Shown here in pieces: positions 1-64,000 of a stretch of 64,000 nt of DNA. Positions within the stretch are counted from its first letter, which is position 1; each line of letters begins with the position of its first letter. The notes beneath the pieces were generated by a model. It made no database searches and was not told the origin of the DNA. It worked only from the letters and a program-made list of their open reading frames with translations. The position numbers were made by a program, and so were the translations under genes. The DNA is from a virus (Duplodnaviria; Caudoviricetes): the IMG/VR virus record IMGVR_UViG_3300012346_000291, positions 2,339 through 66,338 of that record; one strand, given 5' to 3'.

Positions 1-5
1 TGAAC

Positions 6-593
6 TTGACTGAAATCAAGGCGCTACAGCGCACAATTGACAATGCTAAAAAGAAGAAATTCGTAACGACCTTGGCGCTTTCAAAACACGTGAGCAAGGC
101 CTACGAGTGGTTCAAATCCGACGAGGGTCAACAGCTATGTGAGGCCGAGGGCATCTCATGGACGGCGGAGGAGTTCGCCACAAAGGTATTTGGATGGCAA
201 AAATCGTTCTTCCACAAGGTGGTCAAGGTGGCTAAGGTTGAGGATGAGGTCATCGAGCGCTTCAACAGCGAGTGCGACCGCTTAGAGGCTGAGGGTGAGA
301 ATCCTAAGCGCTCAGTTGAGAACCTACTCAAGTTCGCCAAGGCTGTGGAGTCGGGCGCTGAGCAAGGTGGAGAGGGTGACGGCGAGGGTGACGGCGCTGA
401 GGCGGCTGTTGAGACCCGCGCTCAAGTTGCTTTCACCATGACGTTCAAAGACGGCCACAACGCAAACGTGAGTGTTCGCATCGATGAGAACGGCAAGATG
501 ACCACCACCAACAGCTTAAACGACATCAAGCGCGCTTTGATGTTCTTGTGTCAAAACGAGCAGTACCTTGAGATGTACGGCGAGCAGCAGTAA
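6..593 (+). CDS. Hypothetical early protein (may be 5'-truncated at window edge)
   Basis: 195-aa ORF with TTG start at position 6; no recognised motif. Confidence 0.6.
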   Translation: MTEIKALQRTIDNAKKKKFVTTLALSKHVSKAYEWFKSDEGQQLCEAEGISWTAEEFATKVFGWQKSFFHKVVKVAKVEDEVIERFNSECDRLEAEGENPKRSVENLLKFAKAVESGAEQGGEGDGEGDGAEAAVETRAQVAFTMTFKDGHNANVSVRIDENGKMTTTNSLNDIKRALMFLCQNEQYLEMYGEQQ

Positions 594-594
594 G

Positions 595-610
595 GTGTCT
601 TTGAAGACAC
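595..610. repeat. Dispersed 16-bp palindrome, copy 1 (GTGTCTTTGAAGACAC)
   Basis: Starts 2 nt after the stop at 593; flanked by G/C to give 18 bp. Confidence 0.9.
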
Positions 611-616
611 CCATAA

Positions 617-657
617 GCGGGAATGGTTCAAGCGAGGGTTCGACTCCCTCGCCCGCA
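617..657 (+). ncRNA. tRNA T-arm-like minihelix 1
   Basis: GCGAGGG-TTCGACT-CCCTCGC hairpin (632-652) enclosed by GCGG/CCGC; intergenic. Confidence 0.45.
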
Positions 658-687
658 ACTAATCAATAACCTTTAAAACAAAACACC

Positions 688-1563
688 ATGAAAAAAGGAA
701 TCGTTTACAATGTAACGGGCGAAGCAGCCCGCGGAGAAGTTCAGCAGTACCACTACAAGCCCGAGCCCTTGTTCTTGAACAAGAAAGCGGGTGTTGTGGA
801 TGTGGCAAGCCTTAAGAAGCGCCAACAGCAAGACGTTCTCATCTTCAATGCTGAGGGCATCGAGTCTAAGTTCACCATCGGGTTCGAGGTTGAGAAGACA
901 TCGCTTAGCCGCGGCGCTGTTCGTGAGTACGAGCTGTTTTGTGGCTTTGAGCGCGACGGGTCATGCGGGTACGAGGCCGTAACGCACATCTTACCTTTGT
1001 TGCCCGCGTCTACATGGCGCACTAAGGTGTACGACATGATGCACAAGGCCGAGCGCATTATTGATGACCGCTACAGCCCATCCGACCACCGATGTGGTGG
1101 CCACATCACCATTGGTGTTGAGGGCTTTGATGGTGACGGAATACGTGACCATATCCGCAAGTTCAGCGGGCTTATGTACGCAATGTTTCGCCACCGCTTA
1201 AAGAACGGCTACTGCAATCACAACATGAGAATGTTTGAGCATGACCCGTACAATATGCATCGCAAGTACCAAGTTGCATTGGTCAAGGGCAGCACATTGG
1301 AGTTCCGCTTGCCGTCACGCATCGAGTCGGTCAAGCAAATGATGCGCCGTTACGAGTTCATGTATGCGACTCTTGACGTGGCAATCAACAAGCCTAGCAC
1401 ATCATTCAAAAAGTACTTGACGGATATGAAGCCTTTACTCATGGCTATGTACGACGGCGATGAGGCCAAGGTCGCTAAGGTGAGCGAGTTAGCTGTTCAC
1501 TTTCAGCAGTTCATCAATACGGGTGAGAGACACGAGTCAATTCTCGAGTTCACCAATAGGTAG
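688..1563 (+). CDS. Putative amidoligase (COOH-NH2 ligase, Amidoligase_2-like)
   Basis: Motifs FTIGFEVE, ERDGSC, CGGHITIG and TLEFRLP, typical of phage amidoligases. Confidence 0.75.
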   Translation: MKKGIVYNVTGEAARGEVQQYHYKPEPLFLNKKAGVVDVASLKKRQQQDVLIFNAEGIESKFTIGFEVEKTSLSRGAVREYELFCGFERDGSCGYEAVTHILPLLPASTWRTKVYDMMHKAERIIDDRYSPSDHRCGGHITIGVEGFDGDGIRDHIRKFSGLMYAMFRHRLKNGYCNHNMRMFEHDPYNMHRKYQVALVKGSTLEFRLPSRIESVKQMMRRYEFMYATLDVAINKPSTSFKKYLTDMKPLLMAMYDGDEAKVAKVSELAVHFQQFINTGERHESILEFTNR

Positions 1564-1599
1564 AGGGTCGCAGCGGGGGTTCGACTCCCCCGCTACCTA
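1557..1599 (+). ncRNA. tRNA T-arm-like minihelix 2
   Basis: AGCGGGGG-TTCGACT-CCCCCGCT hairpin (1572-1594) enclosed by TAGGT/ACCTA. Confidence 0.45.
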
Positions 1600-1605
1600 C
1601 TGATG

Positions 1606-1621
1606 GTGTCTTTAAAGACAC
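1606..1621. repeat. Dispersed palindrome, copy 2 (GTGTCTTTAAAGACAC)
   Basis: Intergenic; perfect 18-bp palindrome including the flanks. Confidence 0.9.
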
Positions 1622-1648
1622 CGAGTATACACAATTAAACTAAACACA

Positions 1649-1870
1649 ATGACGAACAGAGAAATGATTAACAAAAAATTACCCTATCCAATATCGGACA
1701 TGGTAATTAGAAATGCAACGCCTACGGACAACGGGGATTGGCTTGATAGGGAGACCAACTGCAACTACAAATACGAGTTGCTTAGTAGAGCCTTTACATG
1801 GAATGAATCACCCGAGGGTCATGAATTTTGGGCAGAATTATTTATGAAATTATTAAGAAAGAACATATGA
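1649..1870 (+). CDS. Small early protein, PYP(I/L)SDM family paralog 1
   Basis: Shares PYPISDMVI and PEGHEFW motifs with the next two ORFs. Confidence 0.75.
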   Translation: MTNREMINKKLPYPISDMVIRNATPTDNGDWLDRETNCNYKYELLSRAFTWNESPEGHEFWAELFMKLLRKNI

Positions 1871-2091
1871 CACGAAGAGAATTTATTGAGAAAAAATTTC
1901 CGTATCCGATATCGGACATGGTAATTAAAAACTGCACAACTGAGGAATGCGGCGCATACCTTGATGCCCATGTGGCAGATTACGCAAAGCCGAGCTCTAT
2001 GCTTAAATGCTTATTCACATGGAGCTATTCCCCCGAGGGTCATTCTTTTTGGGAATCATTTCACGATAAACTTGAAGCAAAGAACCTATGA
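1867..2091 (+). CDS. Small early protein, PYP(I/L)SDM family paralog 2
   Basis: Likely start at the ATGA overlap at 1867 (MTRREF); PYPISDMVI and PEGHSFW. Confidence 0.75.
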   Translation: MTRREFIEKKFPYPISDMVIKNCTTEECGAYLDAHVADYAKPSSMLKCLFTWSYSPEGHSFWESFHDKLEAKNL

Positions 2092-2351
2092 CACGAAGAC
2101 AAACGATAGAGAAGTACGTACCCTACCCGCTCAGCGATATGCTGATACGTAACGCAGAGGAGTACATGATGCGAGGCATAGAGAGAGAGGGTTACCTTGA
2201 CGAAGAGGTCGATGGTGATTGGTGCTGCGATAGCTACGGAGATGTAAAGATACACGACATAATCATCACAATAATTTGGCTACATCAAACCATAGAGGGG
2301 CTTGACTTTTGGAATAAAATACACGATAACTTTTTAATGAAAAACCTATGA
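2088..2351 (+). CDS. Small early protein, PYP(I/L)SDM family paralog 3
   Basis: PYPLSDMLI and EGLDFW; ATGA overlaps at both ends. Confidence 0.75.
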   Translation: MTRRQTIEKYVPYPLSDMLIRNAEEYMMRGIEREGYLDEEVDGDWCCDSYGDVKIHDIIITIIWLHQTIEGLDFWNKIHDNFLMKNL

Positions 2352-2791
2352 GAACAAATCAACTAAATGCATTTGAAGCTTGGATTGGCGAGGGAAATGC
2401 GCAAGTAATTGACAACGCTTGGAGCACACAAGATTCCATGTGGACAAACCGAATAGAGACTAAGGGTCAGCTATGGGCCTACTATCTACGTGAGTTCTTT
2501 GGTGTGACACCCGCTCAGTACGTATTCACTGAGGTGTTACCCTACATGAACGTAGTAAGTGAGCGCGAGTATGTGCTCAAGTACAACAACGCATCACAAT
2601 GGATTGTGGACCTATTCATGACATTGCGCTCAGCTGAGTTCGGTCAGTTCGCCTCATGGGAGGGGCTAAGCTTTAAGTCGGGCGGAGCTGAGTTCCGCAT
2701 CGAGAAAGAGCATGGGCGCTTCGGTAAGTACGGGCGCTTATACATCACCTTAGCAGACTATGACTGCGCGGGTGACTTCCTTGCTAACTAA
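2348..2791 (+). CDS. Hypothetical early protein
   Basis: 147-aa ORF, translationally coupled to the upstream gene. Confidence 0.7.
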   Translation: MRTNQLNAFEAWIGEGNAQVIDNAWSTQDSMWTNRIETKGQLWAYYLREFFGVTPAQYVFTEVLPYMNVVSEREYVLKYNNASQWIVDLFMTLRSAEFGQFASWEGLSFKSGGAEFRIEKEHGRFGKYGRLYITLADYDCAGDFLAN

Positions 2792-2798
2792 GCGAGGA

Positions 2799-2815
2799 TG
2801 TTGATAGTGAGAGAG
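2799..2815 (+). promoter_or_regulatory. Oriented motif B, copy 1 (TGTTGATAGTGAGAGAG)
   Basis: 17-bp identity with 11608-11624; lies just after a stop codon. Confidence 0.55.
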
Positions 2816-2857
2816 GGCTGCGGCTGTGTCTTTGAAGACACCCGCTCTCTCTTATTT
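2809..2857 (+). terminator. Terminator-like hairpin enclosing palindrome copy 3
   Basis: GAGAGA/TCTCTC and GCGG/CCGC arms around the palindrome; weak TTATTT tail. Confidence 0.45.
2826..2841. repeat. Dispersed palindrome, copy 3
   Basis: GTGTCTTTGAAGACAC, intergenic. Confidence 0.9.
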
Positions 2858-2884
2858 AGAATCATTTTAAATTAACAGAACCTA

Positions 2885-2914
2885 TTGCATTGTAATAGAA
2901 TTGTAGTACCTTTG
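2885..2914 (+). promoter_or_regulatory. Bacteroidota primary-sigma promoter
   Basis: TTG at 2885 and TACCTTTG (-7 box TAnnTTTG) at 2907-2914, 19-nt spacer. Confidence 0.75.
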
Positions 2915-2936
2915 TAATCTAATAACAGAACATAAC

Positions 2937-3116
2937 ATGAAAAATCTAATTATCCTTAAAGCAGCGACCTTGTTTGGTCTTATCTTGGCTACGGCCTTAT
3001 TCTCATCATGCGGCAGCAGCAAGACGTATGTGCATTGCGACGCGTACAAGACGCAGTACAAGCCAATCAAGGCAGATAAGCATAGACACCACATCAAATG
3101 CGACGCATACAATTAA
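2937..3116 (+). CDS. Small lipoprotein (59 aa) with two CDAY motifs
   Basis: Hand-translated MKNLIILKAATLFGLILATALFSSC-GSSK...; signal peptide plus lipobox Cys25; absent from the ORF track. Confidence 0.7.
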   Translation: MKNLIILKAATLFGLILATALFSSCGSSKTYVHCDAYKTQYKPIKADKHRHHIKCDAYN

Positions 3117-3137
3117 TAACCTATAAAACAGAACGAA

Positions 3138-3443
3138 ATGAAAACACCAATCAAATATGAAATCATGGCCGCAATGCTTAAGTATGTAACTAACGCGAGC
3201 GCTGATGGATACGGACAGCTTAAGACAATGGATGTGCACGTTGTGTTCGGAGACCGCACTAAAGAGTTCCTTGAGTACCTTGAGAAAGACCCAATCATCA
3301 AGGTGAGCACATACGGGTGGACATACGGAACGTACAAAGGTATCGGTGGACTACACGATATCAATGATAAGCACTTCCGTATGATGTGCCAAGAGGCTTG
3401 GGCAAATAACAAAAGCAGAACTAGAAATCTAAACCAATGGTAA
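3138..3443 (+). CDS. Hypothetical early protein
   Basis: 101-aa ORF with A-rich start context. Confidence 0.65.
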   Translation: MKTPIKYEIMAAMLKYVTNASADGYGQLKTMDVHVVFGDRTKEFLEYLEKDPIIKVSTYGWTYGTYKGIGGLHDINDKHFRMMCQEAWANNKSRTRNLNQW

Positions 3444-3628
3444 GAGTATACTTCGAAAGAGGTCTTCGCGCAGACCTCGTAGCTGTGTTCATGGATGAAC
3501 TAACCTACCAACAATGCGTACCCGCCCTAGAGCGCCTATGCAAGGACATGGGCTACGATAGCGTAACGGAGTCAGTAGAGTACTCCTTGAAGACTGAGTT
3601 ATTAATCACCCAAATCAAACAGCTATGA
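3437..3628 (+). CDS. Hypothetical early protein
   Basis: 63-aa ORF overlapping its neighbours. Confidence 0.6.
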   Translation: MVRVYFERGLRADLVAVFMDELTYQQCVPALERLCKDMGYDSVTESVEYSLKTELLITQIKQL

Positions 3629-3786
3629 CAAAATTTAAAATTTCATTTCAAGACATCGATGGTAACGAGTTATGGACGTCGATTACAGAACAATTAACAA
3701 TGTTTGATGCCTATGAGTATGCTAATCTTATTTGTGCCAATTCAATGGTAAATGATTTAGCTAGTTACGAAATAACAAAACTTTAA
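3625..3786 (+). CDS. Hypothetical protein (53 aa)
   Basis: Hand-translated MTKFKISFQDIDGNELW...; ATGA overlap; fills the gap. Confidence 0.55.
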   Translation: MTKFKISFQDIDGNELWTSITEQLTMFDAYEYANLICANSMVNDLASYEITKL

Positions 3787-3790
3787 AGAT

Positions 3791-3988
3791 ATGACAGAAC
3801 AGCAGAAAAAAGAGATGGTACAAGAAATCTTGGATAGAGTCATGTACCTCCCGTCGGCTAAGAGACGCGACTTCTTAGACACCATTCATGACCTCATCGA
3901 GGAGTACCCATTAGAGTATACCCTCAACGATAGAGGAATGAGAATTTATACTAACCCTAATTTTAAAACAGAACAATCATGTGCGTAA
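3791..3988 (+). CDS. Hypothetical early protein
   Basis: 65-aa ORF. Confidence 0.6.
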   Translation: MTEQQKKEMVQEILDRVMYLPSAKRRDFLDTIHDLIEEYPLEYTLNDRGMRIYTNPNFKTEQSCA

Positions 3989-5019
3989 TCATCGTAAAAA
4001 ACAACAACAAGAAAATCGAATCACAAATTCTCAAGACAGCGAGCAGCATCAATCCCGACGGGCTTGGCATCGTGTGGCTTGACACCTACGAGGTATCACA
4101 TCACCGCTCAACTGAGTACAAGTTGCTCGACACCTCGCGCCCGTTCATTGCTCATTTTCGCTACGCGACCATTGGTAAGATAGGCCCTGCTAACACACAC
4201 CCATTCCAATGTGGTGTGCAGTCGGATGAGTGGTTGATGATGAACGGAACTATCTACGGCCTTGGCAACGCTAATGAGTGCGACAGCAAGGTACTTGCGC
4301 GTAACCTTGGACGAGTAGACAGAGGGCTGTGGAAAGCAGAGCTAGAGAAGCACAACTCGCGCTTCGTTACGTTCAACACGCGCACTAAGTCGTACCAAAT
4401 GTACAATCGCGCGGATTGGGTGCAGCACGACGGCGTATGGTATTCCAAGGGTAACGTCATCGAGAAGAACTTAGTGGCTGTATACGGCACGCTTAAGAAA
4501 GGTAACTCAAACTATTGGAACTACCTAGCGGACTCTCAGTTTGTGGGTGCGGGTGAGACAGCGGACAAGTATCCGCTCATCATCAAGGGCTTACCATACC
4601 TCATCAATCACAAGGGTGTTGGATACAACGTAGACGTGGACGTGTTCAACGTGTCGGACGATGTACTTAAAGCGCTTGATAGACTCGAGGGTCACCCAAG
4701 GTGGTACAAGAGAGAGAAGGTCAACATCAAGGTTGGCGCTCAAACGCTCAGCTGTTGGATATACTTCATGGAGGGCATGGGTGTAGGACGTGAGGATAAA
4801 ATCTACAAGTCTTACAAGCAGTCTTACAAGCACGAGGTGATTACGGCTGATGAGTCTGAGGTTGACTTGTTTTGCATGAACTGCTTACACGAGGTAGAGC
4901 ATGACGAGTTGGACGTATACTTCTGCAAGAGTTGCGGCAGTTGGTTTACTGAGAATGAACTACTTGAATTTAATGGTGTCTTTGAAGACACTGATACAGC
5001 TAACGAATTACCATTTTAA
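3979..5019 (+). CDS. Class II glutamine amidotransferase fused to gamma-glutamylcyclotransferase-like domain and C-terminal Zn ribbon
   Basis: N-terminal MC (Ntn Cys), AHFRYAT..G...NTHPF, MMNG; VAVYGTLKKG (GGCT/AIG2-like); CMNC..CKSC. Confidence 0.8.
   Translation: MCVIIVKNNNKKIESQILKTASSINPDGLGIVWLDTYEVSHHRSTEYKLLDTSRPFIAHFRYATIGKIGPANTHPFQCGVQSDEWLMMNGTIYGLGNANECDSKVLARNLGRVDRGLWKAELEKHNSRFVTFNTRTKSYQMYNRADWVQHDGVWYSKGNVIEKNLVAVYGTLKKGNSNYWNYLADSQFVGAGETADKYPLIIKGLPYLINHKGVGYNVDVDVFNVSDDVLKALDRLEGHPRWYKREKVNIKVGAQTLSCWIYFMEGMGVGREDKIYKSYKQSYKHEVITADESEVDLFCMNCLHEVEHDELDVYFCKSCGSWFTENELLEFNGVFEDTDTANELPF
4976..4991. repeat. Dispersed palindrome, copy 4 (in CDS, encodes V-F-E-D-T)
   Basis: GTGTCTTTGAAGACAC. 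Confidence 0.9.
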
Positions 5020-5021
5020 TC

Positions 5022-5213
5022 ATGAGAAGATTTGAGAATTTATTGTACACGTTTGTAGGTGTAGGACTAGGGATGCTAATTGCGGCATCCCTTTACGAGA
5101 AGGAGATACAAAAGATATATGAAATCGTCGAGATTCCAAAGACGAGCGATATAACGGACGACCTTGCTGATAGTGAGAAAGGATATTACGAACACTTATA
5201 CAACACGAAATGA
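5022..5213 (+). CDS. Small single-TM protein
   Basis: Hydrophobic N-terminal segment; contains motif B copy 2 (5165-5178). Confidence 0.6.
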   Translation: MRRFENLLYTFVGVGLGMLIAASLYEKEIQKIYEIVEIPKTSDITDDLADSEKGYYEHLYNTK

Positions 5214-5440
5214 GACCACAAGACTTAGACATGGCTACATGGGAGGAGCTGTTTGACTACATCCTCGAGAGCAAGATGAACGGACAGAGAAAGCAGAGCA
5301 TTGAGCTATATCAAGCGCTCAGTGAAGCGAAGCGCGTTCAGTTTATAGATTACTTAATTGAGATGACCGAACAAGGATGGATGTCATCATTAGACTTAGC
5401 ACAAACAATGAAATATTATGAATATGAAAGTAAAAATTAA
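5210..5440 (+). CDS. Hypothetical early protein
   Basis: 76-aa ORF with YILESKMNGQ motif. Confidence 0.65.
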   Translation: MRPQDLDMATWEELFDYILESKMNGQRKQSIELYQALSEAKRVQFIDYLIEMTEQGWMSSLDLAQTMKYYEYESKN

Positions 5441-5825
5441 CATCGAAAAAGAAATCAGCAGACAAACATTGGAGAACATTTTTGTCACAGCGATAGAGGG
5501 CGGCAGCAACTATTGGTATGCTATATCAAGTGAAACAAAAAGAGCCATACGTGAGGTTGTCAGCAGAGAGGAAGACCCGTACTTCTCAACAGCATTATTT
5601 ACCGCTGTGATGGATAGAGACCTAGCTGTAGATATACACGACGCGGAGGACAACGAGACCATCCTAGGTACGCTAACTTTAGATAACATAAAGGAGAGAC
5701 TGCAAGCTTTAGCCGAATCCGACGATGCTCAACACCTAATGGATGAGTTGATGGAGACGGGTGATGCTATAACATCTGACGTTTGTTTCCAATACATGGT
5801 GATGGGCGAAATTATTTTCGGATAA
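5418..5825 (+). CDS. Conserved phage early protein of unknown function
   Basis: AIEGGSNYW...DAITSD..Q...GEIIFG pattern, recognised as recurring in phage early regions. Confidence 0.7.
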   Translation: MNMKVKINIEKEISRQTLENIFVTAIEGGSNYWYAISSETKRAIREVVSREEDPYFSTALFTAVMDRDLAVDIHDAEDNETILGTLTLDNIKERLQALAESDDAQHLMDELMETGDAITSDVCFQYMVMGEIIFG

Positions 5826-5826
5826 G

Positions 5827-5857
5827 TTGCATATATGTAACAATTGTATTATATTTG
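5827..5857 (+). promoter_or_regulatory. Bacteroidota primary-sigma promoter
   Basis: TTG at 5827 and TATATTTG at 5850-5857. Confidence 0.75.
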
Positions 5858-5874
5858 TAATCTAAATAAAGACT

Positions 5875-6189
5875 ATGAGCAGACTAAATAAAATCCTAAT
5901 CGAGGAGAAGACAAGCGGACTCGCTAACAATAGGAGCATTCAAATCATACAGCAAGCCATCGACAAGAAAGAGAGAATCACATTCAAGGACTTTATTGAC
6001 TCGGGTGTATTCATTCCAAGCAAGCTAGACTTTTTCGGTGAGGTGGTAAGGTACATGGGTGGCTTTTATATCTTCTTTGATAAGGACTACTATGCTAAGA
6101 ATGGCAACGACTCATTTCACAGCGACTCACTAAAAGATGTAGAGAAGTGGCTATGGGATAACGTGGCTGATAAAAAAATTAACTCATGA
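5875..6189 (+). CDS. Hypothetical protein
   Basis: 104-aa ORF downstream of the promoter. Confidence 0.65.
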   Translation: MSRLNKILIEEKTSGLANNRSIQIIQQAIDKKERITFKDFIDSGVFIPSKLDFFGEVVRYMGGFYIFFDKDYYAKNGNDSFHSDSLKDVEKWLWDNVADKKINS

Positions 6190-6488
6190 AAAAAAGTGTA
6201 TTCACCCAATTTGTAAAGATAGTATCAAAGATGTTTGAGCTCACACCCGAGCAGCTATTCGAGAATACTAAGAGGCGCTCAGTGACTGAGGCCCGACAAC
6301 TATTTATATTTCTATGCATTCGACGACAGATACCCATGTGCAACATTATGGATTGGTCATTAGAGTACGGACGTAAGTTCACTTACTCATCAATCATCAA
6401 CGCTGTAAGGTACATGGAGCGCAAGGTTTCAGACGACAGAGACTACGTTAGAATAATTAGAGAGATAGAATCCAAAGTAATCAATTAA
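6186..6488 (+). CDS. DnaA domain IV-like HTH protein
   Basis: V..MFELTPEQL....KRRSVTEARQLFIFLC resembles the DnaA C-terminal DNA-binding domain. Confidence 0.55.
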   Translation: MKKSVFTQFVKIVSKMFELTPEQLFENTKRRSVTEARQLFIFLCIRRQIPMCNIMDWSLEYGRKFTYSSIINAVRYMERKVSDDRDYVRIIREIESKVIN

Positions 6489-6501
6489 AAACAAATAACA
6501 C

Positions 6502-7134
6502 ATGAAAGAACAATCAGTTTTCAAAACGTTGTCCGACGTAAACATCAAGGACAAAATCGAGACAAAGGGTAACGTCAAGTACCTATCGTGGTCATACGCA
6601 TGGGAGATACTCAAGGCGCACTACCCACAAGCTAAGCGCGTGGTGTATGAGAACCCATCTACGGGACTCAACTACTTTACGGATGGCAACACCGCATACG
6701 TCAAGGTTGGTGTAGAGGTTGATGGCATTGAGAACATCGACTACCTACCTATCATGGACTTCCGAAATCAGTCAATTAGATTGGATAAGCTTACATCTAT
6801 GGACGTCAACAAGGCCATTCAGCGTTCGACTGCTAAGGCTATAGCTATGCATGGTCTAGGCCTACAGCTATGGACGGGTGAGGATATGCCTGAGATGACT
6901 ACAGCCAAACCACAAGGCAGCGTGTCTTCAAAGACACAGCGTGCTGATAGTGAGACAGAGCAGCCTAAGGAATTGCCTACGCTAATGGTCAACTCTGATG
7001 ACTACACAAAGGTGTTCAAGTACGTTCAAGATAACGCAGCGCTTGGAGCGGAGAAGGTCATCAAGCAGATTGAGCGCAAGTATAAGTTGACTACAATCAT
7101 CAAGAAAATTTTAATCAAAGAAATAACAAAGTAA
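6502..7134 (+). CDS. Sak/Rad52-like single-strand annealing protein (DUF1071-like)
   Basis: YLSWSYAW, YLPIMDFRNQSI, DVNKAIQR..AKAIAMHGLGL. Confidence 0.8.
   Translation: MKEQSVFKTLSDVNIKDKIETKGNVKYLSWSYAWEILKAHYPQAKRVVYENPSTGLNYFTDGNTAYVKVGVEVDGIENIDYLPIMDFRNQSIRLDKLTSMDVNKAIQRSTAKAIAMHGLGLQLWTGEDMPEMTTAKPQGSVSSKTQRADSETEQPKELPTLMVNSDDYTKVFKYVQDNAALGAEKVIKQIERKYKLTTIIKKILIKEITK
6922..6937. repeat. Dispersed palindrome, copy 5 (GTGTCTTCAAAGACAC; encodes V-S-S-K-T)
   Basis: In the SSAP linker; motif B copy 3 follows at 6942-6955. Confidence 0.9.
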
Positions 7135-7137
7135 GCT

Positions 7138-7872
7138 ATGAGTAACGTAACAGAACAACTAAGAAATGACGCTGAGTACTACAAAGGCGTCGGTAAGAAC
7201 TACCTATCTAACTCGGATATCTCAGCGCTCCTTGGCAACCCCAAGGAGTACGGGGTTGAGCGAGAAGACAACAAGTCTTTTGCTGAGGGTAGATTGTTTC
7301 ACCAACTACTAATCGAGCCCGACAAGGCTATTGACGTGCACGTTGTAGACGCGTCAACGCGCAATACCAAAATCTACAAGGACTACTGCGATTCCAATGG
7401 CTTGGACATTTGTTTGTTGCAGCATGAGGTTGACAAGATGAAGCAGTTGACTCAAGTCATGAAGTCTAACATCTACTTCTACGATGAGATTTACAAGGAC
7501 GGAAACCTATACGAGGAGCCCGCCATTGGAGAGATTAAGGGTATGATGTGGAAGGGCAAGGCCGACATCATTACTGATGAGGTCATCATCGACTTGAAGA
7601 CTACCTCAGACATCAAGAAGTTCAAGTGGTCAGCTAAGGCCTACAACTACGACAGCCAAGCCTACATCTACCAAAAGCTATTCGGTAAGCCGCTTATCTT
7701 CTTTGTAATAGACAAAGAGACCGCTCAGTTAGGTATCTTCCGTCCTACCGAGAACTTTATCTTAGGCGGCGAGCGCAAGGTTGAGAGAGCCATTGAGGTG
7801 TATAAGACGTACTTTGGTGACAACCCAACTGATGACATCGACAACTACTACATCGATGAGGAGCTAGATTAA
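7138..7872 (+). CDS. PD-(D/E)XK exonuclease (RecE/exonuclease VIII-like, DUF3799-like)
   Basis: LSNSDI, KGKADI...IIDLKTT, YNYDSQAYIY; adjacent to the SSAP. Confidence 0.8.
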   Translation: MSNVTEQLRNDAEYYKGVGKNYLSNSDISALLGNPKEYGVEREDNKSFAEGRLFHQLLIEPDKAIDVHVVDASTRNTKIYKDYCDSNGLDICLLQHEVDKMKQLTQVMKSNIYFYDEIYKDGNLYEEPAIGEIKGMMWKGKADIITDEVIIDLKTTSDIKKFKWSAKAYNYDSQAYIYQKLFGKPLIFFVIDKETAQLGIFRPTENFILGGERKVERAIEVYKTYFGDNPTDDIDNYYIDEELD

Positions 7873-7891
7873 TAATTAAAAACAAACAGAC

Positions 7892-8263
7892 ATGAGGATT
7901 ACAGATGTTTATAAAGTAACATACCAATACAATCATGACAGATACTTAGGTCTTTTAAGAAATGAAAAGCGATTTAATATAGGAGATGTAGTGTTTGTTG
8001 GTTTTGGTGATACAATTTTTAAAACTAGGATATATGGTGTTACTTTAAGTGATAGTCTCGATGCTCCTGAGTTTACATACAAAATTGAATTACCTAAAGA
8101 AGTAGCTGTTGATTGGGATGGCAACTTCATAGAAGTTATTTGCGATAGGATGTTCAATACAATTGAAGAAGCAAAGGAGTCTGCGTTAAAGCAAGCTGAG
8201 AAGTTTTATAAACTTGAGGTCAATAAAATCAATCAATTTTTCAAACAATACGAAAGCAAATGA
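7892..8263 (+). CDS. Hypothetical protein
   Basis: 123-aa ORF at the start of the AT-rich block. Confidence 0.65.
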   Translation: MRITDVYKVTYQYNHDRYLGLLRNEKRFNIGDVVFVGFGDTIFKTRIYGVTLSDSLDAPEFTYKIELPKEVAVDWDGNFIEVICDRMFNTIEEAKESALKQAEKFYKLEVNKINQFFKQYESK

Positions 8264-8433
8264 AAATAAATAAGAAAAAAAGACAAGATGAGTTATCAAT
8301 ACAATACAGACTTCTTTCAGAGATAGAGTCAGAGTTTGGTTATTCTTCTCAGCATAAAGTAGCAGCGTTTGTTCAAAAGAAAATGCTTAAAATTTTAAAT
8401 GAATTATCACAACTTAAACAACAAGAACAATGA
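8260..8433 (+). CDS. Cassette ORF (57 aa) ending KQQEQ
   Basis: Hand-translated MKINKKKRQDELSIQY...LKQQEQ*. Confidence 0.65.
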   Translation: MKINKKKRQDELSIQYRLLSEIESEFGYSSQHKVAAFVQKKMLKILNELSQLKQQEQ

Positions 8434-8594
8434 AAACACATTTAATAACATCTATTACTTTACTTTTAGTAATTGTATGTATTGGATTAACATATTTATT
8501 TCCAATATTAGGATTAGTAGCATTATGCATTATAACTCTTGCATTAGTTTATTACCTTATATATGAATTTATTGAGAATGATTTTAACTTTTAA
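8430..8594 (+). CDS. Cassette ORF, 54-aa membrane protein
   Basis: Hand-translated MKTHLITSITLLLVIVCIGLTYLFPILGLVALC...; almost entirely hydrophobic. Confidence 0.6.
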   Translation: MKTHLITSITLLLVIVCIGLTYLFPILGLVALCIITLALVYYLIYEFIENDFNF

Positions 8595-8606
8595 ACAACC
8601 CGAACA

Positions 8607-8885
8607 ATGAAACAACAATTGACAGGTGTAGAATACATCAAATTAAAATTATTAGGAGACGAGTATTGGTATGAAAATCTAACCTTTGACAACATCTTTG
8701 AACAAGCAGAAAAAATTGATAAAAGACTAAAACACGAATCAATTGAAAGCCAAGTTGCTATTTTAAAAGATACGCTTGATGAGATGATGACTGGCTTTGA
8801 CTCTGAAGAGGATAGAATGGACTTCATTCTTGACATTTGCAACGGGTATAAAAAACGAATTGAAACTAAACAACAAGAACAATGA
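8607..8885 (+). CDS. Cassette ORF (92 aa), copy 1
   Basis: Identical to 9343-9621; ends KQQEQ. Confidence 0.75.
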   Translation: MKQQLTGVEYIKLKLLGDEYWYENLTFDNIFEQAEKIDKRLKHESIESQVAILKDTLDEMMTGFDSEEDRMDFILDICNGYKKRIETKQQEQ

Positions 8886-9127
8886 AAACAGCAGTAGAAT
8901 GGTTGCAAATGGTGTTAATACCAATCCCATATGACGAAGAAGACCTTGAACACAATAGAAAATGTTGGGAACAAGCCAAAGAAATGGAGAAGGAGCAGAG
9001 AAAGAAGTGTTTTTTTGACGGAAAATTAATGTGTATAAACAATAAGGATATTTCTTTTGAAGATTATGAATTGGGTAATTTCAACAACCCACGAGTACAT
9101 TTTGCAACTAAACAACAAGAACAATGA
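8882..9127 (+). CDS. Cassette ORF, MKTAVEWL family
   Basis: MKTAVEWL...WEQAKEMEKEQ; ends KQQEQ. Confidence 0.75.
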   Translation: MKTAVEWLQMVLIPIPYDEEDLEHNRKCWEQAKEMEKEQRKKCFFDGKLMCINNKDISFEDYELGNFNNPRVHFATKQQEQ

Positions 9128-9330
9128 AAACAAAATTTTTACAAAGTGTAGAGAGATACACAAAAGAACAACAAGGAAAAACCGGATACAAGGCTATTTA
9201 TAGCGATGGTTTAGATTTTCAAACATTATTTTTCCCGATTAGAAATGGAGTAGATGTTATCAACATTCCTTCAATTATTAACTCAGTTCAATTAAAAGCT
9301 GATTTTGAAGCTATTGGTGCAGAATTTTAA
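9124..9330 (+). CDS. Cassette ORF, MKTKFLQ family copy 1
   Basis: Diverged paralog of 9973-10179. Confidence 0.75.
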   Translation: MKTKFLQSVERYTKEQQGKTGYKAIYSDGLDFQTLFFPIRNGVDVINIPSIINSVQLKADFEAIGAEF

Positions 9331-9342
9331 AGAACAAGAACG

Positions 9343-9621
9343 ATGAAACAACAATTGACAGGTGTAGAATACATCAAATTAAAATTATTAGGAGACGAGT
9401 ATTGGTATGAAAATCTAACCTTTGACAACATCTTTGAACAAGCAGAAAAAATTGATAAAAGACTAAAACACGAATCAATTGAAAGCCAAGTTGCTATTTT
9501 AAAAGATACGCTTGATGAGATGATGACTGGCTTTGACTCTGAAGAGGATAGAATGGACTTCATTCTTGACATTTGCAACGGGTATAAAAAACGAATTGAA
9601 ACTAAACAACAAGAACAATGA
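9343..9621 (+). CDS. Cassette ORF (92 aa), copy 2
   Basis: Nucleotide-identical to 8607-8885. Confidence 0.7.
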   Translation: MKQQLTGVEYIKLKLLGDEYWYENLTFDNIFEQAEKIDKRLKHESIESQVAILKDTLDEMMTGFDSEEDRMDFILDICNGYKKRIETKQQEQ

Positions 9622-9824
9622 AAACAGCAGTAGAATGGTTGATGGATGAACACTTTGGAGGTATAGATAATTGTACTCCCGATTTTAAAAACAACATTTT
9701 TCAAGCGATGGATATGGAAGAAAACATAGCAACTGAATATGCCGAGCATCGTATTAAATTTAATAGTCTTGGCACTCCACACTTAAGTTTTGATGAGTGG
9801 AAAAGATGGATTGGCAAACCTTAA
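9618..9824 (+). CDS. Cassette ORF, MKTAVEWL family
   Basis: First 24 nt shared with 8882, then diverges. Confidence 0.7.
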   Translation: MKTAVEWLMDEHFGGIDNCTPDFKNNIFQAMDMEENIATEYAEHRIKFNSLGTPHLSFDEWKRWIGKP

Positions 9825-9834
9825 ATAATAAAAA

Positions 9835-9951
9835 ATGAAAAAGAAAATAGGTGTTTATAATACTTTAATAATTATTCAAACGCGCAATAAAAAAGGAGAT
9901 ATTTTATATAAGGTAAAAGATATTAGTACAACTAAAAAACAAGAACAATAG
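9835..9951 (+). CDS. Cassette ORF (38 aa) ending KKQEQ
   Basis: Hand-translated MKKKIGVYNTLIIIQ...TKKQEQ*. Confidence 0.45.
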   Translation: MKKKIGVYNTLIIIQTRNKKGDILYKVKDISTTKKQEQ

Positions 9952-9972
9952 TAACAATTAAAACAAAATAAA

Positions 9973-10179
9973 ATGAAAACAAAATTTTTACAAAGTGTAG
10001 AGAGATACACAAACGAACAAGAAGGAAAAACAGGTTACAAGGCTATTTATAGCAATGGAATTGATTTTCAAACATTATTCTTCCCAATTAGAAATGGAGT
10101 AGATGTTATTAACATTCCTTCAATTATTAACTCAGCTCAGACAATAGATGATTTGGAAGCTATTGGAGCAGAACTTTAA
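9973..10179 (+). CDS. Cassette ORF, MKTKFLQ family copy 2
   Basis: Paralog of 9124-9330. Confidence 0.75.
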   Translation: MKTKFLQSVERYTNEQEGKTGYKAIYSNGIDFQTLFFPIRNGVDVINIPSIINSAQTIDDLEAIGAEL

Positions 10180-10190
10180 AATAAAATAAA

Positions 10191-10418
10191 ATGAAAGAAG
10201 AAATTGTAAGAGAATCAGGAGTTGACTCATATGTAGTTGACTTTGGAAAGAATGGTCAAGGAATCACTAATGAGTTAGTCCTTATTGGCAAAAGGATACA
10301 AGATTTGAGTGAATATTATAATGTCTATATGAGCAGCGATAGCTTCATTGATGCAGCAGATGATGTTTACACTTTGAAATTTATCTTATCTCCTAAAGAT
10401 GAAAAGCAAGACAATTAA
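10191..10418 (+). CDS. Hypothetical protein
   Basis: 75-aa ORF. Confidence 0.6.
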   Translation: MKEEIVRESGVDSYVVDFGKNGQGITNELVLIGKRIQDLSEYYNVYMSSDSFIDAADDVYTLKFILSPKDEKQDN

Positions 10419-10737
10419 TGTTCCTATTTATGAATGTGGCCTCACAATTATTCTTACTGATGACCTTAATGAAGTTGTAAAAAAATACAAGCTGGAAGGC
10501 GATTGGGATAATTTTGGGGCTTTAACATTTGAGGACAAGTCAAAGCATAGACACTATGTAGTAGCTTTTACTGATGCCAGTCATTTAAGCAATATAGCAC
10601 ACGAGATTGTACATATTAAGAACTATATCTTTCATGGTATCAACGCTAAGATTGACCTATATAATGACGAGCCTGAAGCGTACTTAACAGGATGGCTATT
10701 TGACAAGATTTATGAATTTTTAAATCAAGAACAATGA
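10399..10737 (+). CDS. Small HExxH zincin-like protein, ends NQEQ
   Basis: AHEIVH...DEPEAYL motif. Confidence 0.65.
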   Translation: MKSKTINVPIYECGLTIILTDDLNEVVKKYKLEGDWDNFGALTFEDKSKHRHYVVAFTDASHLSNIAHEIVHIKNYIFHGINAKIDLYNDEPEAYLTGWLFDKIYEFLNQEQ

Positions 10738-10811
10738 ATCAAGAAGACTACTACCGACTCTTACATCTTTTAGCGGGAATTACTATCGGATACCTAATCT
10801 TTATGTTATGA
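10734..10811 (+). CDS. Micro-ORF, 25-aa hydrophobic peptide
   Basis: MNQEDYYRLLHLLAGITIGYLIFML; ATGA-coupled at both ends. Confidence 0.45.
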   Translation: MNQEDYYRLLHLLAGITIGYLIFML

Positions 10812-10915
10812 AAAATAGAAATGACCGCAGAGAAGAGATGGGCGCATACGGAACTATGATACTCATAGGACTGCTAGTCATATACTTAGCAATAATGTTA
10901 ATAACTCGACTATGA
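10808..10915 (+). CDS. Micro-ORF, 35-aa single-TM peptide
   Basis: MKNRNDRREEMGAYGTMILIGLLVIYLAIMLITRL; ATGA-coupled. Confidence 0.5.
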   Translation: MKNRNDRREEMGAYGTMILIGLLVIYLAIMLITRL

Positions 10916-11001
10916 AATATCAACAAAATAATTTGATATATGCGTACATATTCTTAATTTTGATAAATGTTTGTACAGCGTACTGCATATTAAATTCCTA
11001 G
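10912..11001 (+). CDS. Micro-ORF, 29-aa hydrophobic peptide
   Basis: MKYQQNNLIYAYIFLILINVCTAYCILNS. Confidence 0.4.
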   Translation: MKYQQNNLIYAYIFLILINVCTAYCILNS

Positions 11002-11025
11002 TAACCAATTAAATCCAATAACAAT

Positions 11026-11298
11026 ATGAATCAATTAAAATTCAACCACGATGCCGAGAACTTTCACGAAGCTTTAGGTAGCAACGTAGAGGACTTTGCA
11101 ACAGAACTATCAAAGTGTGTACAAGATTTTGGTGATGTAGAAGACATGACGATGAGCAAATTAGCAGAGAGACTACATTAAAAATTATCTTATGAGTATA
11201 TCCTTATTCTTGCAACACGTGAGGTACAAAAAACCATAGAGAAATTCAACGAAAAAATGTTGAAAGATTTATTAACAAAATTAACTAAAGAAGACTAA
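11026..11298 (+). pseudogene. 90-codon frame interrupted by an in-frame TAA
   Basis: TAA at 11179-11181; the frame stays open and protein-like to 11298. Confidence 0.5.
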
Positions 11299-11302
11299 TA
11301 CC

Positions 11303-11605
11303 ATGGAACAAAAAGAAAGAACATTTGCAGACGGATTTATTTTCAAGAGAAGAGAAGACGCACCCGACTTCGTAGTCGGAGCACTATCCGTAAAAGTTGA
11401 CGAGGCCATCGCCTTTATGCGTACACACGAGAAGAACGGATGGGTGAATTTAGACATCAAGTACGGGAGAACGGGCAACGCTTACGTTGAACTGAACACC
11501 TATGAATCAAAAAAGAATGTCGATTCTACACCAACGCAGCAACAACCAAGAGTAAAGGCCGCTCCCGCCCCTCAAGATGATGAGGATGAGGACTTGCCTT
11601 TCTAA
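11303..11605 (+). CDS. SSB-like protein
   Basis: Short core plus acidic tail ending DDEDEDLPF; next to replication genes. Confidence 0.55.
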   Translation: MEQKERTFADGFIFKRREDAPDFVVGALSVKVDEAIAFMRTHEKNGWVNLDIKYGRTGNAYVELNTYESKKNVDSTPTQQQPRVKAAPAPQDDEDEDLPF

Positions 11606-11607
11606 TC

Positions 11608-11624
11608 TGTTGATAGTGAGAGAG
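11608..11624 (+). promoter_or_regulatory. Oriented motif B, copy 4
   Basis: TGTTGATAGTGAGAGAG directly before the terminator. Confidence 0.55.
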
Positions 11625-11627
11625 ATA

Positions 11628-11653
11628 AAGGGGAGTTACCGCTCCCCTTTTTT
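11628..11653 (+). terminator. Rho-independent terminator
   Basis: AAGGGGAG-TTACCG-CTCCCCTT followed by a T run. Confidence 0.8.
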
Positions 11654-11856
11654 GACCTCTAAACTCTGTCGAAATGACGAAATTCGACCTCTCTATACTC
11701 TCTATATATATTATTACTCTCTCTCTTTTTTTATTTATTATAATTTAACTTTAAAATCGACAGAATCGACAGTAATCTAAAAATCAGATAGTTAGCCGAC
11801 AGGAAAACGACAGAAATCCAAAATAATCGACATAAATCAAATAAAATCGACATAAC
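11654..11856. other. Putative replication origin
   Basis: Non-coding; AT-rich tract; six CGACA repeats plus one inverted copy; upstream of the primase-helicase. Confidence 0.55.
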
Positions 11857-14304
11857 ATGATACCTCAAGTAACAATCTTCCAAAATATCAAGGAAACAGC
11901 TACACCATTCTTTAAGGATGTGGATGTTATACTCGAGCGCATCAAGGACGGAAAGTCTAAGGACTTGGTCAAGCGCATCCGTTCAGAGAAACGCAAGCCC
12001 GAGCGAAATGAATTAAAGAAGGGTCTACCCGCTGTATGCTTTAGCGGTAAGTTCAATAAGAGAACTGACGCGAGCCTTATCGAGCACAGCGGTCTTATAT
12101 GCTTGGACTTCGACGGGTACGAGAAACAAAAGGCCTTGCTTCAAGATAAGGAGAACCTATCAAAGAACAAGTACGTGTACTCAGTATTTATTTCCCCATC
12201 AGGAAACGGGCTGAAGGTATTGGTAAAGATTCCCGCTGATGCTGAGAACCACACCAACTACTTTAACAGCCTAGAGAAGTACTTCAACTCCCCGTACTTT
12301 GATAAGACATCAAAGAACATCAGTCGCGTGTGCTATGAGTCTTACGACCCGCAGATACACATTAACACAAACTCATCTCTTTGGGATATCATCGAGGAGC
12401 CTGAGTACACAGAGCGCAACAAGTACATGGACTCGCCAACGATTCCAATTACCGATGAGAACAAGGTAGTTGAGATTCTCATTAAGTGGTGGCAAAAGAA
12501 ATACCCAATGGTTGAGGGTCAAAGAAACCACAACGCGTATATCCTTGCTCGCTCGCTAAATGACTTTGGTGTAAACAAAAGCCTAGCTACCTACGTCCTT
12601 GGTCAGTTCCAAGATTCGGGATTCACCATGACGGAGATAACGAGAACGATTGACTCAGCTTACGCAAACACATCAGACTTTGGTACTAAGTACTACGAGG
12701 ATGAGGAGCGAGTAAATCAAATACGTGCAAAGCTACGACGCGGTGTGCCAAAAAAGGAAGTGCGCTCTCAAATGCAAGATTCCAATTTGAGCAGCGAGGT
12801 AATCGATTCGGTACTCAATAAGGTTGAGGAGGAAAATGCAAAGCAAACATTCTGGACTAAGAACGATAAGGGAATCATCAAGATAATTCACATCCTATTC
12901 AAGCACTTCTTAGAGGATAACGGGTTCTATAAGTATTGCCCCGAGGGCAGTAAGAACTACGTGTTCGTAAAGGTTACCAATAACCTCATCGACCATACCT
13001 CGGAGAAGGAGATAAAGGACTTTGTCTTAGCGCATCTACTTGAGTTGGACGATATGTCCGTCTACAATTACTTTGCGGACAACACGCGCTTCTTTAAGGA
13101 AGAGTTCCTATCAATGCTATCTACCATAGACATCTTCTTCATTGAGGACACCAAGGACACGTCGTATCTTTACTACCGCAATTGCGCTGTTAAGATTACA
13201 AAGACAGAGATTATACCAATTGACTATCTTGACCTTGGCGGCTACGTGTGGAAGGACCACGTCATCGACCGCAACTTCAACATCTGCTCAGTTACCGAGA
13301 TGTGCGACTACAAGTACTTCATTAAGAACATCTGCGGTCAAGATGAGTACAGAGTGCGTTCCATGGAGTCTACCATTGGATTCCTACTACACGGATATAA
13401 GACCCGTGAGTTTTGCCCGGCTGTCATCCTAAATGATGAGGTCATCAGCGATAACCCTGAGGGTGGTACGGGTAAGGGATTGTTCATGAACGCGCTAAGC
13501 CAAATGAAAAAGTTGGTGGTCATCGATGGTAAGTCGTTCACCTTTGAGCGCAGCTTCGCCTATCAGTTGGTGTCTGCCGACACGCAGATACTTTGCTTTG
13601 ATGACGTCAAGAAATACTTTGACTTCGAGCGATTGTTCAGCGTAGTAACCGAGGGGTTGACGCTAGAGAAGAAGAACAAGGATGCTATCAAGATACCATT
13701 CAGCCGTTCACCTAAGATTGCCATTACCACTAACTATGCTATTAAGGGCGCGGGTAACTCGTTTGCTCGTCGTAAGTGGGAGTTGGAACTACATCAGTAC
13801 TACCGCAAATCATTCACCCCGTTGGATGAGTTTGGTAAGTTGATGTTCGAGGATTGGAACGATGAGGATTGGTGTGAGTTTGACAACTACATGGTTGGTT
13901 GCTTGCAGAGCTTCTTGAACACAGGTCTTGTTAAGTCTAAGTTCGTTAACCTCAAGATTCGTCAGCTATCAGCTGAGACTTGTCACGACTTCATTGAGTG
14001 GTGTGGATTGGTTGAGAACATGGGCGATGAGCAGAGATTATTCTCGGGAGTACGATACTACAAGAACGACCTATACTTTGACTTCATTAGCGAGTACCCT
14101 GACTACGGGCCTAAGGCTAAGATGACCATAAGCCGCACACGATTCTACAAGTGGCTTACATCATACGCTATGTTCAAGGAGGGCATTGCGCCAACTGAGG
14201 GTAGAGATGACAAGGCTAGATGGATTATTATTAACAAGAAGCGAGAGGAGCCTACAGAGGAGCCAACACCGCCTGAATTATTTGACGAAGATGAGACTGA
14301 TTAA
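11857..14304 (+). CDS. Primase-helicase (BT4734/VirE-N-like primase domain, PriCT-like region, P-loop helicase)
   Basis: SGLICLDFDG, FISPSGNGLK, EGQRNH; Walker A EGGTGKG; Walker B ILCFDD. Confidence 0.8.
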   Translation: MIPQVTIFQNIKETATPFFKDVDVILERIKDGKSKDLVKRIRSEKRKPERNELKKGLPAVCFSGKFNKRTDASLIEHSGLICLDFDGYEKQKALLQDKENLSKNKYVYSVFISPSGNGLKVLVKIPADAENHTNYFNSLEKYFNSPYFDKTSKNISRVCYESYDPQIHINTNSSLWDIIEEPEYTERNKYMDSPTIPITDENKVVEILIKWWQKKYPMVEGQRNHNAYILARSLNDFGVNKSLATYVLGQFQDSGFTMTEITRTIDSAYANTSDFGTKYYEDEERVNQIRAKLRRGVPKKEVRSQMQDSNLSSEVIDSVLNKVEEENAKQTFWTKNDKGIIKIIHILFKHFLEDNGFYKYCPEGSKNYVFVKVTNNLIDHTSEKEIKDFVLAHLLELDDMSVYNYFADNTRFFKEEFLSMLSTIDIFFIEDTKDTSYLYYRNCAVKITKTEIIPIDYLDLGGYVWKDHVIDRNFNICSVTEMCDYKYFIKNICGQDEYRVRSMESTIGFLLHGYKTREFCPAVILNDEVISDNPEGGTGKGLFMNALSQMKKLVVIDGKSFTFERSFAYQLVSADTQILCFDDVKKYFDFERLFSVVTEGLTLEKKNKDAIKIPFSRSPKIAITTNYAIKGAGNSFARRKWELELHQYYRKSFTPLDEFGKLMFEDWNDEDWCEFDNYMVGCLQSFLNTGLVKSKFVNLKIRQLSAETCHDFIEWCGLVENMGDEQRLFSGVRYYKNDLYFDFISEYPDYGPKAKMTISRTRFYKWLTSYAMFKEGIAPTEGRDDKARWIIINKKREEPTEEPTPPELFDEDETD

Positions 14305-14479
14305 GTTTACAATCATTTGGATTAGTCAAAATCTAGCAATACCATTTTGGACTATTGGACACGTGCACCTTATGACGTCTGTGTACGCAGACATTCAAGA
14401 GGTGCTAATGTCCTTAGGTATGAACATCATTGTATTTGTTGGATTCATTATTAACTATAGAGACGAAATAAAATCATGA
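14291..14479 (+). CDS. Small membrane protein
   Basis: MRLIKFTIIWISQNLAIPFW...; ATG at 14291; two hydrophobic segments. Confidence 0.55.
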   Translation: MRLIKFTIIWISQNLAIPFWTIGHVHLMTSVYADIQEVLMSLGMNIIVFVGFIINYRDEIKS

Positions 14480-14814
14480 ACAAAAAGCAATTAGTACACA
14501 TAGCTATGTTAAACTCATACAATGTGATTACGGGTAAGGTTGATGAGATGATTGTAACCGAGACATCGATACCAATGTTTGCACACGTACCAAACGAGGA
14601 GTTGGGTGAGAAGAACCTAGCAGCAATCATCAAGTACTTTGAGAATATTGAGATGTACGAGCATTGTGAAGAGCTAAAGAATGAGTACGACCTTAGGTTT
14701 GACTCATTAGGCAGACCAAAGGAAAGAGGTTGTGAGTGTGACTACCCTACCATATTAAGGTACAATTGGGAACAAACAAGATGCGGCATATGCAAGAATC
14801 TACTAATGAGATAG
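14476..14814 (+). CDS. Hypothetical protein with C-terminal Cys cluster
   Basis: YFENIEMYEHC; CEC...CGIC. Confidence 0.6.
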   Translation: MNKKQLVHIAMLNSYNVITGKVDEMIVTETSIPMFAHVPNEELGEKNLAAIIKYFENIEMYEHCEELKNEYDLRFDSLGRPKERGCECDYPTILRYNWEQTRCGICKNLLMR

Positions 14815-16244
14815 TGCCGCAATGGAGCGGATACACCGACGCAATGATGCGCCATAGGTGTGAGTTAATGCTCAAGGTTTGTTCAAAGACAAAGGAGGTT
14901 ACTCAAGGTAGAGGTAAACATTCAGTCAAGAAGACTGTGCCATACTACAGAAACATAGAGCCTACGATTGACAAACTTGAGCGCAGTTTAGAACATTATA
15001 AACAGAAATCAAAGATGAGTTTTGAATTTAGAGATTACCAAAAAGACATCATTAAAAGAGCTCACGCAATTTTAGACGATTTCCGATTCGTTTATCTAGC
15101 GATGGAGGTAAGGACAGGTAAGACACTTACAAGTCTCGGTATATGCGAGCTATTGAAGCCTAGTCAGGTTTTATTTGTTACGAAGAAGAAGGCTATATCG
15201 ACCATTCAAAGAGATTATGATTTGTTAGCGCCTGATTACAGCATTACAGTCATCAACTACGAGAGCCTTCATACGCTTGATAAATTTGGATACGACGTCA
15301 TTATCTTGGATGAGGCGCATGGAATGGGGGCCTTTCCTAAGCCAAGCAATAGAGCGAAGATTGTAGCTGAGTTCATAGCCACCAATAGACCATACGTCAT
15401 ACTTCTTTCGGGGACACCAACCCCCGAGTCTTACTCGCAGATGTACCATCAGGTGCACTCGATTCCTAAGAACCCATTTAGAAACTACTCAAGCTTCTAT
15501 AAGTTTGCAGCAGACTACGTAGATGTCAAGGAGAGAATGATTAACAGCTTACGCATCAGAGACTACTCCCATGGTAAGGAATCAATCCTAGAGGTAATGA
15601 AACCCTACACCATCAGCTACACACAGCAGGATGCGGGCTTCACCTCAGAGGTTGAGGAAGAGGTTCTGTACGTTCGCATGAAGCCAAAGACCTACGACCT
15701 CATCAAGAGACTCAAGAAGGACTTGGTCATCGAGGGCAAGAGCGAGTTGATACTTGGAGATACACCCGTCAAGTTAATGCAGAAGGTACATCAGCTGTGC
15801 AGCGGAACGATTAAGTTTGAGAGCGGCAACAGCATGATTGTAGATACTACAAAGGCTGAGTTCATCAAATCGCAATTTGCGACATCAAGAATTGGCATCT
15901 TCTACAAATTCAAGGAGGAGCTCAACGCACTGAAGAGTGTCTTTAAAGACACCATGACCACGGAGTTGGATAAGTTTGACAACGAGGGCTATCAGGTCAT
16001 CGCTCTGCAGATTGTATCGGGGCGTGAAGGGATATCACTTAAGAACGCTGACTACTTGGTGTACTACAACATCGACTTTAGTGCCACGAGCTATTGGCAG
16101 TCGAGAGATAGGATGACCACCAAGGAGCGAGCATTCAACAAGGTATATTGGATATTCGCTGAAGGAGGTATAGAGAAGGAGATATACAAGACCGTAAGTG
16201 CCAAGAAGGACTTCACAGTTAATCACTTTAAAAAGTTAATATGA
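14766..16244 (+). CDS. SF2 (SNF2-like) helicase; start uncertain
   Basis: FRDYQ, MEVRTGKT, ILDEAH, LSGTP, GREGISL, YWQSRDR. Confidence 0.85.
   Translation: MGTNKMRHMQESTNEIVPQWSGYTDAMMRHRCELMLKVCSKTKEVTQGRGKHSVKKTVPYYRNIEPTIDKLERSLEHYKQKSKMSFEFRDYQKDIIKRAHAILDDFRFVYLAMEVRTGKTLTSLGICELLKPSQVLFVTKKKAISTIQRDYDLLAPDYSITVINYESLHTLDKFGYDVIILDEAHGMGAFPKPSNRAKIVAEFIATNRPYVILLSGTPTPESYSQMYHQVHSIPKNPFRNYSSFYKFAADYVDVKERMINSLRIRDYSHGKESILEVMKPYTISYTQQDAGFTSEVEEEVLYVRMKPKTYDLIKRLKKDLVIEGKSELILGDTPVKLMQKVHQLCSGTIKFESGNSMIVDTTKAEFIKSQFATSRIGIFYKFKEELNALKSVFKDTMTTELDKFDNEGYQVIALQIVSGREGISLKNADYLVYYNIDFSATSYWQSRDRMTTKERAFNKVYWIFAEGGIEKEIYKTVSAKKDFTVNHFKKLI
15937..15952. repeat. Dispersed palindrome, copy 6 (GTGTCTTTAAAGACAC; encodes V-F-K-D-T)
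   Basis: Inside the helicase CDS. Confidence 0.9.
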
Positions 16245-16489
16245 CCGAGCAGCAGATACAAGCCAAGAAGATTAAGGAGTTGGAAGCAAGTGGGTATTAC
16301 GTCATCAAGTTGGTTAAGACCAATAAGAATGGAATCCCTGACTTGATTGCTATACCACCTAACTCAAACGTTGAGTTCATTGAGGTAAAGACACCTACGG
16401 GAGTCGTCTCGGAATTACAAAAACACAGACATAAAGAATTATTAAAACACGGAATAGCCGTAGAAATTTTTAGAGGATATGGGAAATAA
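16241..16489 (+). CDS. VRR-NUC nuclease
   Basis: GIPDLIAI...FIEVKTPTG..SELQ. Confidence 0.85.
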   Translation: MTEQQIQAKKIKELEASGYYVIKLVKTNKNGIPDLIAIPPNSNVEFIEVKTPTGVVSELQKHRHKELLKHGIAVEIFRGYGK

Positions 16490-16991
16490 TTTAGAAGCAG
16501 TAAAGACACTCGACTTTGTAGAAGAGTTCGTAGGATTTAAAATCTGTAACAAGTCAAGAAAGAGACCTATTGTAGAAGCGCGCATGATGTACGCTAAGCT
16601 AATGAGAAGGTACAGCCGTTGTAGTCTGTCGGAGATAGGAAAGTACATTGACAAAGACCACGCTACGGTAATTCACTACTTAGACAACTTCTCTTGGCTT
16701 AAGAAGACTGACCAAGGATTCTCAAGTAAGTTTGATTTACTTACAGATATGTACGAGGACTTCCGCAAGGCTTGGTTTGATGACGATGTTTACGACGACA
16801 AGAAAAAGATAAAGTTCTTGGAGGTGGCATTAGAGAAGGCGACTGAGGAAAGAGATAAGTATGAACGTTACTTCAAGAGACTTGAAAGAATTGACTCCAT
16901 CATTCAACTACTTGAGCAAAGGATACCTAAGGGTAATGAGGAGTACGCAGAGCAAAAAATAAATAGAATGTTTAACTCAATAGTTTTTTAA
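16479..16991 (+). CDS. DnaA domain IV-like HTH protein with coiled-coil tail
   Basis: SRKRPIVEARMMY...SLSEIGKYIDKDHATVIH. Confidence 0.75.
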   Translation: MGNNLEAVKTLDFVEEFVGFKICNKSRKRPIVEARMMYAKLMRRYSRCSLSEIGKYIDKDHATVIHYLDNFSWLKKTDQGFSSKFDLLTDMYEDFRKAWFDDDVYDDKKKIKFLEVALEKATEERDKYERYFKRLERIDSIIQLLEQRIPKGNEEYAEQKINRMFNSIVF

Positions 16992-16993
16992 TT

Positions 16994-17356
16994 ATGACAA
17001 GTAAAAAAGCAACAGAGATTGTATACGAGCTAAAGAAGAACGCTCAAGTTCCAATCATAGACCAAGTAATTTGGAGAGAGTATTCTGACGATGGTAACCA
17101 CAAAGAGTGGACATATCAACAGCTTGTTGAGCTGTCGCAGTTCAAAGACAAACACGTTGAGAATGTGGTAGAGTTATTTAATGAGCGCTCCGCTGCGGGA
17201 TACCGCAAGTACGGGACTACTCTTGAGAGAGACGACCTATCGCTAGACCAATGGCTTAATCATTTAATGGAGGAGCTGATGGACGCAACCCTTTACATTT
17301 CAAAAATTAGAGAGGAATTAAATAAAATTCCTAACTTTGGACATGGCTCAAAGTGA
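16994..17356 (+). CDS. Possible MazG-like nucleotide pyrophosphatase
   Basis: GYRKYGTTLERDDL...WLNHLMEELMDATLY. Confidence 0.45.
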   Translation: MTSKKATEIVYELKKNAQVPIIDQVIWREYSDDGNHKEWTYQQLVELSQFKDKHVENVVELFNERSAAGYRKYGTTLERDDLSLDQWLNHLMEELMDATLYISKIREELNKIPNFGHGSK

Positions 17357-17534
17357 TTTAGAAAATAAAAGGGCAATGCGCATACTGTTCATTATGAACA
17401 TATGCCATACTTCTTTGGATGATATCTACGAATCTTTAGTAGATAGAGACTTTGAGTTCGCTAGTGAAGAGATTCGCAATATAATACTAGAGCTAAGGTT
17501 AATCCTAAAATCAATTCCTGACGATGATTTCTGA
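17337..17534 (+). CDS. Hypothetical protein
   Basis: 65-aa ORF. Confidence 0.55.
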   Translation: MDMAQSDLENKRAMRILFIMNICHTSLDDIYESLVDRDFEFASEEIRNIILELRLILKSIPDDDF

Positions 17535-17922
17535 GAGCGAAGAGAATTTGCGAAGAGAGACAAAAGCCATTCAAACATTCGTAAAACTTTTTGACGGTAG
17601 GTTTGAAAAGCTATCTCCAAATGACATCGACTACAAAGTCTTTGATAAGAGTAACAATCTTATAGCATATGTGGAAGTGGTGGGTAGGTTTAAAACAATC
17701 AGGGACTCCTACCCCCTTCCCATAAGCACAAAGAAATTAATTAAGCTTTCCGATAAAATACTTAACCCCGTAATTCTATGGTCGTGCGACGACGGAATTA
17801 TTTATGGTAAAATAAAAAACCTTACAGGTGAGATAAAATATGGCTCCCATCCATTGTATGAACAGGAGCTGTATTCATTCTTTAATAAGCAGAAGGAGTT
17901 TAAGTACGTTAGGTATACCTAA
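17524..17922 (+). CDS. PD-(D/E)XK-like nuclease-fold protein
   Basis: DIDYKV...IAYVEV pattern. Confidence 0.45.
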   Translation: MISESEENLRRETKAIQTFVKLFDGRFEKLSPNDIDYKVFDKSNNLIAYVEVVGRFKTIRDSYPLPISTKKLIKLSDKILNPVILWSCDDGIIYGKIKNLTGEIKYGSHPLYEQELYSFFNKQKEFKYVRYT

Positions 17923-20900
17923 TTACTTTCTATAATCTCTGACGCTCTGCTTTATTTCTCTAATTCTATTTTTGAAATCTTCTAAAGCTTCTCTCTGCAT
18001 TTGTCTAGCTTCTGCAGCAGATATCTCTCTATCCTTTCTCATTTCACCTATTTCCTTATAGCTTGATTTTAATCCTGATTTCGCTGAGCTAATAAGCTCA
18101 CCCGCATTTTTAGGATTAGCCTTCTCTGCTCTATCTAAATCACCGTAGATGTAATCCATGGTAATCTTTCTGACGTCCTTGTAAAGAGGTAAGTATCCAA
18201 GTGAGCCTGCAATCTCCATTGGAACTCTAAGCGCACGCTCTTTCTTTTGACGCTCGATAGCATCCGCTCTTTTCTTATCATCCTCTGTAGCTTTCTTGCC
18301 TAGGTATCTTAAAGTTTTCACAGCAGGTGCAGCAGAGCCAAGTGTATTGATGTAGATGTCCATGATGTCTACGCCTTTACCCGTATCACCCTTAGGTTTC
18401 TCAGTAGGTATAATTGAGTACTGAAGAGCATCCTCATACATATCATACTCCCCATCTCTTAACGACTCAAGATACATCTCATTCATCTTCTCGATTCCGT
18501 AGTTAAGCGGAACGCGTGCAGCATTACCAAAGTTTCTACCGAACATCAAAGTTGTCATAGTTGAAGCAATCGCCTGACCAACTCGCTGCATTACAGTTTT
18601 GTCGTCTTCCTCTTCATCATCCTCATCATCACGGTATCCTAGTAATCCGGCTACCAAATCTATAAACCCATTTGCTAAAGTTCTTGTAGCTAATTGGTAT
18701 ACCATCATACGAGCGGTAACAGCAGCAATAAGAGCAACGCCTTCGGCTTTGTCTAGCTTATCGCCCTTCATTAGCATATTAATACCTGAGCGCGCAGTTT
18801 GATATTCAAACAATAAGAACTTACCCATGTAAGAGTTAAACTTCTTATACCATGCCGCTACTTCATTATCGTCAGGCTTAATAGTATTTCTTAAGATTCC
18901 AAGCGCGATGTTATCAGATGCACCCGCTTTTACAGTTGTATCGTCAGCCGTGTCCTTTGATTTATTAATAGCATCTTGATGCTTAGCCATGTAAGCCTCA
19001 TCGTTGTTTGCTATCTTTTCAAAGTCAACATCAGTCCCTGTTTCTTTTTTAAATTGTTTTGCAAACTCTCCAAACCAAAGAGGACGAATCATAACCATAT
19101 CCGGAGTTGACATCAACAAGTCAGCTGTTGTCTCAGTTGTGTTCTTAACTCTCTTTAATGATTGGTTGTATATTGTCTTAGCTGCATTCGCTACAATACC
19201 CTTAGCTTGGCTTCCCTTGATGCCGGCTGTTTGGTTGAATATCTCTGATGCTGCTAACTGACTAGATACTGTGCTAGATGAATAGATGCGGTTGGTTTGG
19301 ATACTATTAACGTTTTTAAGTACGTTGAACGCATCAGGAGACATAAGTAGTTTCCCGTATGATGCACCTAGTGCCCAACTTCTTGAGCCCTTCATTAGTA
19401 TGTAAGCCATGTTAGACATTGCCTCAGATGCCATACGAGGTACACCCGCAAGCACAGCACGATATCCTTGTCTTGATATTTCATTTATGACTCCCCTAGC
19501 CATACCCTCGCTCATGAATGTATTTCCAACAGCTGTGTCAACAATCTGAGTAAATGCAGCGTCAAGTGCTGTAACCAATGGGAGTTTGTCTTCAGTGATT
19601 TCATTATTATCAACCGCCTTCTCAAGCTCTCTCATTGTAAATCTACCTTGTCTAACTGCAGGGGTTAAGTGGTAGTCCATTAACACAGAGCTTGCACTTC
19701 TACGAACTGAAGAGAACGGGTCAAAGTTAATAGCGCTTACCTTACCTGTACGCTCAATTAATGTCTTGGCGCGTGTAGATGTTGTGCGGCTATTTCCAAA
19801 TACGTTTCTTAGTTCGTTGATTGAATCAAGCTGGTCGTTTCTTGTCTCTGAATTAATTACACCTAACGATATGTAATTTGCAATAGGAGTGATTCTGCTA
19901 CCACGAACGATAGCAGCGGTGTACTCAGCCTTCTCCGACATCATGTCGTTGATGGTTCGTATCTCAGCCAATATGTTTTTCTCTGTGGTGTTGAATGAAT
20001 CGTACATTTTATTCATGTCGATACCCATTACCTCGTTACCATCCTTGTCAAGTATTGGGTCGCCGTTCTCATCCTTCATTACGTCTTGGTAGTCGTTAAT
20101 GATTTGCTCAAACATCTTGACGTCCTCAGCTGAGTAGTAAGTTCTCTCTGCCTTGGTCTCCTTGATTGTCTTCTTCAAGAACTCAATAGCCGGGTTAACT
20201 TGTCTGCTGTTAGGGTTAGACTCGAACTCATTTTGAATCAACCACGTCATCATCTTGAACTTAGACATGGTGATTTTATTTTCGTTTCTACCAAACGCCT
20301 TAGCAAGTCTTTTCTCCATTGCGACTATTCTATCAGACACAACTCTGTTCTCAGCTGTAAATGCAGATAATGCTTGACCAATAGGCTTGAATATATTATC
20401 GTAGAATGGACGCTCCTTGAAGTTGCCAAATACCTCATCGATAAATGCAGAAGAGTTTCCTTCTAGTATATACTTATAGAAATTACCTTTTTTACGGAAC
20501 AATGCCTTCTTAGCGCCTGACTTCAATCGCTCACCAAGCATTACCTTAATACGGCCAATAGGACCAAGTAGATTATCTCTTTTAATAATACCATCCATCT
20601 TCTCAACCAACATCTGTGCGCGGTTAGTAATGAATCCATTATTGATGTTGTCTACAATCTTAAGTAGGTCATTCAGCTCCTGATTTGATAAGCTCTCTAT
20701 TGCGTCAGTCTTAAGGAACGCAGCCAACTTAGTAGCTAGGTTTCTCTCGTCTCTTGTAGGAAGAGTAGATGCATCAACCGGCTCAGACCTTAGGTCTACA
20801 ATAGCTTGGTCTCTCTCATCTTTGAGTTCTTGCTCACTCTTCTTAGCTCTTTCGGTAGGAGCAATCATACTTCTGTACTTCTTCATTACGCTTAAGTCGT

Positions 20901-23900
20901 ACTCATTGATGATACCATCCTCGAGCATTTTGTTAATCGTCTCGGTGTACTGAAGCTTACCGTTCTCCATAACCTTGTCCGGATAGTTCTCTAGTCTATC
21001 CATTAGGTCTGCTGCTAATCCTGACTCTACATCAATAGCCTCTGTTACCTCCTGTACCTTGTTAATCAACTCGGATATCTCAGGAAGAGTTAGCTCTGCT
21101 TGACGCTGACCAACGATATCAATAATTGATTTGTATGTGTCAAATACTGACATTGGAATAAACGAAGGCTTAACAGCAAGCATACTTTGTAGCATAGGAA
21201 CTAAGTCGTTAGCAATACCTAGTTTGCTCTTAACGTTTCTCCTAGCGGCAGGAAGCAATCTGTTGATAGTGGAAAGAGATTCCACGTACTCAGCGTTTTT
21301 AAATACGTTCTCAGCAAACTGCATGAAGCGGTCTACTGCAACCGAGTTGCTTAAGTTTAACTTGTTAACCTTTTCTAATAAAGCCTGTGCTTGCTTAGAT
21401 GTGATATTGCCACTAGTTTGCATTGCTTTAAGCTTTGCAGCAAGTACATTTCTCTTGGCCTTTAAGTCCGCTCTAACTTTTTTTCTTGCAGCAGCAGCGT
21501 ACTCCTTAACAACTGTGTTGATGCTGTCAATAAAGTCATTCAATGCATCGCTAGGTGCAATTGTAGTATCAGGCTGAACGCTTAGTGCTTGATTTATTTC
21601 AGCATTTGTATAGCCACGTTTCTTTAAAGATTGTTTAATGACGTCGTCAGATATTCCTTTATCCCTTCCAATCTCTACAATTTTATTGGCTATGTTCTGC
21701 TTACTAGCACGAGCTTTAGCTCCACCCTCAGCAGTTCTTGCATCAAACTTTCCACTTACTCTCTCTCCGGAGAATAAGTCTGCAAGACCAATGTTAATGA
21801 ACTCATCAAGTGTGAGTGACTCAATATTTTCTTTTTTGAATTTCTTTGAGGTAATGAACTGCTCCTTGATGTATTTAAACATTGCGTTCATCCAAGACTT
21901 AAACTGAGACTTTTTCGCAGCGTTAATAATAGTATCACCTTTAACAGCCATCAATTCAACGAGTGCCTCTTCTAATGCAAGGTCTCTATCTCCATACTCC
22001 TTAAGTGCTCTCTTATATTCAGGTGTCCCATCAACAAGCTCAAGACCTTTTTTAAGTAATGCCTTTCCTTTTGCTCCTGACTGTTTTGAACGTAAATAGT
22101 CAATCCAAATGTGACCAAATTCGTGTATTGGAGTACGAAGGGTATCAAAGTTTGGATTCAAAAAGATACGACCATCCTTGGTTACACCATAGATGACTGT
22201 TCCATCAGACTCACGAGTTCTAACTCCCTCTTGGTCTAAGAAGTCATTGAACTCTTGCTCTGTAGTTGTTACAGATACTTCCGGAAAAGCAAATCGAAGT
22301 TTACCTATAAGTAAATCCAAATCACCAATCTTGCCAAATCTAGCTTTAGTACCTCTAAATGCAGAATCCATGAAGAATGCGCCACCTGTTTGGTCAGCTA
22401 CCGCTTGAGTGTTTGGATACTCTCCCTTTGCGTTCTTTTTAAATACACGTGCAGCCTTAGCTCTAAACTCAGGGAATACATCAACGCCCTGCTTAGGGTT
22501 TGATATAAAAGAGATTAGGCGCCCCTTAGGACCAAAGCCATAGTTGTTATGCTTTGCCTTGCCAACGCCGCCATTAAGCACGTCAATACCCATTACAGCT
22601 ACCACATCCCCCATCTTAGACTTCATCATTGATGGGTCCCCTAGTTTGCTGTATATGAAATCAGAAGTGAATAGCTCGTTTCTTGGATTCTCTATACCAT
22701 TAAGCAATACTTTAATGGTATCCAAGCCATTGGTTGTTATTTCTTCAGGTGATATTAATTGGTCATATATGAAAGCTCTAATTGGCAAAGAGAACATATT
22801 GTTTTTACCTTGAGCTCTTTCTTGTGATTTTTCAATTATTTCTTTAAATAATCCATCAAGAGTGGTAATATTGTTTTTCTTGATGTAATCAATAATCATA
22901 AATGGAACAATCTTTTCAATCTTCTCATTTACATCAGCTACGATATCATCTAAAGTTCTTTCTCTTCCCTCCTTGTTTTTGGAAATCTTACTAAGAAATT
23001 TTTTAGCAGATTCTATTTTCTTTTTTGAATTTGCTTCATTAGTGATTATAGTATTTAAGTATTCTTTGATGTCATTGATTGTAGATAGCTCACCATTCTC
23101 AATTTTATCTGATAGCTCAGAAAACCATACAGATGATGAGTCGCCTTCAGCTCTTTTGTTCAATGACTCTACAAGCTGATTTAACGCAGCCTCTCTGTTC
23201 TCAATAGGCAATGACTCAATGTAAGGAAGAATGTATCTAAAAACTGCCTCATTTGAGTTGATAGCGGTATTACCCATACGCATTACAGCCATAGGGATAT
23301 GCCCTTTAGGTATTTTGCCCTCAGACCATAGTCTATCGAATAGCTCTTTGTTTGCGTTGTAAACCTGTACAGCTTCGTCGTATTGTTTTTGAGCTCCATC
23401 TTCCGTCACCCCTGCCCAAGCAAGCTCCATGTTGCGACCAAAGGTATTGAATAGCAATCCGCCATCAACAACCATTGAGTTGCCCATTGAGTCTTTAATT
23501 TTACCTCCTGATAAAATATCAGACATGGCCATAATCATAGGTATGCCATCAAAGTCCTCAATCTTTCTGAGCATTTCATCCTTGCTCTTAAGACCTAAGA
23601 ATTTAAGAACCTTATCAACTAATGACTTAGGCTGCTTGGAATCCTCTACAGGATTTAACTCAGCTTCGCCGCTTACAGTTGGTTCTTCAAATGCCTTCTC
23701 TTCATCAGACATTCTATCCATTTGCTCTGTAATCTCAGTCTCGCTGTTACGCGTATCTTCGAGCTCTTGCTCCTCTGCTCTCTTTCTAAATCTAGCAAAC
23801 GCAGATGGGTTTTCCTTCTTTGCCTTTAGCTCAGCTAATCGCTTATTAGATGCTAATCTTTCATCCTCAATCTTATCAGCAAGCTCAAAACCTAATTGAC

Positions 23901-26900
23901 GATTTCCGTTTCTATATGCACGGTCTCTTTCATTTTTAAGGTCTGCAAGTCTCCTATCACTTATATTCTTTTCGCTTTTAATTTTAGCGTCGATGTCAGC
24001 TATGAATCTCTCCTTAGCTTCCGTTGCAAGTTGTTTCTTGGTTTTCTTTTTAGCAGGTGCAGGTGCGGTTACAGGCGCAGCTTGTGTCGGTGTCTTTGAA
24101 GACACTCCTCTGCCTCTTCTTGATGGAGGAGCAGGTACAACTGCCTCTTCATCAACCTCAGCAGCAACTGCCGCAGCCTCCTCGTCTATAGCCTCCTCAA
24201 ATGCCAATCCTTCATCAGCCAACAACTGCTCAAATGTATCAAGCTCTTGCTGAACTTCCGGGGCTAACTGCTCCTCGACTACAGCAGCCTCTTCTACTTG
24301 TTCAGTAGGTTGTACGACTTCCTCTACAACAGGTTCTTGCTGTGTTTCTTGATTTACACCCAATTGGTTTAGGAAATCGATAGATAATTGACTATTACCT
24401 GACTGTGCAAATGCAATAGGGTCAGCTTCTAACTCAGCTAAAACCTCTTGTTTTGCAGATTCAAGCTCTTCATTATCGCCATATGCATTCTCTATAGCTT
24501 CTGTTTGAGCAGCTACATAATCATCTATGAGAGATTGTCTTTCTTCTTCAGTGATTGTTGGCTGAACTACTTCTTCTTCGACTGCTTGCTCACCTTCTTC
24601 GGTAACTTGCTCAGTTGTTGCTTGGGGTGCTCCTTGCGCCATTTCTCTGCTAACTCCGGTTTCTGGCTGTACAGGAACTTCACCTGTTGCTTGCTCTTGA
24701 ACGGCATTTTCTTGTGCTATTTCTTGTAAACGATTATTAATCTCGTTAATTCTATCCAATTGAGGCTTAACGAGGTTCGGGTCCTTCCCTTCTTTTTCTC
24801 TATCTAATTTTTCACGCTCAATCATTAACTCCAAAGATTCTGATTTGGCCTCAGGAGATAAGTTATCAGGCATTGAACGAACTTTGCCCTGTATATTGTT
24901 GAATGAATTTATAATTGTCTTAGCCTCATCACTTGTCATTTTACCTGTAAGCAAATCTGCTTTTAAGCTGTTGACCAATGCTGAGTTAATTCCTTCAATC
25001 TTTGTTGCATTTATTAATGCCTCAAGTTCTTCTTTTTTGTAAACTGAATTGAATCCAATCTGTAAAGCTTTAGGAGATGATTGAGCAATGGACATTACAC
25101 CACCCCCGATAGCTCCTAGATATCCCTCGTATGCAGCGTTAGTGAGTGCTTCTTGTAAACCCTTGTTTTTTGAAAAGTCCTTCTCTTTGTACGTATCATA
25201 AACTTCTTCAATCCCAACTTGAGAAAGTGATTGAGTAGCCTCTGTTAATGCTTCAGCTGCCGCACCAATTCCCGCTTTAACGCCAATCTCTGAAAATACA
25301 CTTGTAACGCTCGCATTTATAGCTGTTCTAATCTCAGCCTCTGTTGCCTCCTTGGATAACCCAAGGAAAGCACGTTTCATTATATTGTTTGTTAAGTTTC
25401 TACCAAACGCTGTTTTTGTTAGCGCCATGTCGACACCAAAGTTCTCAAGTACAGATGATAGAACTCCATACCCTGCAGATAGCAATACCTTATCAGTCTC
25501 AGGAATCTTTTCAGTCTTTCCTGTTTCTTTATTATAAAACTCAGCTCCGTCCAATTCGTCCTTCATCTCGTAGTAAGACATACCATAAAAACCGGCATAT
25601 CTTGCTGCACTACCTAATGCGCCTAATGGCGCAGATGATGCCATAACTCCTAATGATTCAGCTAAGCTAAACATAGCCTTAGAAAAGTCTCCTCTCTTCT
25701 CTGACTCAACATACTGAGTAGATGTGTCTCCGCCCGTAATAGCCTTAACCAAGTTGTCTTGGTCTTCCTTAGACATATCACCAAAGCTAAGTAGTCTAGG
25801 AATAGCTGTAACTCCCTCAACAAACTTGTAAGCCATTCCGCCGCCAAATGAACCTCTTGACTCCTCAATTATATAGTTCATGCCAATTGACTTGTCAAGT
25901 GCTTTTGATGCTGTAGATACAGATTTTAAATTAGCAGACACCTCTTTTGCTTGAGCTGCTAATGAAGTGTTTGATTCTTCAACAATGGCATCGTACTCTT
26001 CCATTGTCATTTCACCTGATTTAACTTTTTCAGCTAAGGTGTTTATTCTAGCCTGCTCTTCTTTTTGTTTTTTATCTAAATCAGCAGCTGACTTTTGTAC
26101 GTCATTGTAGTAATCTCCAATTATCTTAATGTCTCTGTCGTCTCTACGAATAGATGCGTATGCTTGTTTAGGGTCAATAGACTTATCAATACGAGTCATC
26201 TCGTAAACGTCTCTGAACTGCTCAGCCTTTGCCTTTACATATTCTTCCTTAGCCTCCTTTAATGGGGCTTGATACTTTTGCGATATTGGTTTTACAAGTT
26301 TTTCGCCCTCTTCCTTTTGTTTAACTAGTGCCATTGGGTCTACCGGTGCAAGAGGGTCGTTTAAAAACTTTTGAGTTCTATCTAATAAATTTTCTGCAGC
26401 TAATTTATTTGTAGCTACATCAATTTCTTTTTTACGTTGAGATTGAATTGAATCTATCTTTTGAGATGCTTTTACTGTATCACCCTTTGAATTTATTCTA
26501 ATGAATGTCTTTAACCCTTCTGCTTCTTCTTTATCACCATCCCAAGTCCAATTGTCTAGTTTAAGCTCCATTGTAGCTCCATTAGGAGCAACAACATTCA
26601 CTCTATCAGACATACCTCCTTGAGCGGTAAATTCAAATCCGGGGAATGATTGTCTTAATCTTTCAGCAACAGCGTCATCACTTGAGAATCTTGCTCCTAG
26701 CGCATCTTGACTTACAAGATTACCTGTAACAACTTGATTTAGTCTTTGCTCTAAGTCAGCGTCACGTTTTGCTTGATTAACTACTTGAGATTTTTGTTGC
26801 TCAGACATCGGCTTAACAGTCTTATTAAACTGTCTATTTAATGCACTAATTGAGCCTTCATTTGTAATAGTAGTCCACTCTGATTTACCCGGTTGACGTC

Positions 26901-27351
26901 TTTGCCAAGTGCCATCCTTTACTTGATACTCATTCTTCTCCTTACCCGGATATCCAACAAATACATTAGATGGCCTAGCTATCTCCTTAGGCTTTTTCTT
27001 TTCTTCCCCTAGTCCTGCTTTGTAAAAATCATCCTGTTTTTTAACAGTTGTTTTTACATCAACCTTAGGTTTAACCTCTTTGGAAGAAGAACCCGAAGTA
27101 GATTGAGCCAATTTGGAAGCCGATACGGTAGGTTCTTTTTTTTTTAATGGCTCTTGTTTAGAAGCCCCAATACCCATAAGGGCTTTGAAGTCATTTATGT
27201 CTCCATTATACCCACCTTGAGAAAAGATATCATGCGCATCTTTTAGCGCATTACCATTCGTAGATATCAGTTTTTTGAAATTTTCAATACTTCCATTGTA
27301 GCCACCTTGAGAGAACAAGGTATAGGCATCTTTAATAGCTTCTTCATTCAT
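17923..27351 (-). CDS. Giant virion/ejection-type polyvalent protein with zincin domain (3142 aa)
   Basis: TPIHEFGHIW...EEAL metallopeptidase motif; N-terminal FSQGGYNG repeat; acidic linker; last gene of the structural operon. Confidence 0.7.
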   Translation of the reverse strand: MNEEAIKDAYTLFSQGGYNGSIENFKKLISTNGNALKDAHDIFSQGGYNGDINDFKALMGIGASKQEPLKKKEPTVSASKLAQSTSGSSSKEVKPKVDVKTTVKKQDDFYKAGLGEEKKKPKEIARPSNVFVGYPGKEKNEYQVKDGTWQRRQPGKSEWTTITNEGSISALNRQFNKTVKPMSEQQKSQVVNQAKRDADLEQRLNQVVTGNLVSQDALGARFSSDDAVAERLRQSFPGFEFTAQGGMSDRVNVVAPNGATMELKLDNWTWDGDKEEAEGLKTFIRINSKGDTVKASQKIDSIQSQRKKEIDVATNKLAAENLLDRTQKFLNDPLAPVDPMALVKQKEEGEKLVKPISQKYQAPLKEAKEEYVKAKAEQFRDVYEMTRIDKSIDPKQAYASIRRDDRDIKIIGDYYNDVQKSAADLDKKQKEEQARINTLAEKVKSGEMTMEEYDAIVEESNTSLAAQAKEVSANLKSVSTASKALDKSIGMNYIIEESRGSFGGGMAYKFVEGVTAIPRLLSFGDMSKEDQDNLVKAITGGDTSTQYVESEKRGDFSKAMFSLAESLGVMASSAPLGALGSAARYAGFYGMSYYEMKDELDGAEFYNKETGKTEKIPETDKVLLSAGYGVLSSVLENFGVDMALTKTAFGRNLTNNIMKRAFLGLSKEATEAEIRTAINASVTSVFSEIGVKAGIGAAAEALTEATQSLSQVGIEEVYDTYKEKDFSKNKGLQEALTNAAYEGYLGAIGGGVMSIAQSSPKALQIGFNSVYKKEELEALINATKIEGINSALVNSLKADLLTGKMTSDEAKTIINSFNNIQGKVRSMPDNLSPEAKSESLELMIEREKLDREKEGKDPNLVKPQLDRINEINNRLQEIAQENAVQEQATGEVPVQPETGVSREMAQGAPQATTEQVTEEGEQAVEEEVVQPTITEEERQSLIDDYVAAQTEAIENAYGDNEELESAKQEVLAELEADPIAFAQSGNSQLSIDFLNQLGVNQETQQEPVVEEVVQPTEQVEEAAVVEEQLAPEVQQELDTFEQLLADEGLAFEEAIDEEAAAVAAEVDEEAVVPAPPSRRGRGVSSKTPTQAAPVTAPAPAKKKTKKQLATEAKERFIADIDAKIKSEKNISDRRLADLKNERDRAYRNGNRQLGFELADKIEDERLASNKRLAELKAKKENPSAFARFRKRAEEQELEDTRNSETEITEQMDRMSDEEKAFEEPTVSGEAELNPVEDSKQPKSLVDKVLKFLGLKSKDEMLRKIEDFDGIPMIMAMSDILSGGKIKDSMGNSMVVDGGLLFNTFGRNMELAWAGVTEDGAQKQYDEAVQVYNANKELFDRLWSEGKIPKGHIPMAVMRMGNTAINSNEAVFRYILPYIESLPIENREAALNQLVESLNKRAEGDSSSVWFSELSDKIENGELSTINDIKEYLNTIITNEANSKKKIESAKKFLSKISKNKEGRERTLDDIVADVNEKIEKIVPFMIIDYIKKNNITTLDGLFKEIIEKSQERAQGKNNMFSLPIRAFIYDQLISPEEITTNGLDTIKVLLNGIENPRNELFTSDFIYSKLGDPSMMKSKMGDVVAVMGIDVLNGGVGKAKHNNYGFGPKGRLISFISNPKQGVDVFPEFRAKAARVFKKNAKGEYPNTQAVADQTGGAFFMDSAFRGTKARFGKIGDLDLLIGKLRFAFPEVSVTTTEQEFNDFLDQEGVRTRESDGTVIYGVTKDGRIFLNPNFDTLRTPIHEFGHIWIDYLRSKQSGAKGKALLKKGLELVDGTPEYKRALKEYGDRDLALEEALVELMAVKGDTIINAAKKSQFKSWMNAMFKYIKEQFITSKKFKKENIESLTLDEFINIGLADLFSGERVSGKFDARTAEGGAKARASKQNIANKIVEIGRDKGISDDVIKQSLKKRGYTNAEINQALSVQPDTTIAPSDALNDFIDSINTVVKEYAAAARKKVRADLKAKRNVLAAKLKAMQTSGNITSKQAQALLEKVNKLNLSNSVAVDRFMQFAENVFKNAEYVESLSTINRLLPAARRNVKSKLGIANDLVPMLQSMLAVKPSFIPMSVFDTYKSIIDIVGQRQAELTLPEISELINKVQEVTEAIDVESGLAADLMDRLENYPDKVMENGKLQYTETINKMLEDGIINEYDLSVMKKYRSMIAPTERAKKSEQELKDERDQAIVDLRSEPVDASTLPTRDERNLATKLAAFLKTDAIESLSNQELNDLLKIVDNINNGFITNRAQMLVEKMDGIIKRDNLLGPIGRIKVMLGERLKSGAKKALFRKKGNFYKYILEGNSSAFIDEVFGNFKERPFYDNIFKPIGQALSAFTAENRVVSDRIVAMEKRLAKAFGRNENKITMSKFKMMTWLIQNEFESNPNSRQVNPAIEFLKKTIKETKAERTYYSAEDVKMFEQIINDYQDVMKDENGDPILDKDGNEVMGIDMNKMYDSFNTTEKNILAEIRTINDMMSEKAEYTAAIVRGSRITPIANYISLGVINSETRNDQLDSINELRNVFGNSRTTSTRAKTLIERTGKVSAINFDPFSSVRRSASSVLMDYHLTPAVRQGRFTMRELEKAVDNNEITEDKLPLVTALDAAFTQIVDTAVGNTFMSEGMARGVINEISRQGYRAVLAGVPRMASEAMSNMAYILMKGSRSWALGASYGKLLMSPDAFNVLKNVNSIQTNRIYSSSTVSSQLAASEIFNQTAGIKGSQAKGIVANAAKTIYNQSLKRVKNTTETTADLLMSTPDMVMIRPLWFGEFAKQFKKETGTDVDFEKIANNDEAYMAKHQDAINKSKDTADDTTVKAGASDNIALGILRNTIKPDDNEVAAWYKKFNSYMGKFLLFEYQTARSGINMLMKGDKLDKAEGVALIAAVTARMMVYQLATRTLANGFIDLVAGLLGYRDDEDDEEEDDKTVMQRVGQAIASTMTTLMFGRNFGNAARVPLNYGIEKMNEMYLESLRDGEYDMYEDALQYSIIPTEKPKGDTGKGVDIMDIYINTLGSAAPAVKTLRYLGKKATEDDKKRADAIERQKKERALRVPMEIAGSLGYLPLYKDVRKITMDYIYGDLDRAEKANPKNAGELISSAKSGLKSSYKEIGEMRKDREISAAEARQMQREALEDFKNRIREIKQSVRDYRK
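24090..24105. repeat. Dispersed palindrome, copy 7 (encodes V-S-S-K-T)
   Basis: In the low-complexity linker of the giant protein. Confidence 0.9.
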
Positions 27352-27378
27352 GATGTAAATTTAAGTATTTTTAATTTA

Positions 27379-28959
27379 CTACTTTTTATTGTACTTGGAT
27401 GTATTAACCTTTGTGGTACTTTTTCTAGTACTATTGGAATAAGGATTTTTAGAAATATCAGATTTTTTATATCCTGAACCCTTTAAGTACTCTCCGTTAT
27501 TTAAGTAACTCCAATCATCCTTACCTTCATTATATAATTTGGTAGGAATTACATCAGATTCGTCAACGCCTTTTACATAGGCTGCAAGTTGGTCTGCAGA
27601 GTAAATTCTTTTTACTTTTCTTTTCCCTTTTGCATCAAGTACATAATCTCCTGTATCAGGGTCTAGGTCATATACTAGTATGCTGTTTTGACCATTATCA
27701 CCTCCATCTTGGAATACGTACTTAGCTTTTTTAGTATCTAAGTTCTTAAGGTTACCCGTTCTTAAAGCATTGTTTGAGTTTTCATATACGGTTATACCTA
27801 AGTTGTTGGTTTTTCTTTTGTATACTCCATCTCCATCTCCTCCGTCGCCATAATTAGGCTCAGGCTCGTTGTAAGTGTCAAGTTCTTCCTTGGTGTCAAT
27901 CTTCATAAGGATATCATCGCGCATCTTGTCTTTGAAGACTTGATACTGCTTCTTACCCATCTCAGTGCTGAAGTCAACGTAGCTACGTCCCATCTCATCA
28001 ACCTTAAGTAATAACACTTCGCTTGATGTTTGCTCTGCAGGGTTACGTGTAAAGGTATATGCCTTACCCGTATTAGGGTCTACCTTAACGTCATTGGTTA
28101 AGTATGATGATACGTTTAGTGGGTTTGAACCAACGCCCTCAATTTGGCGATTAACCACATCCTCAAATAAAGATGCTAGTTTAGCATCCTTCTCATTTAA
28201 GTCTGTTCTGTAACGAGGGTCTGTAATACTTCTAATGATGCCCGCTGAGCTAGGACCACCCTTTTCTCTAATCTCTACAACAGTAGTACCCAATGCCTCT
28301 GCAATGTCCGTAGTTGCTTTACCTGAGTCAAAGTAGTCGTACTTGTTTTTAAGTCTGCTTCTAGCATCGTTAATGGTCATGAACTCATCACCGATTGATG
28401 TAGTGACTTCCTTACCATCGACCTTATCTCTTTTGATTTTTGTCAAGTTGATTAAACCTGATGTTGGGTCAATGTAGTATTGAGTGTCTCTTAAGTTTCC
28501 GTATCTACCAATCTCTGCCTTCTCCCACTGCTCAAGTATTTGAGACCTTGTTGCAGGGTCAGCTGAATTTGCTCTTTCTAATGTTTGTTTGTATTCAGCC
28601 TGATAGTCTTTGTTTAATTCTAAAGCACCATCAATTCCGGTATTTACATTATTTATACCCTCTGTTAATTGTTGAGTGCTAAGTTCTCCGCTCTTCCAAA
28701 GATTCTGAAGTGTCTGTAAATACTGAGTAGTGTTTGACGCTAACTGAGACATCTTTTGATTCTCTAAAGAGCTATCCCCTACCTCGTAATTTGATATCTT
28801 TTTTGTCGTCTCTCTAATAGACGTTTCTAAAGCTACCTGCTTACCTTTTCGTAATACAGCCTCATCCTTTAAGGCTTTTGATAAGTCTTGACCAATTGTA
28901 GCCCAATCAATTTGATTTTCAGCTACCCTCTCAGAATATCCGTAATAAGTATCTGCCAT
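27379..28959 (-). CDS. Putative internal virion/ejection protein
   Basis: 526 aa; helical N-terminus; directly upstream of the giant protein. Confidence 0.5.
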   Translation of the reverse strand: MADTYYGYSERVAENQIDWATIGQDLSKALKDEAVLRKGKQVALETSIRETTKKISNYEVGDSSLENQKMSQLASNTTQYLQTLQNLWKSGELSTQQLTEGINNVNTGIDGALELNKDYQAEYKQTLERANSADPATRSQILEQWEKAEIGRYGNLRDTQYYIDPTSGLINLTKIKRDKVDGKEVTTSIGDEFMTINDARSRLKNKYDYFDSGKATTDIAEALGTTVVEIREKGGPSSAGIIRSITDPRYRTDLNEKDAKLASLFEDVVNRQIEGVGSNPLNVSSYLTNDVKVDPNTGKAYTFTRNPAEQTSSEVLLLKVDEMGRSYVDFSTEMGKKQYQVFKDKMRDDILMKIDTKEELDTYNEPEPNYGDGGDGDGVYKRKTNNLGITVYENSNNALRTGNLKNLDTKKAKYVFQDGGDNGQNSILVYDLDPDTGDYVLDAKGKRKVKRIYSADQLAAYVKGVDESDVIPTKLYNEGKDDWSYLNNGEYLKGSGYKKSDISKNPYSNSTRKSTTKVNTSKYNKK

Positions 28960-28964
28960 TGATT

Positions 28965-29879
28965 TTAGTTTCTACGTGTGTAAAATGGAGTTAAGTCACC
29001 TCCTGAAGCAGAGGTCATGTTGAATGAATTAAACCCTGTCTTATCCATGTCTTTTAAATCCTGTGGATTTCTACCTTGAAGCCATTCCTCAAACATAGGA
29101 GAAGATAAAACTTTTTTAGGTTTTTTAGTAACCTCATCTTGAACCTCCATCCAAATAGGTAGCCCTTGAGCTTGCGTTTCATCAATACCCATGGTTCTAA
29201 GCATAGCATTTTCGAATCCAATTGGATTACCATTTGCATCTAAAAGGCCTGCTTGTAAAGAACCTGACTTAACTGCTTCATTATAAGATTCTTTTAATCC
29301 TCCTACGCGTCTAGCTGCTTGATTTTTAATTACGTCAGGGGCCATGCTTGATGCAGTAGTTGCTACTCCAACTAATCCTTTAGCGGCTCCTGCAAATGAT
29401 TGCATAGCTGCTGTTTCATAATCAGCGGCAGCTTTAGCAGCTCCCTCAGCTTCTTGTAAATTTAATGATGCCATGTACTGCATATTCTCCTGCTCTTGCG
29501 CAGCTGACTTAAGTCCTAGTGCGTACATCTCTTCACTCATTGCAGCTCTGTTCTGAGCCTCTTGATTTTGAAATGCCATTTGAATGCCACCTGCAGCAGC
29601 TGCAGCTCCACGTGTAGAGCCTTCTGCGGCAGATTGAAGAGCTAGTGCTCCTTGTTGAATAGCTGCTTCACGTGCTAATTTAAACGGTTCTTTTGCAATC
29701 CCCATTTTATCGTACACGTTTACTTGAAGATAGCTTTTTGCTTTATCTAATGCCTCAGTCACCTTGGCTTGTGCCTCAAGTGCCTTACTTCTATTTTTTA
29801 ATCCCTGCGCCAAACTAATACCGGCGGTTACACCCTCCGCTACTAATCCTGCTGACGCTAATGCTGCTGAAAATAACAT
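28965..29879 (-). CDS. Putative DNA pilot/ejection protein
   Basis: Ala/Gly/Gln-rich amphipathic sequence typical of podovirus pilot proteins. Confidence 0.5.
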   Translation of the reverse strand: MLFSAALASAGLVAEGVTAGISLAQGLKNRSKALEAQAKVTEALDKAKSYLQVNVYDKMGIAKEPFKLAREAAIQQGALALQSAAEGSTRGAAAAAGGIQMAFQNQEAQNRAAMSEEMYALGLKSAAQEQENMQYMASLNLQEAEGAAKAAADYETAAMQSFAGAAKGLVGVATTASSMAPDVIKNQAARRVGGLKESYNEAVKSGSLQAGLLDANGNPIGFENAMLRTMGIDETQAQGLPIWMEVQDEVTKKPKKVLSSPMFEEWLQGRNPQDLKDMDKTGFNSFNMTSASGGDLTPFYTRRN

Positions 29880-29895
29880 ACTATATGTTTAAGTA

Positions 29896-29903
29896 CAAAG
29901 ATA
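29896..29903 (-). promoter_or_regulatory. Bacteroidota -7 promoter box (TATCTTTG)
   Basis: Just upstream of the ATG at 29879. Confidence 0.6.
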
Positions 29904-29910
29904 TTAAAAA

Positions 29911-30747
29911 TTAAGGAAAACTCTTCATTACCTCTGATTCAACTGCAAAGAGTTCTACTTTTGACTTTTTGTCATTTTCTAGCGTGAACACGCAGTAGTG
30001 ACCAAGTACCCCATGAGACTCAGCAACTGAGTTCTTAACGTACAAGAAGTATGCATTTTGAATTGGAGGAACTGAGCCGCCTGTAATAGTTGTGTCAACA
30101 ACAAAGTAGTTGTCACCCGCAGGGTAGTTCTGCACGATGTCAGTTATTTCACCACATAGTATAGGCGTTCCATACGTAGGTGGTAGCGAGTAGTATAAGT
30201 AGTCACCAACACTTGCGATAGAGCCAATTTGAATAAGTGGAGATATAGAGAAGTTTACCTCTGTAGCAGCCGCAATTCCCGTAACAGTTTGGCTTCTACC
30301 AACACCATTAAGTGAACGAAGTGCGTACTCATCAGTACCTGCAGGAACATCTCCAGAGTTTCGAATAAATGCAAAGTACGTCTGCTCCTTTTTCTGAAAC
30401 CAATCCTTCTCGATGTATCCGCTATTTTGAATATCTGTCTCAATTGGAAACGCCTCCCACGCATCATCACCTTGCAATGATAATGTTTTGAATAGTTTAT
30501 TTTCTAAAGGAACGTCATTAAAAACGCTAGTTACTCTAGATGGTGTAAACGCTCCATCGGGATTTCCCAACTGAAGCCACCACTCGTAGTAGAACGTGTT
30601 TCTATTCGCATTCACATTGTGGCGGTAAAGATTACCGCCCTTGAATGTATAAAAAAAATTGTTCATCCCAATCATCCAATCAGGGATGTAGGAGTAGAAC
30701 GACGGCCAACCCGCCGCGCTATCGCTGTATGTTAGTGTATATTCCAT
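29911..30747 (-). CDS. Tail stabilization/nozzle protein, C-terminal-type subunit
   Basis: Likely start MEYTLTYSD at 30747; GWPSFYSYIPD motif recalled from the C-terminal part of stabilization proteins. Confidence 0.55.
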   Translation of the reverse strand: MEYTLTYSDSAAGWPSFYSYIPDWMIGMNNFFYTFKGGNLYRHNVNANRNTFYYEWWLQLGNPDGAFTPSRVTSVFNDVPLENKLFKTLSLQGDDAWEAFPIETDIQNSGYIEKDWFQKKEQTYFAFIRNSGDVPAGTDEYALRSLNGVGRSQTVTGIAAATEVNFSISPLIQIGSIASVGDYLYYSLPPTYGTPILCGEITDIVQNYPAGDNYFVVDTTITGGSVPPIQNAYFLYVKNSVAESHGVLGHYCVFTLENDKKSKVELFAVESEVMKSFP

Positions 30748-30748
30748 A

Positions 30749-32065
30749 TTATAGTCCGCAATCGCATGAATCAAGTGAAACAACTACACCTGCCGGTGAG
30801 CCCGGGATGGTGATACTTCCAACTCTAGCGCAAATATACTCAATTGTGTAAGCTGCAACAGCCTGAGTTTGTGGTAAACCATCGCAGTCTGTGTAACTTG
30901 CTGTAACAGATGAACCTGTCATATTGTCTACGCTGTACAAAACACAAACCTCATCGCAATTTGTATAAGGAGTAATTAAGTTGATAGTGACTGTAGGAGT
31001 CGTATAAGTTAAACTTGTAACCTCCCAAACGCAAGCTGCGTAAAGTGGGTCTGAAATCGTCACAAAATCGCCGATGCTTACAGGACCAACTCCTGTCTCA
31101 GCAACCAATGTAAAGCCGTCTGCGCAACGAGTGAGAACATATGAATTATAATCACACTGCCCCATCTGAATAATAACTCCGTTCTGAACTAAAAACCAAT
31201 CGTAAGCTGCAGGAAGCATTGTAGGTGCATGGTAGTATCCATCTGCGGCAATAGACTCTCCGTAAGGGTCTAGAAAAATCCAATCAAATAGACCAAGTGT
31301 TACGCCGTTACCGCTTACAGGATAGTTGTAGTAGATTAGGTTATCCTCATACTCGCATACTAATTCATCTGTAGGTGCTACCTGACTAGTGTACGTTGGA
31401 AATAGTCTAGTTGGACAAGTCACATAAAGACCGAAATTGGCGCCGCAAGGAGCCTCAACAGTAATGTCTAACGAGGATGGATTAAGGTTAACCTTTGGTA
31501 TAACCATGATGCAAGTTCCCGGAGGGTTAACTGTTAAGTTAAGTTGTGATGGTAATGCGCTAACTCCTGATGTAGTACCATTGTATACATATGCATTCGT
31601 AGCGTTATCCCAATCATAGTTATTTACTATGACTCCAACAGTTGATATACCACAGTCGTTATCTTCATCCCCCATGTAAACAGGAAGTCCTGCGGGAGCT
31701 GTCATGTGTCCATAAATAGGAGAGCTAAAGGTATTGTAAGTAATACCATTGTATACAGCTTTAATTCCATTAGGGTAAAAAATTGGGTCAAATCTAACAA
31801 TTATAGCCCCAATATCTCCCGGGTCATTGCCCAAGTCAATTGTAGAAAGGTAAACACCCGGTGTATTTTTTGACTCACCTAAGTTATTACCACAATCTTC
31901 TCCACACGATGGACAGAATTTAGCAGAACCAAGTACACATCCTGTTTGAATGCGCGTAATATTTCCATCTGAGTAAACACCATCTGCAGCACACACTGTT
32001 AGTGCTGAGTTGGTATATACTGCCGTTGCTAAGGCTAATGATGGTGCATCTAAGTAGTATGGCAT
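30749..32065 (-). CDS. Tail-associated beta-rich protein with Cys-rich modules
   Basis: 438 aa; C-terminal YTDCDG module shared with the 1560-aa protein. Confidence 0.55.
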   Translation of the reverse strand: MPYYLDAPSLALATAVYTNSALTVCAADGVYSDGNITRIQTGCVLGSAKFCPSCGEDCGNNLGESKNTPGVYLSTIDLGNDPGDIGAIIVRFDPIFYPNGIKAVYNGITYNTFSSPIYGHMTAPAGLPVYMGDEDNDCGISTVGVIVNNYDWDNATNAYVYNGTTSGVSALPSQLNLTVNPPGTCIMVIPKVNLNPSSLDITVEAPCGANFGLYVTCPTRLFPTYTSQVAPTDELVCEYEDNLIYYNYPVSGNGVTLGLFDWIFLDPYGESIAADGYYHAPTMLPAAYDWFLVQNGVIIQMGQCDYNSYVLTRCADGFTLVAETGVGPVSIGDFVTISDPLYAACVWEVTSLTYTTPTVTINLITPYTNCDEVCVLYSVDNMTGSSVTASYTDCDGLPQTQAVAAYTIEYICARVGSITIPGSPAGVVVSLDSCDCGL

Positions 32066-32076
32066 ATTAATTAATT

Positions 32077-35000
32077 TTATTCTCTACATCCGCATTCTTG
32101 CGATATTGTTATAATAACTCCTCCTGATATAACTGTTGGTGCATCAGAAGATAGACCGCATATTATTTGAGTTGCACCTTGAAGTATTGTGGCTACTTGA
32201 GGAACTCCGTCGCAGTCAGTATAATTGACTACTGCAGAGCCAACTCCAACATTTTGAAGAGACCACTCACGACATGGGTCTGTGCATGGGTCGCAATCGC
32301 AACATACGTAGTCTATATCAAGTGGGTCAGCAGACCAACAAAGATTAGTCTCTTGTGTATCTCTTAAATCCCAAACAAGGTATAAGTAGTTACCTAATGT
32401 TCCCGCAGGAACGTTAGCGTAGTAATAAGTACCACCACCTAAAGTAGTTCCAACTGATGCAGCAGTAATCAATGCATTGATATCTACTGTGTTGTTATTG
32501 TAAACTGTATTCGTTCTTAGGTATCTAAATTTATTTTGAGCGGAATCAAAGTCAAAGTTTGCAAGCGCAAATTTATTTGATGCCATTCTTACAGTACTCC
32601 CATTAGTTGGCATATTCGCCTGACCTTGAAGTCCTGATACGCTATTAAATCTAGATGCAATTGGATTCACGCCCGGGGCAAATAATACCAATGAGCTTTG
32701 AAGAGAACCTGTGTATGCGCCATCTGTGTATCTCCACTGAGAGTATATACTCTTTCCTGCATCTACATTTGATGTAAGTACAACTTCTACTACGGTGAGC
32801 TCATTTGCCGTAGGACAATTTACTGTAATCTCAATGACGACAGCTCCTGTTGTATCAATAGCAAGATTTATTGTATCTGCAATGATGCTGTCTTTATCAA
32901 CAGTTAGCGTACCGCTAAGTGAAGTTTGACCTGTCGTGTAAGGAGTTCCGTTGTAGTCTGCTGTAATTTCAAACTCTACGTCCGGCTCTATCGATGTTAC
33001 GTTATATTCAATCTCAACGTCACCAACCAAGTCACCTACATTTACGCAGTACTCAAATGCTCTTTTGCTTTCTGTGAATATAAACTCTTGGGTTACACCA
33101 CATGATAGGCATTCAGTTACGGTTGGTATCTGTTGGTCGTTTGAGCTTAATACGTACTCTTTTGAGTATGGGTCGTAAGCGCCAAGCTTTTGAGTGGTAA
33201 AGTTGTTGTTAAACAAATCACGGAACCAAGTTCCCATACCTGAGTCAGAGATAACTTGTAGTTGACTCATCCCTGTCTCGCTGTCTTTTAAGTTTATAAC
33301 AGCTCCACGCTTAACGTCTGTAAAGTATCTATCCTCACCCCACTGAATGTAACTCTCAGGGTTGAATGATATACCGTACTTCTCTACACGTGCAATTTGA
33401 GTACCTAATACCTCAGGGACTGATGTCAATGCGCCTCCTGCACCCGCGTCCGATAGCAAGTTCTTCTCAGCAAGTACGTATGATATTTTATCTTCTTGCA
33501 AAACAAGCACGTCAGTCTGACGAGCGTCCATAATAAAGATAGGCCCAAATGAGCGCTCTAGAGGCTTAAAGTTAAATAACCCTAGGTTGAACTCGTTTAG
33601 TTTATTTACGTTGCTCTCGTTGTTGTACACGCCGCTGTACGTAATGTCAGCGTAACGTCTGATTGCCTTGTAATCTTCGGCAAGCATAGTTGTTACGCGA
33701 TTACCCAATGTGATGTAAGCACCCGTGATAGAGTCGCGAATCTTGTAGCTCTCTACACCATTTCCAAACGCGTAACAGTTAAAGAAACCTGTATCTACGA
33801 CAGCGGGGCTGCCTAAAGAGAAGTTTTGATTCATTATGTTACCTTGATGCTCACCTTGTGCATTGATATCAAATGACAGGTTGTTCTCAAAGAATACATC
33901 CGGCAATGAATCAGCAGGCTCTGTCTCAAAAACAAATAATGAATCAGCGCGGTATACCTCAAACTCTACCTCTAAAGATGAGTTCTTAAATCCGCAAGTA
34001 GGCGTTCCCGAAATATATAATTTTAACTCGTTGTTTGCTGTATTTCTATAGAATTGATAATAGTTAATACAAGTTGTAGGTGTAGCAAATCCCAATGGTA
34101 GCTGTGGATTTTGATATACAACTGTTCCTGCGAGTAAAGTACTATTAAATACATTTTGAATAGGGCAGTTACCTGTACCACTTACGTATGGAGTGCCGTC
34201 ATCGATTATGCTTGCGATATCATCTGAAATAAACCACTGATACATATCAGTATAATTTCCTTGAGACACTAAAGTTTTATCTAATGTATAAATTCTAGCT
34301 TCGCAGTTTTGGTCATTAGAACCGTCTTTACCCCTTTGAAACTTTAATCTCATTCTAATAATTGTTCCTTGAGGAACATCATAATCTATATAGTTACCCG
34401 GGGACGAAGGGTCCTCAATATTCATTGGGTATCCAACAACAGGAGCTCCATTTGTTTGATACGGCATTTCGTATGAAATCAAACCGTCAGTAATGTACGA
34501 ATCCTCATTAAAGATAGCGCTAAAGCTACTCGGCTTAATTTTCATGTAAACTCCACCCGGTACAGGAATATTTGTAGATGGGTTTGATGGACTTGGTATA
34601 GTTAAGAAGTCATCAGCTTCAGATTGCTTATCTAGAACTGTTGCATAAGCACAGCTATCAATTGGGCCTGATGAATCTCTTTTAACAATAAGTCTATCTC
34701 CTACCTCAACCTTTCTTGAGTTTTCACCTTCTAGTAAGAAGTATGCGTTTTTAGTATTTGGGTCAATAAAGAATATACTACTGTAAATAGTCTCGTAGTT
34801 CTCTGTATTAGGTTTTATGACAAACTTATACTTAGTTGCCCAATAAGGAGCTACTTGAGCATCAGGAATAGTTACAATAATACTATTCTTTGTATTTGAA
34901 TTTGAACAAGGAACGTGCTCGGTGTTTAGCTCACTAACTAATGCAGTTGTAGAACGACCAAACTCATCCATGTAAACAATACCAACCTCATAGTCACGAT

Positions 35001-36759
35001 TACTGTGTAAGCTTTGATTTTGAGAAATTGATTGAAAAGCAGATTCTGCAGACACTACCTTCATATACTCATATGCTAAGTATGTAGGAGTTGTTGTGTT
35101 GTCAACGTAAACCATTGCAGGGAACTGAAATGATATTATATTGCCAACTGATGTTGCCGATACTAATAAGTTATTTGTATTTATACCACTCGTGTACTTT
35201 GTGTATGTGTCCAAGTTTTGGTTCATAGCACAGTTGTATGCATCTGATAGAGTAGTACCCGAACACGCATTAGGCAATGTTTGAATATTAGCAATAGTTC
35301 CAACAGCATCTAAGAATGATGAGTCAGAGACCATATCAAAAACAGATGCAAACGTTGATGGTAAATAATATGTAAACGATACATCCACATTACTATTTGT
35401 TTGAACGGGATAAGGAGTGCTTCCTGAAAATGCTGAGTGAGTTAATCCAAAGTCTATGTTTAAAACAGAGCCCTCTGTTAAAGGAATACCTGTTAAATCT
35501 ATATTTAATACCGCATCAGTAATTGACACAGCACCATTTATTGCATAGTCTCCTATTGATTTGGTATTGTCTATATCAGTTAAGCCGATTTCTTCAGTTC
35601 TTAATGATGTGTAGTACTCAAACTTTACAGGTTGACCAAATTTATCAAGCAAGTCGTATCCTTCTAAGTAGTTCCCATACATCAAGCGATTGCCCATAAT
35701 CGTTTGGGCTTTAGCTAAAAGAGGCACGTTATCGTACAATCTTAAAATCTCGTAGTCAGGTAGAACTGTAAATATCTTGCTATTTGTAAAGTTGTATGTA
35801 TAATCAGTGTTGTCTGAAAGACCAAGTTTTGACTTGTCTAGTTTCTCAATAACTTTAATGATGTTATTGTCCATATCCTTAAAGATAAGGTCAATACCAA
35901 CTACTAATGGGCCACCTGTATTGTATGTTACTTCAACAGAGTTGAACTCGTTAATCATACCATTATTCAAGTAGCTGTCATTGCTAAAGCTAAATTCCTG
36001 CGGTATAAATGCAGGCTCACTGAATTGAGATATAGCTGAGTATTGATTGTCAGCATATCTGTATCGATACGCAAAGCAAATAAAGTTCTCCTCTAGAAAA
36101 TTCTCTTGCCCCGGTGTATTCGTAAGCTGAAGCTCAGGAGAGCTCATAGGTGGCTTTTTAATTACCTGAAGACGCTCATTTAAAATCTCAGGATGCGGTG
36201 CGAGCGGTGCAGGAGGTAATGCCACATAGTAGTCAATATTTGCAGGAGAAGGATTTGGATAATTCTCCTTTACATTGATAAATCTAGGCGGGTTGTAATC
36301 ATCCGACCAAAATAACAAGTCATCAATCTTGTTAACACCTGTAATAACGTATGTAGGGTTGAAGTTTAAAGTTGTGTTTACACCATCTCCATCGTCAATA
36401 CTAATAACGTGATACGTAAGTATGTTCGTAAGAATATTGAAAGAAACAACTAGGTCAAGTTTGCCTGTAGCACCTACAGTAAAGCTAGGGTCATGTACAA
36501 ACCAATATACCGTCTCAAGTGAGCCGTCCTCAAAAGCACCAATCGCTCTAGCGTCAGTGCTTAATGGAGTTCCGTCTATGTAGACCAAAGAGGTTAATTT
36601 TAAATTACCCTTTGTGTTCTCAATAGCGCCGATGCTTTTTTCTTCGGTAGAACCCATACGCACATTAAGCGCGTCAATGTATTGACCATCAGGAACAAGT
36701 CGCTCATCGACGACTTTGTTCATTTTACCTGCATTAAAGTTTCTTGTAAGATTAGCCAT
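32077..36759 (-). CDS. Tail stabilization protein (crAss muzzle/P22 gp10-like)
   Basis: N-terminal NFNAGKMNKVVDERLVP.GQYIDALNVR; YGISFNPES, DVKRGAV. Confidence 0.7.
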   Translation of the reverse strand: MANLTRNFNAGKMNKVVDERLVPDGQYIDALNVRMGSTEEKSIGAIENTKGNLKLTSLVYIDGTPLSTDARAIGAFEDGSLETVYWFVHDPSFTVGATGKLDLVVSFNILTNILTYHVISIDDGDGVNTTLNFNPTYVITGVNKIDDLLFWSDDYNPPRFINVKENYPNPSPANIDYYVALPPAPLAPHPEILNERLQVIKKPPMSSPELQLTNTPGQENFLEENFICFAYRYRYADNQYSAISQFSEPAFIPQEFSFSNDSYLNNGMINEFNSVEVTYNTGGPLVVGIDLIFKDMDNNIIKVIEKLDKSKLGLSDNTDYTYNFTNSKIFTVLPDYEILRLYDNVPLLAKAQTIMGNRLMYGNYLEGYDLLDKFGQPVKFEYYTSLRTEEIGLTDIDNTKSIGDYAINGAVSITDAVLNIDLTGIPLTEGSVLNIDFGLTHSAFSGSTPYPVQTNSNVDVSFTYYLPSTFASVFDMVSDSSFLDAVGTIANIQTLPNACSGTTLSDAYNCAMNQNLDTYTKYTSGINTNNLLVSATSVGNIISFQFPAMVYVDNTTTPTYLAYEYMKVVSAESAFQSISQNQSLHSNRDYEVGIVYMDEFGRSTTALVSELNTEHVPCSNSNTKNSIIVTIPDAQVAPYWATKYKFVIKPNTENYETIYSSIFFIDPNTKNAYFLLEGENSRKVEVGDRLIVKRDSSGPIDSCAYATVLDKQSEADDFLTIPSPSNPSTNIPVPGGVYMKIKPSSFSAIFNEDSYITDGLISYEMPYQTNGAPVVGYPMNIEDPSSPGNYIDYDVPQGTIIRMRLKFQRGKDGSNDQNCEARIYTLDKTLVSQGNYTDMYQWFISDDIASIIDDGTPYVSGTGNCPIQNVFNSTLLAGTVVYQNPQLPLGFATPTTCINYYQFYRNTANNELKLYISGTPTCGFKNSSLEVEFEVYRADSLFVFETEPADSLPDVFFENNLSFDINAQGEHQGNIMNQNFSLGSPAVVDTGFFNCYAFGNGVESYKIRDSITGAYITLGNRVTTMLAEDYKAIRRYADITYSGVYNNESNVNKLNEFNLGLFNFKPLERSFGPIFIMDARQTDVLVLQEDKISYVLAEKNLLSDAGAGGALTSVPEVLGTQIARVEKYGISFNPESYIQWGEDRYFTDVKRGAVINLKDSETGMSQLQVISDSGMGTWFRDLFNNNFTTQKLGAYDPYSKEYVLSSNDQQIPTVTECLSCGVTQEFIFTESKRAFEYCVNVGDLVGDVEIEYNVTSIEPDVEFEITADYNGTPYTTGQTSLSGTLTVDKDSIIADTINLAIDTTGAVVIEITVNCPTANELTVVEVVLTSNVDAGKSIYSQWRYTDGAYTGSLQSSLVLFAPGVNPIASRFNSVSGLQGQANMPTNGSTVRMASNKFALANFDFDSAQNKFRYLRTNTVYNNNTVDINALITAASVGTTLGGGTYYYANVPAGTLGNYLYLVWDLRDTQETNLCWSADPLDIDYVCCDCDPCTDPCREWSLQNVGVGSAVVNYTDCDGVPQVATILQGATQIICGLSSDAPTVISGGVIITISQECGCRE

Positions 36760-36760
36760 A

Positions 36761-37684
36761 CTACTTCATAATCTTATCCATGCCACGTAGGTTCATAAGA
36801 AGTCTACCCGGATGTATATTACTGATTCTAATTTTAGCATTACGTAACAATGCAGTCTTTTCTTTACGAGCTCTAAGTATGACGTACTCTTGTACGCCAA
36901 GCTTTGAGTTAAGTATCTCATACATGATGTATGCGTACACGTACTTCTCAAATAACTTGTTTACAGTTACTAAGCTGTCGTCACCGTTCTCCATACCATC
37001 AGAGACGTACTCAAGGATGCACAATTCACCCGCCATGTCTGACGAGAAGTTAATTACACCTGCTTTTTTATCTACATTGAACGTAGGATTGAAATTTGCT
37101 GTCTCAGTATTTAAGCCAAAACGAGCAGAGATTCCGTAGTCGAAATACCAATTACCATCTATAGACCATCCTTCTTGGCCATCAAATTGGCTACCCGGAT
37201 TTAGGTAAATGCTCTTTTTACTTCCTGTAATTCTATCAAAGTCAATTGCAGAGTACTGAGGCTCAAGAACGTTACCGTCTTGGTCAAATAGAATGTTGCA
37301 GTTATTGTCCTGCAAATAAGCTTTCGATGACAACGTCTGAATGTTCTCACTAAGTGGACGTAACCATCCATCCTTGTACAAGGAGATGCGCACCCAATTT
37401 ACGTAGTCAGATGGCAAAACAAAACGAAGCTTCTCGCAAACGTTTAGCTCTAGCACCTTGATTTCCTTGAACGCATCGTAGTTGAGCTCTTGGATTGCAC
37501 GCTTTGCATGAAATATAATCTTATAGCGCTCCTCATTGTTAATCAATGAGTGATTACCAGAGTACATCAATAAGAAGTTGTTTACAATCTCCTTTAAACT
37601 TACGTATTGATAAGACCCCCAATTGGCGTCCTCAGGTGCGTTACCACCATTCTCATAGTACTGATATTGTGAAATATATGCCAT
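36761..37684 (-). CDS. Head-tail connector/structural protein
   Basis: 307 aa; position between capsid and tail genes. Confidence 0.5.
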   Translation of the reverse strand: MAYISQYQYYENGGNAPEDANWGSYQYVSLKEIVNNFLLMYSGNHSLINNEERYKIIFHAKRAIQELNYDAFKEIKVLELNVCEKLRFVLPSDYVNWVRISLYKDGWLRPLSENIQTLSSKAYLQDNNCNILFDQDGNVLEPQYSAIDFDRITGSKKSIYLNPGSQFDGQEGWSIDGNWYFDYGISARFGLNTETANFNPTFNVDKKAGVINFSSDMAGELCILEYVSDGMENGDDSLVTVNKLFEKYVYAYIMYEILNSKLGVQEYVILRARKEKTALLRNAKIRISNIHPGRLLMNLRGMDKIMK

Positions 37685-37690
37685 GGTCTA

Positions 37691-38437
37691 TTATTGTTGT
37701 GTGCTAAATGCAGGGTTCTCAGACTGCTCTTGCTGAATACCATACTGAGCAACTTGAATCTCTCTAATTGACATACCGCAGTACTGAAGTATCTTCATTA
37801 CTAATTTATATTCATCTTCACCGGGAAGCTCAAAGTCCTGATAGTCAGGCTGCGATTGGTCAAATGCAGGCTCACCGTTAGGCAAGCTAATGTAAGTCCA
37901 CTTAGGGTCTAATGGTAATCTAAAGTATGAACACTTCAAAGACGATACGCCGTTGATTGTGTCAGGATAAACAGATATGACGTCACCCTCAATTATATAT
38001 GCAGGATATTGTGTAGTAGGAGCTGTAAGCATTGAATCCAATAGCATATACAGCCTAGCGTTAGCAACCTTCTCCGCATCACCTAACCTTGTAGTGCCAT
38101 TAAAACAAGTAAGTCTACTAATCATGTAGAAGTTAAAACCTGTCGTCACAAGAGACGGTACATAGTATTGATTTGTAGCAGGTGCAACCTGTACTAATGT
38201 ATCATTACGTAAGAAACCTTCTAAGACCTCAGCTATTGGATTCTCAATGTCAGCGTACTCTGTACCTGATAATCGAGCATTCTCAGCATTAATTGCCTTA
38301 TTATAACTACTATAGTACTCCTCATAGATTTCCATCTGTGCCTGCTTTGCAAACAAGTTAAAGTCAGATGGTGATATATACCCGTAGTTGTTTTTATTTA
38401 ATACGGAGAGTACAGTATTTCTTACTGAGTTAATCAT
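37691..38437 (-). CDS. Tail ring/adaptor-like structural protein
   Basis: Likely start MINSVRNTVL at 38437, behind the TATCTTTG box at 38452-38459; GYISPSDFN. Confidence 0.55.
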   Translation of the reverse strand: MINSVRNTVLSVLNKNNYGYISPSDFNLFAKQAQMEIYEEYYSSYNKAINAENARLSGTEYADIENPIAEVLEGFLRNDTLVQVAPATNQYYVPSLVTTGFNFYMISRLTCFNGTTRLGDAEKVANARLYMLLDSMLTAPTTQYPAYIIEGDVISVYPDTINGVSSLKCSYFRLPLDPKWTYISLPNGEPAFDQSQPDYQDFELPGEDEYKLVMKILQYCGMSIREIQVAQYGIQQEQSENPAFSTQQ

Positions 38438-38471
38438 TTTAATCCTTTTTACAAAGATACATAAAAAACAA

Positions 38472-38492
38472 AAGGCGCCCAATGGACGCCTT
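38472..38492 (-). terminator. Rho-independent terminator
   Basis: AAGGCG/CGCCTT stem followed by a T-rich run on the - strand. Confidence 0.6.
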
Positions 38493-38515
38493 ATGCTTTG
38501 AGAAATGTAAATTGA

Positions 38516-39274
38516 TTACATCAATTCTAAGTTACTCTCTAACATTTTTAGAGCGTCTAGACCTTCTTTAGATGTGAAGTGCTCGACAAGCTCTGCGTAT
38601 GGGTCTGCACCAAATGGTACATTCATCATCTTCTTTTTGTTAGATGGTGTGTTAAACCAAATCTCTTTATTTTGATTCTTGAATACAAGAAGTCTTTTCT
38701 CAAAGAATATTTGTACTGTTGACTGAGTGTTTAACATCGGGTCGTCAAGTAAGTTGACAAAGTTCTCCGGCTCATTCTTGGCAAATACCAAGATGTCACG
38801 TTTCATCTCTGCTGTTGTAATTCTATCAGGACTGATGTTGAATAGGATTCTGTACACAGTTTCCATTTGGTCAACTGTAAGTTCTTTAGCGCGAATTAAG
38901 GCATCAACCTCGTAGTTGATTCTCTCTAGTTCTTTAGACGCATCCTTCTCGAGGTTAATCTCTTCAAAAGAAAGACCATTGAGTGGGTGGTAGTGTAAGA
39001 ACTGCTGCAGAACAGGGTTTGTTTTTGGGACATTTAAAAATCCATCCTCAAAGATAATTGGCTCTACAATTGCATTGCCATCTTGCTCATCTTGAAATGG
39101 GCTTTTTTGATTTACCGCGTAGCGGATTTCTCGGTTGATACCATTTGCCTCATCCCACCAAAGTAATGGGTATCGGTCAGTTCCTCTAGATGGTAAAATG
39201 AATGATAACGGAGCTGCATCATTCTTAAGCTTGTAAATTTTATTTACGCTGATTTGTTTTTGTGTTGCTTTCAT
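38516..39274 (-). CDS. Conserved head-module protein of unknown function
   Basis: 252 aa; immediately downstream of the capsid gene. Confidence 0.55.
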   Translation of the reverse strand: MKATQKQISVNKIYKLKNDAAPLSFILPSRGTDRYPLLWWDEANGINREIRYAVNQKSPFQDEQDGNAIVEPIIFEDGFLNVPKTNPVLQQFLHYHPLNGLSFEEINLEKDASKELERINYEVDALIRAKELTVDQMETVYRILFNISPDRITTAEMKRDILVFAKNEPENFVNLLDDPMLNTQSTVQIFFEKRLLVFKNQNKEIWFNTPSNKKKMMNVPFGADPYAELVEHFTSKEGLDALKMLESNLELM

Positions 39275-39304
39275 TTTATTTGATATAATTAAACTTTAAA
39301 AATA

Positions 39305-39330
39305 GGGGAGTGTCTTTGAAGACACTCCCC
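39305..39330 (-). terminator. Terminator hairpin whose core is palindrome copy 8 (39310-39325)
   Basis: GGGGA-GTGTCTTTGAAGACAC-TCCCC, then TATTTT on the - strand, 20 nt after the capsid stop. Confidence 0.75.
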
Positions 39331-39349
39331 ATTTTATTATTCCTATTGA

Positions 39350-40771
39350 TTATGCACCGTAACGGAACAAGAAGAAGTTGTTCGCACCAAGTGTACATAC
39401 AGCACGCTCAGATAAGAAGTTTACTTCCATTGCATCGAGGTCGCTAGTAGCAGCACCACCGGCAGAACCTGTAATCCAAGTCTTGTAACGACGATTCTCA
39501 GCCTCAGTAGCGCGGTAACGAACGTGTAAGAACGGACGCTTAGCGTTTTTACCAAGTACTTGGTCGTAAACAGTTGTAGAACCTGCAGGAACCAACATAC
39601 CTGTAATAGTACCTGTAGCAGCAGCACCTGTAGGAAGGCCACCACGCATTGTTGGGTCGTTAAGGTATTTCCAATCTGACTTGTAGAAGTCGTAAGAACC
39701 ACGACGGAAACCTGTGAAACCAAGGTTCAAAGCCATATCCTTATCGTTGTCAAACAAACCGTAAGAAGTACCGTTAGCACCGTAAGAGTTTTGAGATGCG
39801 AGGATGTCATCTACGTTCAAGCTGAATGCACGATTTAAGAACAATACGTTCTCTTCGATAGCACCTTGCTTGTCCAAACGTTGGATGATGGTGTCAAAGT
39901 CAGCCATGTTGGCAGGGATACCACCACCGAACACGTTACCACGAGTGTTTACTGCGTAGAATACACCTTCAGAACCTTTGTAACCAAGACCTACAGCACC
40001 TGATGCAGCGGCAGCAGGAACTGCTTCAATCATAGATGTTTCGAGGTAGTCATCAAAGCGAAGACGAGTTTCGTGCTCAGACTTCAAGTACCAAAGGTAA
40101 CCTGTAGCACCATTCTCAGTAGTTACTTCAACCCAACCAATTTGAGCCATGTCAGAACCGTTAACAGCATACTTATCCTTAAGGATGATTGGGCTGTTAG
40201 AGAAGAAATCATCGTCAGCTTCCAAAGAACCAACCATTCCGTTAGTACCTTTTTTGAACTCAGAACCATAGATGAAGATGGTAACAGTTGAGTTAATAGC
40301 AAAAGCTTGACCTGCAGCTTCGTAGTAAGCAACGTCAACAACACCTGTAGTAGTGTTAACTGCAGTTACGATAGCTTTGTTAGAAGCACCTGTAGCGTTG
40401 TCAGAAACGTTGATTGTTTGTCCGACACGGATAGCGATTGGTTTACCTGAAGCAGTTGGAATCAACACGTCGTTAACTGTGATTGTAGCTGTATCAGCAG
40501 TAATAGCTGAGTTAGCGTTACAGTTAGTGTACTTAGTGTGAAGACGACCTTGTTCAGTCCACTTAATCATATCTGAGTTAGACGGCATCTCAGCACCTAC
40601 CATTCGTAAGAATGAAGATACAGTACGATTTCCGTAACGCTCAAATTCTTTCTCGTAAGTATCAGGAAGATACTGATTCAAGAAGTCGAAGTTAGTAATG
40701 TAGTTTGTTTGCAATGCTACTTGTTGAGCATTTGGCTGCAAATTAAACCCGGGGGTTGATAAAACTGGCAT
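39350..40771 (-). CDS. Major capsid protein
   Basis: 473 aa; follows the scaffold; YLPD.YEKEFERYGNR, KWTEQGRL; followed by a strong terminator. Confidence 0.75.
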   Translation of the reverse strand: MPVLSTPGFNLQPNAQQVALQTNYITNFDFLNQYLPDTYEKEFERYGNRTVSSFLRMVGAEMPSNSDMIKWTEQGRLHTKYTNCNANSAITADTATITVNDVLIPTASGKPIAIRVGQTINVSDNATGASNKAIVTAVNTTTGVVDVAYYEAAGQAFAINSTVTIFIYGSEFKKGTNGMVGSLEADDDFFSNSPIILKDKYAVNGSDMAQIGWVEVTTENGATGYLWYLKSEHETRLRFDDYLETSMIEAVPAAAASGAVGLGYKGSEGVFYAVNTRGNVFGGGIPANMADFDTIIQRLDKQGAIEENVLFLNRAFSLNVDDILASQNSYGANGTSYGLFDNDKDMALNLGFTGFRRGSYDFYKSDWKYLNDPTMRGGLPTGAAATGTITGMLVPAGSTTVYDQVLGKNAKRPFLHVRYRATEAENRRYKTWITGSAGGAATSDLDAMEVNFLSERAVCTLGANNFFLFRYGA

Positions 40772-40793
40772 TGTTTTTTGTTTTTGTTAGTTA

Positions 40794-41885
40794 TTAATTT
40801 TTTCTACTTACAATTTTGAGCTTGCTACCCGAATCAGGGTTTACGGCTCTAATTTTCATTTCCCCATTGCCGATACTCTCGGGCGCTCTCCTCTCAGACA
40901 TATTTACATTTTTAATCTTACGACTCAAGTCATCCGTTGCATCTGCTTGGCCTTGCTCATAAAAGAACTTAGCGAAGCGCTCAGGGTTCATTGCCATTGC
41001 TAAAGACCTATGGTATCCTGCTGCGTCTTTCATCAATCCATTCTCATCCAAATACTTCGTAATGAAGCTGTATGGGTTACTCTGAATCTTTTTTATCTCC
41101 TCGCGGTCTGCAGGCAAAAAGGTGAATTTCTTGTCATCCACAGCAAAATCAAAACCTTTGAAATCACCGTTGAATAGCTCTTCAGTCTTTTGCTGAAACC
41201 ATTCGGCTTTACGCATATTATCCTCCTCGAGGCTTTTAGCTTCCGACATATATTGTTTATAAGACTCATACTCTTCTAAATCGACTTTAGGAGAAGAGCT
41301 CGTACTTGACTCAAGTGGAACTCTGTATTTCTCTTTTTGGTCGTTAAAGAATTTCTTTGCCTCATTAACAGCCTTTTTCTTTTTGAGTTTTGTCTTCTTA
41401 ACTACTGACTCATCGTCGTAGTCTTCATCGTAGAAAAACTCATCTAATAGTACATCGACGTCATCGTCATCCAATCCCTCTTGTGTAGACAAGTAGAATT
41501 TACGAAGCAAGTCGTTTTCATTCATAGAGTCGTAGTCTTTGTTCAACTCTTTAAAGTCTTCAAATCCACGTCCTGTTTCTTTTTTGTACTTAAGATAGGT
41601 CTTAACCTCCTCGTCCATATCTTCTTGCTCATCTCTCTGAGATGCCAAGTCATCAAAGGACTTGAGTTCGCGACCATATCGCTTACCTAAATATGAAAGA
41701 ACTTTATCATCATCCAACTCAGCCTCTTCAGTCTGAGCGGGTGTTGGTGTTGGTTCACCTACAACTTCTACAGGTGGCTCTTGAGTTCCTTCTAGTTGTT
41801 GTTGATGTTCATCTAATAATTGTTGTTCAACTTCTTGAACGCTTTTTGATTCGGTCGCTCCCAAATCTCTGACTTTGATTTCCAT
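40794..41885 (-). CDS. Capsid scaffolding protein
   Basis: Very acidic coiled-coil between portal and capsid; TAATTTTG box at 41905-41912. Confidence 0.6.
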   Translation of the reverse strand: MEIKVRDLGATESKSVQEVEQQLLDEHQQQLEGTQEPPVEVVGEPTPTPAQTEEAELDDDKVLSYLGKRYGRELKSFDDLASQRDEQEDMDEEVKTYLKYKKETGRGFEDFKELNKDYDSMNENDLLRKFYLSTQEGLDDDDVDVLLDEFFYDEDYDDESVVKKTKLKKKKAVNEAKKFFNDQKEKYRVPLESSTSSSPKVDLEEYESYKQYMSEAKSLEEDNMRKAEWFQQKTEELFNGDFKGFDFAVDDKKFTFLPADREEIKKIQSNPYSFITKYLDENGLMKDAAGYHRSLAMAMNPERFAKFFYEQGQADATDDLSRKIKNVNMSERRAPESIGNGEMKIRAVNPDSGSKLKIVSRKN

Positions 41886-41941
41886 TTGATTAAAATTTAC
41901 ATTACAAAATTATACATTTTTTTAATAGTATTTTTTCAATA

Positions 41942-44377
41942 CTATCTAGGCTCAAACTCAGCTAAGTCAAAACCATCCAAGCTATCCTCATTTGATTCAA
42001 AATCAATTGGAGGTAAGTTGTTCTTGCGTTGCTCAATTAGCTTTGATTGCTGACTATTCTGAATAGAGATTCTCTTATCCTTAGCCTTCTCCTTCTCATC
42101 CTCTCTCTGTTTCAGTGTCTGAGTCTCCATGCCCTTTAATTGCATCTGCATATCAAACTCAGTCTGCATTAGCTGTTGTTTGAGTACGGCCTCGTTCTTC
42201 ATCTTCTCAATCTCGAATGCAACCTCAGCTTGCTTTATTTGCATCTTAGCCTGAGTCTCTGCTTGAATTTTAGCCATAGCTGTTTCAGCTGCCATTTGCT
42301 GTGACTGTAGGTTTTGCTGAGCAACCATAGCCTGCTGTTGCATCTGAAGTCGCTCCTCTCTATCCTGCTTCTTAACTCGTTTAACCTTAAGAAGCTGATT
42401 AGCCAATTTGATATTTTTAATCTCACGGATATCAATCGCATCCTCAAGGTTAATATCGCCTTTAGATAGCGCGACTTGAATGTTCTGCTCGAGTTGTGCT
42501 TTTTCTTCTTCATCCGGTGATATTTCAATAAAGATTCCAAAATCGTAAACGTATAGGTCCTTAATCTCATTTAAGATTGACACGTTATACTTTCCGATTC
42601 TATTTGCAAAGTCTTCCTTAAAGTCTGCGTACTGTAGAATGTCAGCCACTCGGTATGTCATTGCCTCAGCTAATGAGCGGAACATAAATAAACTAGCCTC
42701 TAAGATATGGCGTGTAGCCGTATTCGAGTTAAGCGCTGCAAGTTTCTGTACTCCAACCAATGCTCTCGGGTCAGGCATAGAGCCGTCACGTGCTTCGTTA
42801 AGCCCTGTGACAGAACGTAGCATATCCATGTAATGGTTATAGTTTGCAATTAACGTCTGTAATTTTGAGGAACCTGTGCTTCCTGTAATAGCTTGGATAG
42901 GAACTCGTCCATTGTTGAACTCACCATCTTGAGTATAGCTACGTCCGATTACACTACCCGTTTGGAAGTATAGTCGTAGCGCATCCTCAGGATTGTAAGC
43001 TGCTCCCGTACCTAAATCAACCTCATTAAGACCATCAGCGTCAATGAACACACCGTCAGGAACGGTACGTGCAATAACTTGCTGCATCTTTAAGTGCGTA
43101 ATTTGAATCAAGTCAGCAAATGGAATCATTCGACGAACCAATGATTCGATTACACCCTTGTACATACGAGGTGCAATAGCTACGTAGTTTGGTATAGCGT
43201 GTTGAGATGAAGACTTAGGACGAACCATATTCTCAGACATCTCCCACTTAAGTAGAATGTTTGTACCCATGACCATTACGCCTTCGTACCAAACATCAAT
43301 TATCTTTTCAATCTTCTCGAACTTGCCCTCCTCCATCATATCTGCAGGTGGGTTGAACGTGTCGTCTTTTGCAATTACGCGAACACCACCGTTCTCCAAG
43401 AACTTTTTCTTGTAAACAACTTTCTTAGTGGTCTTATAGTTAAAGTATAGTAACGTACAAGTGTCACGGTAAAAGATGTCATTTTGGTAGTACTGAGCTA
43501 CGTTGTAGTAGTCGTACCAACTTTGGCTGTATTTTGAGATTTCATCAAGGTCCTCACGTGTAAGTGATTGGTCAATCTTTAAAAGCTCCGTAATAGGAAC
43601 TGTCTTAATCTCACCCCAATAAAAACAATCTTTAAAGTAAGGGTCTTCAGTGTAGCTATAGACCACGTTTGCAGGGTCTACGTATGACACTTGAACACCT
43701 GAACCGGGAAGGAACTCATGCTTAGCAACAGAGATGCCTAGAACCGTAAGGTCGTAGTCAAGTCTCTTACGCAAGTCCATGTACTTATTTTCCTCAAGAA
43801 TAGTATTGATAGCTTCCTCTTCAGCAATTTCTATAGCAGGCTTGTAGTTAAGCTGCATATACAATGATAGTTCCTCGTCAGTTTCAGGAAGGTCCTCAGG
43901 GTTCATAACAAATGGGTCGAATCCTGACTTCTCCTTGATTTTCATCAATGGTTCTTTTGCAATCATTTGACCCTCAAGTACATCTTGGAACTTACTTCTC
44001 TTTGCTTGAGACATTGCATCCTGTGCGTAAGCCTTAACCTTGAACATACGGTCAGACATACCATTCACAACGATGTCAACAAATTTTGGCAAGATTGGGA
44101 CGGGAGTCCAATCTAAGTTTAAGTATGACAGGTCACCATCAACTGAAAGTTCATTTTTATATTTAGCAACAGACTGCTCGCCACGGGCGTACAACCTTAA
44201 ACGATGGAAGTCTCTCCATTGGCTATAATATCTACATTGATTTCCGTCCTTACGAAACCACTCGTATTGGATAGCTTGCCCTATTTGGATGCCAAATTCT
44301 GCAGTGTTCTTTTCTGCGTCAGAAACAAATTGACTCGGAAATGCAGTGGAGGGTACGTTTACTTTTACTTCTTTCAT
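41942..44377 (-). CDS. Portal protein
   Basis: 811 aa after the terminase; LDWTPVPILPKFVDIVVNG; Gln-rich C-terminal coiled coil. Confidence 0.8.
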   Translation of the reverse strand: MKEVKVNVPSTAFPSQFVSDAEKNTAEFGIQIGQAIQYEWFRKDGNQCRYYSQWRDFHRLRLYARGEQSVAKYKNELSVDGDLSYLNLDWTPVPILPKFVDIVVNGMSDRMFKVKAYAQDAMSQAKRSKFQDVLEGQMIAKEPLMKIKEKSGFDPFVMNPEDLPETDEELSLYMQLNYKPAIEIAEEEAINTILEENKYMDLRKRLDYDLTVLGISVAKHEFLPGSGVQVSYVDPANVVYSYTEDPYFKDCFYWGEIKTVPITELLKIDQSLTREDLDEISKYSQSWYDYYNVAQYYQNDIFYRDTCTLLYFNYKTTKKVVYKKKFLENGGVRVIAKDDTFNPPADMMEEGKFEKIEKIIDVWYEGVMVMGTNILLKWEMSENMVRPKSSSQHAIPNYVAIAPRMYKGVIESLVRRMIPFADLIQITHLKMQQVIARTVPDGVFIDADGLNEVDLGTGAAYNPEDALRLYFQTGSVIGRSYTQDGEFNNGRVPIQAITGSTGSSKLQTLIANYNHYMDMLRSVTGLNEARDGSMPDPRALVGVQKLAALNSNTATRHILEASLFMFRSLAEAMTYRVADILQYADFKEDFANRIGKYNVSILNEIKDLYVYDFGIFIEISPDEEEKAQLEQNIQVALSKGDINLEDAIDIREIKNIKLANQLLKVKRVKKQDREERLQMQQQAMVAQQNLQSQQMAAETAMAKIQAETQAKMQIKQAEVAFEIEKMKNEAVLKQQLMQTEFDMQMQLKGMETQTLKQREDEKEKAKDKRISIQNSQQSKLIEQRKNNLPPIDFESNEDSLDGFDLAEFEPR

Positions 44378-46614
44378 TTAATAAGTTGACTTATATTCCC
44401 ATCATTACTATATCTTGCAAATTTAAGAGATATTTTTGATTCTTTTTTCTCCGGTATGTATAAGTGCTTCTGATTGGCCATAATAGCCAATCCTGAGCTA
44501 ATAGAGGCATCAAATTTAGTTCTATCGCTAATATCGAACCTAGCCCAATCGCTGAGTGTTCTAGTGAAAGGCATTGAGCCCATCTCATCAGGCTGTCTAT
44601 ATATACCCGCTGAGTCTAATCCTACGTACTTCTCGATGTAGCTCTCTATAGCTGATGCATGAGATTGCTTGACATCCTCTGAGGAGTTTGGTATACCACC
44701 TAACTCACGCTCTGTCGGTGTCAACTTAGAGTAGTGCTTGTCAGGTCTATTGATTGAGTACGGTCTGTATCCTCTGTTCTTAAAGTGGTAGAGCAAACGA
44801 GGTTTGTTGTTCTCAATAAGAATTGGCATACCGTAAAATACGCACGCCATCAAAACCTCTTCAAAGAATATCTCTGCTGTTTGAGGTCTAGCAATGTACT
44901 CCAAAAAGAACTCATTTGTAGGACCCTCATCCATGTGGAACTTAGTCATTCCATGCAGTGAGCCGTTTGAGCCTCTACCGCCAACAACTGCCGATATGTC
45001 ATAGGGGTCACAACCAAATACCCCCATGTGCTCATTGGCAGGGTATCTAAGTCCGTTTTTCTCTATTACTCTGTTCTGCAAGTGAGCAGGAGGAACCCAA
45101 GACACCAAGAACCTGCCATTTTTGTCAGGTGAGAATACAACCTTGCTATCCTTAATACCATCTCTCCAATGGAAAGACCCACGTGTTAAGTAGTGCTCTG
45201 ATATTAAAGCATCGTTGTAGTCAATCTGCTGATATATCTTAGTAAGGTTAAACAATGAGGATTTACTCTCATCCCTAAATGCGTGTGACTCAGTACGAGG
45301 GAACTGACGGTAAAACTCATTAAGCGCGTCTGCGTCACCCTTAAGTGAATCAACCTCTGCCTCCCAATAGTCTATAGCTCCATTTGTAATCCAATTTCCG
45401 TCAACGCCTCTGATTTTATCAAATGGCTTTCTAAACACAGGCATACCATGGATGTCAATAAAGCCCTCCATGTTCCACTCCATAGGAATAAACAATGCGT
45501 AAAGACCTGACTTAGTCTGTCCGTTGGCATTTCTTGTCACAACCCTAGAGTCCTCATAAAGTTTTTTGTAGTTCTCACCACCCTTGCTTAGTGCATTTGA
45601 CGTAGAGCCCATCATGCACTTACCAATAATCTTTGACCCCAAACGCAAACACGTCTTGGTTACACGCCAATTGTTTAGGATGTTGTTTGGCTTTGTCCAC
45701 TTGGCAGATTCGTCATGAGCTAAGAACTTTAACTTCTCACCATCGTAAGAGTTCTCCTCTGTGTTTTTCCAGTCAATAGTGGTGTCAAGACCCGTAATCT
45801 CATTTTCATCCACGTCGTGCATATTCTTCTTTGTAATCTTAGCTGCAGGTACGCGGTACGCAAGCTCAGTCTTTGGCTTGTCCATACCATCCATTACAGG
45901 CTTGAAGAAGAACGGAAGGTTGCTGTTGATTGGCACAACCTTGTCGGTGAACATCTTCTTGGCATCCGCACCCGTCTTTGAGAGCATACCAACGCGTGAA
46001 TCCTTAGCAAGAGTTGCAATGTTGACACACTCGGATGATGACATGAATGAGAATCCCGAGCGACGTATCTTAAGGTATATCATACCAAAGCTGCGCGGGT
46101 CAGCCATACAGGCTTCCCAAAATATAAAGAAGATGCGGTTTGCCTCACGGTAGTCAGGATATCCGATGTCAATCTTAGACCACTGCAAATACATATAATG
46201 AGACCCCGTGATGTAGGTAGGCTTTCCGTTGTTCATAAACCAACAGCCTTGCTCACGGTAGTCAAACTCCTGCTCAATATAATCTACCCACCTGTTCTTA
46301 AACTCGGTAGGCATATCGTTCCATTGAAATATAGATTGAATACGAGTAAGCTCCTTTGGCATATCCATTCTCTCCCAATACTGCTCAGATGGTTTAGAGT
46401 GTCTTTGAAGACACTTTTGAGGAACCTCAGGAAGAGCAACTCTTAAACCTTGTATGTCTACTATCTCTCCAATACGTCCTGTCTTTGATATAACAACCAC
46501 GTCGTAGTCTTCGTTGTAACCATACGCCCATGACCTATCGTTATTCTTTCGAGTAAAAGCAGCCTTTGGTATAGCCTTCTCGACGACCTTATATAAACTA
46601 CTTCCCTCCTGCAC
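44374..46614 (-). CDS. terL: Terminase large subunit
   Basis: YLKIRRSGFS ATPase motif, LAHDESAKW Walker B, MGST, nuclease GCDPYD. Confidence 0.9.
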   Translation of the reverse strand: MQEGSSLYKVVEKAIPKAAFTRKNNDRSWAYGYNEDYDVVVISKTGRIGEIVDIQGLRVALPEVPQKCLQRHSKPSEQYWERMDMPKELTRIQSIFQWNDMPTEFKNRWVDYIEQEFDYREQGCWFMNNGKPTYITGSHYMYLQWSKIDIGYPDYREANRIFFIFWEACMADPRSFGMIYLKIRRSGFSFMSSSECVNIATLAKDSRVGMLSKTGADAKKMFTDKVVPINSNLPFFFKPVMDGMDKPKTELAYRVPAAKITKKNMHDVDENEITGLDTTIDWKNTEENSYDGEKLKFLAHDESAKWTKPNNILNNWRVTKTCLRLGSKIIGKCMMGSTSNALSKGGENYKKLYEDSRVVTRNANGQTKSGLYALFIPMEWNMEGFIDIHGMPVFRKPFDKIRGVDGNWITNGAIDYWEAEVDSLKGDADALNEFYRQFPRTESHAFRDESKSSLFNLTKIYQQIDYNDALISEHYLTRGSFHWRDGIKDSKVVFSPDKNGRFLVSWVPPAHLQNRVIEKNGLRYPANEHMGVFGCDPYDISAVVGGRGSNGSLHGMTKFHMDEGPTNEFFLEYIARPQTAEIFFEEVLMACVFYGMPILIENNKPRLLYHFKNRGYRPYSINRPDKHYSKLTPTERELGGIPNSSEDVKQSHASAIESYIEKYVGLDSAGIYRQPDEMGSMPFTRTLSDWARFDISDRTKFDASISSGLAIMANQKHLYIPEKKESKISLKFARYSNDGNISQLIK
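46399..46414. repeat. Dispersed palindrome, copy 9 (encodes C-L-Q-R-H)
   Basis: In the terminase N-terminal region. Confidence 0.9.
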
Positions 46615-46888
46615 GACGTTCAGCGAATCCTTGTTTAGTATCTACCTTGCTAGGGCCTTTATCTAGTAGCTCTAAGTTCTCTCGCTCTAGCTCAATGCGA
46701 TTTAGAATCTCAAACGCATCAAATATAGCAAGCTTCTTAGTAGCTGCAGCATTTTTTAATCTGTCTGCTGAAAGCTCATCCTCAGGGTCAGGCTTAATGA
46801 TTTGCTCCTTAGCAACCTTTATTAGCTGCTCAACGGCTTGCTCTCCTGCCGAGATGATTCTAAGCTTTATGTCTTTTACCTTGCTCAT
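46598..46888 (-). CDS. Possible terminase small subunit
   Basis: 96-aa helical protein overlapping the terL start. Confidence 0.4.
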   Translation of the reverse strand: MSKVKDIKLRIISAGEQAVEQLIKVAKEQIIKPDPEDELSADRLKNAAATKKLAIFDAFEILNRIELERENLELLDKGPSKVDTKQGFAERRAGGK

Positions 46889-47448
46889 AACAGAATTTTT
46901 ATGTTTTGCTCAAGCATACGATACATCTTCTTATCGTTAATAGTAAACTCATACTCAGAGTCAGGCTCAAATGAAATTAAATCACCGGGATTAATTCCTT
47001 GAGATTTTAAGTACTCATTCGGGTAACGCATTGTACCCATAAGTGGTTCTTCACTAAATGGTTTGTAAATAAAAGAATCAATCGTATCAACAGGCTCAAC
47101 AAAGCAGAATCTTCCGTTAGCCGTCCAATCACCATCCTTTTTATACATATAGAATTGGTCAAAGTCAACAAAGAACAAGTCGTCTTTAAAAAAGCTCATT
47201 CCGCTTTTCCTACGGCCCTGAACGTCGTTGTAGAACTTAAATACGTTATGGTGAACGATTAGTGTATCACCCGGCTCAATTGGACCGGTGTATCCTATAG
47301 GGGTTTCAATAACCTCAGCGTACCTGTTCGAGAATTTGAAGTCTTCTTCTGAAGTGCTAACTATTAACTCAACTCCTCCAAAGTCCCCGGTATTGCTGTA
47401 TCTCTTCCCCTCCATAGGTTTTACTATGAAGTAGAATGGGGATTTCAT
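46885..47448 (-). CDS. Tandem two-domain GroES-like protein
   Basis: Two repeats of F.VKP / F.VEP ... G ... PGD.(L/I) ... ending in hydrophobic strands. Confidence 0.55.
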   Translation of the reverse strand: MKSPFYFIVKPMEGKRYSNTGDFGGVELIVSTSEEDFKFSNRYAEVIETPIGYTGPIEPGDTLIVHHNVFKFYNDVQGRRKSGMSFFKDDLFFVDFDQFYMYKKDGDWTANGRFCFVEPVDTIDSFIYKPFSEEPLMGTMRYPNEYLKSQGINPGDLISFEPDSEYEFTINDKKMYRMLEQNIKILL

Positions 47449-47675
47449 TAATAATTTATATTATATTCAATTGCAATTGGCATGGTGTGCGTGAACTCCT
47501 TCCACAGCACAACCTCCTCTTTTTTATTTATGATGTAAATCTTGATTGAAGATTTGTCCATATCGTATCGTATTAGGTGAATCGTATTTGACCCACCCAA
47601 TATCTCTTGACCACAGATGTAGTGCATAGCGCTACCCTTGTAGTCAGGACCGATAGATATTTTTCTAATGTCCAT
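47448..47675 (-). CDS. Conserved hypothetical protein
   Basis: 75 aa; IRKISIGPDYK..AMHY. Confidence 0.65.
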   Translation of the reverse strand: MDIRKISIGPDYKGSAMHYICGQEILGGSNTIHLIRYDMDKSSIKIYIINKKEEVVLWKEFTHTMPIAIEYNINY

Positions 47676-48280
47676 TAGCTAAATTTCCAAATTTGAATTT
47701 GAGAAGACGGAACGTTTGACCAACCTCCTAGAACTGTGTGTCCGTATAATCCGCCTTGGTTTACACCCGAAGAGTCGCGCATAATTTCAAACCAAAATAT
47801 GTCTCCTGCGTTTGCTTTAAATGGAATAGTTACCTCGTAAGGAATATCGATGTTTGGAGAGTCAAGATGAAAACCCTTAGTTACACTAACTTGAACACCA
47901 TTAAGTAAAGCTCTAAACAATAATATAGAAACACCACCTGACGAACCTTGACGTTCTACAGAGCCGAAGCCATTAATCATATACAGTCCTGCTTTATTAA
48001 AAGTAACCTTACCAAAAGTGTCAATAGACACATCTGTTGAAGGGCTGCCTTGAGCAGCACCGAATGATACAACTAATGGCGTATCTAATGCTGATGGAGT
48101 CTGAGTAGCAAATGATATTCCGTTTAAAACTTGATTTGCAGTAAGATTAGCATTAGCAAGCGAAACAATACTACTAATAGTATAGTTCTTTGTAGCATCT
48201 AGGTTCCCCACCTCAGTACCAATAAGCTTGTCTGATAATGAAGGAGTTGAATCAACTGCGTATGTACTAATCTTTCCCAT
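47675..48280 (-). CDS. Structural protein with C-terminal beta-sandwich (C1q-like)
   Basis: MGKISTY..D..P...DKLIGT anchor motif; VTFNKAGLYMI. Confidence 0.5.
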   Translation of the reverse strand: MGKISTYAVDSTPSLSDKLIGTEVGNLDATKNYTISSIVSLANANLTANQVLNGISFATQTPSALDTPLVVSFGAAQGSPSTDVSIDTFGKVTFNKAGLYMINGFGSVERQGSSGGVSILLFRALLNGVQVSVTKGFHLDSPNIDIPYEVTIPFKANAGDIFWFEIMRDSSGVNQGGLYGHTVLGGWSNVPSSQIQIWKFS

Positions 48281-48283
48281 GTT

Positions 48284-48544
48284 TTATTTTTCTTTTTTGG
48301 TTACCTCACCCGTTTGCATATTAATGACAGCATCCTGTCCGTAAATAGCAATGAGTGACTTCTCTTGTTCACTAAATTGAGCTCGCAAGAAATCCATTCG
48401 CTTAAGAAGCTCGTGCTTCTCTAACTCTAAATCTCCCAAAGCAAGCTTTGCCTTGTTAAAGTCCGCTTGCATCTTTTGCAACGTCTCTAATTCTTCTGTC
48501 TTTAAAAATTTTTCTACTTTCATTTTATTAAATTTATATGACAA
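48284..48544 (-). CDS. Small coiled-coil protein
   Basis: Heptad pattern ending YG...INMQTGEV; TATCTTTG box at 48542-48549. Confidence 0.6.
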   Translation of the reverse strand: MSYKFNKMKVEKFLKTEELETLQKMQADFNKAKLALGDLELEKHELLKRMDFLRAQFSEQEKSLIAIYGQDAVINMQTGEVTKKEK

Positions 48545-48556
48545 AGATAATGAAAA

Positions 48557-49591
48557 TCAGAATATATGGGATAAACGTGCAACTTGCCCATTAATCTTAT
48601 GATGCAAAAATCCTTCAATCGCTTTGGGGGCGTGCTGATAGCCTTTGACGTGATGCCATGAGTCCGCACCCGATGGAGAGCGTAATGACTCAACGGTTAC
48701 TCCAATGTAGTCTTTTGAGAACTTATGATGCACGTGATGCGTGTACACGTATCTATGTTTTGTAGCGGCCCAATCTATTGGAAACTCCGTAGCCATCAAT
48801 AACGGAAGGTCTTGGTTCTTAGCACCATCTCCATGAGTAGTCCCAACTAGGTTTAGTCCATATCTAAATGCCTTCCTATGCGAAATTGAGCAGTCAAAAG
48901 TAATCTGTTTGCAGTCTTTAAACCACGTTCTAATAACGTCAGCAAGGAAGAAGCCATGAACATAATCGTGGTTTGAGGGATTAAAAGTAAAATGAACGTC
49001 AGCCACAGCAAGGAGCCTTTCAAGAATCTCAACATATAATTGTTTTGCTATTAAAAAATTAGAGTACCACATTCCGTCCGTATCCTGAGGAGTACCTGCC
49101 GTAGTGGTTCGTCTCGGTGTGTCAATGTGAAGGATGTCGTTACCACCAATAAAAAGTATCTTGTCGATGTTGAATCCTTTAGATTTATCTAAAATGCCTT
49201 GGACGCCTTCTAAGACGCGCTGAACTGCTATCTGATTGTTGTACGTCTCTCCGGTCTCAAAAGCATCGCATAGTTTACCTATGTGCACGTCAGCGGGGTC
49301 TATTACCAATAGATGAGATTCCTCTAAGTCATCTCTCTTTAATATCTCATACTTGGGTGTATGCGCATCAATATCCTTTAAGATAGACTCACGAATCCGC
49401 TCGTAATTCTCCTCCTCCTTCTCCTTGAAGTTTGGGTTCTTAAAGAATAATGATGATGTCTTAGATTTTATCCAACCATGCTTTACGTCTTTATCATTAA
49501 GACCTAAGTCATTGGCCTCATTTTTAATTGCTCGGTACTGAGAAACTATCTCAAACTCCTCTCGTGTAATCCTTGGACGGAATTTACTCAT
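48557..49591 (-). CDS. Calcineurin-like metallophosphoesterase
   Basis: DVHIG, GNDILH, SNHD, THG, HVHH. Confidence 0.8.
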   Translation of the reverse strand: MSKFRPRITREEFEIVSQYRAIKNEANDLGLNDKDVKHGWIKSKTSSLFFKNPNFKEKEEENYERIRESILKDIDAHTPKYEILKRDDLEESHLLVIDPADVHIGKLCDAFETGETYNNQIAVQRVLEGVQGILDKSKGFNIDKILFIGGNDILHIDTPRRTTTAGTPQDTDGMWYSNFLIAKQLYVEILERLLAVADVHFTFNPSNHDYVHGFFLADVIRTWFKDCKQITFDCSISHRKAFRYGLNLVGTTHGDGAKNQDLPLLMATEFPIDWAATKHRYVYTHHVHHKFSKDYIGVTVESLRSPSGADSWHHVKGYQHAPKAIEGFLHHKINGQVARLSHIF

Positions 49592-58287: not shown

Positions 58288-58988
58288 AATTGTAAATTTA
58301 CTGCATTTTTTCTTATTGATTTTGCATTCTTATAAAAGGAAGAGTTAAAATCAAAATCAGCAAGAAACCATTCATTACATGACTTCCTTTCTCCTGATAA
58401 AAGCCTATTTAAACTAAAAACACTTATAGATGTAAATTCAGCAGCCTGAGAAACATCATAAAAATGAATTGGCTTGTGATTTGGCTTTTTGATTGAAATT
58501 GGTTTTTCAAAACCTTTAACAATGTATAAGTTTTTTAAAAATTTTTTCTTACCACTTATGTTTTGCAATCCTAAAAAGCTAGCACATTCTGCTTGAGATG
58601 AAAATAAATGACTCTCACCTGTTTTTGTATTTACTATCTCTATACTTTTACATGAATTAGGATTTAATCCGCCAATACCACCTATTTTAATGTTTAAACA
58701 TTTTTCATCTAGTATTGATTCTTCATTTACAAGTTCAGATTCAAATTTATAAGCATCTTCAACAGAATTAAATTCTTTTAATATTTCTCTTTTAAAATTT
58801 TTATATCCATATTTTATAACAGAATCAATAAGAGCTGACTTTATTCCTTTTCTCTTTAATGATTTTGCAGAACCATCGCTGCAAACTCCACACCCTATAT
58901 ACCCATCAGATGCTCTTCTTTCAGAATGAACTCCAATGTAATATTTTCCTGTAGGAATACAAGTTGTTTGATAAACAAAGTATCTCAT
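58284..58988 (-). mobile_element. Free-standing GIY-YIG homing endonuclease (Seg-like)
   Basis: FVYQTT...KYYIGVH; G; REILKEF..E; NUMOD-like HLFSSQAECASFLG; AT-rich relative to flanks. Confidence 0.8.
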
Positions 58989-59257
58989 TACTTACCCTTA
59001 AGGTATTTAGTACTTCCTGCAGACCACAGGTTTTTACACGCCCAATATCTTGGAGTTAATTTATCATTTGCCGTGTCACAGTTATGACGAGACTTAAAAT
59101 TTTTACGTGCAGCTGCAGAATAATTTGATTTATAACCCTTAGCGCCAAAGTGAAGTAACTTCTCAGTACCACCTGAACAGGCTTTAACCATGCGCTTTTT
59201 CCCCGCTCTATCAGATGGAACAGGCACGTTGCACTTCATTTTACTTTTGTCAGCCAT
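58988..59257 (-). CDS. Basic phage protein
   Basis: KKRMVKAC..G.EKLLHFG..GY...RKNFKSRHNC...YWAC. Confidence 0.7.
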   Translation of the reverse strand: MADKSKMKCNVPVPSDRAGKKRMVKACSGGTEKLLHFGAKGYKSNYSAAARKNFKSRHNCDTANDKLTPRYWACKNLWSAGSTKYLKGK

Positions 59258-59427
59258 TACTTCTTAGGTTTTAGTCTAGCCATCTTAAGCTTAGCAGATA
59301 TAGACATTCCTGCAAGAGGTGTCTTTGACTTAGCGTCTGTCTTGCTAAAAGCAGCCTTAGCAGACTTAGTCTTATTGGCTTTTAGAGCCTCAAGAGACTT
59401 ATTTTGATTGGACATTCCCTTCATCAT
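59257..59427 (-). CDS. 56-aa lysine-rich protein
   Basis: Hand-translated MMKGMSNQNKSLEALKANKTKSAK...; TAAATTTG box at 59451-59458. Confidence 0.5.
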   Translation of the reverse strand: MMKGMSNQNKSLEALKANKTKSAKAAFSKTDAKSKTPLAGMSISAKLKMARLKPKK

Positions 59428-59439
59428 ATCTTAAATAGT

Positions 59440-59458
59440 TAACTTTGAGACAAATTTA
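59440..59458. promoter_or_regulatory. Divergent adjacent -7 boxes
   Basis: TAACTTTG (+, 59440-59447) and TAAATTTG (-, 59451-59458). Confidence 0.55.
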
Positions 59459-59472
59459 CAAAATTTAATCAA

Positions 59473-59901
59473 ATGAAAAATTACATGAGGTATTGGCGTT
59501 TAATACGCTACTACTACCTACAAAAGTACAACATTACAGAGTCAGAGCTAGATTTATTGCTTTACGTCTACTCAGAAAAGTACTTTACAATGACAGACTG
59601 CCAAGTTTTTATGCAGACCTTCTCTTGGAGTAGAACTCGCTTCTCAATCCTTAAGAGCAAGGGATTTATAGACATACATAGCCATGCACACGCCAATAGC
59701 GCCTCTATTTGGAAGATTACCTTTAAAGGAAAAAAGCTTGTCGCATCTTTGTACGACAAGCTCGAGGGTGGTAAGATATCTGAAAACTATCAGTTCAATC
59801 GTCTCTTCTTAAAGGAAGCAGGCTACGCCCACAAGACCTACAAGAATGCCATCCGACAGATGAACGAGGAGATTAGAACGGGTAAGTTCAAGGATGATTA
59901 A
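59473..59901 (+). CDS. Winged-helix (MarR-like) DNA-binding protein
   Basis: YNITESELDLLLYV...L.SKGFI...IWKITFKGKKL; only + strand gene in the late region. Confidence 0.55.
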   Translation: MKNYMRYWRLIRYYYLQKYNITESELDLLLYVYSEKYFTMTDCQVFMQTFSWSRTRFSILKSKGFIDIHSHAHANSASIWKITFKGKKLVASLYDKLEGGKISENYQFNRLFLKEAGYAHKTYKNAIRQMNEEIRTGKFKDD

Positions 59902-60158
59902 AGTACAATGACAACGTCGCGCTCTGCAATGATGGTGACGTCCTCGTCGTTTATCATCATCGTGTAGCTGTTTGCCTTGTCGTAGTAGATTTCATCGCCT
60001 GCTTGAATGGTGCTCACGTCAGTACCCGGCATCACAACGACACCTCTTTTGTACCTAAAGCCCTTAACGTCATCAGCCGAGAGAATGAAGCCCGCATCTG
60101 AGCGGACTTCTTCCTCGATATTTTTAATTACTATGTTTTTACCGATTACCTTTTTCAT
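59898..60158 (-). CDS. groES: Co-chaperonin GroES
   Basis: IGKNIVIK..EE..SDAGFIL...GVVV..G...I.AGDEIYY...ERDV; coupled to groEL. Confidence 0.85.
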   Translation of the reverse strand: MKKVIGKNIVIKNIEEEVRSDAGFILSADDVKGFRYKRGVVVMPGTDVSTIQAGDEIYYDKANSYTMMINDEDVTIIAERDVVIVL

Positions 60159-61768
60159 TATTTAATCTCGAACGAGCGAGCCTCCGTAATAATAGCGTTA
60201 GTACTTAGGATTGTCACAGCTACACTCACCGCGTTTTGCAAAGCTGAGCGAGTTACCTTCAACGGGTCGATGACACCAAGCTTAATGAGGTCACCATGCT
60301 CCGCTGTCTTGATGTTTACACCTTGACCAGCGTTTTTAAGGATAGGGTAGTCAGACAAAGCAAGTCCTGCGTTTGTGTATATCTGCTCGAGTGGGGCCCA
60401 AAGTGCCTCTTGGATAATTCGAGCGGCTACCAAAGCCTCAACACTCTCCCCAACCAACGGAAGGTTCTCCAACACATTGATATCGTAAAGAGCTTTTCCA
60501 CCTCCCGGTAAAATTCCTTCCTCCAAAGCCGAGCGAACAGCGCAAACGGCGTCGTCAATACGGTCGTAAAGCTCCTTTTGCTCGAGGTCTGTGTTACCAC
60601 CAACGTGAATGACACCAATTCCACCTGAGAGCGAAGCGATGCGCTCCAAAATGAAGTCTTTGTCGTTCTTCTTTTGCGCTTGGTCGTGTGCCTTCCAAAG
60701 CTGCTCGATGCGCTCTGTTACTGCAACACTTGTCTCGTCCTCTAGGTCCTTTACGATAATGGTCTCGTCCTTCTTAACGATGACCTTACTTGCGTGACCT
60801 AGGTCAGAGAACTGAATGAGGCTTAAGTCGTCCCCTGTTTTCTCTGAGTAGTATGTTGCCCCGACACTCAGTGCGATGTCTTGCATGAGCTCGTGCTGCT
60901 TGTAGCCAAAGCTAGGCGGTTGTATGGCACATACGTTTAACGCACCCTTGGCTACGTTAGCAGACAACGTGTTAATGAACTGATTTGTGCACGGGGCAAT
61001 GATTAATAGCTTCTTTTGAGTGTTTGCAATTGGAGCTAACACCTCTTTGATTTGAAGGATGTTTGATATCTCCGCGTCACACACCAAGATGTATACGTCG
61101 TCAGCCATGTACTCATCACGCTCGTGGTTGTTGATGAAGTATGGGCTTAGATATCCGCGTTGTACGCGAAGTCCGTCGGTAGCAGTAGAGTATGTCTCTG
61201 AGGTTTGGGAGTGCTCAACGGTAACGATACCATTTTTGCCCACCGCGTTGTACGTCTCAGCGATTACCTTACCTGTAGATTGGTCGTTGTTAGCAGAGAT
61301 GGTAGCCACATCCTCTAACATAGCGGGTGTTACCTTCTTTGCTTTAGACTTTAGTAGCTCAACAACTTGGTTGGAGATGTCTGTCATGTTTCGAAGCACC
61401 TCGATGTTGTTGTGCTCAGGCTTAATGTGCTTAAGACCAGCTTCGATTAAGGCCTCAGTAAGCACGATGGCGGTAGTTGTACCGTCACCTGCGCTTGTAG
61501 CGGTGCGCTCAGCAGCCTCCTTCATGATTTTAACAGCTAGGTTCTCAACCGGGTCGAACAAGTCAACAGCTTTGGCCACAGTGACACCATCCTTGGTGAC
61601 CGTAATGCCGTGCGTGTGAAATGGTGACTCGATTAGTACTGTTTTTCCTCGTGGTCCGAGGGTACTTTTGACAGCCTTGGCCATCTTGTTAACTCCTGAG
61701 ATGAGCTTTTTACGGCCCTCTTCCTCAAAGAGTAGTTCTTTTGGGGTAAATGATTGGTTATGTGCCAT
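60158..61768 (-). CDS. groEL: Chaperonin GroEL
   Basis: STLGPRG, TKDGVTVA, AGDGTTT, GILPGGG, GVIDPLKV. Confidence 0.97.
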   Translation of the reverse strand: MAHNQSFTPKELLFEEEGRKKLISGVNKMAKAVKSTLGPRGKTVLIESPFHTHGITVTKDGVTVAKAVDLFDPVENLAVKIMKEAAERTATSAGDGTTTAIVLTEALIEAGLKHIKPEHNNIEVLRNMTDISNQVVELLKSKAKKVTPAMLEDVATISANNDQSTGKVIAETYNAVGKNGIVTVEHSQTSETYSTATDGLRVQRGYLSPYFINNHERDEYMADDVYILVCDAEISNILQIKEVLAPIANTQKKLLIIAPCTNQFINTLSANVAKGALNVCAIQPPSFGYKQHELMQDIALSVGATYYSEKTGDDLSLIQFSDLGHASKVIVKKDETIIVKDLEDETSVAVTERIEQLWKAHDQAQKKNDKDFILERIASLSGGIGVIHVGGNTDLEQKELYDRIDDAVCAVRSALEEGILPGGGKALYDINVLENLPLVGESVEALVAARIIQEALWAPLEQIYTNAGLALSDYPILKNAGQGVNIKTAEHGDLIKLGVIDPLKVTRSALQNAVSVAVTILSTNAIITEARSFEIK

Positions 61769-61821
61769 TGATTAAGATTTAATTGGTCACAAATTTAACA
61801 ATTATTGTGACAAATAACAAA

Positions 61822-61843
61822 AGGGGAGCTAAAAAACTCCCCT
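61822..61843 (-). terminator. Rho-independent terminator upstream of groEL
   Basis: AGGGGAG/CTCCCCT stem followed by a T-rich run on the - strand. Confidence 0.6.
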
Positions 61844-61897
61844 CTTGCCAATAACACTATGATTATAACAGAACTATGCAAATGTAAACAAATTTAT

Positions 61898-62131
61898 TTA
61901 CTGTTCCAAATTTAATCCATCATCATTTATTAATTCTCTAAGTTTTGTTCGGCAACGGTCCGCCATTTCAATCTCTGTTTCGGTGGCTTCTCTGTTTCCA
62001 ATGTACCCATGCTTGACTATTCCGCGTAGGTATTGGTCTAAATCCCAAACTATAAGTCGCCATTTAAAGCCGTTGATGGCATCTTGCAGCTCATCTTTTT
62101 CATCGTGCTCAAAGTGTAGTGTTGCTTTCAT
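61898..62131 (-). CDS. Hypothetical protein
   Basis: 77 aa; WDLDQYLRG..K. Confidence 0.65.
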   Translation of the reverse strand: MKATLHFEHDEKDELQDAINGFKWRLIVWDLDQYLRGIVKHGYIGNREATETEIEMADRCRTKLRELINDDGLNLEQ

Positions 62132-62823
62132 AACTTAAACGCTTTAATAGTGTGCTCAAATGGATTACCCTCGATGTTCTTAACTAAGTCTAACATTTGT
62201 TTTGCTAACTCACGCACCTCTAACTGAGCGTGCTCAGAGTTTCGGAGCTGTTGGAAATGGTAGAAGCTACGCCAATTGAACATCACGTCCATCGTAATCT
62301 GTGAGTTGAATGTCTTGAAGAATCGAGCTGACTCTTTGGCTCTCTTGCGGCCAAGTACAGGGGTTAAATCTGCTAGGCAGTTGTGGTATAAGTAGTTCGC
62401 TATCTCAGTAAAATCCTCCATTACCTGATACCAATCATCTACATTTATCTTCCAAGACACCTCATCTTCTGAGTGTATATCGTGGATATACAGGTCTTGT
62501 GACAATGGTATTCCCTTGAAGTCTTGAGGCAAGTACATCTTGTCTTCCTTCAGCTCTTTATATCTAGCTGACTCACCGTTGATGGAGACTCCTACACGGT
62601 GCTTTAAAAGATGGATGTGAGTAGCTTGGTCCACTGTAACCAAGAAGTGCAGCGAGGACTTCTCAAATGGCGTGTGGTGACCTTCTGATGCAAGCATCTC
62701 AAGAAGTTTTGGGATGCGTTCAATTTTTTCTCTATTTAACTCTCTTGATGTTGAAGTCCAAGCTGATGTTGCGTGTATAAGGTCACAACCATAGTGCCCC
62801 ATTAATTCTACTTTATTTTTCAT
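62128..62823 (-). CDS. thyX: FAD-dependent thymidylate synthase ThyX
   Basis: GHHTPFE, HLLKHRVGVSINGESARY, FNWRS..HF..LR...HAQ.E.R. Confidence 0.92.
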   Translation of the reverse strand: MKNKVELMGHYGCDLIHATSAWTSTSRELNREKIERIPKLLEMLASEGHHTPFEKSSLHFLVTVDQATHIHLLKHRVGVSINGESARYKELKEDKMYLPQDFKGIPLSQDLYIHDIHSEDEVSWKINVDDWYQVMEDFTEIANYLYHNCLADLTPVLGRKRAKESARFFKTFNSQITMDVMFNWRSFYHFQQLRNSEHAQLEVRELAKQMLDLVKNIEGNPFEHTIKAFKL

Positions 62824-63031
62824 TGTTGTTATTTATTGCTATTTCAATACCCAAAATAATACTCTTTAAGGCTTTGTCAAATTGGTCTGCATCGTAGTAA
62901 GTTTGAAACTTTTTATTTTTAAACTCAGCCGAAATCTTGTGCATATGTACACCATCGTCTTCATTAAAGAAGTCAAACGAGATGTTAATATCTACAGCGT
63001 GCCCCTTGTAATTGTATATTAATGTCTTCAT
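62813..63031 (-). CDS. Hypothetical protein
   Basis: 72-aa ORF. Confidence 0.55.
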   Translation of the reverse strand: MKTLIYNYKGHAVDINISFDFFNEDDGVHMHKISAEFKNKKFQTYYDADQFDKALKSIILGIEIAINNNNEK

Positions 63032-63033
63032 AA

Positions 63034-63426
63034 TTATGTGTTTTTCACATCATTTAATCGGATTTCACCCGATTTAGTGTTGCATTTTTCACATCTTAGG
63101 TCCTTGGTAAAGCCCTTTGAGATGATTACGCTACACCCATGGCACAGCGTAGCGCCTGCTCCACCGTTGAACTTCCAAAGTGGACGGCCATACTTTCTCA
63201 AAAGCCTAAAGGTTGTCTTGATGTCGTGCCAATTGAGCTGCACCTCGTCTTGAAGGTACAAAGGATACCAAGCTATGCAGTAACCGTGGTTGGCGTTTAC
63301 CCAATCCTCACGCTTAACTTTGTTGCCGTTGACTGACTTGAGGTATATCCAAGGGACGTTACCCTCTAGCTCAATCTCGTAGCCAATTTTCTTGAGCCTA
63401 TCTCTAAATTTTACTACTTCGTTCAT
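63034..63426 (-). CDS. Hypothetical protein with C-terminal Zn finger
   Basis: GATLCHGCS...CEKC. Confidence 0.6.
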   Translation of the reverse strand: MNEVVKFRDRLKKIGYEIELEGNVPWIYLKSVNGNKVKREDWVNANHGYCIAWYPLYLQDEVQLNWHDIKTTFRLLRKYGRPLWKFNGGAGATLCHGCSVIISKGFTKDLRCEKCNTKSGEIRLNDVKNT

Positions 63427-63437
63427 CTTATTCTGAT

Positions 63438-63905
63438 TTATTTACAATTGCATTCGTGCATTGAGTTACTGCCGTAACAAGCGCATCCTTTTAGTTTATC
63501 CGAGCGTTTCTTACCACTTTTTGATACATTTTTCAAAGTTTTTCTATACTCAATCTCTTTGCGAATCAGCTCAAGATGCCACTCAGCTCCTCCGTACTCA
63601 AGTACTGCCTCCAAGTAGTCATCGTCCATGTCCTTTAGTGGTATCCAAGTTAGTGGTTGCTTACCGTCCTTGCCTCGGCTACCTCTTGTGGCGTAGCAGC
63701 GTATAAAGTCAAATGGCTCGTCAGCGTAGTAGTGGTGAAGAATTAACTTTCCCATGTCCTTTGCACCATATCTCTCGTAGCTAAGACCACCATCCACCAT
63801 CGCCTCGTTAGGGCAGCTACAGGTCTTGTAGTCGTGCACAGTGTAACTGACCAATAGCTCCTTACATTCTGTGCAGGTTACTGCGTTGTAAACTAGTTGT
63901 CTCAT
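63438..63905 (-). CDS. Conserved phage Zn-binding protein
   Basis: NAVTC.EC...S...HDY..C.C....VDGG..Y.R. Confidence 0.65.
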   Translation of the reverse strand: MRQLVYNAVTCTECKELLVSYTVHDYKTCSCPNEAMVDGGLSYERYGAKDMGKLILHHYYADEPFDFIRCYATRGSRGKDGKQPLTWIPLKDMDDDYLEAVLEYGGAEWHLELIRKEIEYRKTLKNVSKSGKKRSDKLKGCACYGSNSMHECNCK

Positions 63906-63954
63906 AATTTAATATCTTTGTCTCAACCCCACTTACAGAGAAGTTTGTAAGTCC

Positions 63955-63984
63955 CCCTCTATTCTCCGGTGTAGAGGGTTTTTT
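63955..63984 (+). terminator. + strand Rho-independent terminator
   Basis: CCCTCTA/TAGAGGG stem followed by TTTTTT. Confidence 0.6.
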
Positions 63985-64000
63985 ATTGTTTAAAGGTTAC

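What the first reader, a model, noticed from the sequence alone, without database searches (positions are those of the whole stretch)
8260..10811. Cassette array of small genes joined by a conserved stop/start junction (KQQEQ*/MKT), next to Sak and exonuclease
Seen: TAAACAACAAGAACAATGAAAACA occurs exactly at 8415, 8867, 9109 and 9603, with variants at 8593, 9329, 9934 and 10720. Every copy sits at a gene boundary. In five of the eight (8415, 8867, 9109, 9603, 10720) it encodes both the upstream C-terminus (KQQEQ or NQEQ) and the downstream ATG through an ATGA overlap. Unrelated ORFs therefore share termini, and duplicated units begin or end at the junction. The block is visibly AT-richer than 1-7870. 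Established: Rad52-like Sak proteins with a partner exonuclease recombine short, imperfect homologies, and that pair lies just upstream (6502-7872). Inference: this is an integrase-free, integron-like array. The junction would act as crossover site, translation-initiation signal and translational coupler at once, so cassettes could be gained, lost or reordered while staying expressed.
Basis: partly seen in the sequence, partly recalled or inferred. Interest (0 to 1): 0.82.

Follow-up and report, generated by a model that had tools for sequence, protein, structure and literature searches.

The report
Stop-start junction that shuffles phage genes
A 22-base sequence that ends one small gene and starts the next recurs in this Flavobacteria-type phage and in well over a hundred other uncultured phage contigs, and it marks the points where single small genes are gained, lost, duplicated and passed between unrelated phages.

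Summary
The exact 24-mer occurs at 8415, 8867, 9109 and 9603, with four degenerate copies. It occurs nowhere else in the 66-kb genome.

It is a discrete, sharply bounded element, TTAAACAACAAGAACAATGAAA, not the tail of a general start context. The same element is exact in at least 120 IMG/VR contigs. There it flanks 146 protein families, mostly small genes (median 63 aa) in co-oriented arrays.

It carries A at -3, -6, -12 and -13, the known Bacteroidia initiation determinants, and stop codons in two frames.

Homology between contigs starts and ends at its edges. Neighbour linkage across it is 4-10 times weaker than across ordinary small-gene boundaries. Each window cassette has its nearest relative in a different contig.

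In most relatives the exonuclease gene directly abuts the next conserved gene. Here a 3.4-kb, 31% GC array is inserted between them.

A second allele, TTTAAATCAGAATAAGATG, is equally widespread.

My reading is a translation-start junction that doubles as a homology linker for cassette exchange. The closest known thing is the PeSL of T4-type phages. It is not an integron: there is no integrase and no hairpin site. A Sak role is plausible but untested.

This scan has noted similar junctions on other phage DNA before.

The parts
6502..7134 (+). Sak (Rad52-like) single-strand annealing protein
   Evidence: PF06378, E 1.4e-33
7138..7872 (+). PD-(D/E)XK exonuclease (DUF3799), partner of Sak
   Evidence: PF12684, E 3.7e-18. 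In most relatives it directly abuts the conserved 100-aa gene.
7873..11300 (+). Inserted low-GC block (about 3.4 kb) holding the cassette array. It is absent from most relatives.
   Evidence: Synteny with L128-L159. GC 0.31 against 0.41.
7892..8263 (+). Cassette, 123 aa, orphan. It has a degenerate junction-like leader at 7873-7894.
   Evidence: The closest relative, L127, has a junction at this spot.
8260..8433 (+). Cassette, 57 aa, ending KQQEQ
8414..8435 (+). Junction, canonical, ATGA overlap
8430..8594 (+). Cassette, 54-aa membrane protein
   Evidence: 88-95% nt identical, junction to junction, to L046, L061, L040 and L064
8591..8612 (+). Junction variant (AACAACCCGAACAATG). The upstream ORF stops at the internal TAA.
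   Evidence: The variant is private to this window.
8607..8885 (+). Cassette, 92 aa, TAVEWL-family paralog, ending KQQEQ
   Evidence: HMM E 3e-8 with termini stripped. 96% nt to L008, ending at the junction.
8866..8887 (+). Junction, canonical, ATGA overlap
8882..9127 (+). Cassette, 81 aa, TAVEWL family, ending KQQEQ
   Evidence: HMM E 7e-12. The model is helical, with the junction-encoded tail disordered.
9108..9129 (+). Junction, canonical, ATGA overlap
9124..9330 (+). Cassette, 68 aa (MKTKFLQS...)
   Evidence: 87.5% nt to L019. Its paralog is at 9973-10179.
9327..9348 (+). Junction variant (AAGAACAAGAACGATG)
9343..9621 (+). Duplicate of cassette 8607-8885 with an identical protein
9602..9623 (+). 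Junction, canonical, ATGA overlap
9618..9824 (+). Cassette, 68 aa, distant TAVEWL-family member
   Evidence: HMM E 2e-4. 91-94% nt to L047 and L042.
9835..9951 (+). Cassette, 38 aa, ending KKQEQ at a decayed junction
9931..9952 (+). Decayed junction (ATG has become ATA)
9973..10179 (+). Cassette, 68 aa, paralog of 9124-9330. It has an ordinary A-rich leader.
   Evidence: 92% nt to L019.
10191..10418 (+). Cassette, 75 aa, orphan
10399..10737 (+). Cassette, 112 aa, phrog_1365, contains HEIVH, ends NQEQ
   Evidence: 80% nt to L098, ending at the junction.
10718..10739 (+). Junction variant, two bases shorter, with ATGA overlap. Its 5' half resembles the second allele.
10734..10811 (+). Cassette, 25 aa, hydrophobic
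   Evidence: The nt homology to L105, L121 and L080 begins at the junction.
10808..10915 (+). Terminal cassette, 35-aa membrane protein. Its family always comes last in arrays.
   Evidence: Family 2 follows 12 different upstream families and is never followed by a junction. It is shared with L128.
11303..11605 (+). Conserved 100-aa gene with an SSB-type acidic tail. It directly follows the exonuclease in most relatives.
   Evidence: There is no Pfam hit. The SSB label is my inference from the ...DEDLPF tail.

Best explanation
The element TTAAACAACAAGAACAATGAAA is a shared stop/start junction for promoterless small accessory genes in phages of Flavobacteria-type Bacteroidota.

On the mRNA (inferred), it gives each gene an unstructured, Shine-Dalgarno-free leader. 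That leader has adenines at -3, -6, -12 and -13. Its stop codons in two frames (TAA at -15, TGA at +1) end the upstream gene at or just before the next start, so translation can pass from gene to gene.

On the DNA, the same 22-40 bases recur every 200-400 bp and are shared among co-infecting phages. Homologous recombination between non-allelic copies then deletes, duplicates, swaps or imports whole genes, and each gene stays expression-ready. This pattern of exchange is shown. The enzyme is inferred, most likely phage annealing proteins such as Sak or ERF with their exonucleases.

The window's array is a 3.4-kb import from this shared, roughly 31% GC cassette pool. It sits in a hot spot between the exonuclease and the next conserved gene.
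For: Discrete element:
- 383 plus-strand copies against 7 minus-strand copies in 1.1 Mb of carrier loci.
- Conservation is confined to -16..+5.
- Mismatch counts of ORF starts are bimodal: a peak at 0-1, a trough at 3-5 and the bulk near 11.

Start signal:
- A at 0, -3, -6, -12 and -13 matches the determinants measured in F. johnsoniae (PMC6847099).
- The RNA is unstructured.
- Copies also follow tRNA 3' ends and terminator hairpins. In 131 of 383 copies there is no upstream ORF of 25 aa or more.

Exchange:
- 146 flanking families, and 173 distinct family pairs among 218 two-sided junctions.
- Homology ends pile up at -15/-16 and at +3..+6.
- In L083 against L125, indels begin and end at junctions while the flanks are 90-100% identical.
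- Arrays differ even where the adjacent exonuclease is 97-99% identical.
- The chance that two copies of a small gene share the same downstream neighbour is 0.032 across junctions and 0.32 across other small-gene boundaries. For gene copies at least 90% identical it is 0.36 against 0.81.

Cross-lineage flow:
- Window cassettes are 88-96% nt identical to single cassettes in contigs whose core genes are unrelated.
- Arrays have GC near 0.31 whatever the host phage GC.
- Core genes of carriers are only 52-61% aa identical, yet the junction is nearly invariant.

Locus:
- Most relatives have the exonuclease abutting the 100-aa gene. L127 and L107 carry different arrays at the same site.

Recombinases:
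- An ERF annealing protein plus exonuclease lies just upstream of the array in about half of the carriers. Sak plus exonuclease does so here.
- Rad52-like recombinases act on short, diverged homology (PMC3945230).
Against: - No experiment or read-level data show recombination at the junction. A shared motif flanking unrelated genes makes homology end at its edges whatever the cause.
- The linkage test uses non-independent pairs, and junction genes may simply lie in a more plastic region.
- Relatives with the same Sak-exonuclease pair lack arrays. Their exonuclease-to-next-gene gap takes non-junction inserts as well.
- In other lineages arrays lie next to queuosine, phosphoesterase, methyltransferase or helicase genes.
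- Half of the window's junctions are decayed, private variants, so the exact sequence is not required here.
- 22 bases is at the low end of what annealing proteins use efficiently.
- Hybrids between the two alleles are rare.
Confidence: 0.68

Rival explanations
1. The element is conserved only as an expression signal. It would be an optimal Bacteroidia start site, or the binding site of a phage or host RNA-binding regulator for a class of early small genes. Recombination at it would be an incidental by-product with no role in keeping it conserved.
For: All known adenine determinants are met in both alleles. The element is sharply bounded, with fixed C and G positions that suggest specific recognition. 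Copies sit behind tRNAs and terminators with no upstream gene. Allele hybrids are rare.
Against: Two discrete alleles, each nearly invariant across phages whose core genes are only 52-61% identical, go beyond what adenine positions require. Other genes in the same phages use loose A-rich leaders. The window's decayed copies still precede intact ORFs. No candidate regulator gene was found to co-occur in all lineages. The neighbour turnover at junctions still needs an explanation.
Confidence: 0.2
2. The junction is just the preserved boundary between tandemly duplicated genes of the TAVEWL family (C-terminus YYNETFKQQEQ, N-terminus MKTAVEWL). It would be inherited by descent, not a general linker.
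For: The family consensus carries both termini. Four window cassettes belong to it. Both alleles share the upstream ACCTTTAAA that encodes the family's TFK.
Against: 138 of 218 two-sided junctions have no family member on either side. 86 upstream and 91 downstream families use the junction. Some copies follow tRNAs and terminators. This may explain the origin of the element but not its present spread.
Confidence: 0.06
3. The array is a true integron-like system. An unrecognised site-specific recombinase would cut and join at the junction.
For: The cassettes are co-oriented and apparently promoterless, with precise boundaries.
Against: There is no tyrosine recombinase in the complete genome. 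The junction has no inverted repeat or hairpin. The neighbouring genes are annealing proteins and exonucleases, not site-specific enzymes.
Confidence: 0.03
4. The array is a metagenome assembly chimera, joined at repeated junctions.
For: The source is an uncultured contig. It holds a 300-bp repeat at 99% identity and a sharp GC change.
Against: The left and right ends of the insert carry no canonical junction. Independent contigs L127, L107 and L128 carry arrays or remnants at the same site. Hundreds of contigs from many samples show the same architecture.
Confidence: 0.02

Closest known systems
PeSLs (promoter-early stem-loops) of T4-type phages (Arbiol et al. 2010, PMC2839356; Comeau et al. 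2014, PMC4122927)
   Same: Both are repeated conserved regulatory motifs concentrated in hyperplastic regions, just upstream of small orphan genes. Insertions, deletions and replacements between close relatives have their ends at the motif. Each moved gene carries its own expression signal.
   Different: A PeSL is about 100 bp and consists of a sigma-70 promoter plus a terminator stem-loop, so it acts on transcription. This element is 22 bases with no promoter and no hairpin, and it acts on translation as a stop/start overlap and a Shine-Dalgarno-free leader. Its hosts are Bacteroidota. It is shared nearly letter for letter across unrelated phage lineages. Mini-circles were shown for PeSLs and have not been tested here.
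Linker or boundary sequences of the modular theory, and the lambda nin region
   Same: In the main carrier lineage the array sits between the replication/recombination genes (NinG, ERF, exonuclease) and the packaging genes. This resembles the lambda nin region of small mosaic genes. The general idea of short conserved sequences at gene boundaries that guide homologous exchange comes from my own knowledge of that literature.
   Different: Lambdoid boundary sequences are weak and inconsistent. Here there is a single, nearly invariant sequence with hundreds of copies, plus a second discrete allele.
Integron gene cassette arrays
   Same: Both are co-oriented, promoterless, single-gene cassettes with variable order and content.
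   Different: There is no IntI integrase, no attC hairpin and no attI/Pc platform. Exchange appears to depend on homology.
Kozak-like, Shine-Dalgarno-free initiation regions of Bacteroidia (Baez et al. 2019, PMC6847099)
   Same: A at 0, -3, -6, -12 and -13, low structure, and no Shine-Dalgarno sequence.
   Different: The general signal is a loose adenine preference. This is one fixed 22-mer with invariant C and G positions, used by a subset of genes.

Membership tests
Integron | IntI tyrosine recombinase next to the array | tested here: not met
   PF00589 is absent from the complete 66-kb genome, and the positive controls were found.
Integron | attC sites: imperfect inverted repeats that fold as hairpins | tested here: not met
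   No inverted repeat at the junctions. Folding energy is about -2 kcal/mol with z near 0.
Integron | Co-oriented promoterless cassettes | tested here: inconclusive
   All ORFs lie on the + strand with overlaps or 12-nt gaps. No promoter or terminator excess was found, but the scans are crude.
PeSL (T4-type phages) | Sigma-70-type early promoter within the motif | tested here: not met
   The conserved block is only 22 nt and has no promoter hexamers. No Bacteroidetes -33/-7 match lies at the junctions.
PeSL (T4-type phages) | Stem-loop terminator or attenuator | tested here: not met
PeSL (T4-type phages) | Concentrated in hyperplastic regions upstream of small orphan genes | tested here: met
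   Downstream ORFs have a median of 63 aa. Arrays hold 2-10 copies. The cassettes have no Pfam or PHROG family.
PeSL (T4-type phages) | Indel and replacement breakpoints between relatives lie at the motif | tested here: met
PeSL (T4-type phages) | Excised mini-circles | not testable with these tools
   This needs reads or PCR.
Bacteroidia Shine-Dalgarno-free initiation region | Adenines at -3, -6, -12 and -13, with no Shine-Dalgarno sequence | tested here: met
   The consensus agrees with PMC6847099. The second allele meets the same positions.
Bacteroidia Shine-Dalgarno-free initiation region | Measured effect on translation | not testable with these tools
   This needs a reporter assay.
Translationally coupled operon (ATGA overlap) | Stop of the upstream gene overlaps the start of the downstream gene | tested here: met
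   5 of 8 junctions in the window. 172 of 383 overall, and 52 more stop at the TAA at -15.
SSAP-driven (Rad52-like) recombination module | Annealing protein plus exonuclease encoded beside the array | tested here: inconclusive
   Met here with Sak plus DUF3799, and in about 53-62 of 120 carrier loci with ERF plus phrog_5715 exonuclease. Not met in several other lineages.

The most novel reading that the evidence does not exclude
Bacteroidota phages may share a lineage-crossing 'plug-and-play' gene exchange system. At least two discrete junction alleles would act as address tags, kept nearly invariant because they let any small gene be inserted, expression-ready, into any array. Annealing-protein/exonuclease modules placed beside the arrays would drive the exchange. 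The cassette pool would be a common reservoir of host-takeover or anti-defence genes.
Probability: 0.3. Interest if true: 0.82.

Novelty: new variant of a known kind. Interest (0 to 1): 0.66.

Why it matters
Phage genomes are mosaics. The old idea that short conserved linkers at gene boundaries guide exchange has had few clear examples beyond the PeSLs of T4-type phages.

This is a very clean case. A 22-base translational junction occurs in hundreds of copies. Neighbour turnover at it is about ten times higher than at ordinary boundaries, and single genes have moved between unrelated phages.

It makes the question directly testable. Cultured Flavobacterium phages carry related junctions, and F. 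johnsoniae has reporter tools.

It also flags a large pool of small, unannotated accessory genes. And it suggests a natural adaptor for building expressed gene arrays in hosts that lack Shine-Dalgarno sequences.

Tried and rejected
- Nucleotide searches of the region against GenBank phages found nothing. A 48-nt junction query gave only spurious hits, plus the MKTAVEW codons of Elemovirus phages.
- The cassette proteins have no Pfam or PHROG family, apart from phrog_1365 for 10399-10737. A profile search of PDB sequences found nothing. The Atlas returned only viral hypothetical clusters. The AlphaFold model is a plain helical bundle, so I ran no fold search.
- I guessed that the small protein usually found upstream of arrays (window 16994-17356) is MazG-like. 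Pfam and PDB did not confirm this.
- Bacteroidetes-type and sigma-70-type promoter scans and the terminator scan showed no excess.
- The search for hybrids between the two junction alleles, as footprints of crossovers inside the junction, found only one, plus the window's copy at 10719.
- Bacterial genomes hold only 11 single copies, nearly all in Bacteroidota, so this is not a host repeat.
- Literature searches for the sequence and for the concept in Flavobacteria phages found no prior description.
- The search by sequence in earlier findings of this scan returned nothing.
Full report
**1. Observation**

The window is positions 2339-66338 of a 66,338-bp IMG/VR virus record rated complete.

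The exact 24-mer lies at 8415, 8867, 9109 and 9603, where none is expected. The 13-base core with up to two mismatches gives eight hits. All lie in 8420-10736 on the + strand, and only three weak matches lie elsewhere. There are none in the rest of the genome.

Every copy sits at an ORF boundary:
- Five copies (ATG at 8430, 8882, 9124, 9618, 10734) have an ATGA stop/start overlap, so the upstream protein ends KQQEQ or NQEQ.
- Two copies (8593, 9329) end the upstream ORF at the TAA inside the element, 12 nt before the ATG.
- One copy (9934) has lost its ATG.

Duplicated units are bounded by the junction. Region 8589-8888 equals 9325-9624 at 99%, and 9123-9340 matches 9972-10189 at 89%.

The block has GC of 0.31, against 0.41 for the rest of the window. 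Sak (PF06378) and a PD-(D/E)XK exonuclease (DUF3799) lie directly upstream.

**2. The element is discrete and widespread**

It is often present 2-5 times per contig at spacings of 200-650 bp.

In these loci plus the window (1.1 Mb) there are 383 plus-strand copies against 7 on the other strand. Conservation is confined to positions -16..+5, TTAAACAACAAGAACAATGAAA, and nothing is conserved outside that block.

Mismatch counts of ORF starts against this 22-mer are bimodal. There is a peak at 0-1, a trough at 3-5 and the bulk near 11. Other genes in the same phages have only a loose A-rich leader.

In 596 Gb of bacterial genomes there are only 11 single copies, nearly all in Bacteroidota.

**3. 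Likely role on the mRNA**

The element has A at 0, -3, -6, -12 and -13. These are the positions shown to raise initiation in Flavobacterium johnsoniae, whose ribosomes ignore Shine-Dalgarno sequences (PMC6847099). The element is unstructured.

It holds stops in two frames, TAA at -15 and TGA at +1. Of the 383 copies:
- 172 have the ATGA overlap, and 115 of these encode KQQEQ.
- 52 end the upstream ORF at the TAA.
- 131 have no upstream ORF of 25 aa or more.

Some copies directly follow a tRNA 3' end or a terminator hairpin. The element is therefore first of all the leader of the downstream gene. The shared C-terminal peptide is a by-product, and it is disordered in the model of 8882-9127.

**4. 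Cassettes**

Downstream ORFs have a median length of 63 aa. The flanking proteins fall into 146 families. The 218 two-sided junctions make 173 different family pairs.

The largest family has the consensus MKTAVEWL...QAKEMEKEQ...YYNETFKQQEQ. A profile built without the window sequences, and with the termini stripped, still hits 8882 (7e-12), 8607 and 9343 (3e-8) and 9618 (2e-4).

Even so, 138 of 218 two-sided junctions have no member of that family on either side.

None of the cassettes has a known function.

**5. Exchange at the junction**

- Each window cassette has its closest nucleotide relative (80-96%) in a different contig. The homology runs from junction to junction or stops at a junction.
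- Across all loci, the left ends of homology pile up at -15/-16 and the right ends at +3..+6.
- L083 and L125 have flanks 90-100% identical and differ by blocks of cassettes whose ends are junctions. Adjacent homology blocks overlap by 34 nt.
- Arrays differ in content and order even where the neighbouring exonuclease is 97-99% identical.

A controlled comparison was restricted to small genes. It asks how often two occurrences of a gene family keep the same downstream family.

| Comparison | Across a junction | Across other boundaries |
|---|---|---|
| All small-gene pairs | 0.032 | 0.32 |
| Copies at least 90% identical | 0.36 | 0.81 |
| Copies 70-90% identical | 0.06 | 0.70 |

The pairs are not independent, but the effect is large.

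**6. The locus in relatives**

In most phages related through the exonuclease, that gene directly abuts the conserved 100-aa gene, which lies at 11303 in the window. The window has 3.4 kb inserted between them.

- The closest relative, L127 (89.5% nt), has a junction and a TAVEWL gene immediately after the exonuclease, unlike the window's first cassette.
- L107 has a different three-junction array at the same site.
- L102 has an array elsewhere.
- L128 has a two-gene array with another junction allele.
- Other relatives have unrelated inserts there without junctions.

The site is therefore a hot spot in its own right.

**7. Who carries the arrays**

About half of the carriers share one gene order: DnaA-C-type HTH, DnaD-like loader, primase/helicase-like protein, NinG, ERF annealing protein, exonuclease, a small conserved protein, the array, then the small and large terminase. 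This resembles the lambda nin region.

Their core proteins are only 52-61% identical, while the junction is nearly invariant.

Arrays average 0.306 GC, and 41 of 43 are AT-richer than their own flanks. The window array matches that value in a 0.41 GC genome, which fits a shared pool.

The window phage is a different lineage from the main carrier group. It has Sak rather than ERF, and an 815-aa primase-like protein. Its nearest database relatives are a spring-water contig and then phages of Flavobacterium, Nonlabens, Polaribacter and Cellulophaga.

In further lineages the arrays lie next to a RecA/Sak4-like ATPase, queuosine genes, phosphoesterases, a methyltransferase, a helicase or ParB. Adjacency to an annealing protein is therefore frequent but not universal.

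**8. A second allele**

L128's junction, TTTAAATCAGAATAAGATG (encoding K-S-E-stop, then ATG), is itself exact in at least 120 contigs. It has 256 plus-strand copies against 10 minus-strand copies. Its conserved block runs from -20 to +2.

It occurs together with the first allele in 49 of 118 loci. It also has A at -3, -6, -12 and -13.

Hybrids between the two alleles are rare. The window's copy at 10719 looks like one.

A cultured Flavobacterium phage, Elemovirus elemoA, has a TAVEWL-family gene and its own repeated junction.

Two discrete alleles that are both nearly invariant go beyond what a start signal needs. They fit spread and homogenisation by homology-dependent exchange.

**9. Comparison with known systems**

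The array is not an integron. There is no integrase and no hairpin site.

It works like the PeSLs of T4-type phages. It differs in size (22 nt against about 100 bp), in level (translation against transcription) and in host.

Rad52-like recombinases, including ERF, act on short and diverged homology (PMC3945230). That makes them plausible agents, but nothing here tests this.

I found no prior description in the searchable literature.

Notes from this scan report similar stop/start junction linkers in other uncultured phages, including a K-S-E-stop-ATG junction. These are unchecked AI notes and I do not count them as evidence. I reached the K-S-E allele independently, from L128.

**10. Verdict**

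The finding is real and widespread, and I found no description of it in the searchable literature. I file it as a new variant of a known kind: recombination linkers in phage hyperplastic regions. The pattern of exchange is shown. The translation role and the recombination enzyme are inferred.

Noticed in passing
L128:8735-8756 and 9095-9116; L172-L291: A second junction allele, TTTAAATCAGAATAAGATG (K-S-E-stop then ATG), is exact in at least 120 further viral contigs. It coexists with the first allele in 49 of 118 loci.
   Followed up: yes
window 16994-17356: A 120-aa protein with the motif KYGTTLER...WLNHL.EELMDATLY. Its homologs occur in 61 of 120 carrier loci, where they usually sit just upstream of the array. 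My MazG-like guess was not confirmed by Pfam or PDB.
   Followed up: partly
window 10808-10915: A tiny membrane protein family (35-42 aa, with the motif ...R.E.MAAYGTMIL...). It is always the last cassette of an array: 12 different upstream families, and never followed by a junction.
   Followed up: partly
window 10399-10737: A 112-aa cassette (phrog_1365, function unknown) contains HEIVH, a possible HExxH metal-binding motif.
   Followed up: no
window 10932-10962: The only match in this region to the Bacteroidetes promoter consensus (TTTG, 17-23 nt spacer, TAnnTTTG) lies right after the terminal cassette. The match count is not significant window-wide (6 against 3.2 expected).
   Followed up: no
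L024, L032 (e.g. L032 around 424-443): In some contigs the junction directly follows the 3' end of a phage tRNA gene (...GGTTCGAATCCTGTCCTGACTAC...). In others it follows a terminator hairpin.
   Followed up: no
L137, L141, L144, L146, L147, L149, L157 (gap after the exonuclease): The gap between the exonuclease and the conserved 100-aa gene holds 1.1-3.5 kb of unrelated, junction-free inserts in other relatives. The site is a hot spot independent of the motif.
   Followed up: partly
L171:2480-2910 (Flavobacterium phage elemoA, MT497017): A cultured phage has a TAVEWL-family gene (MNTAVEWL...YYNEKFKK) and a repeated junction of its own, AAATAAGAT(A)TG, between small genes downstream of its primase.
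   Followed up: partly
window 48557-51845 (- strand): A second set of accessory genes shares homologs (49-78% aa) with the junction-bearing contigs but has no junction motif here.
   Followed up: no
L007 and L019 (one 173.8-kb contig): A large phage carries two separate junction arrays, one of them with at least 7 copies. One array lies downstream of a RecA/Sak4-like ATPase.
   Followed up: partly
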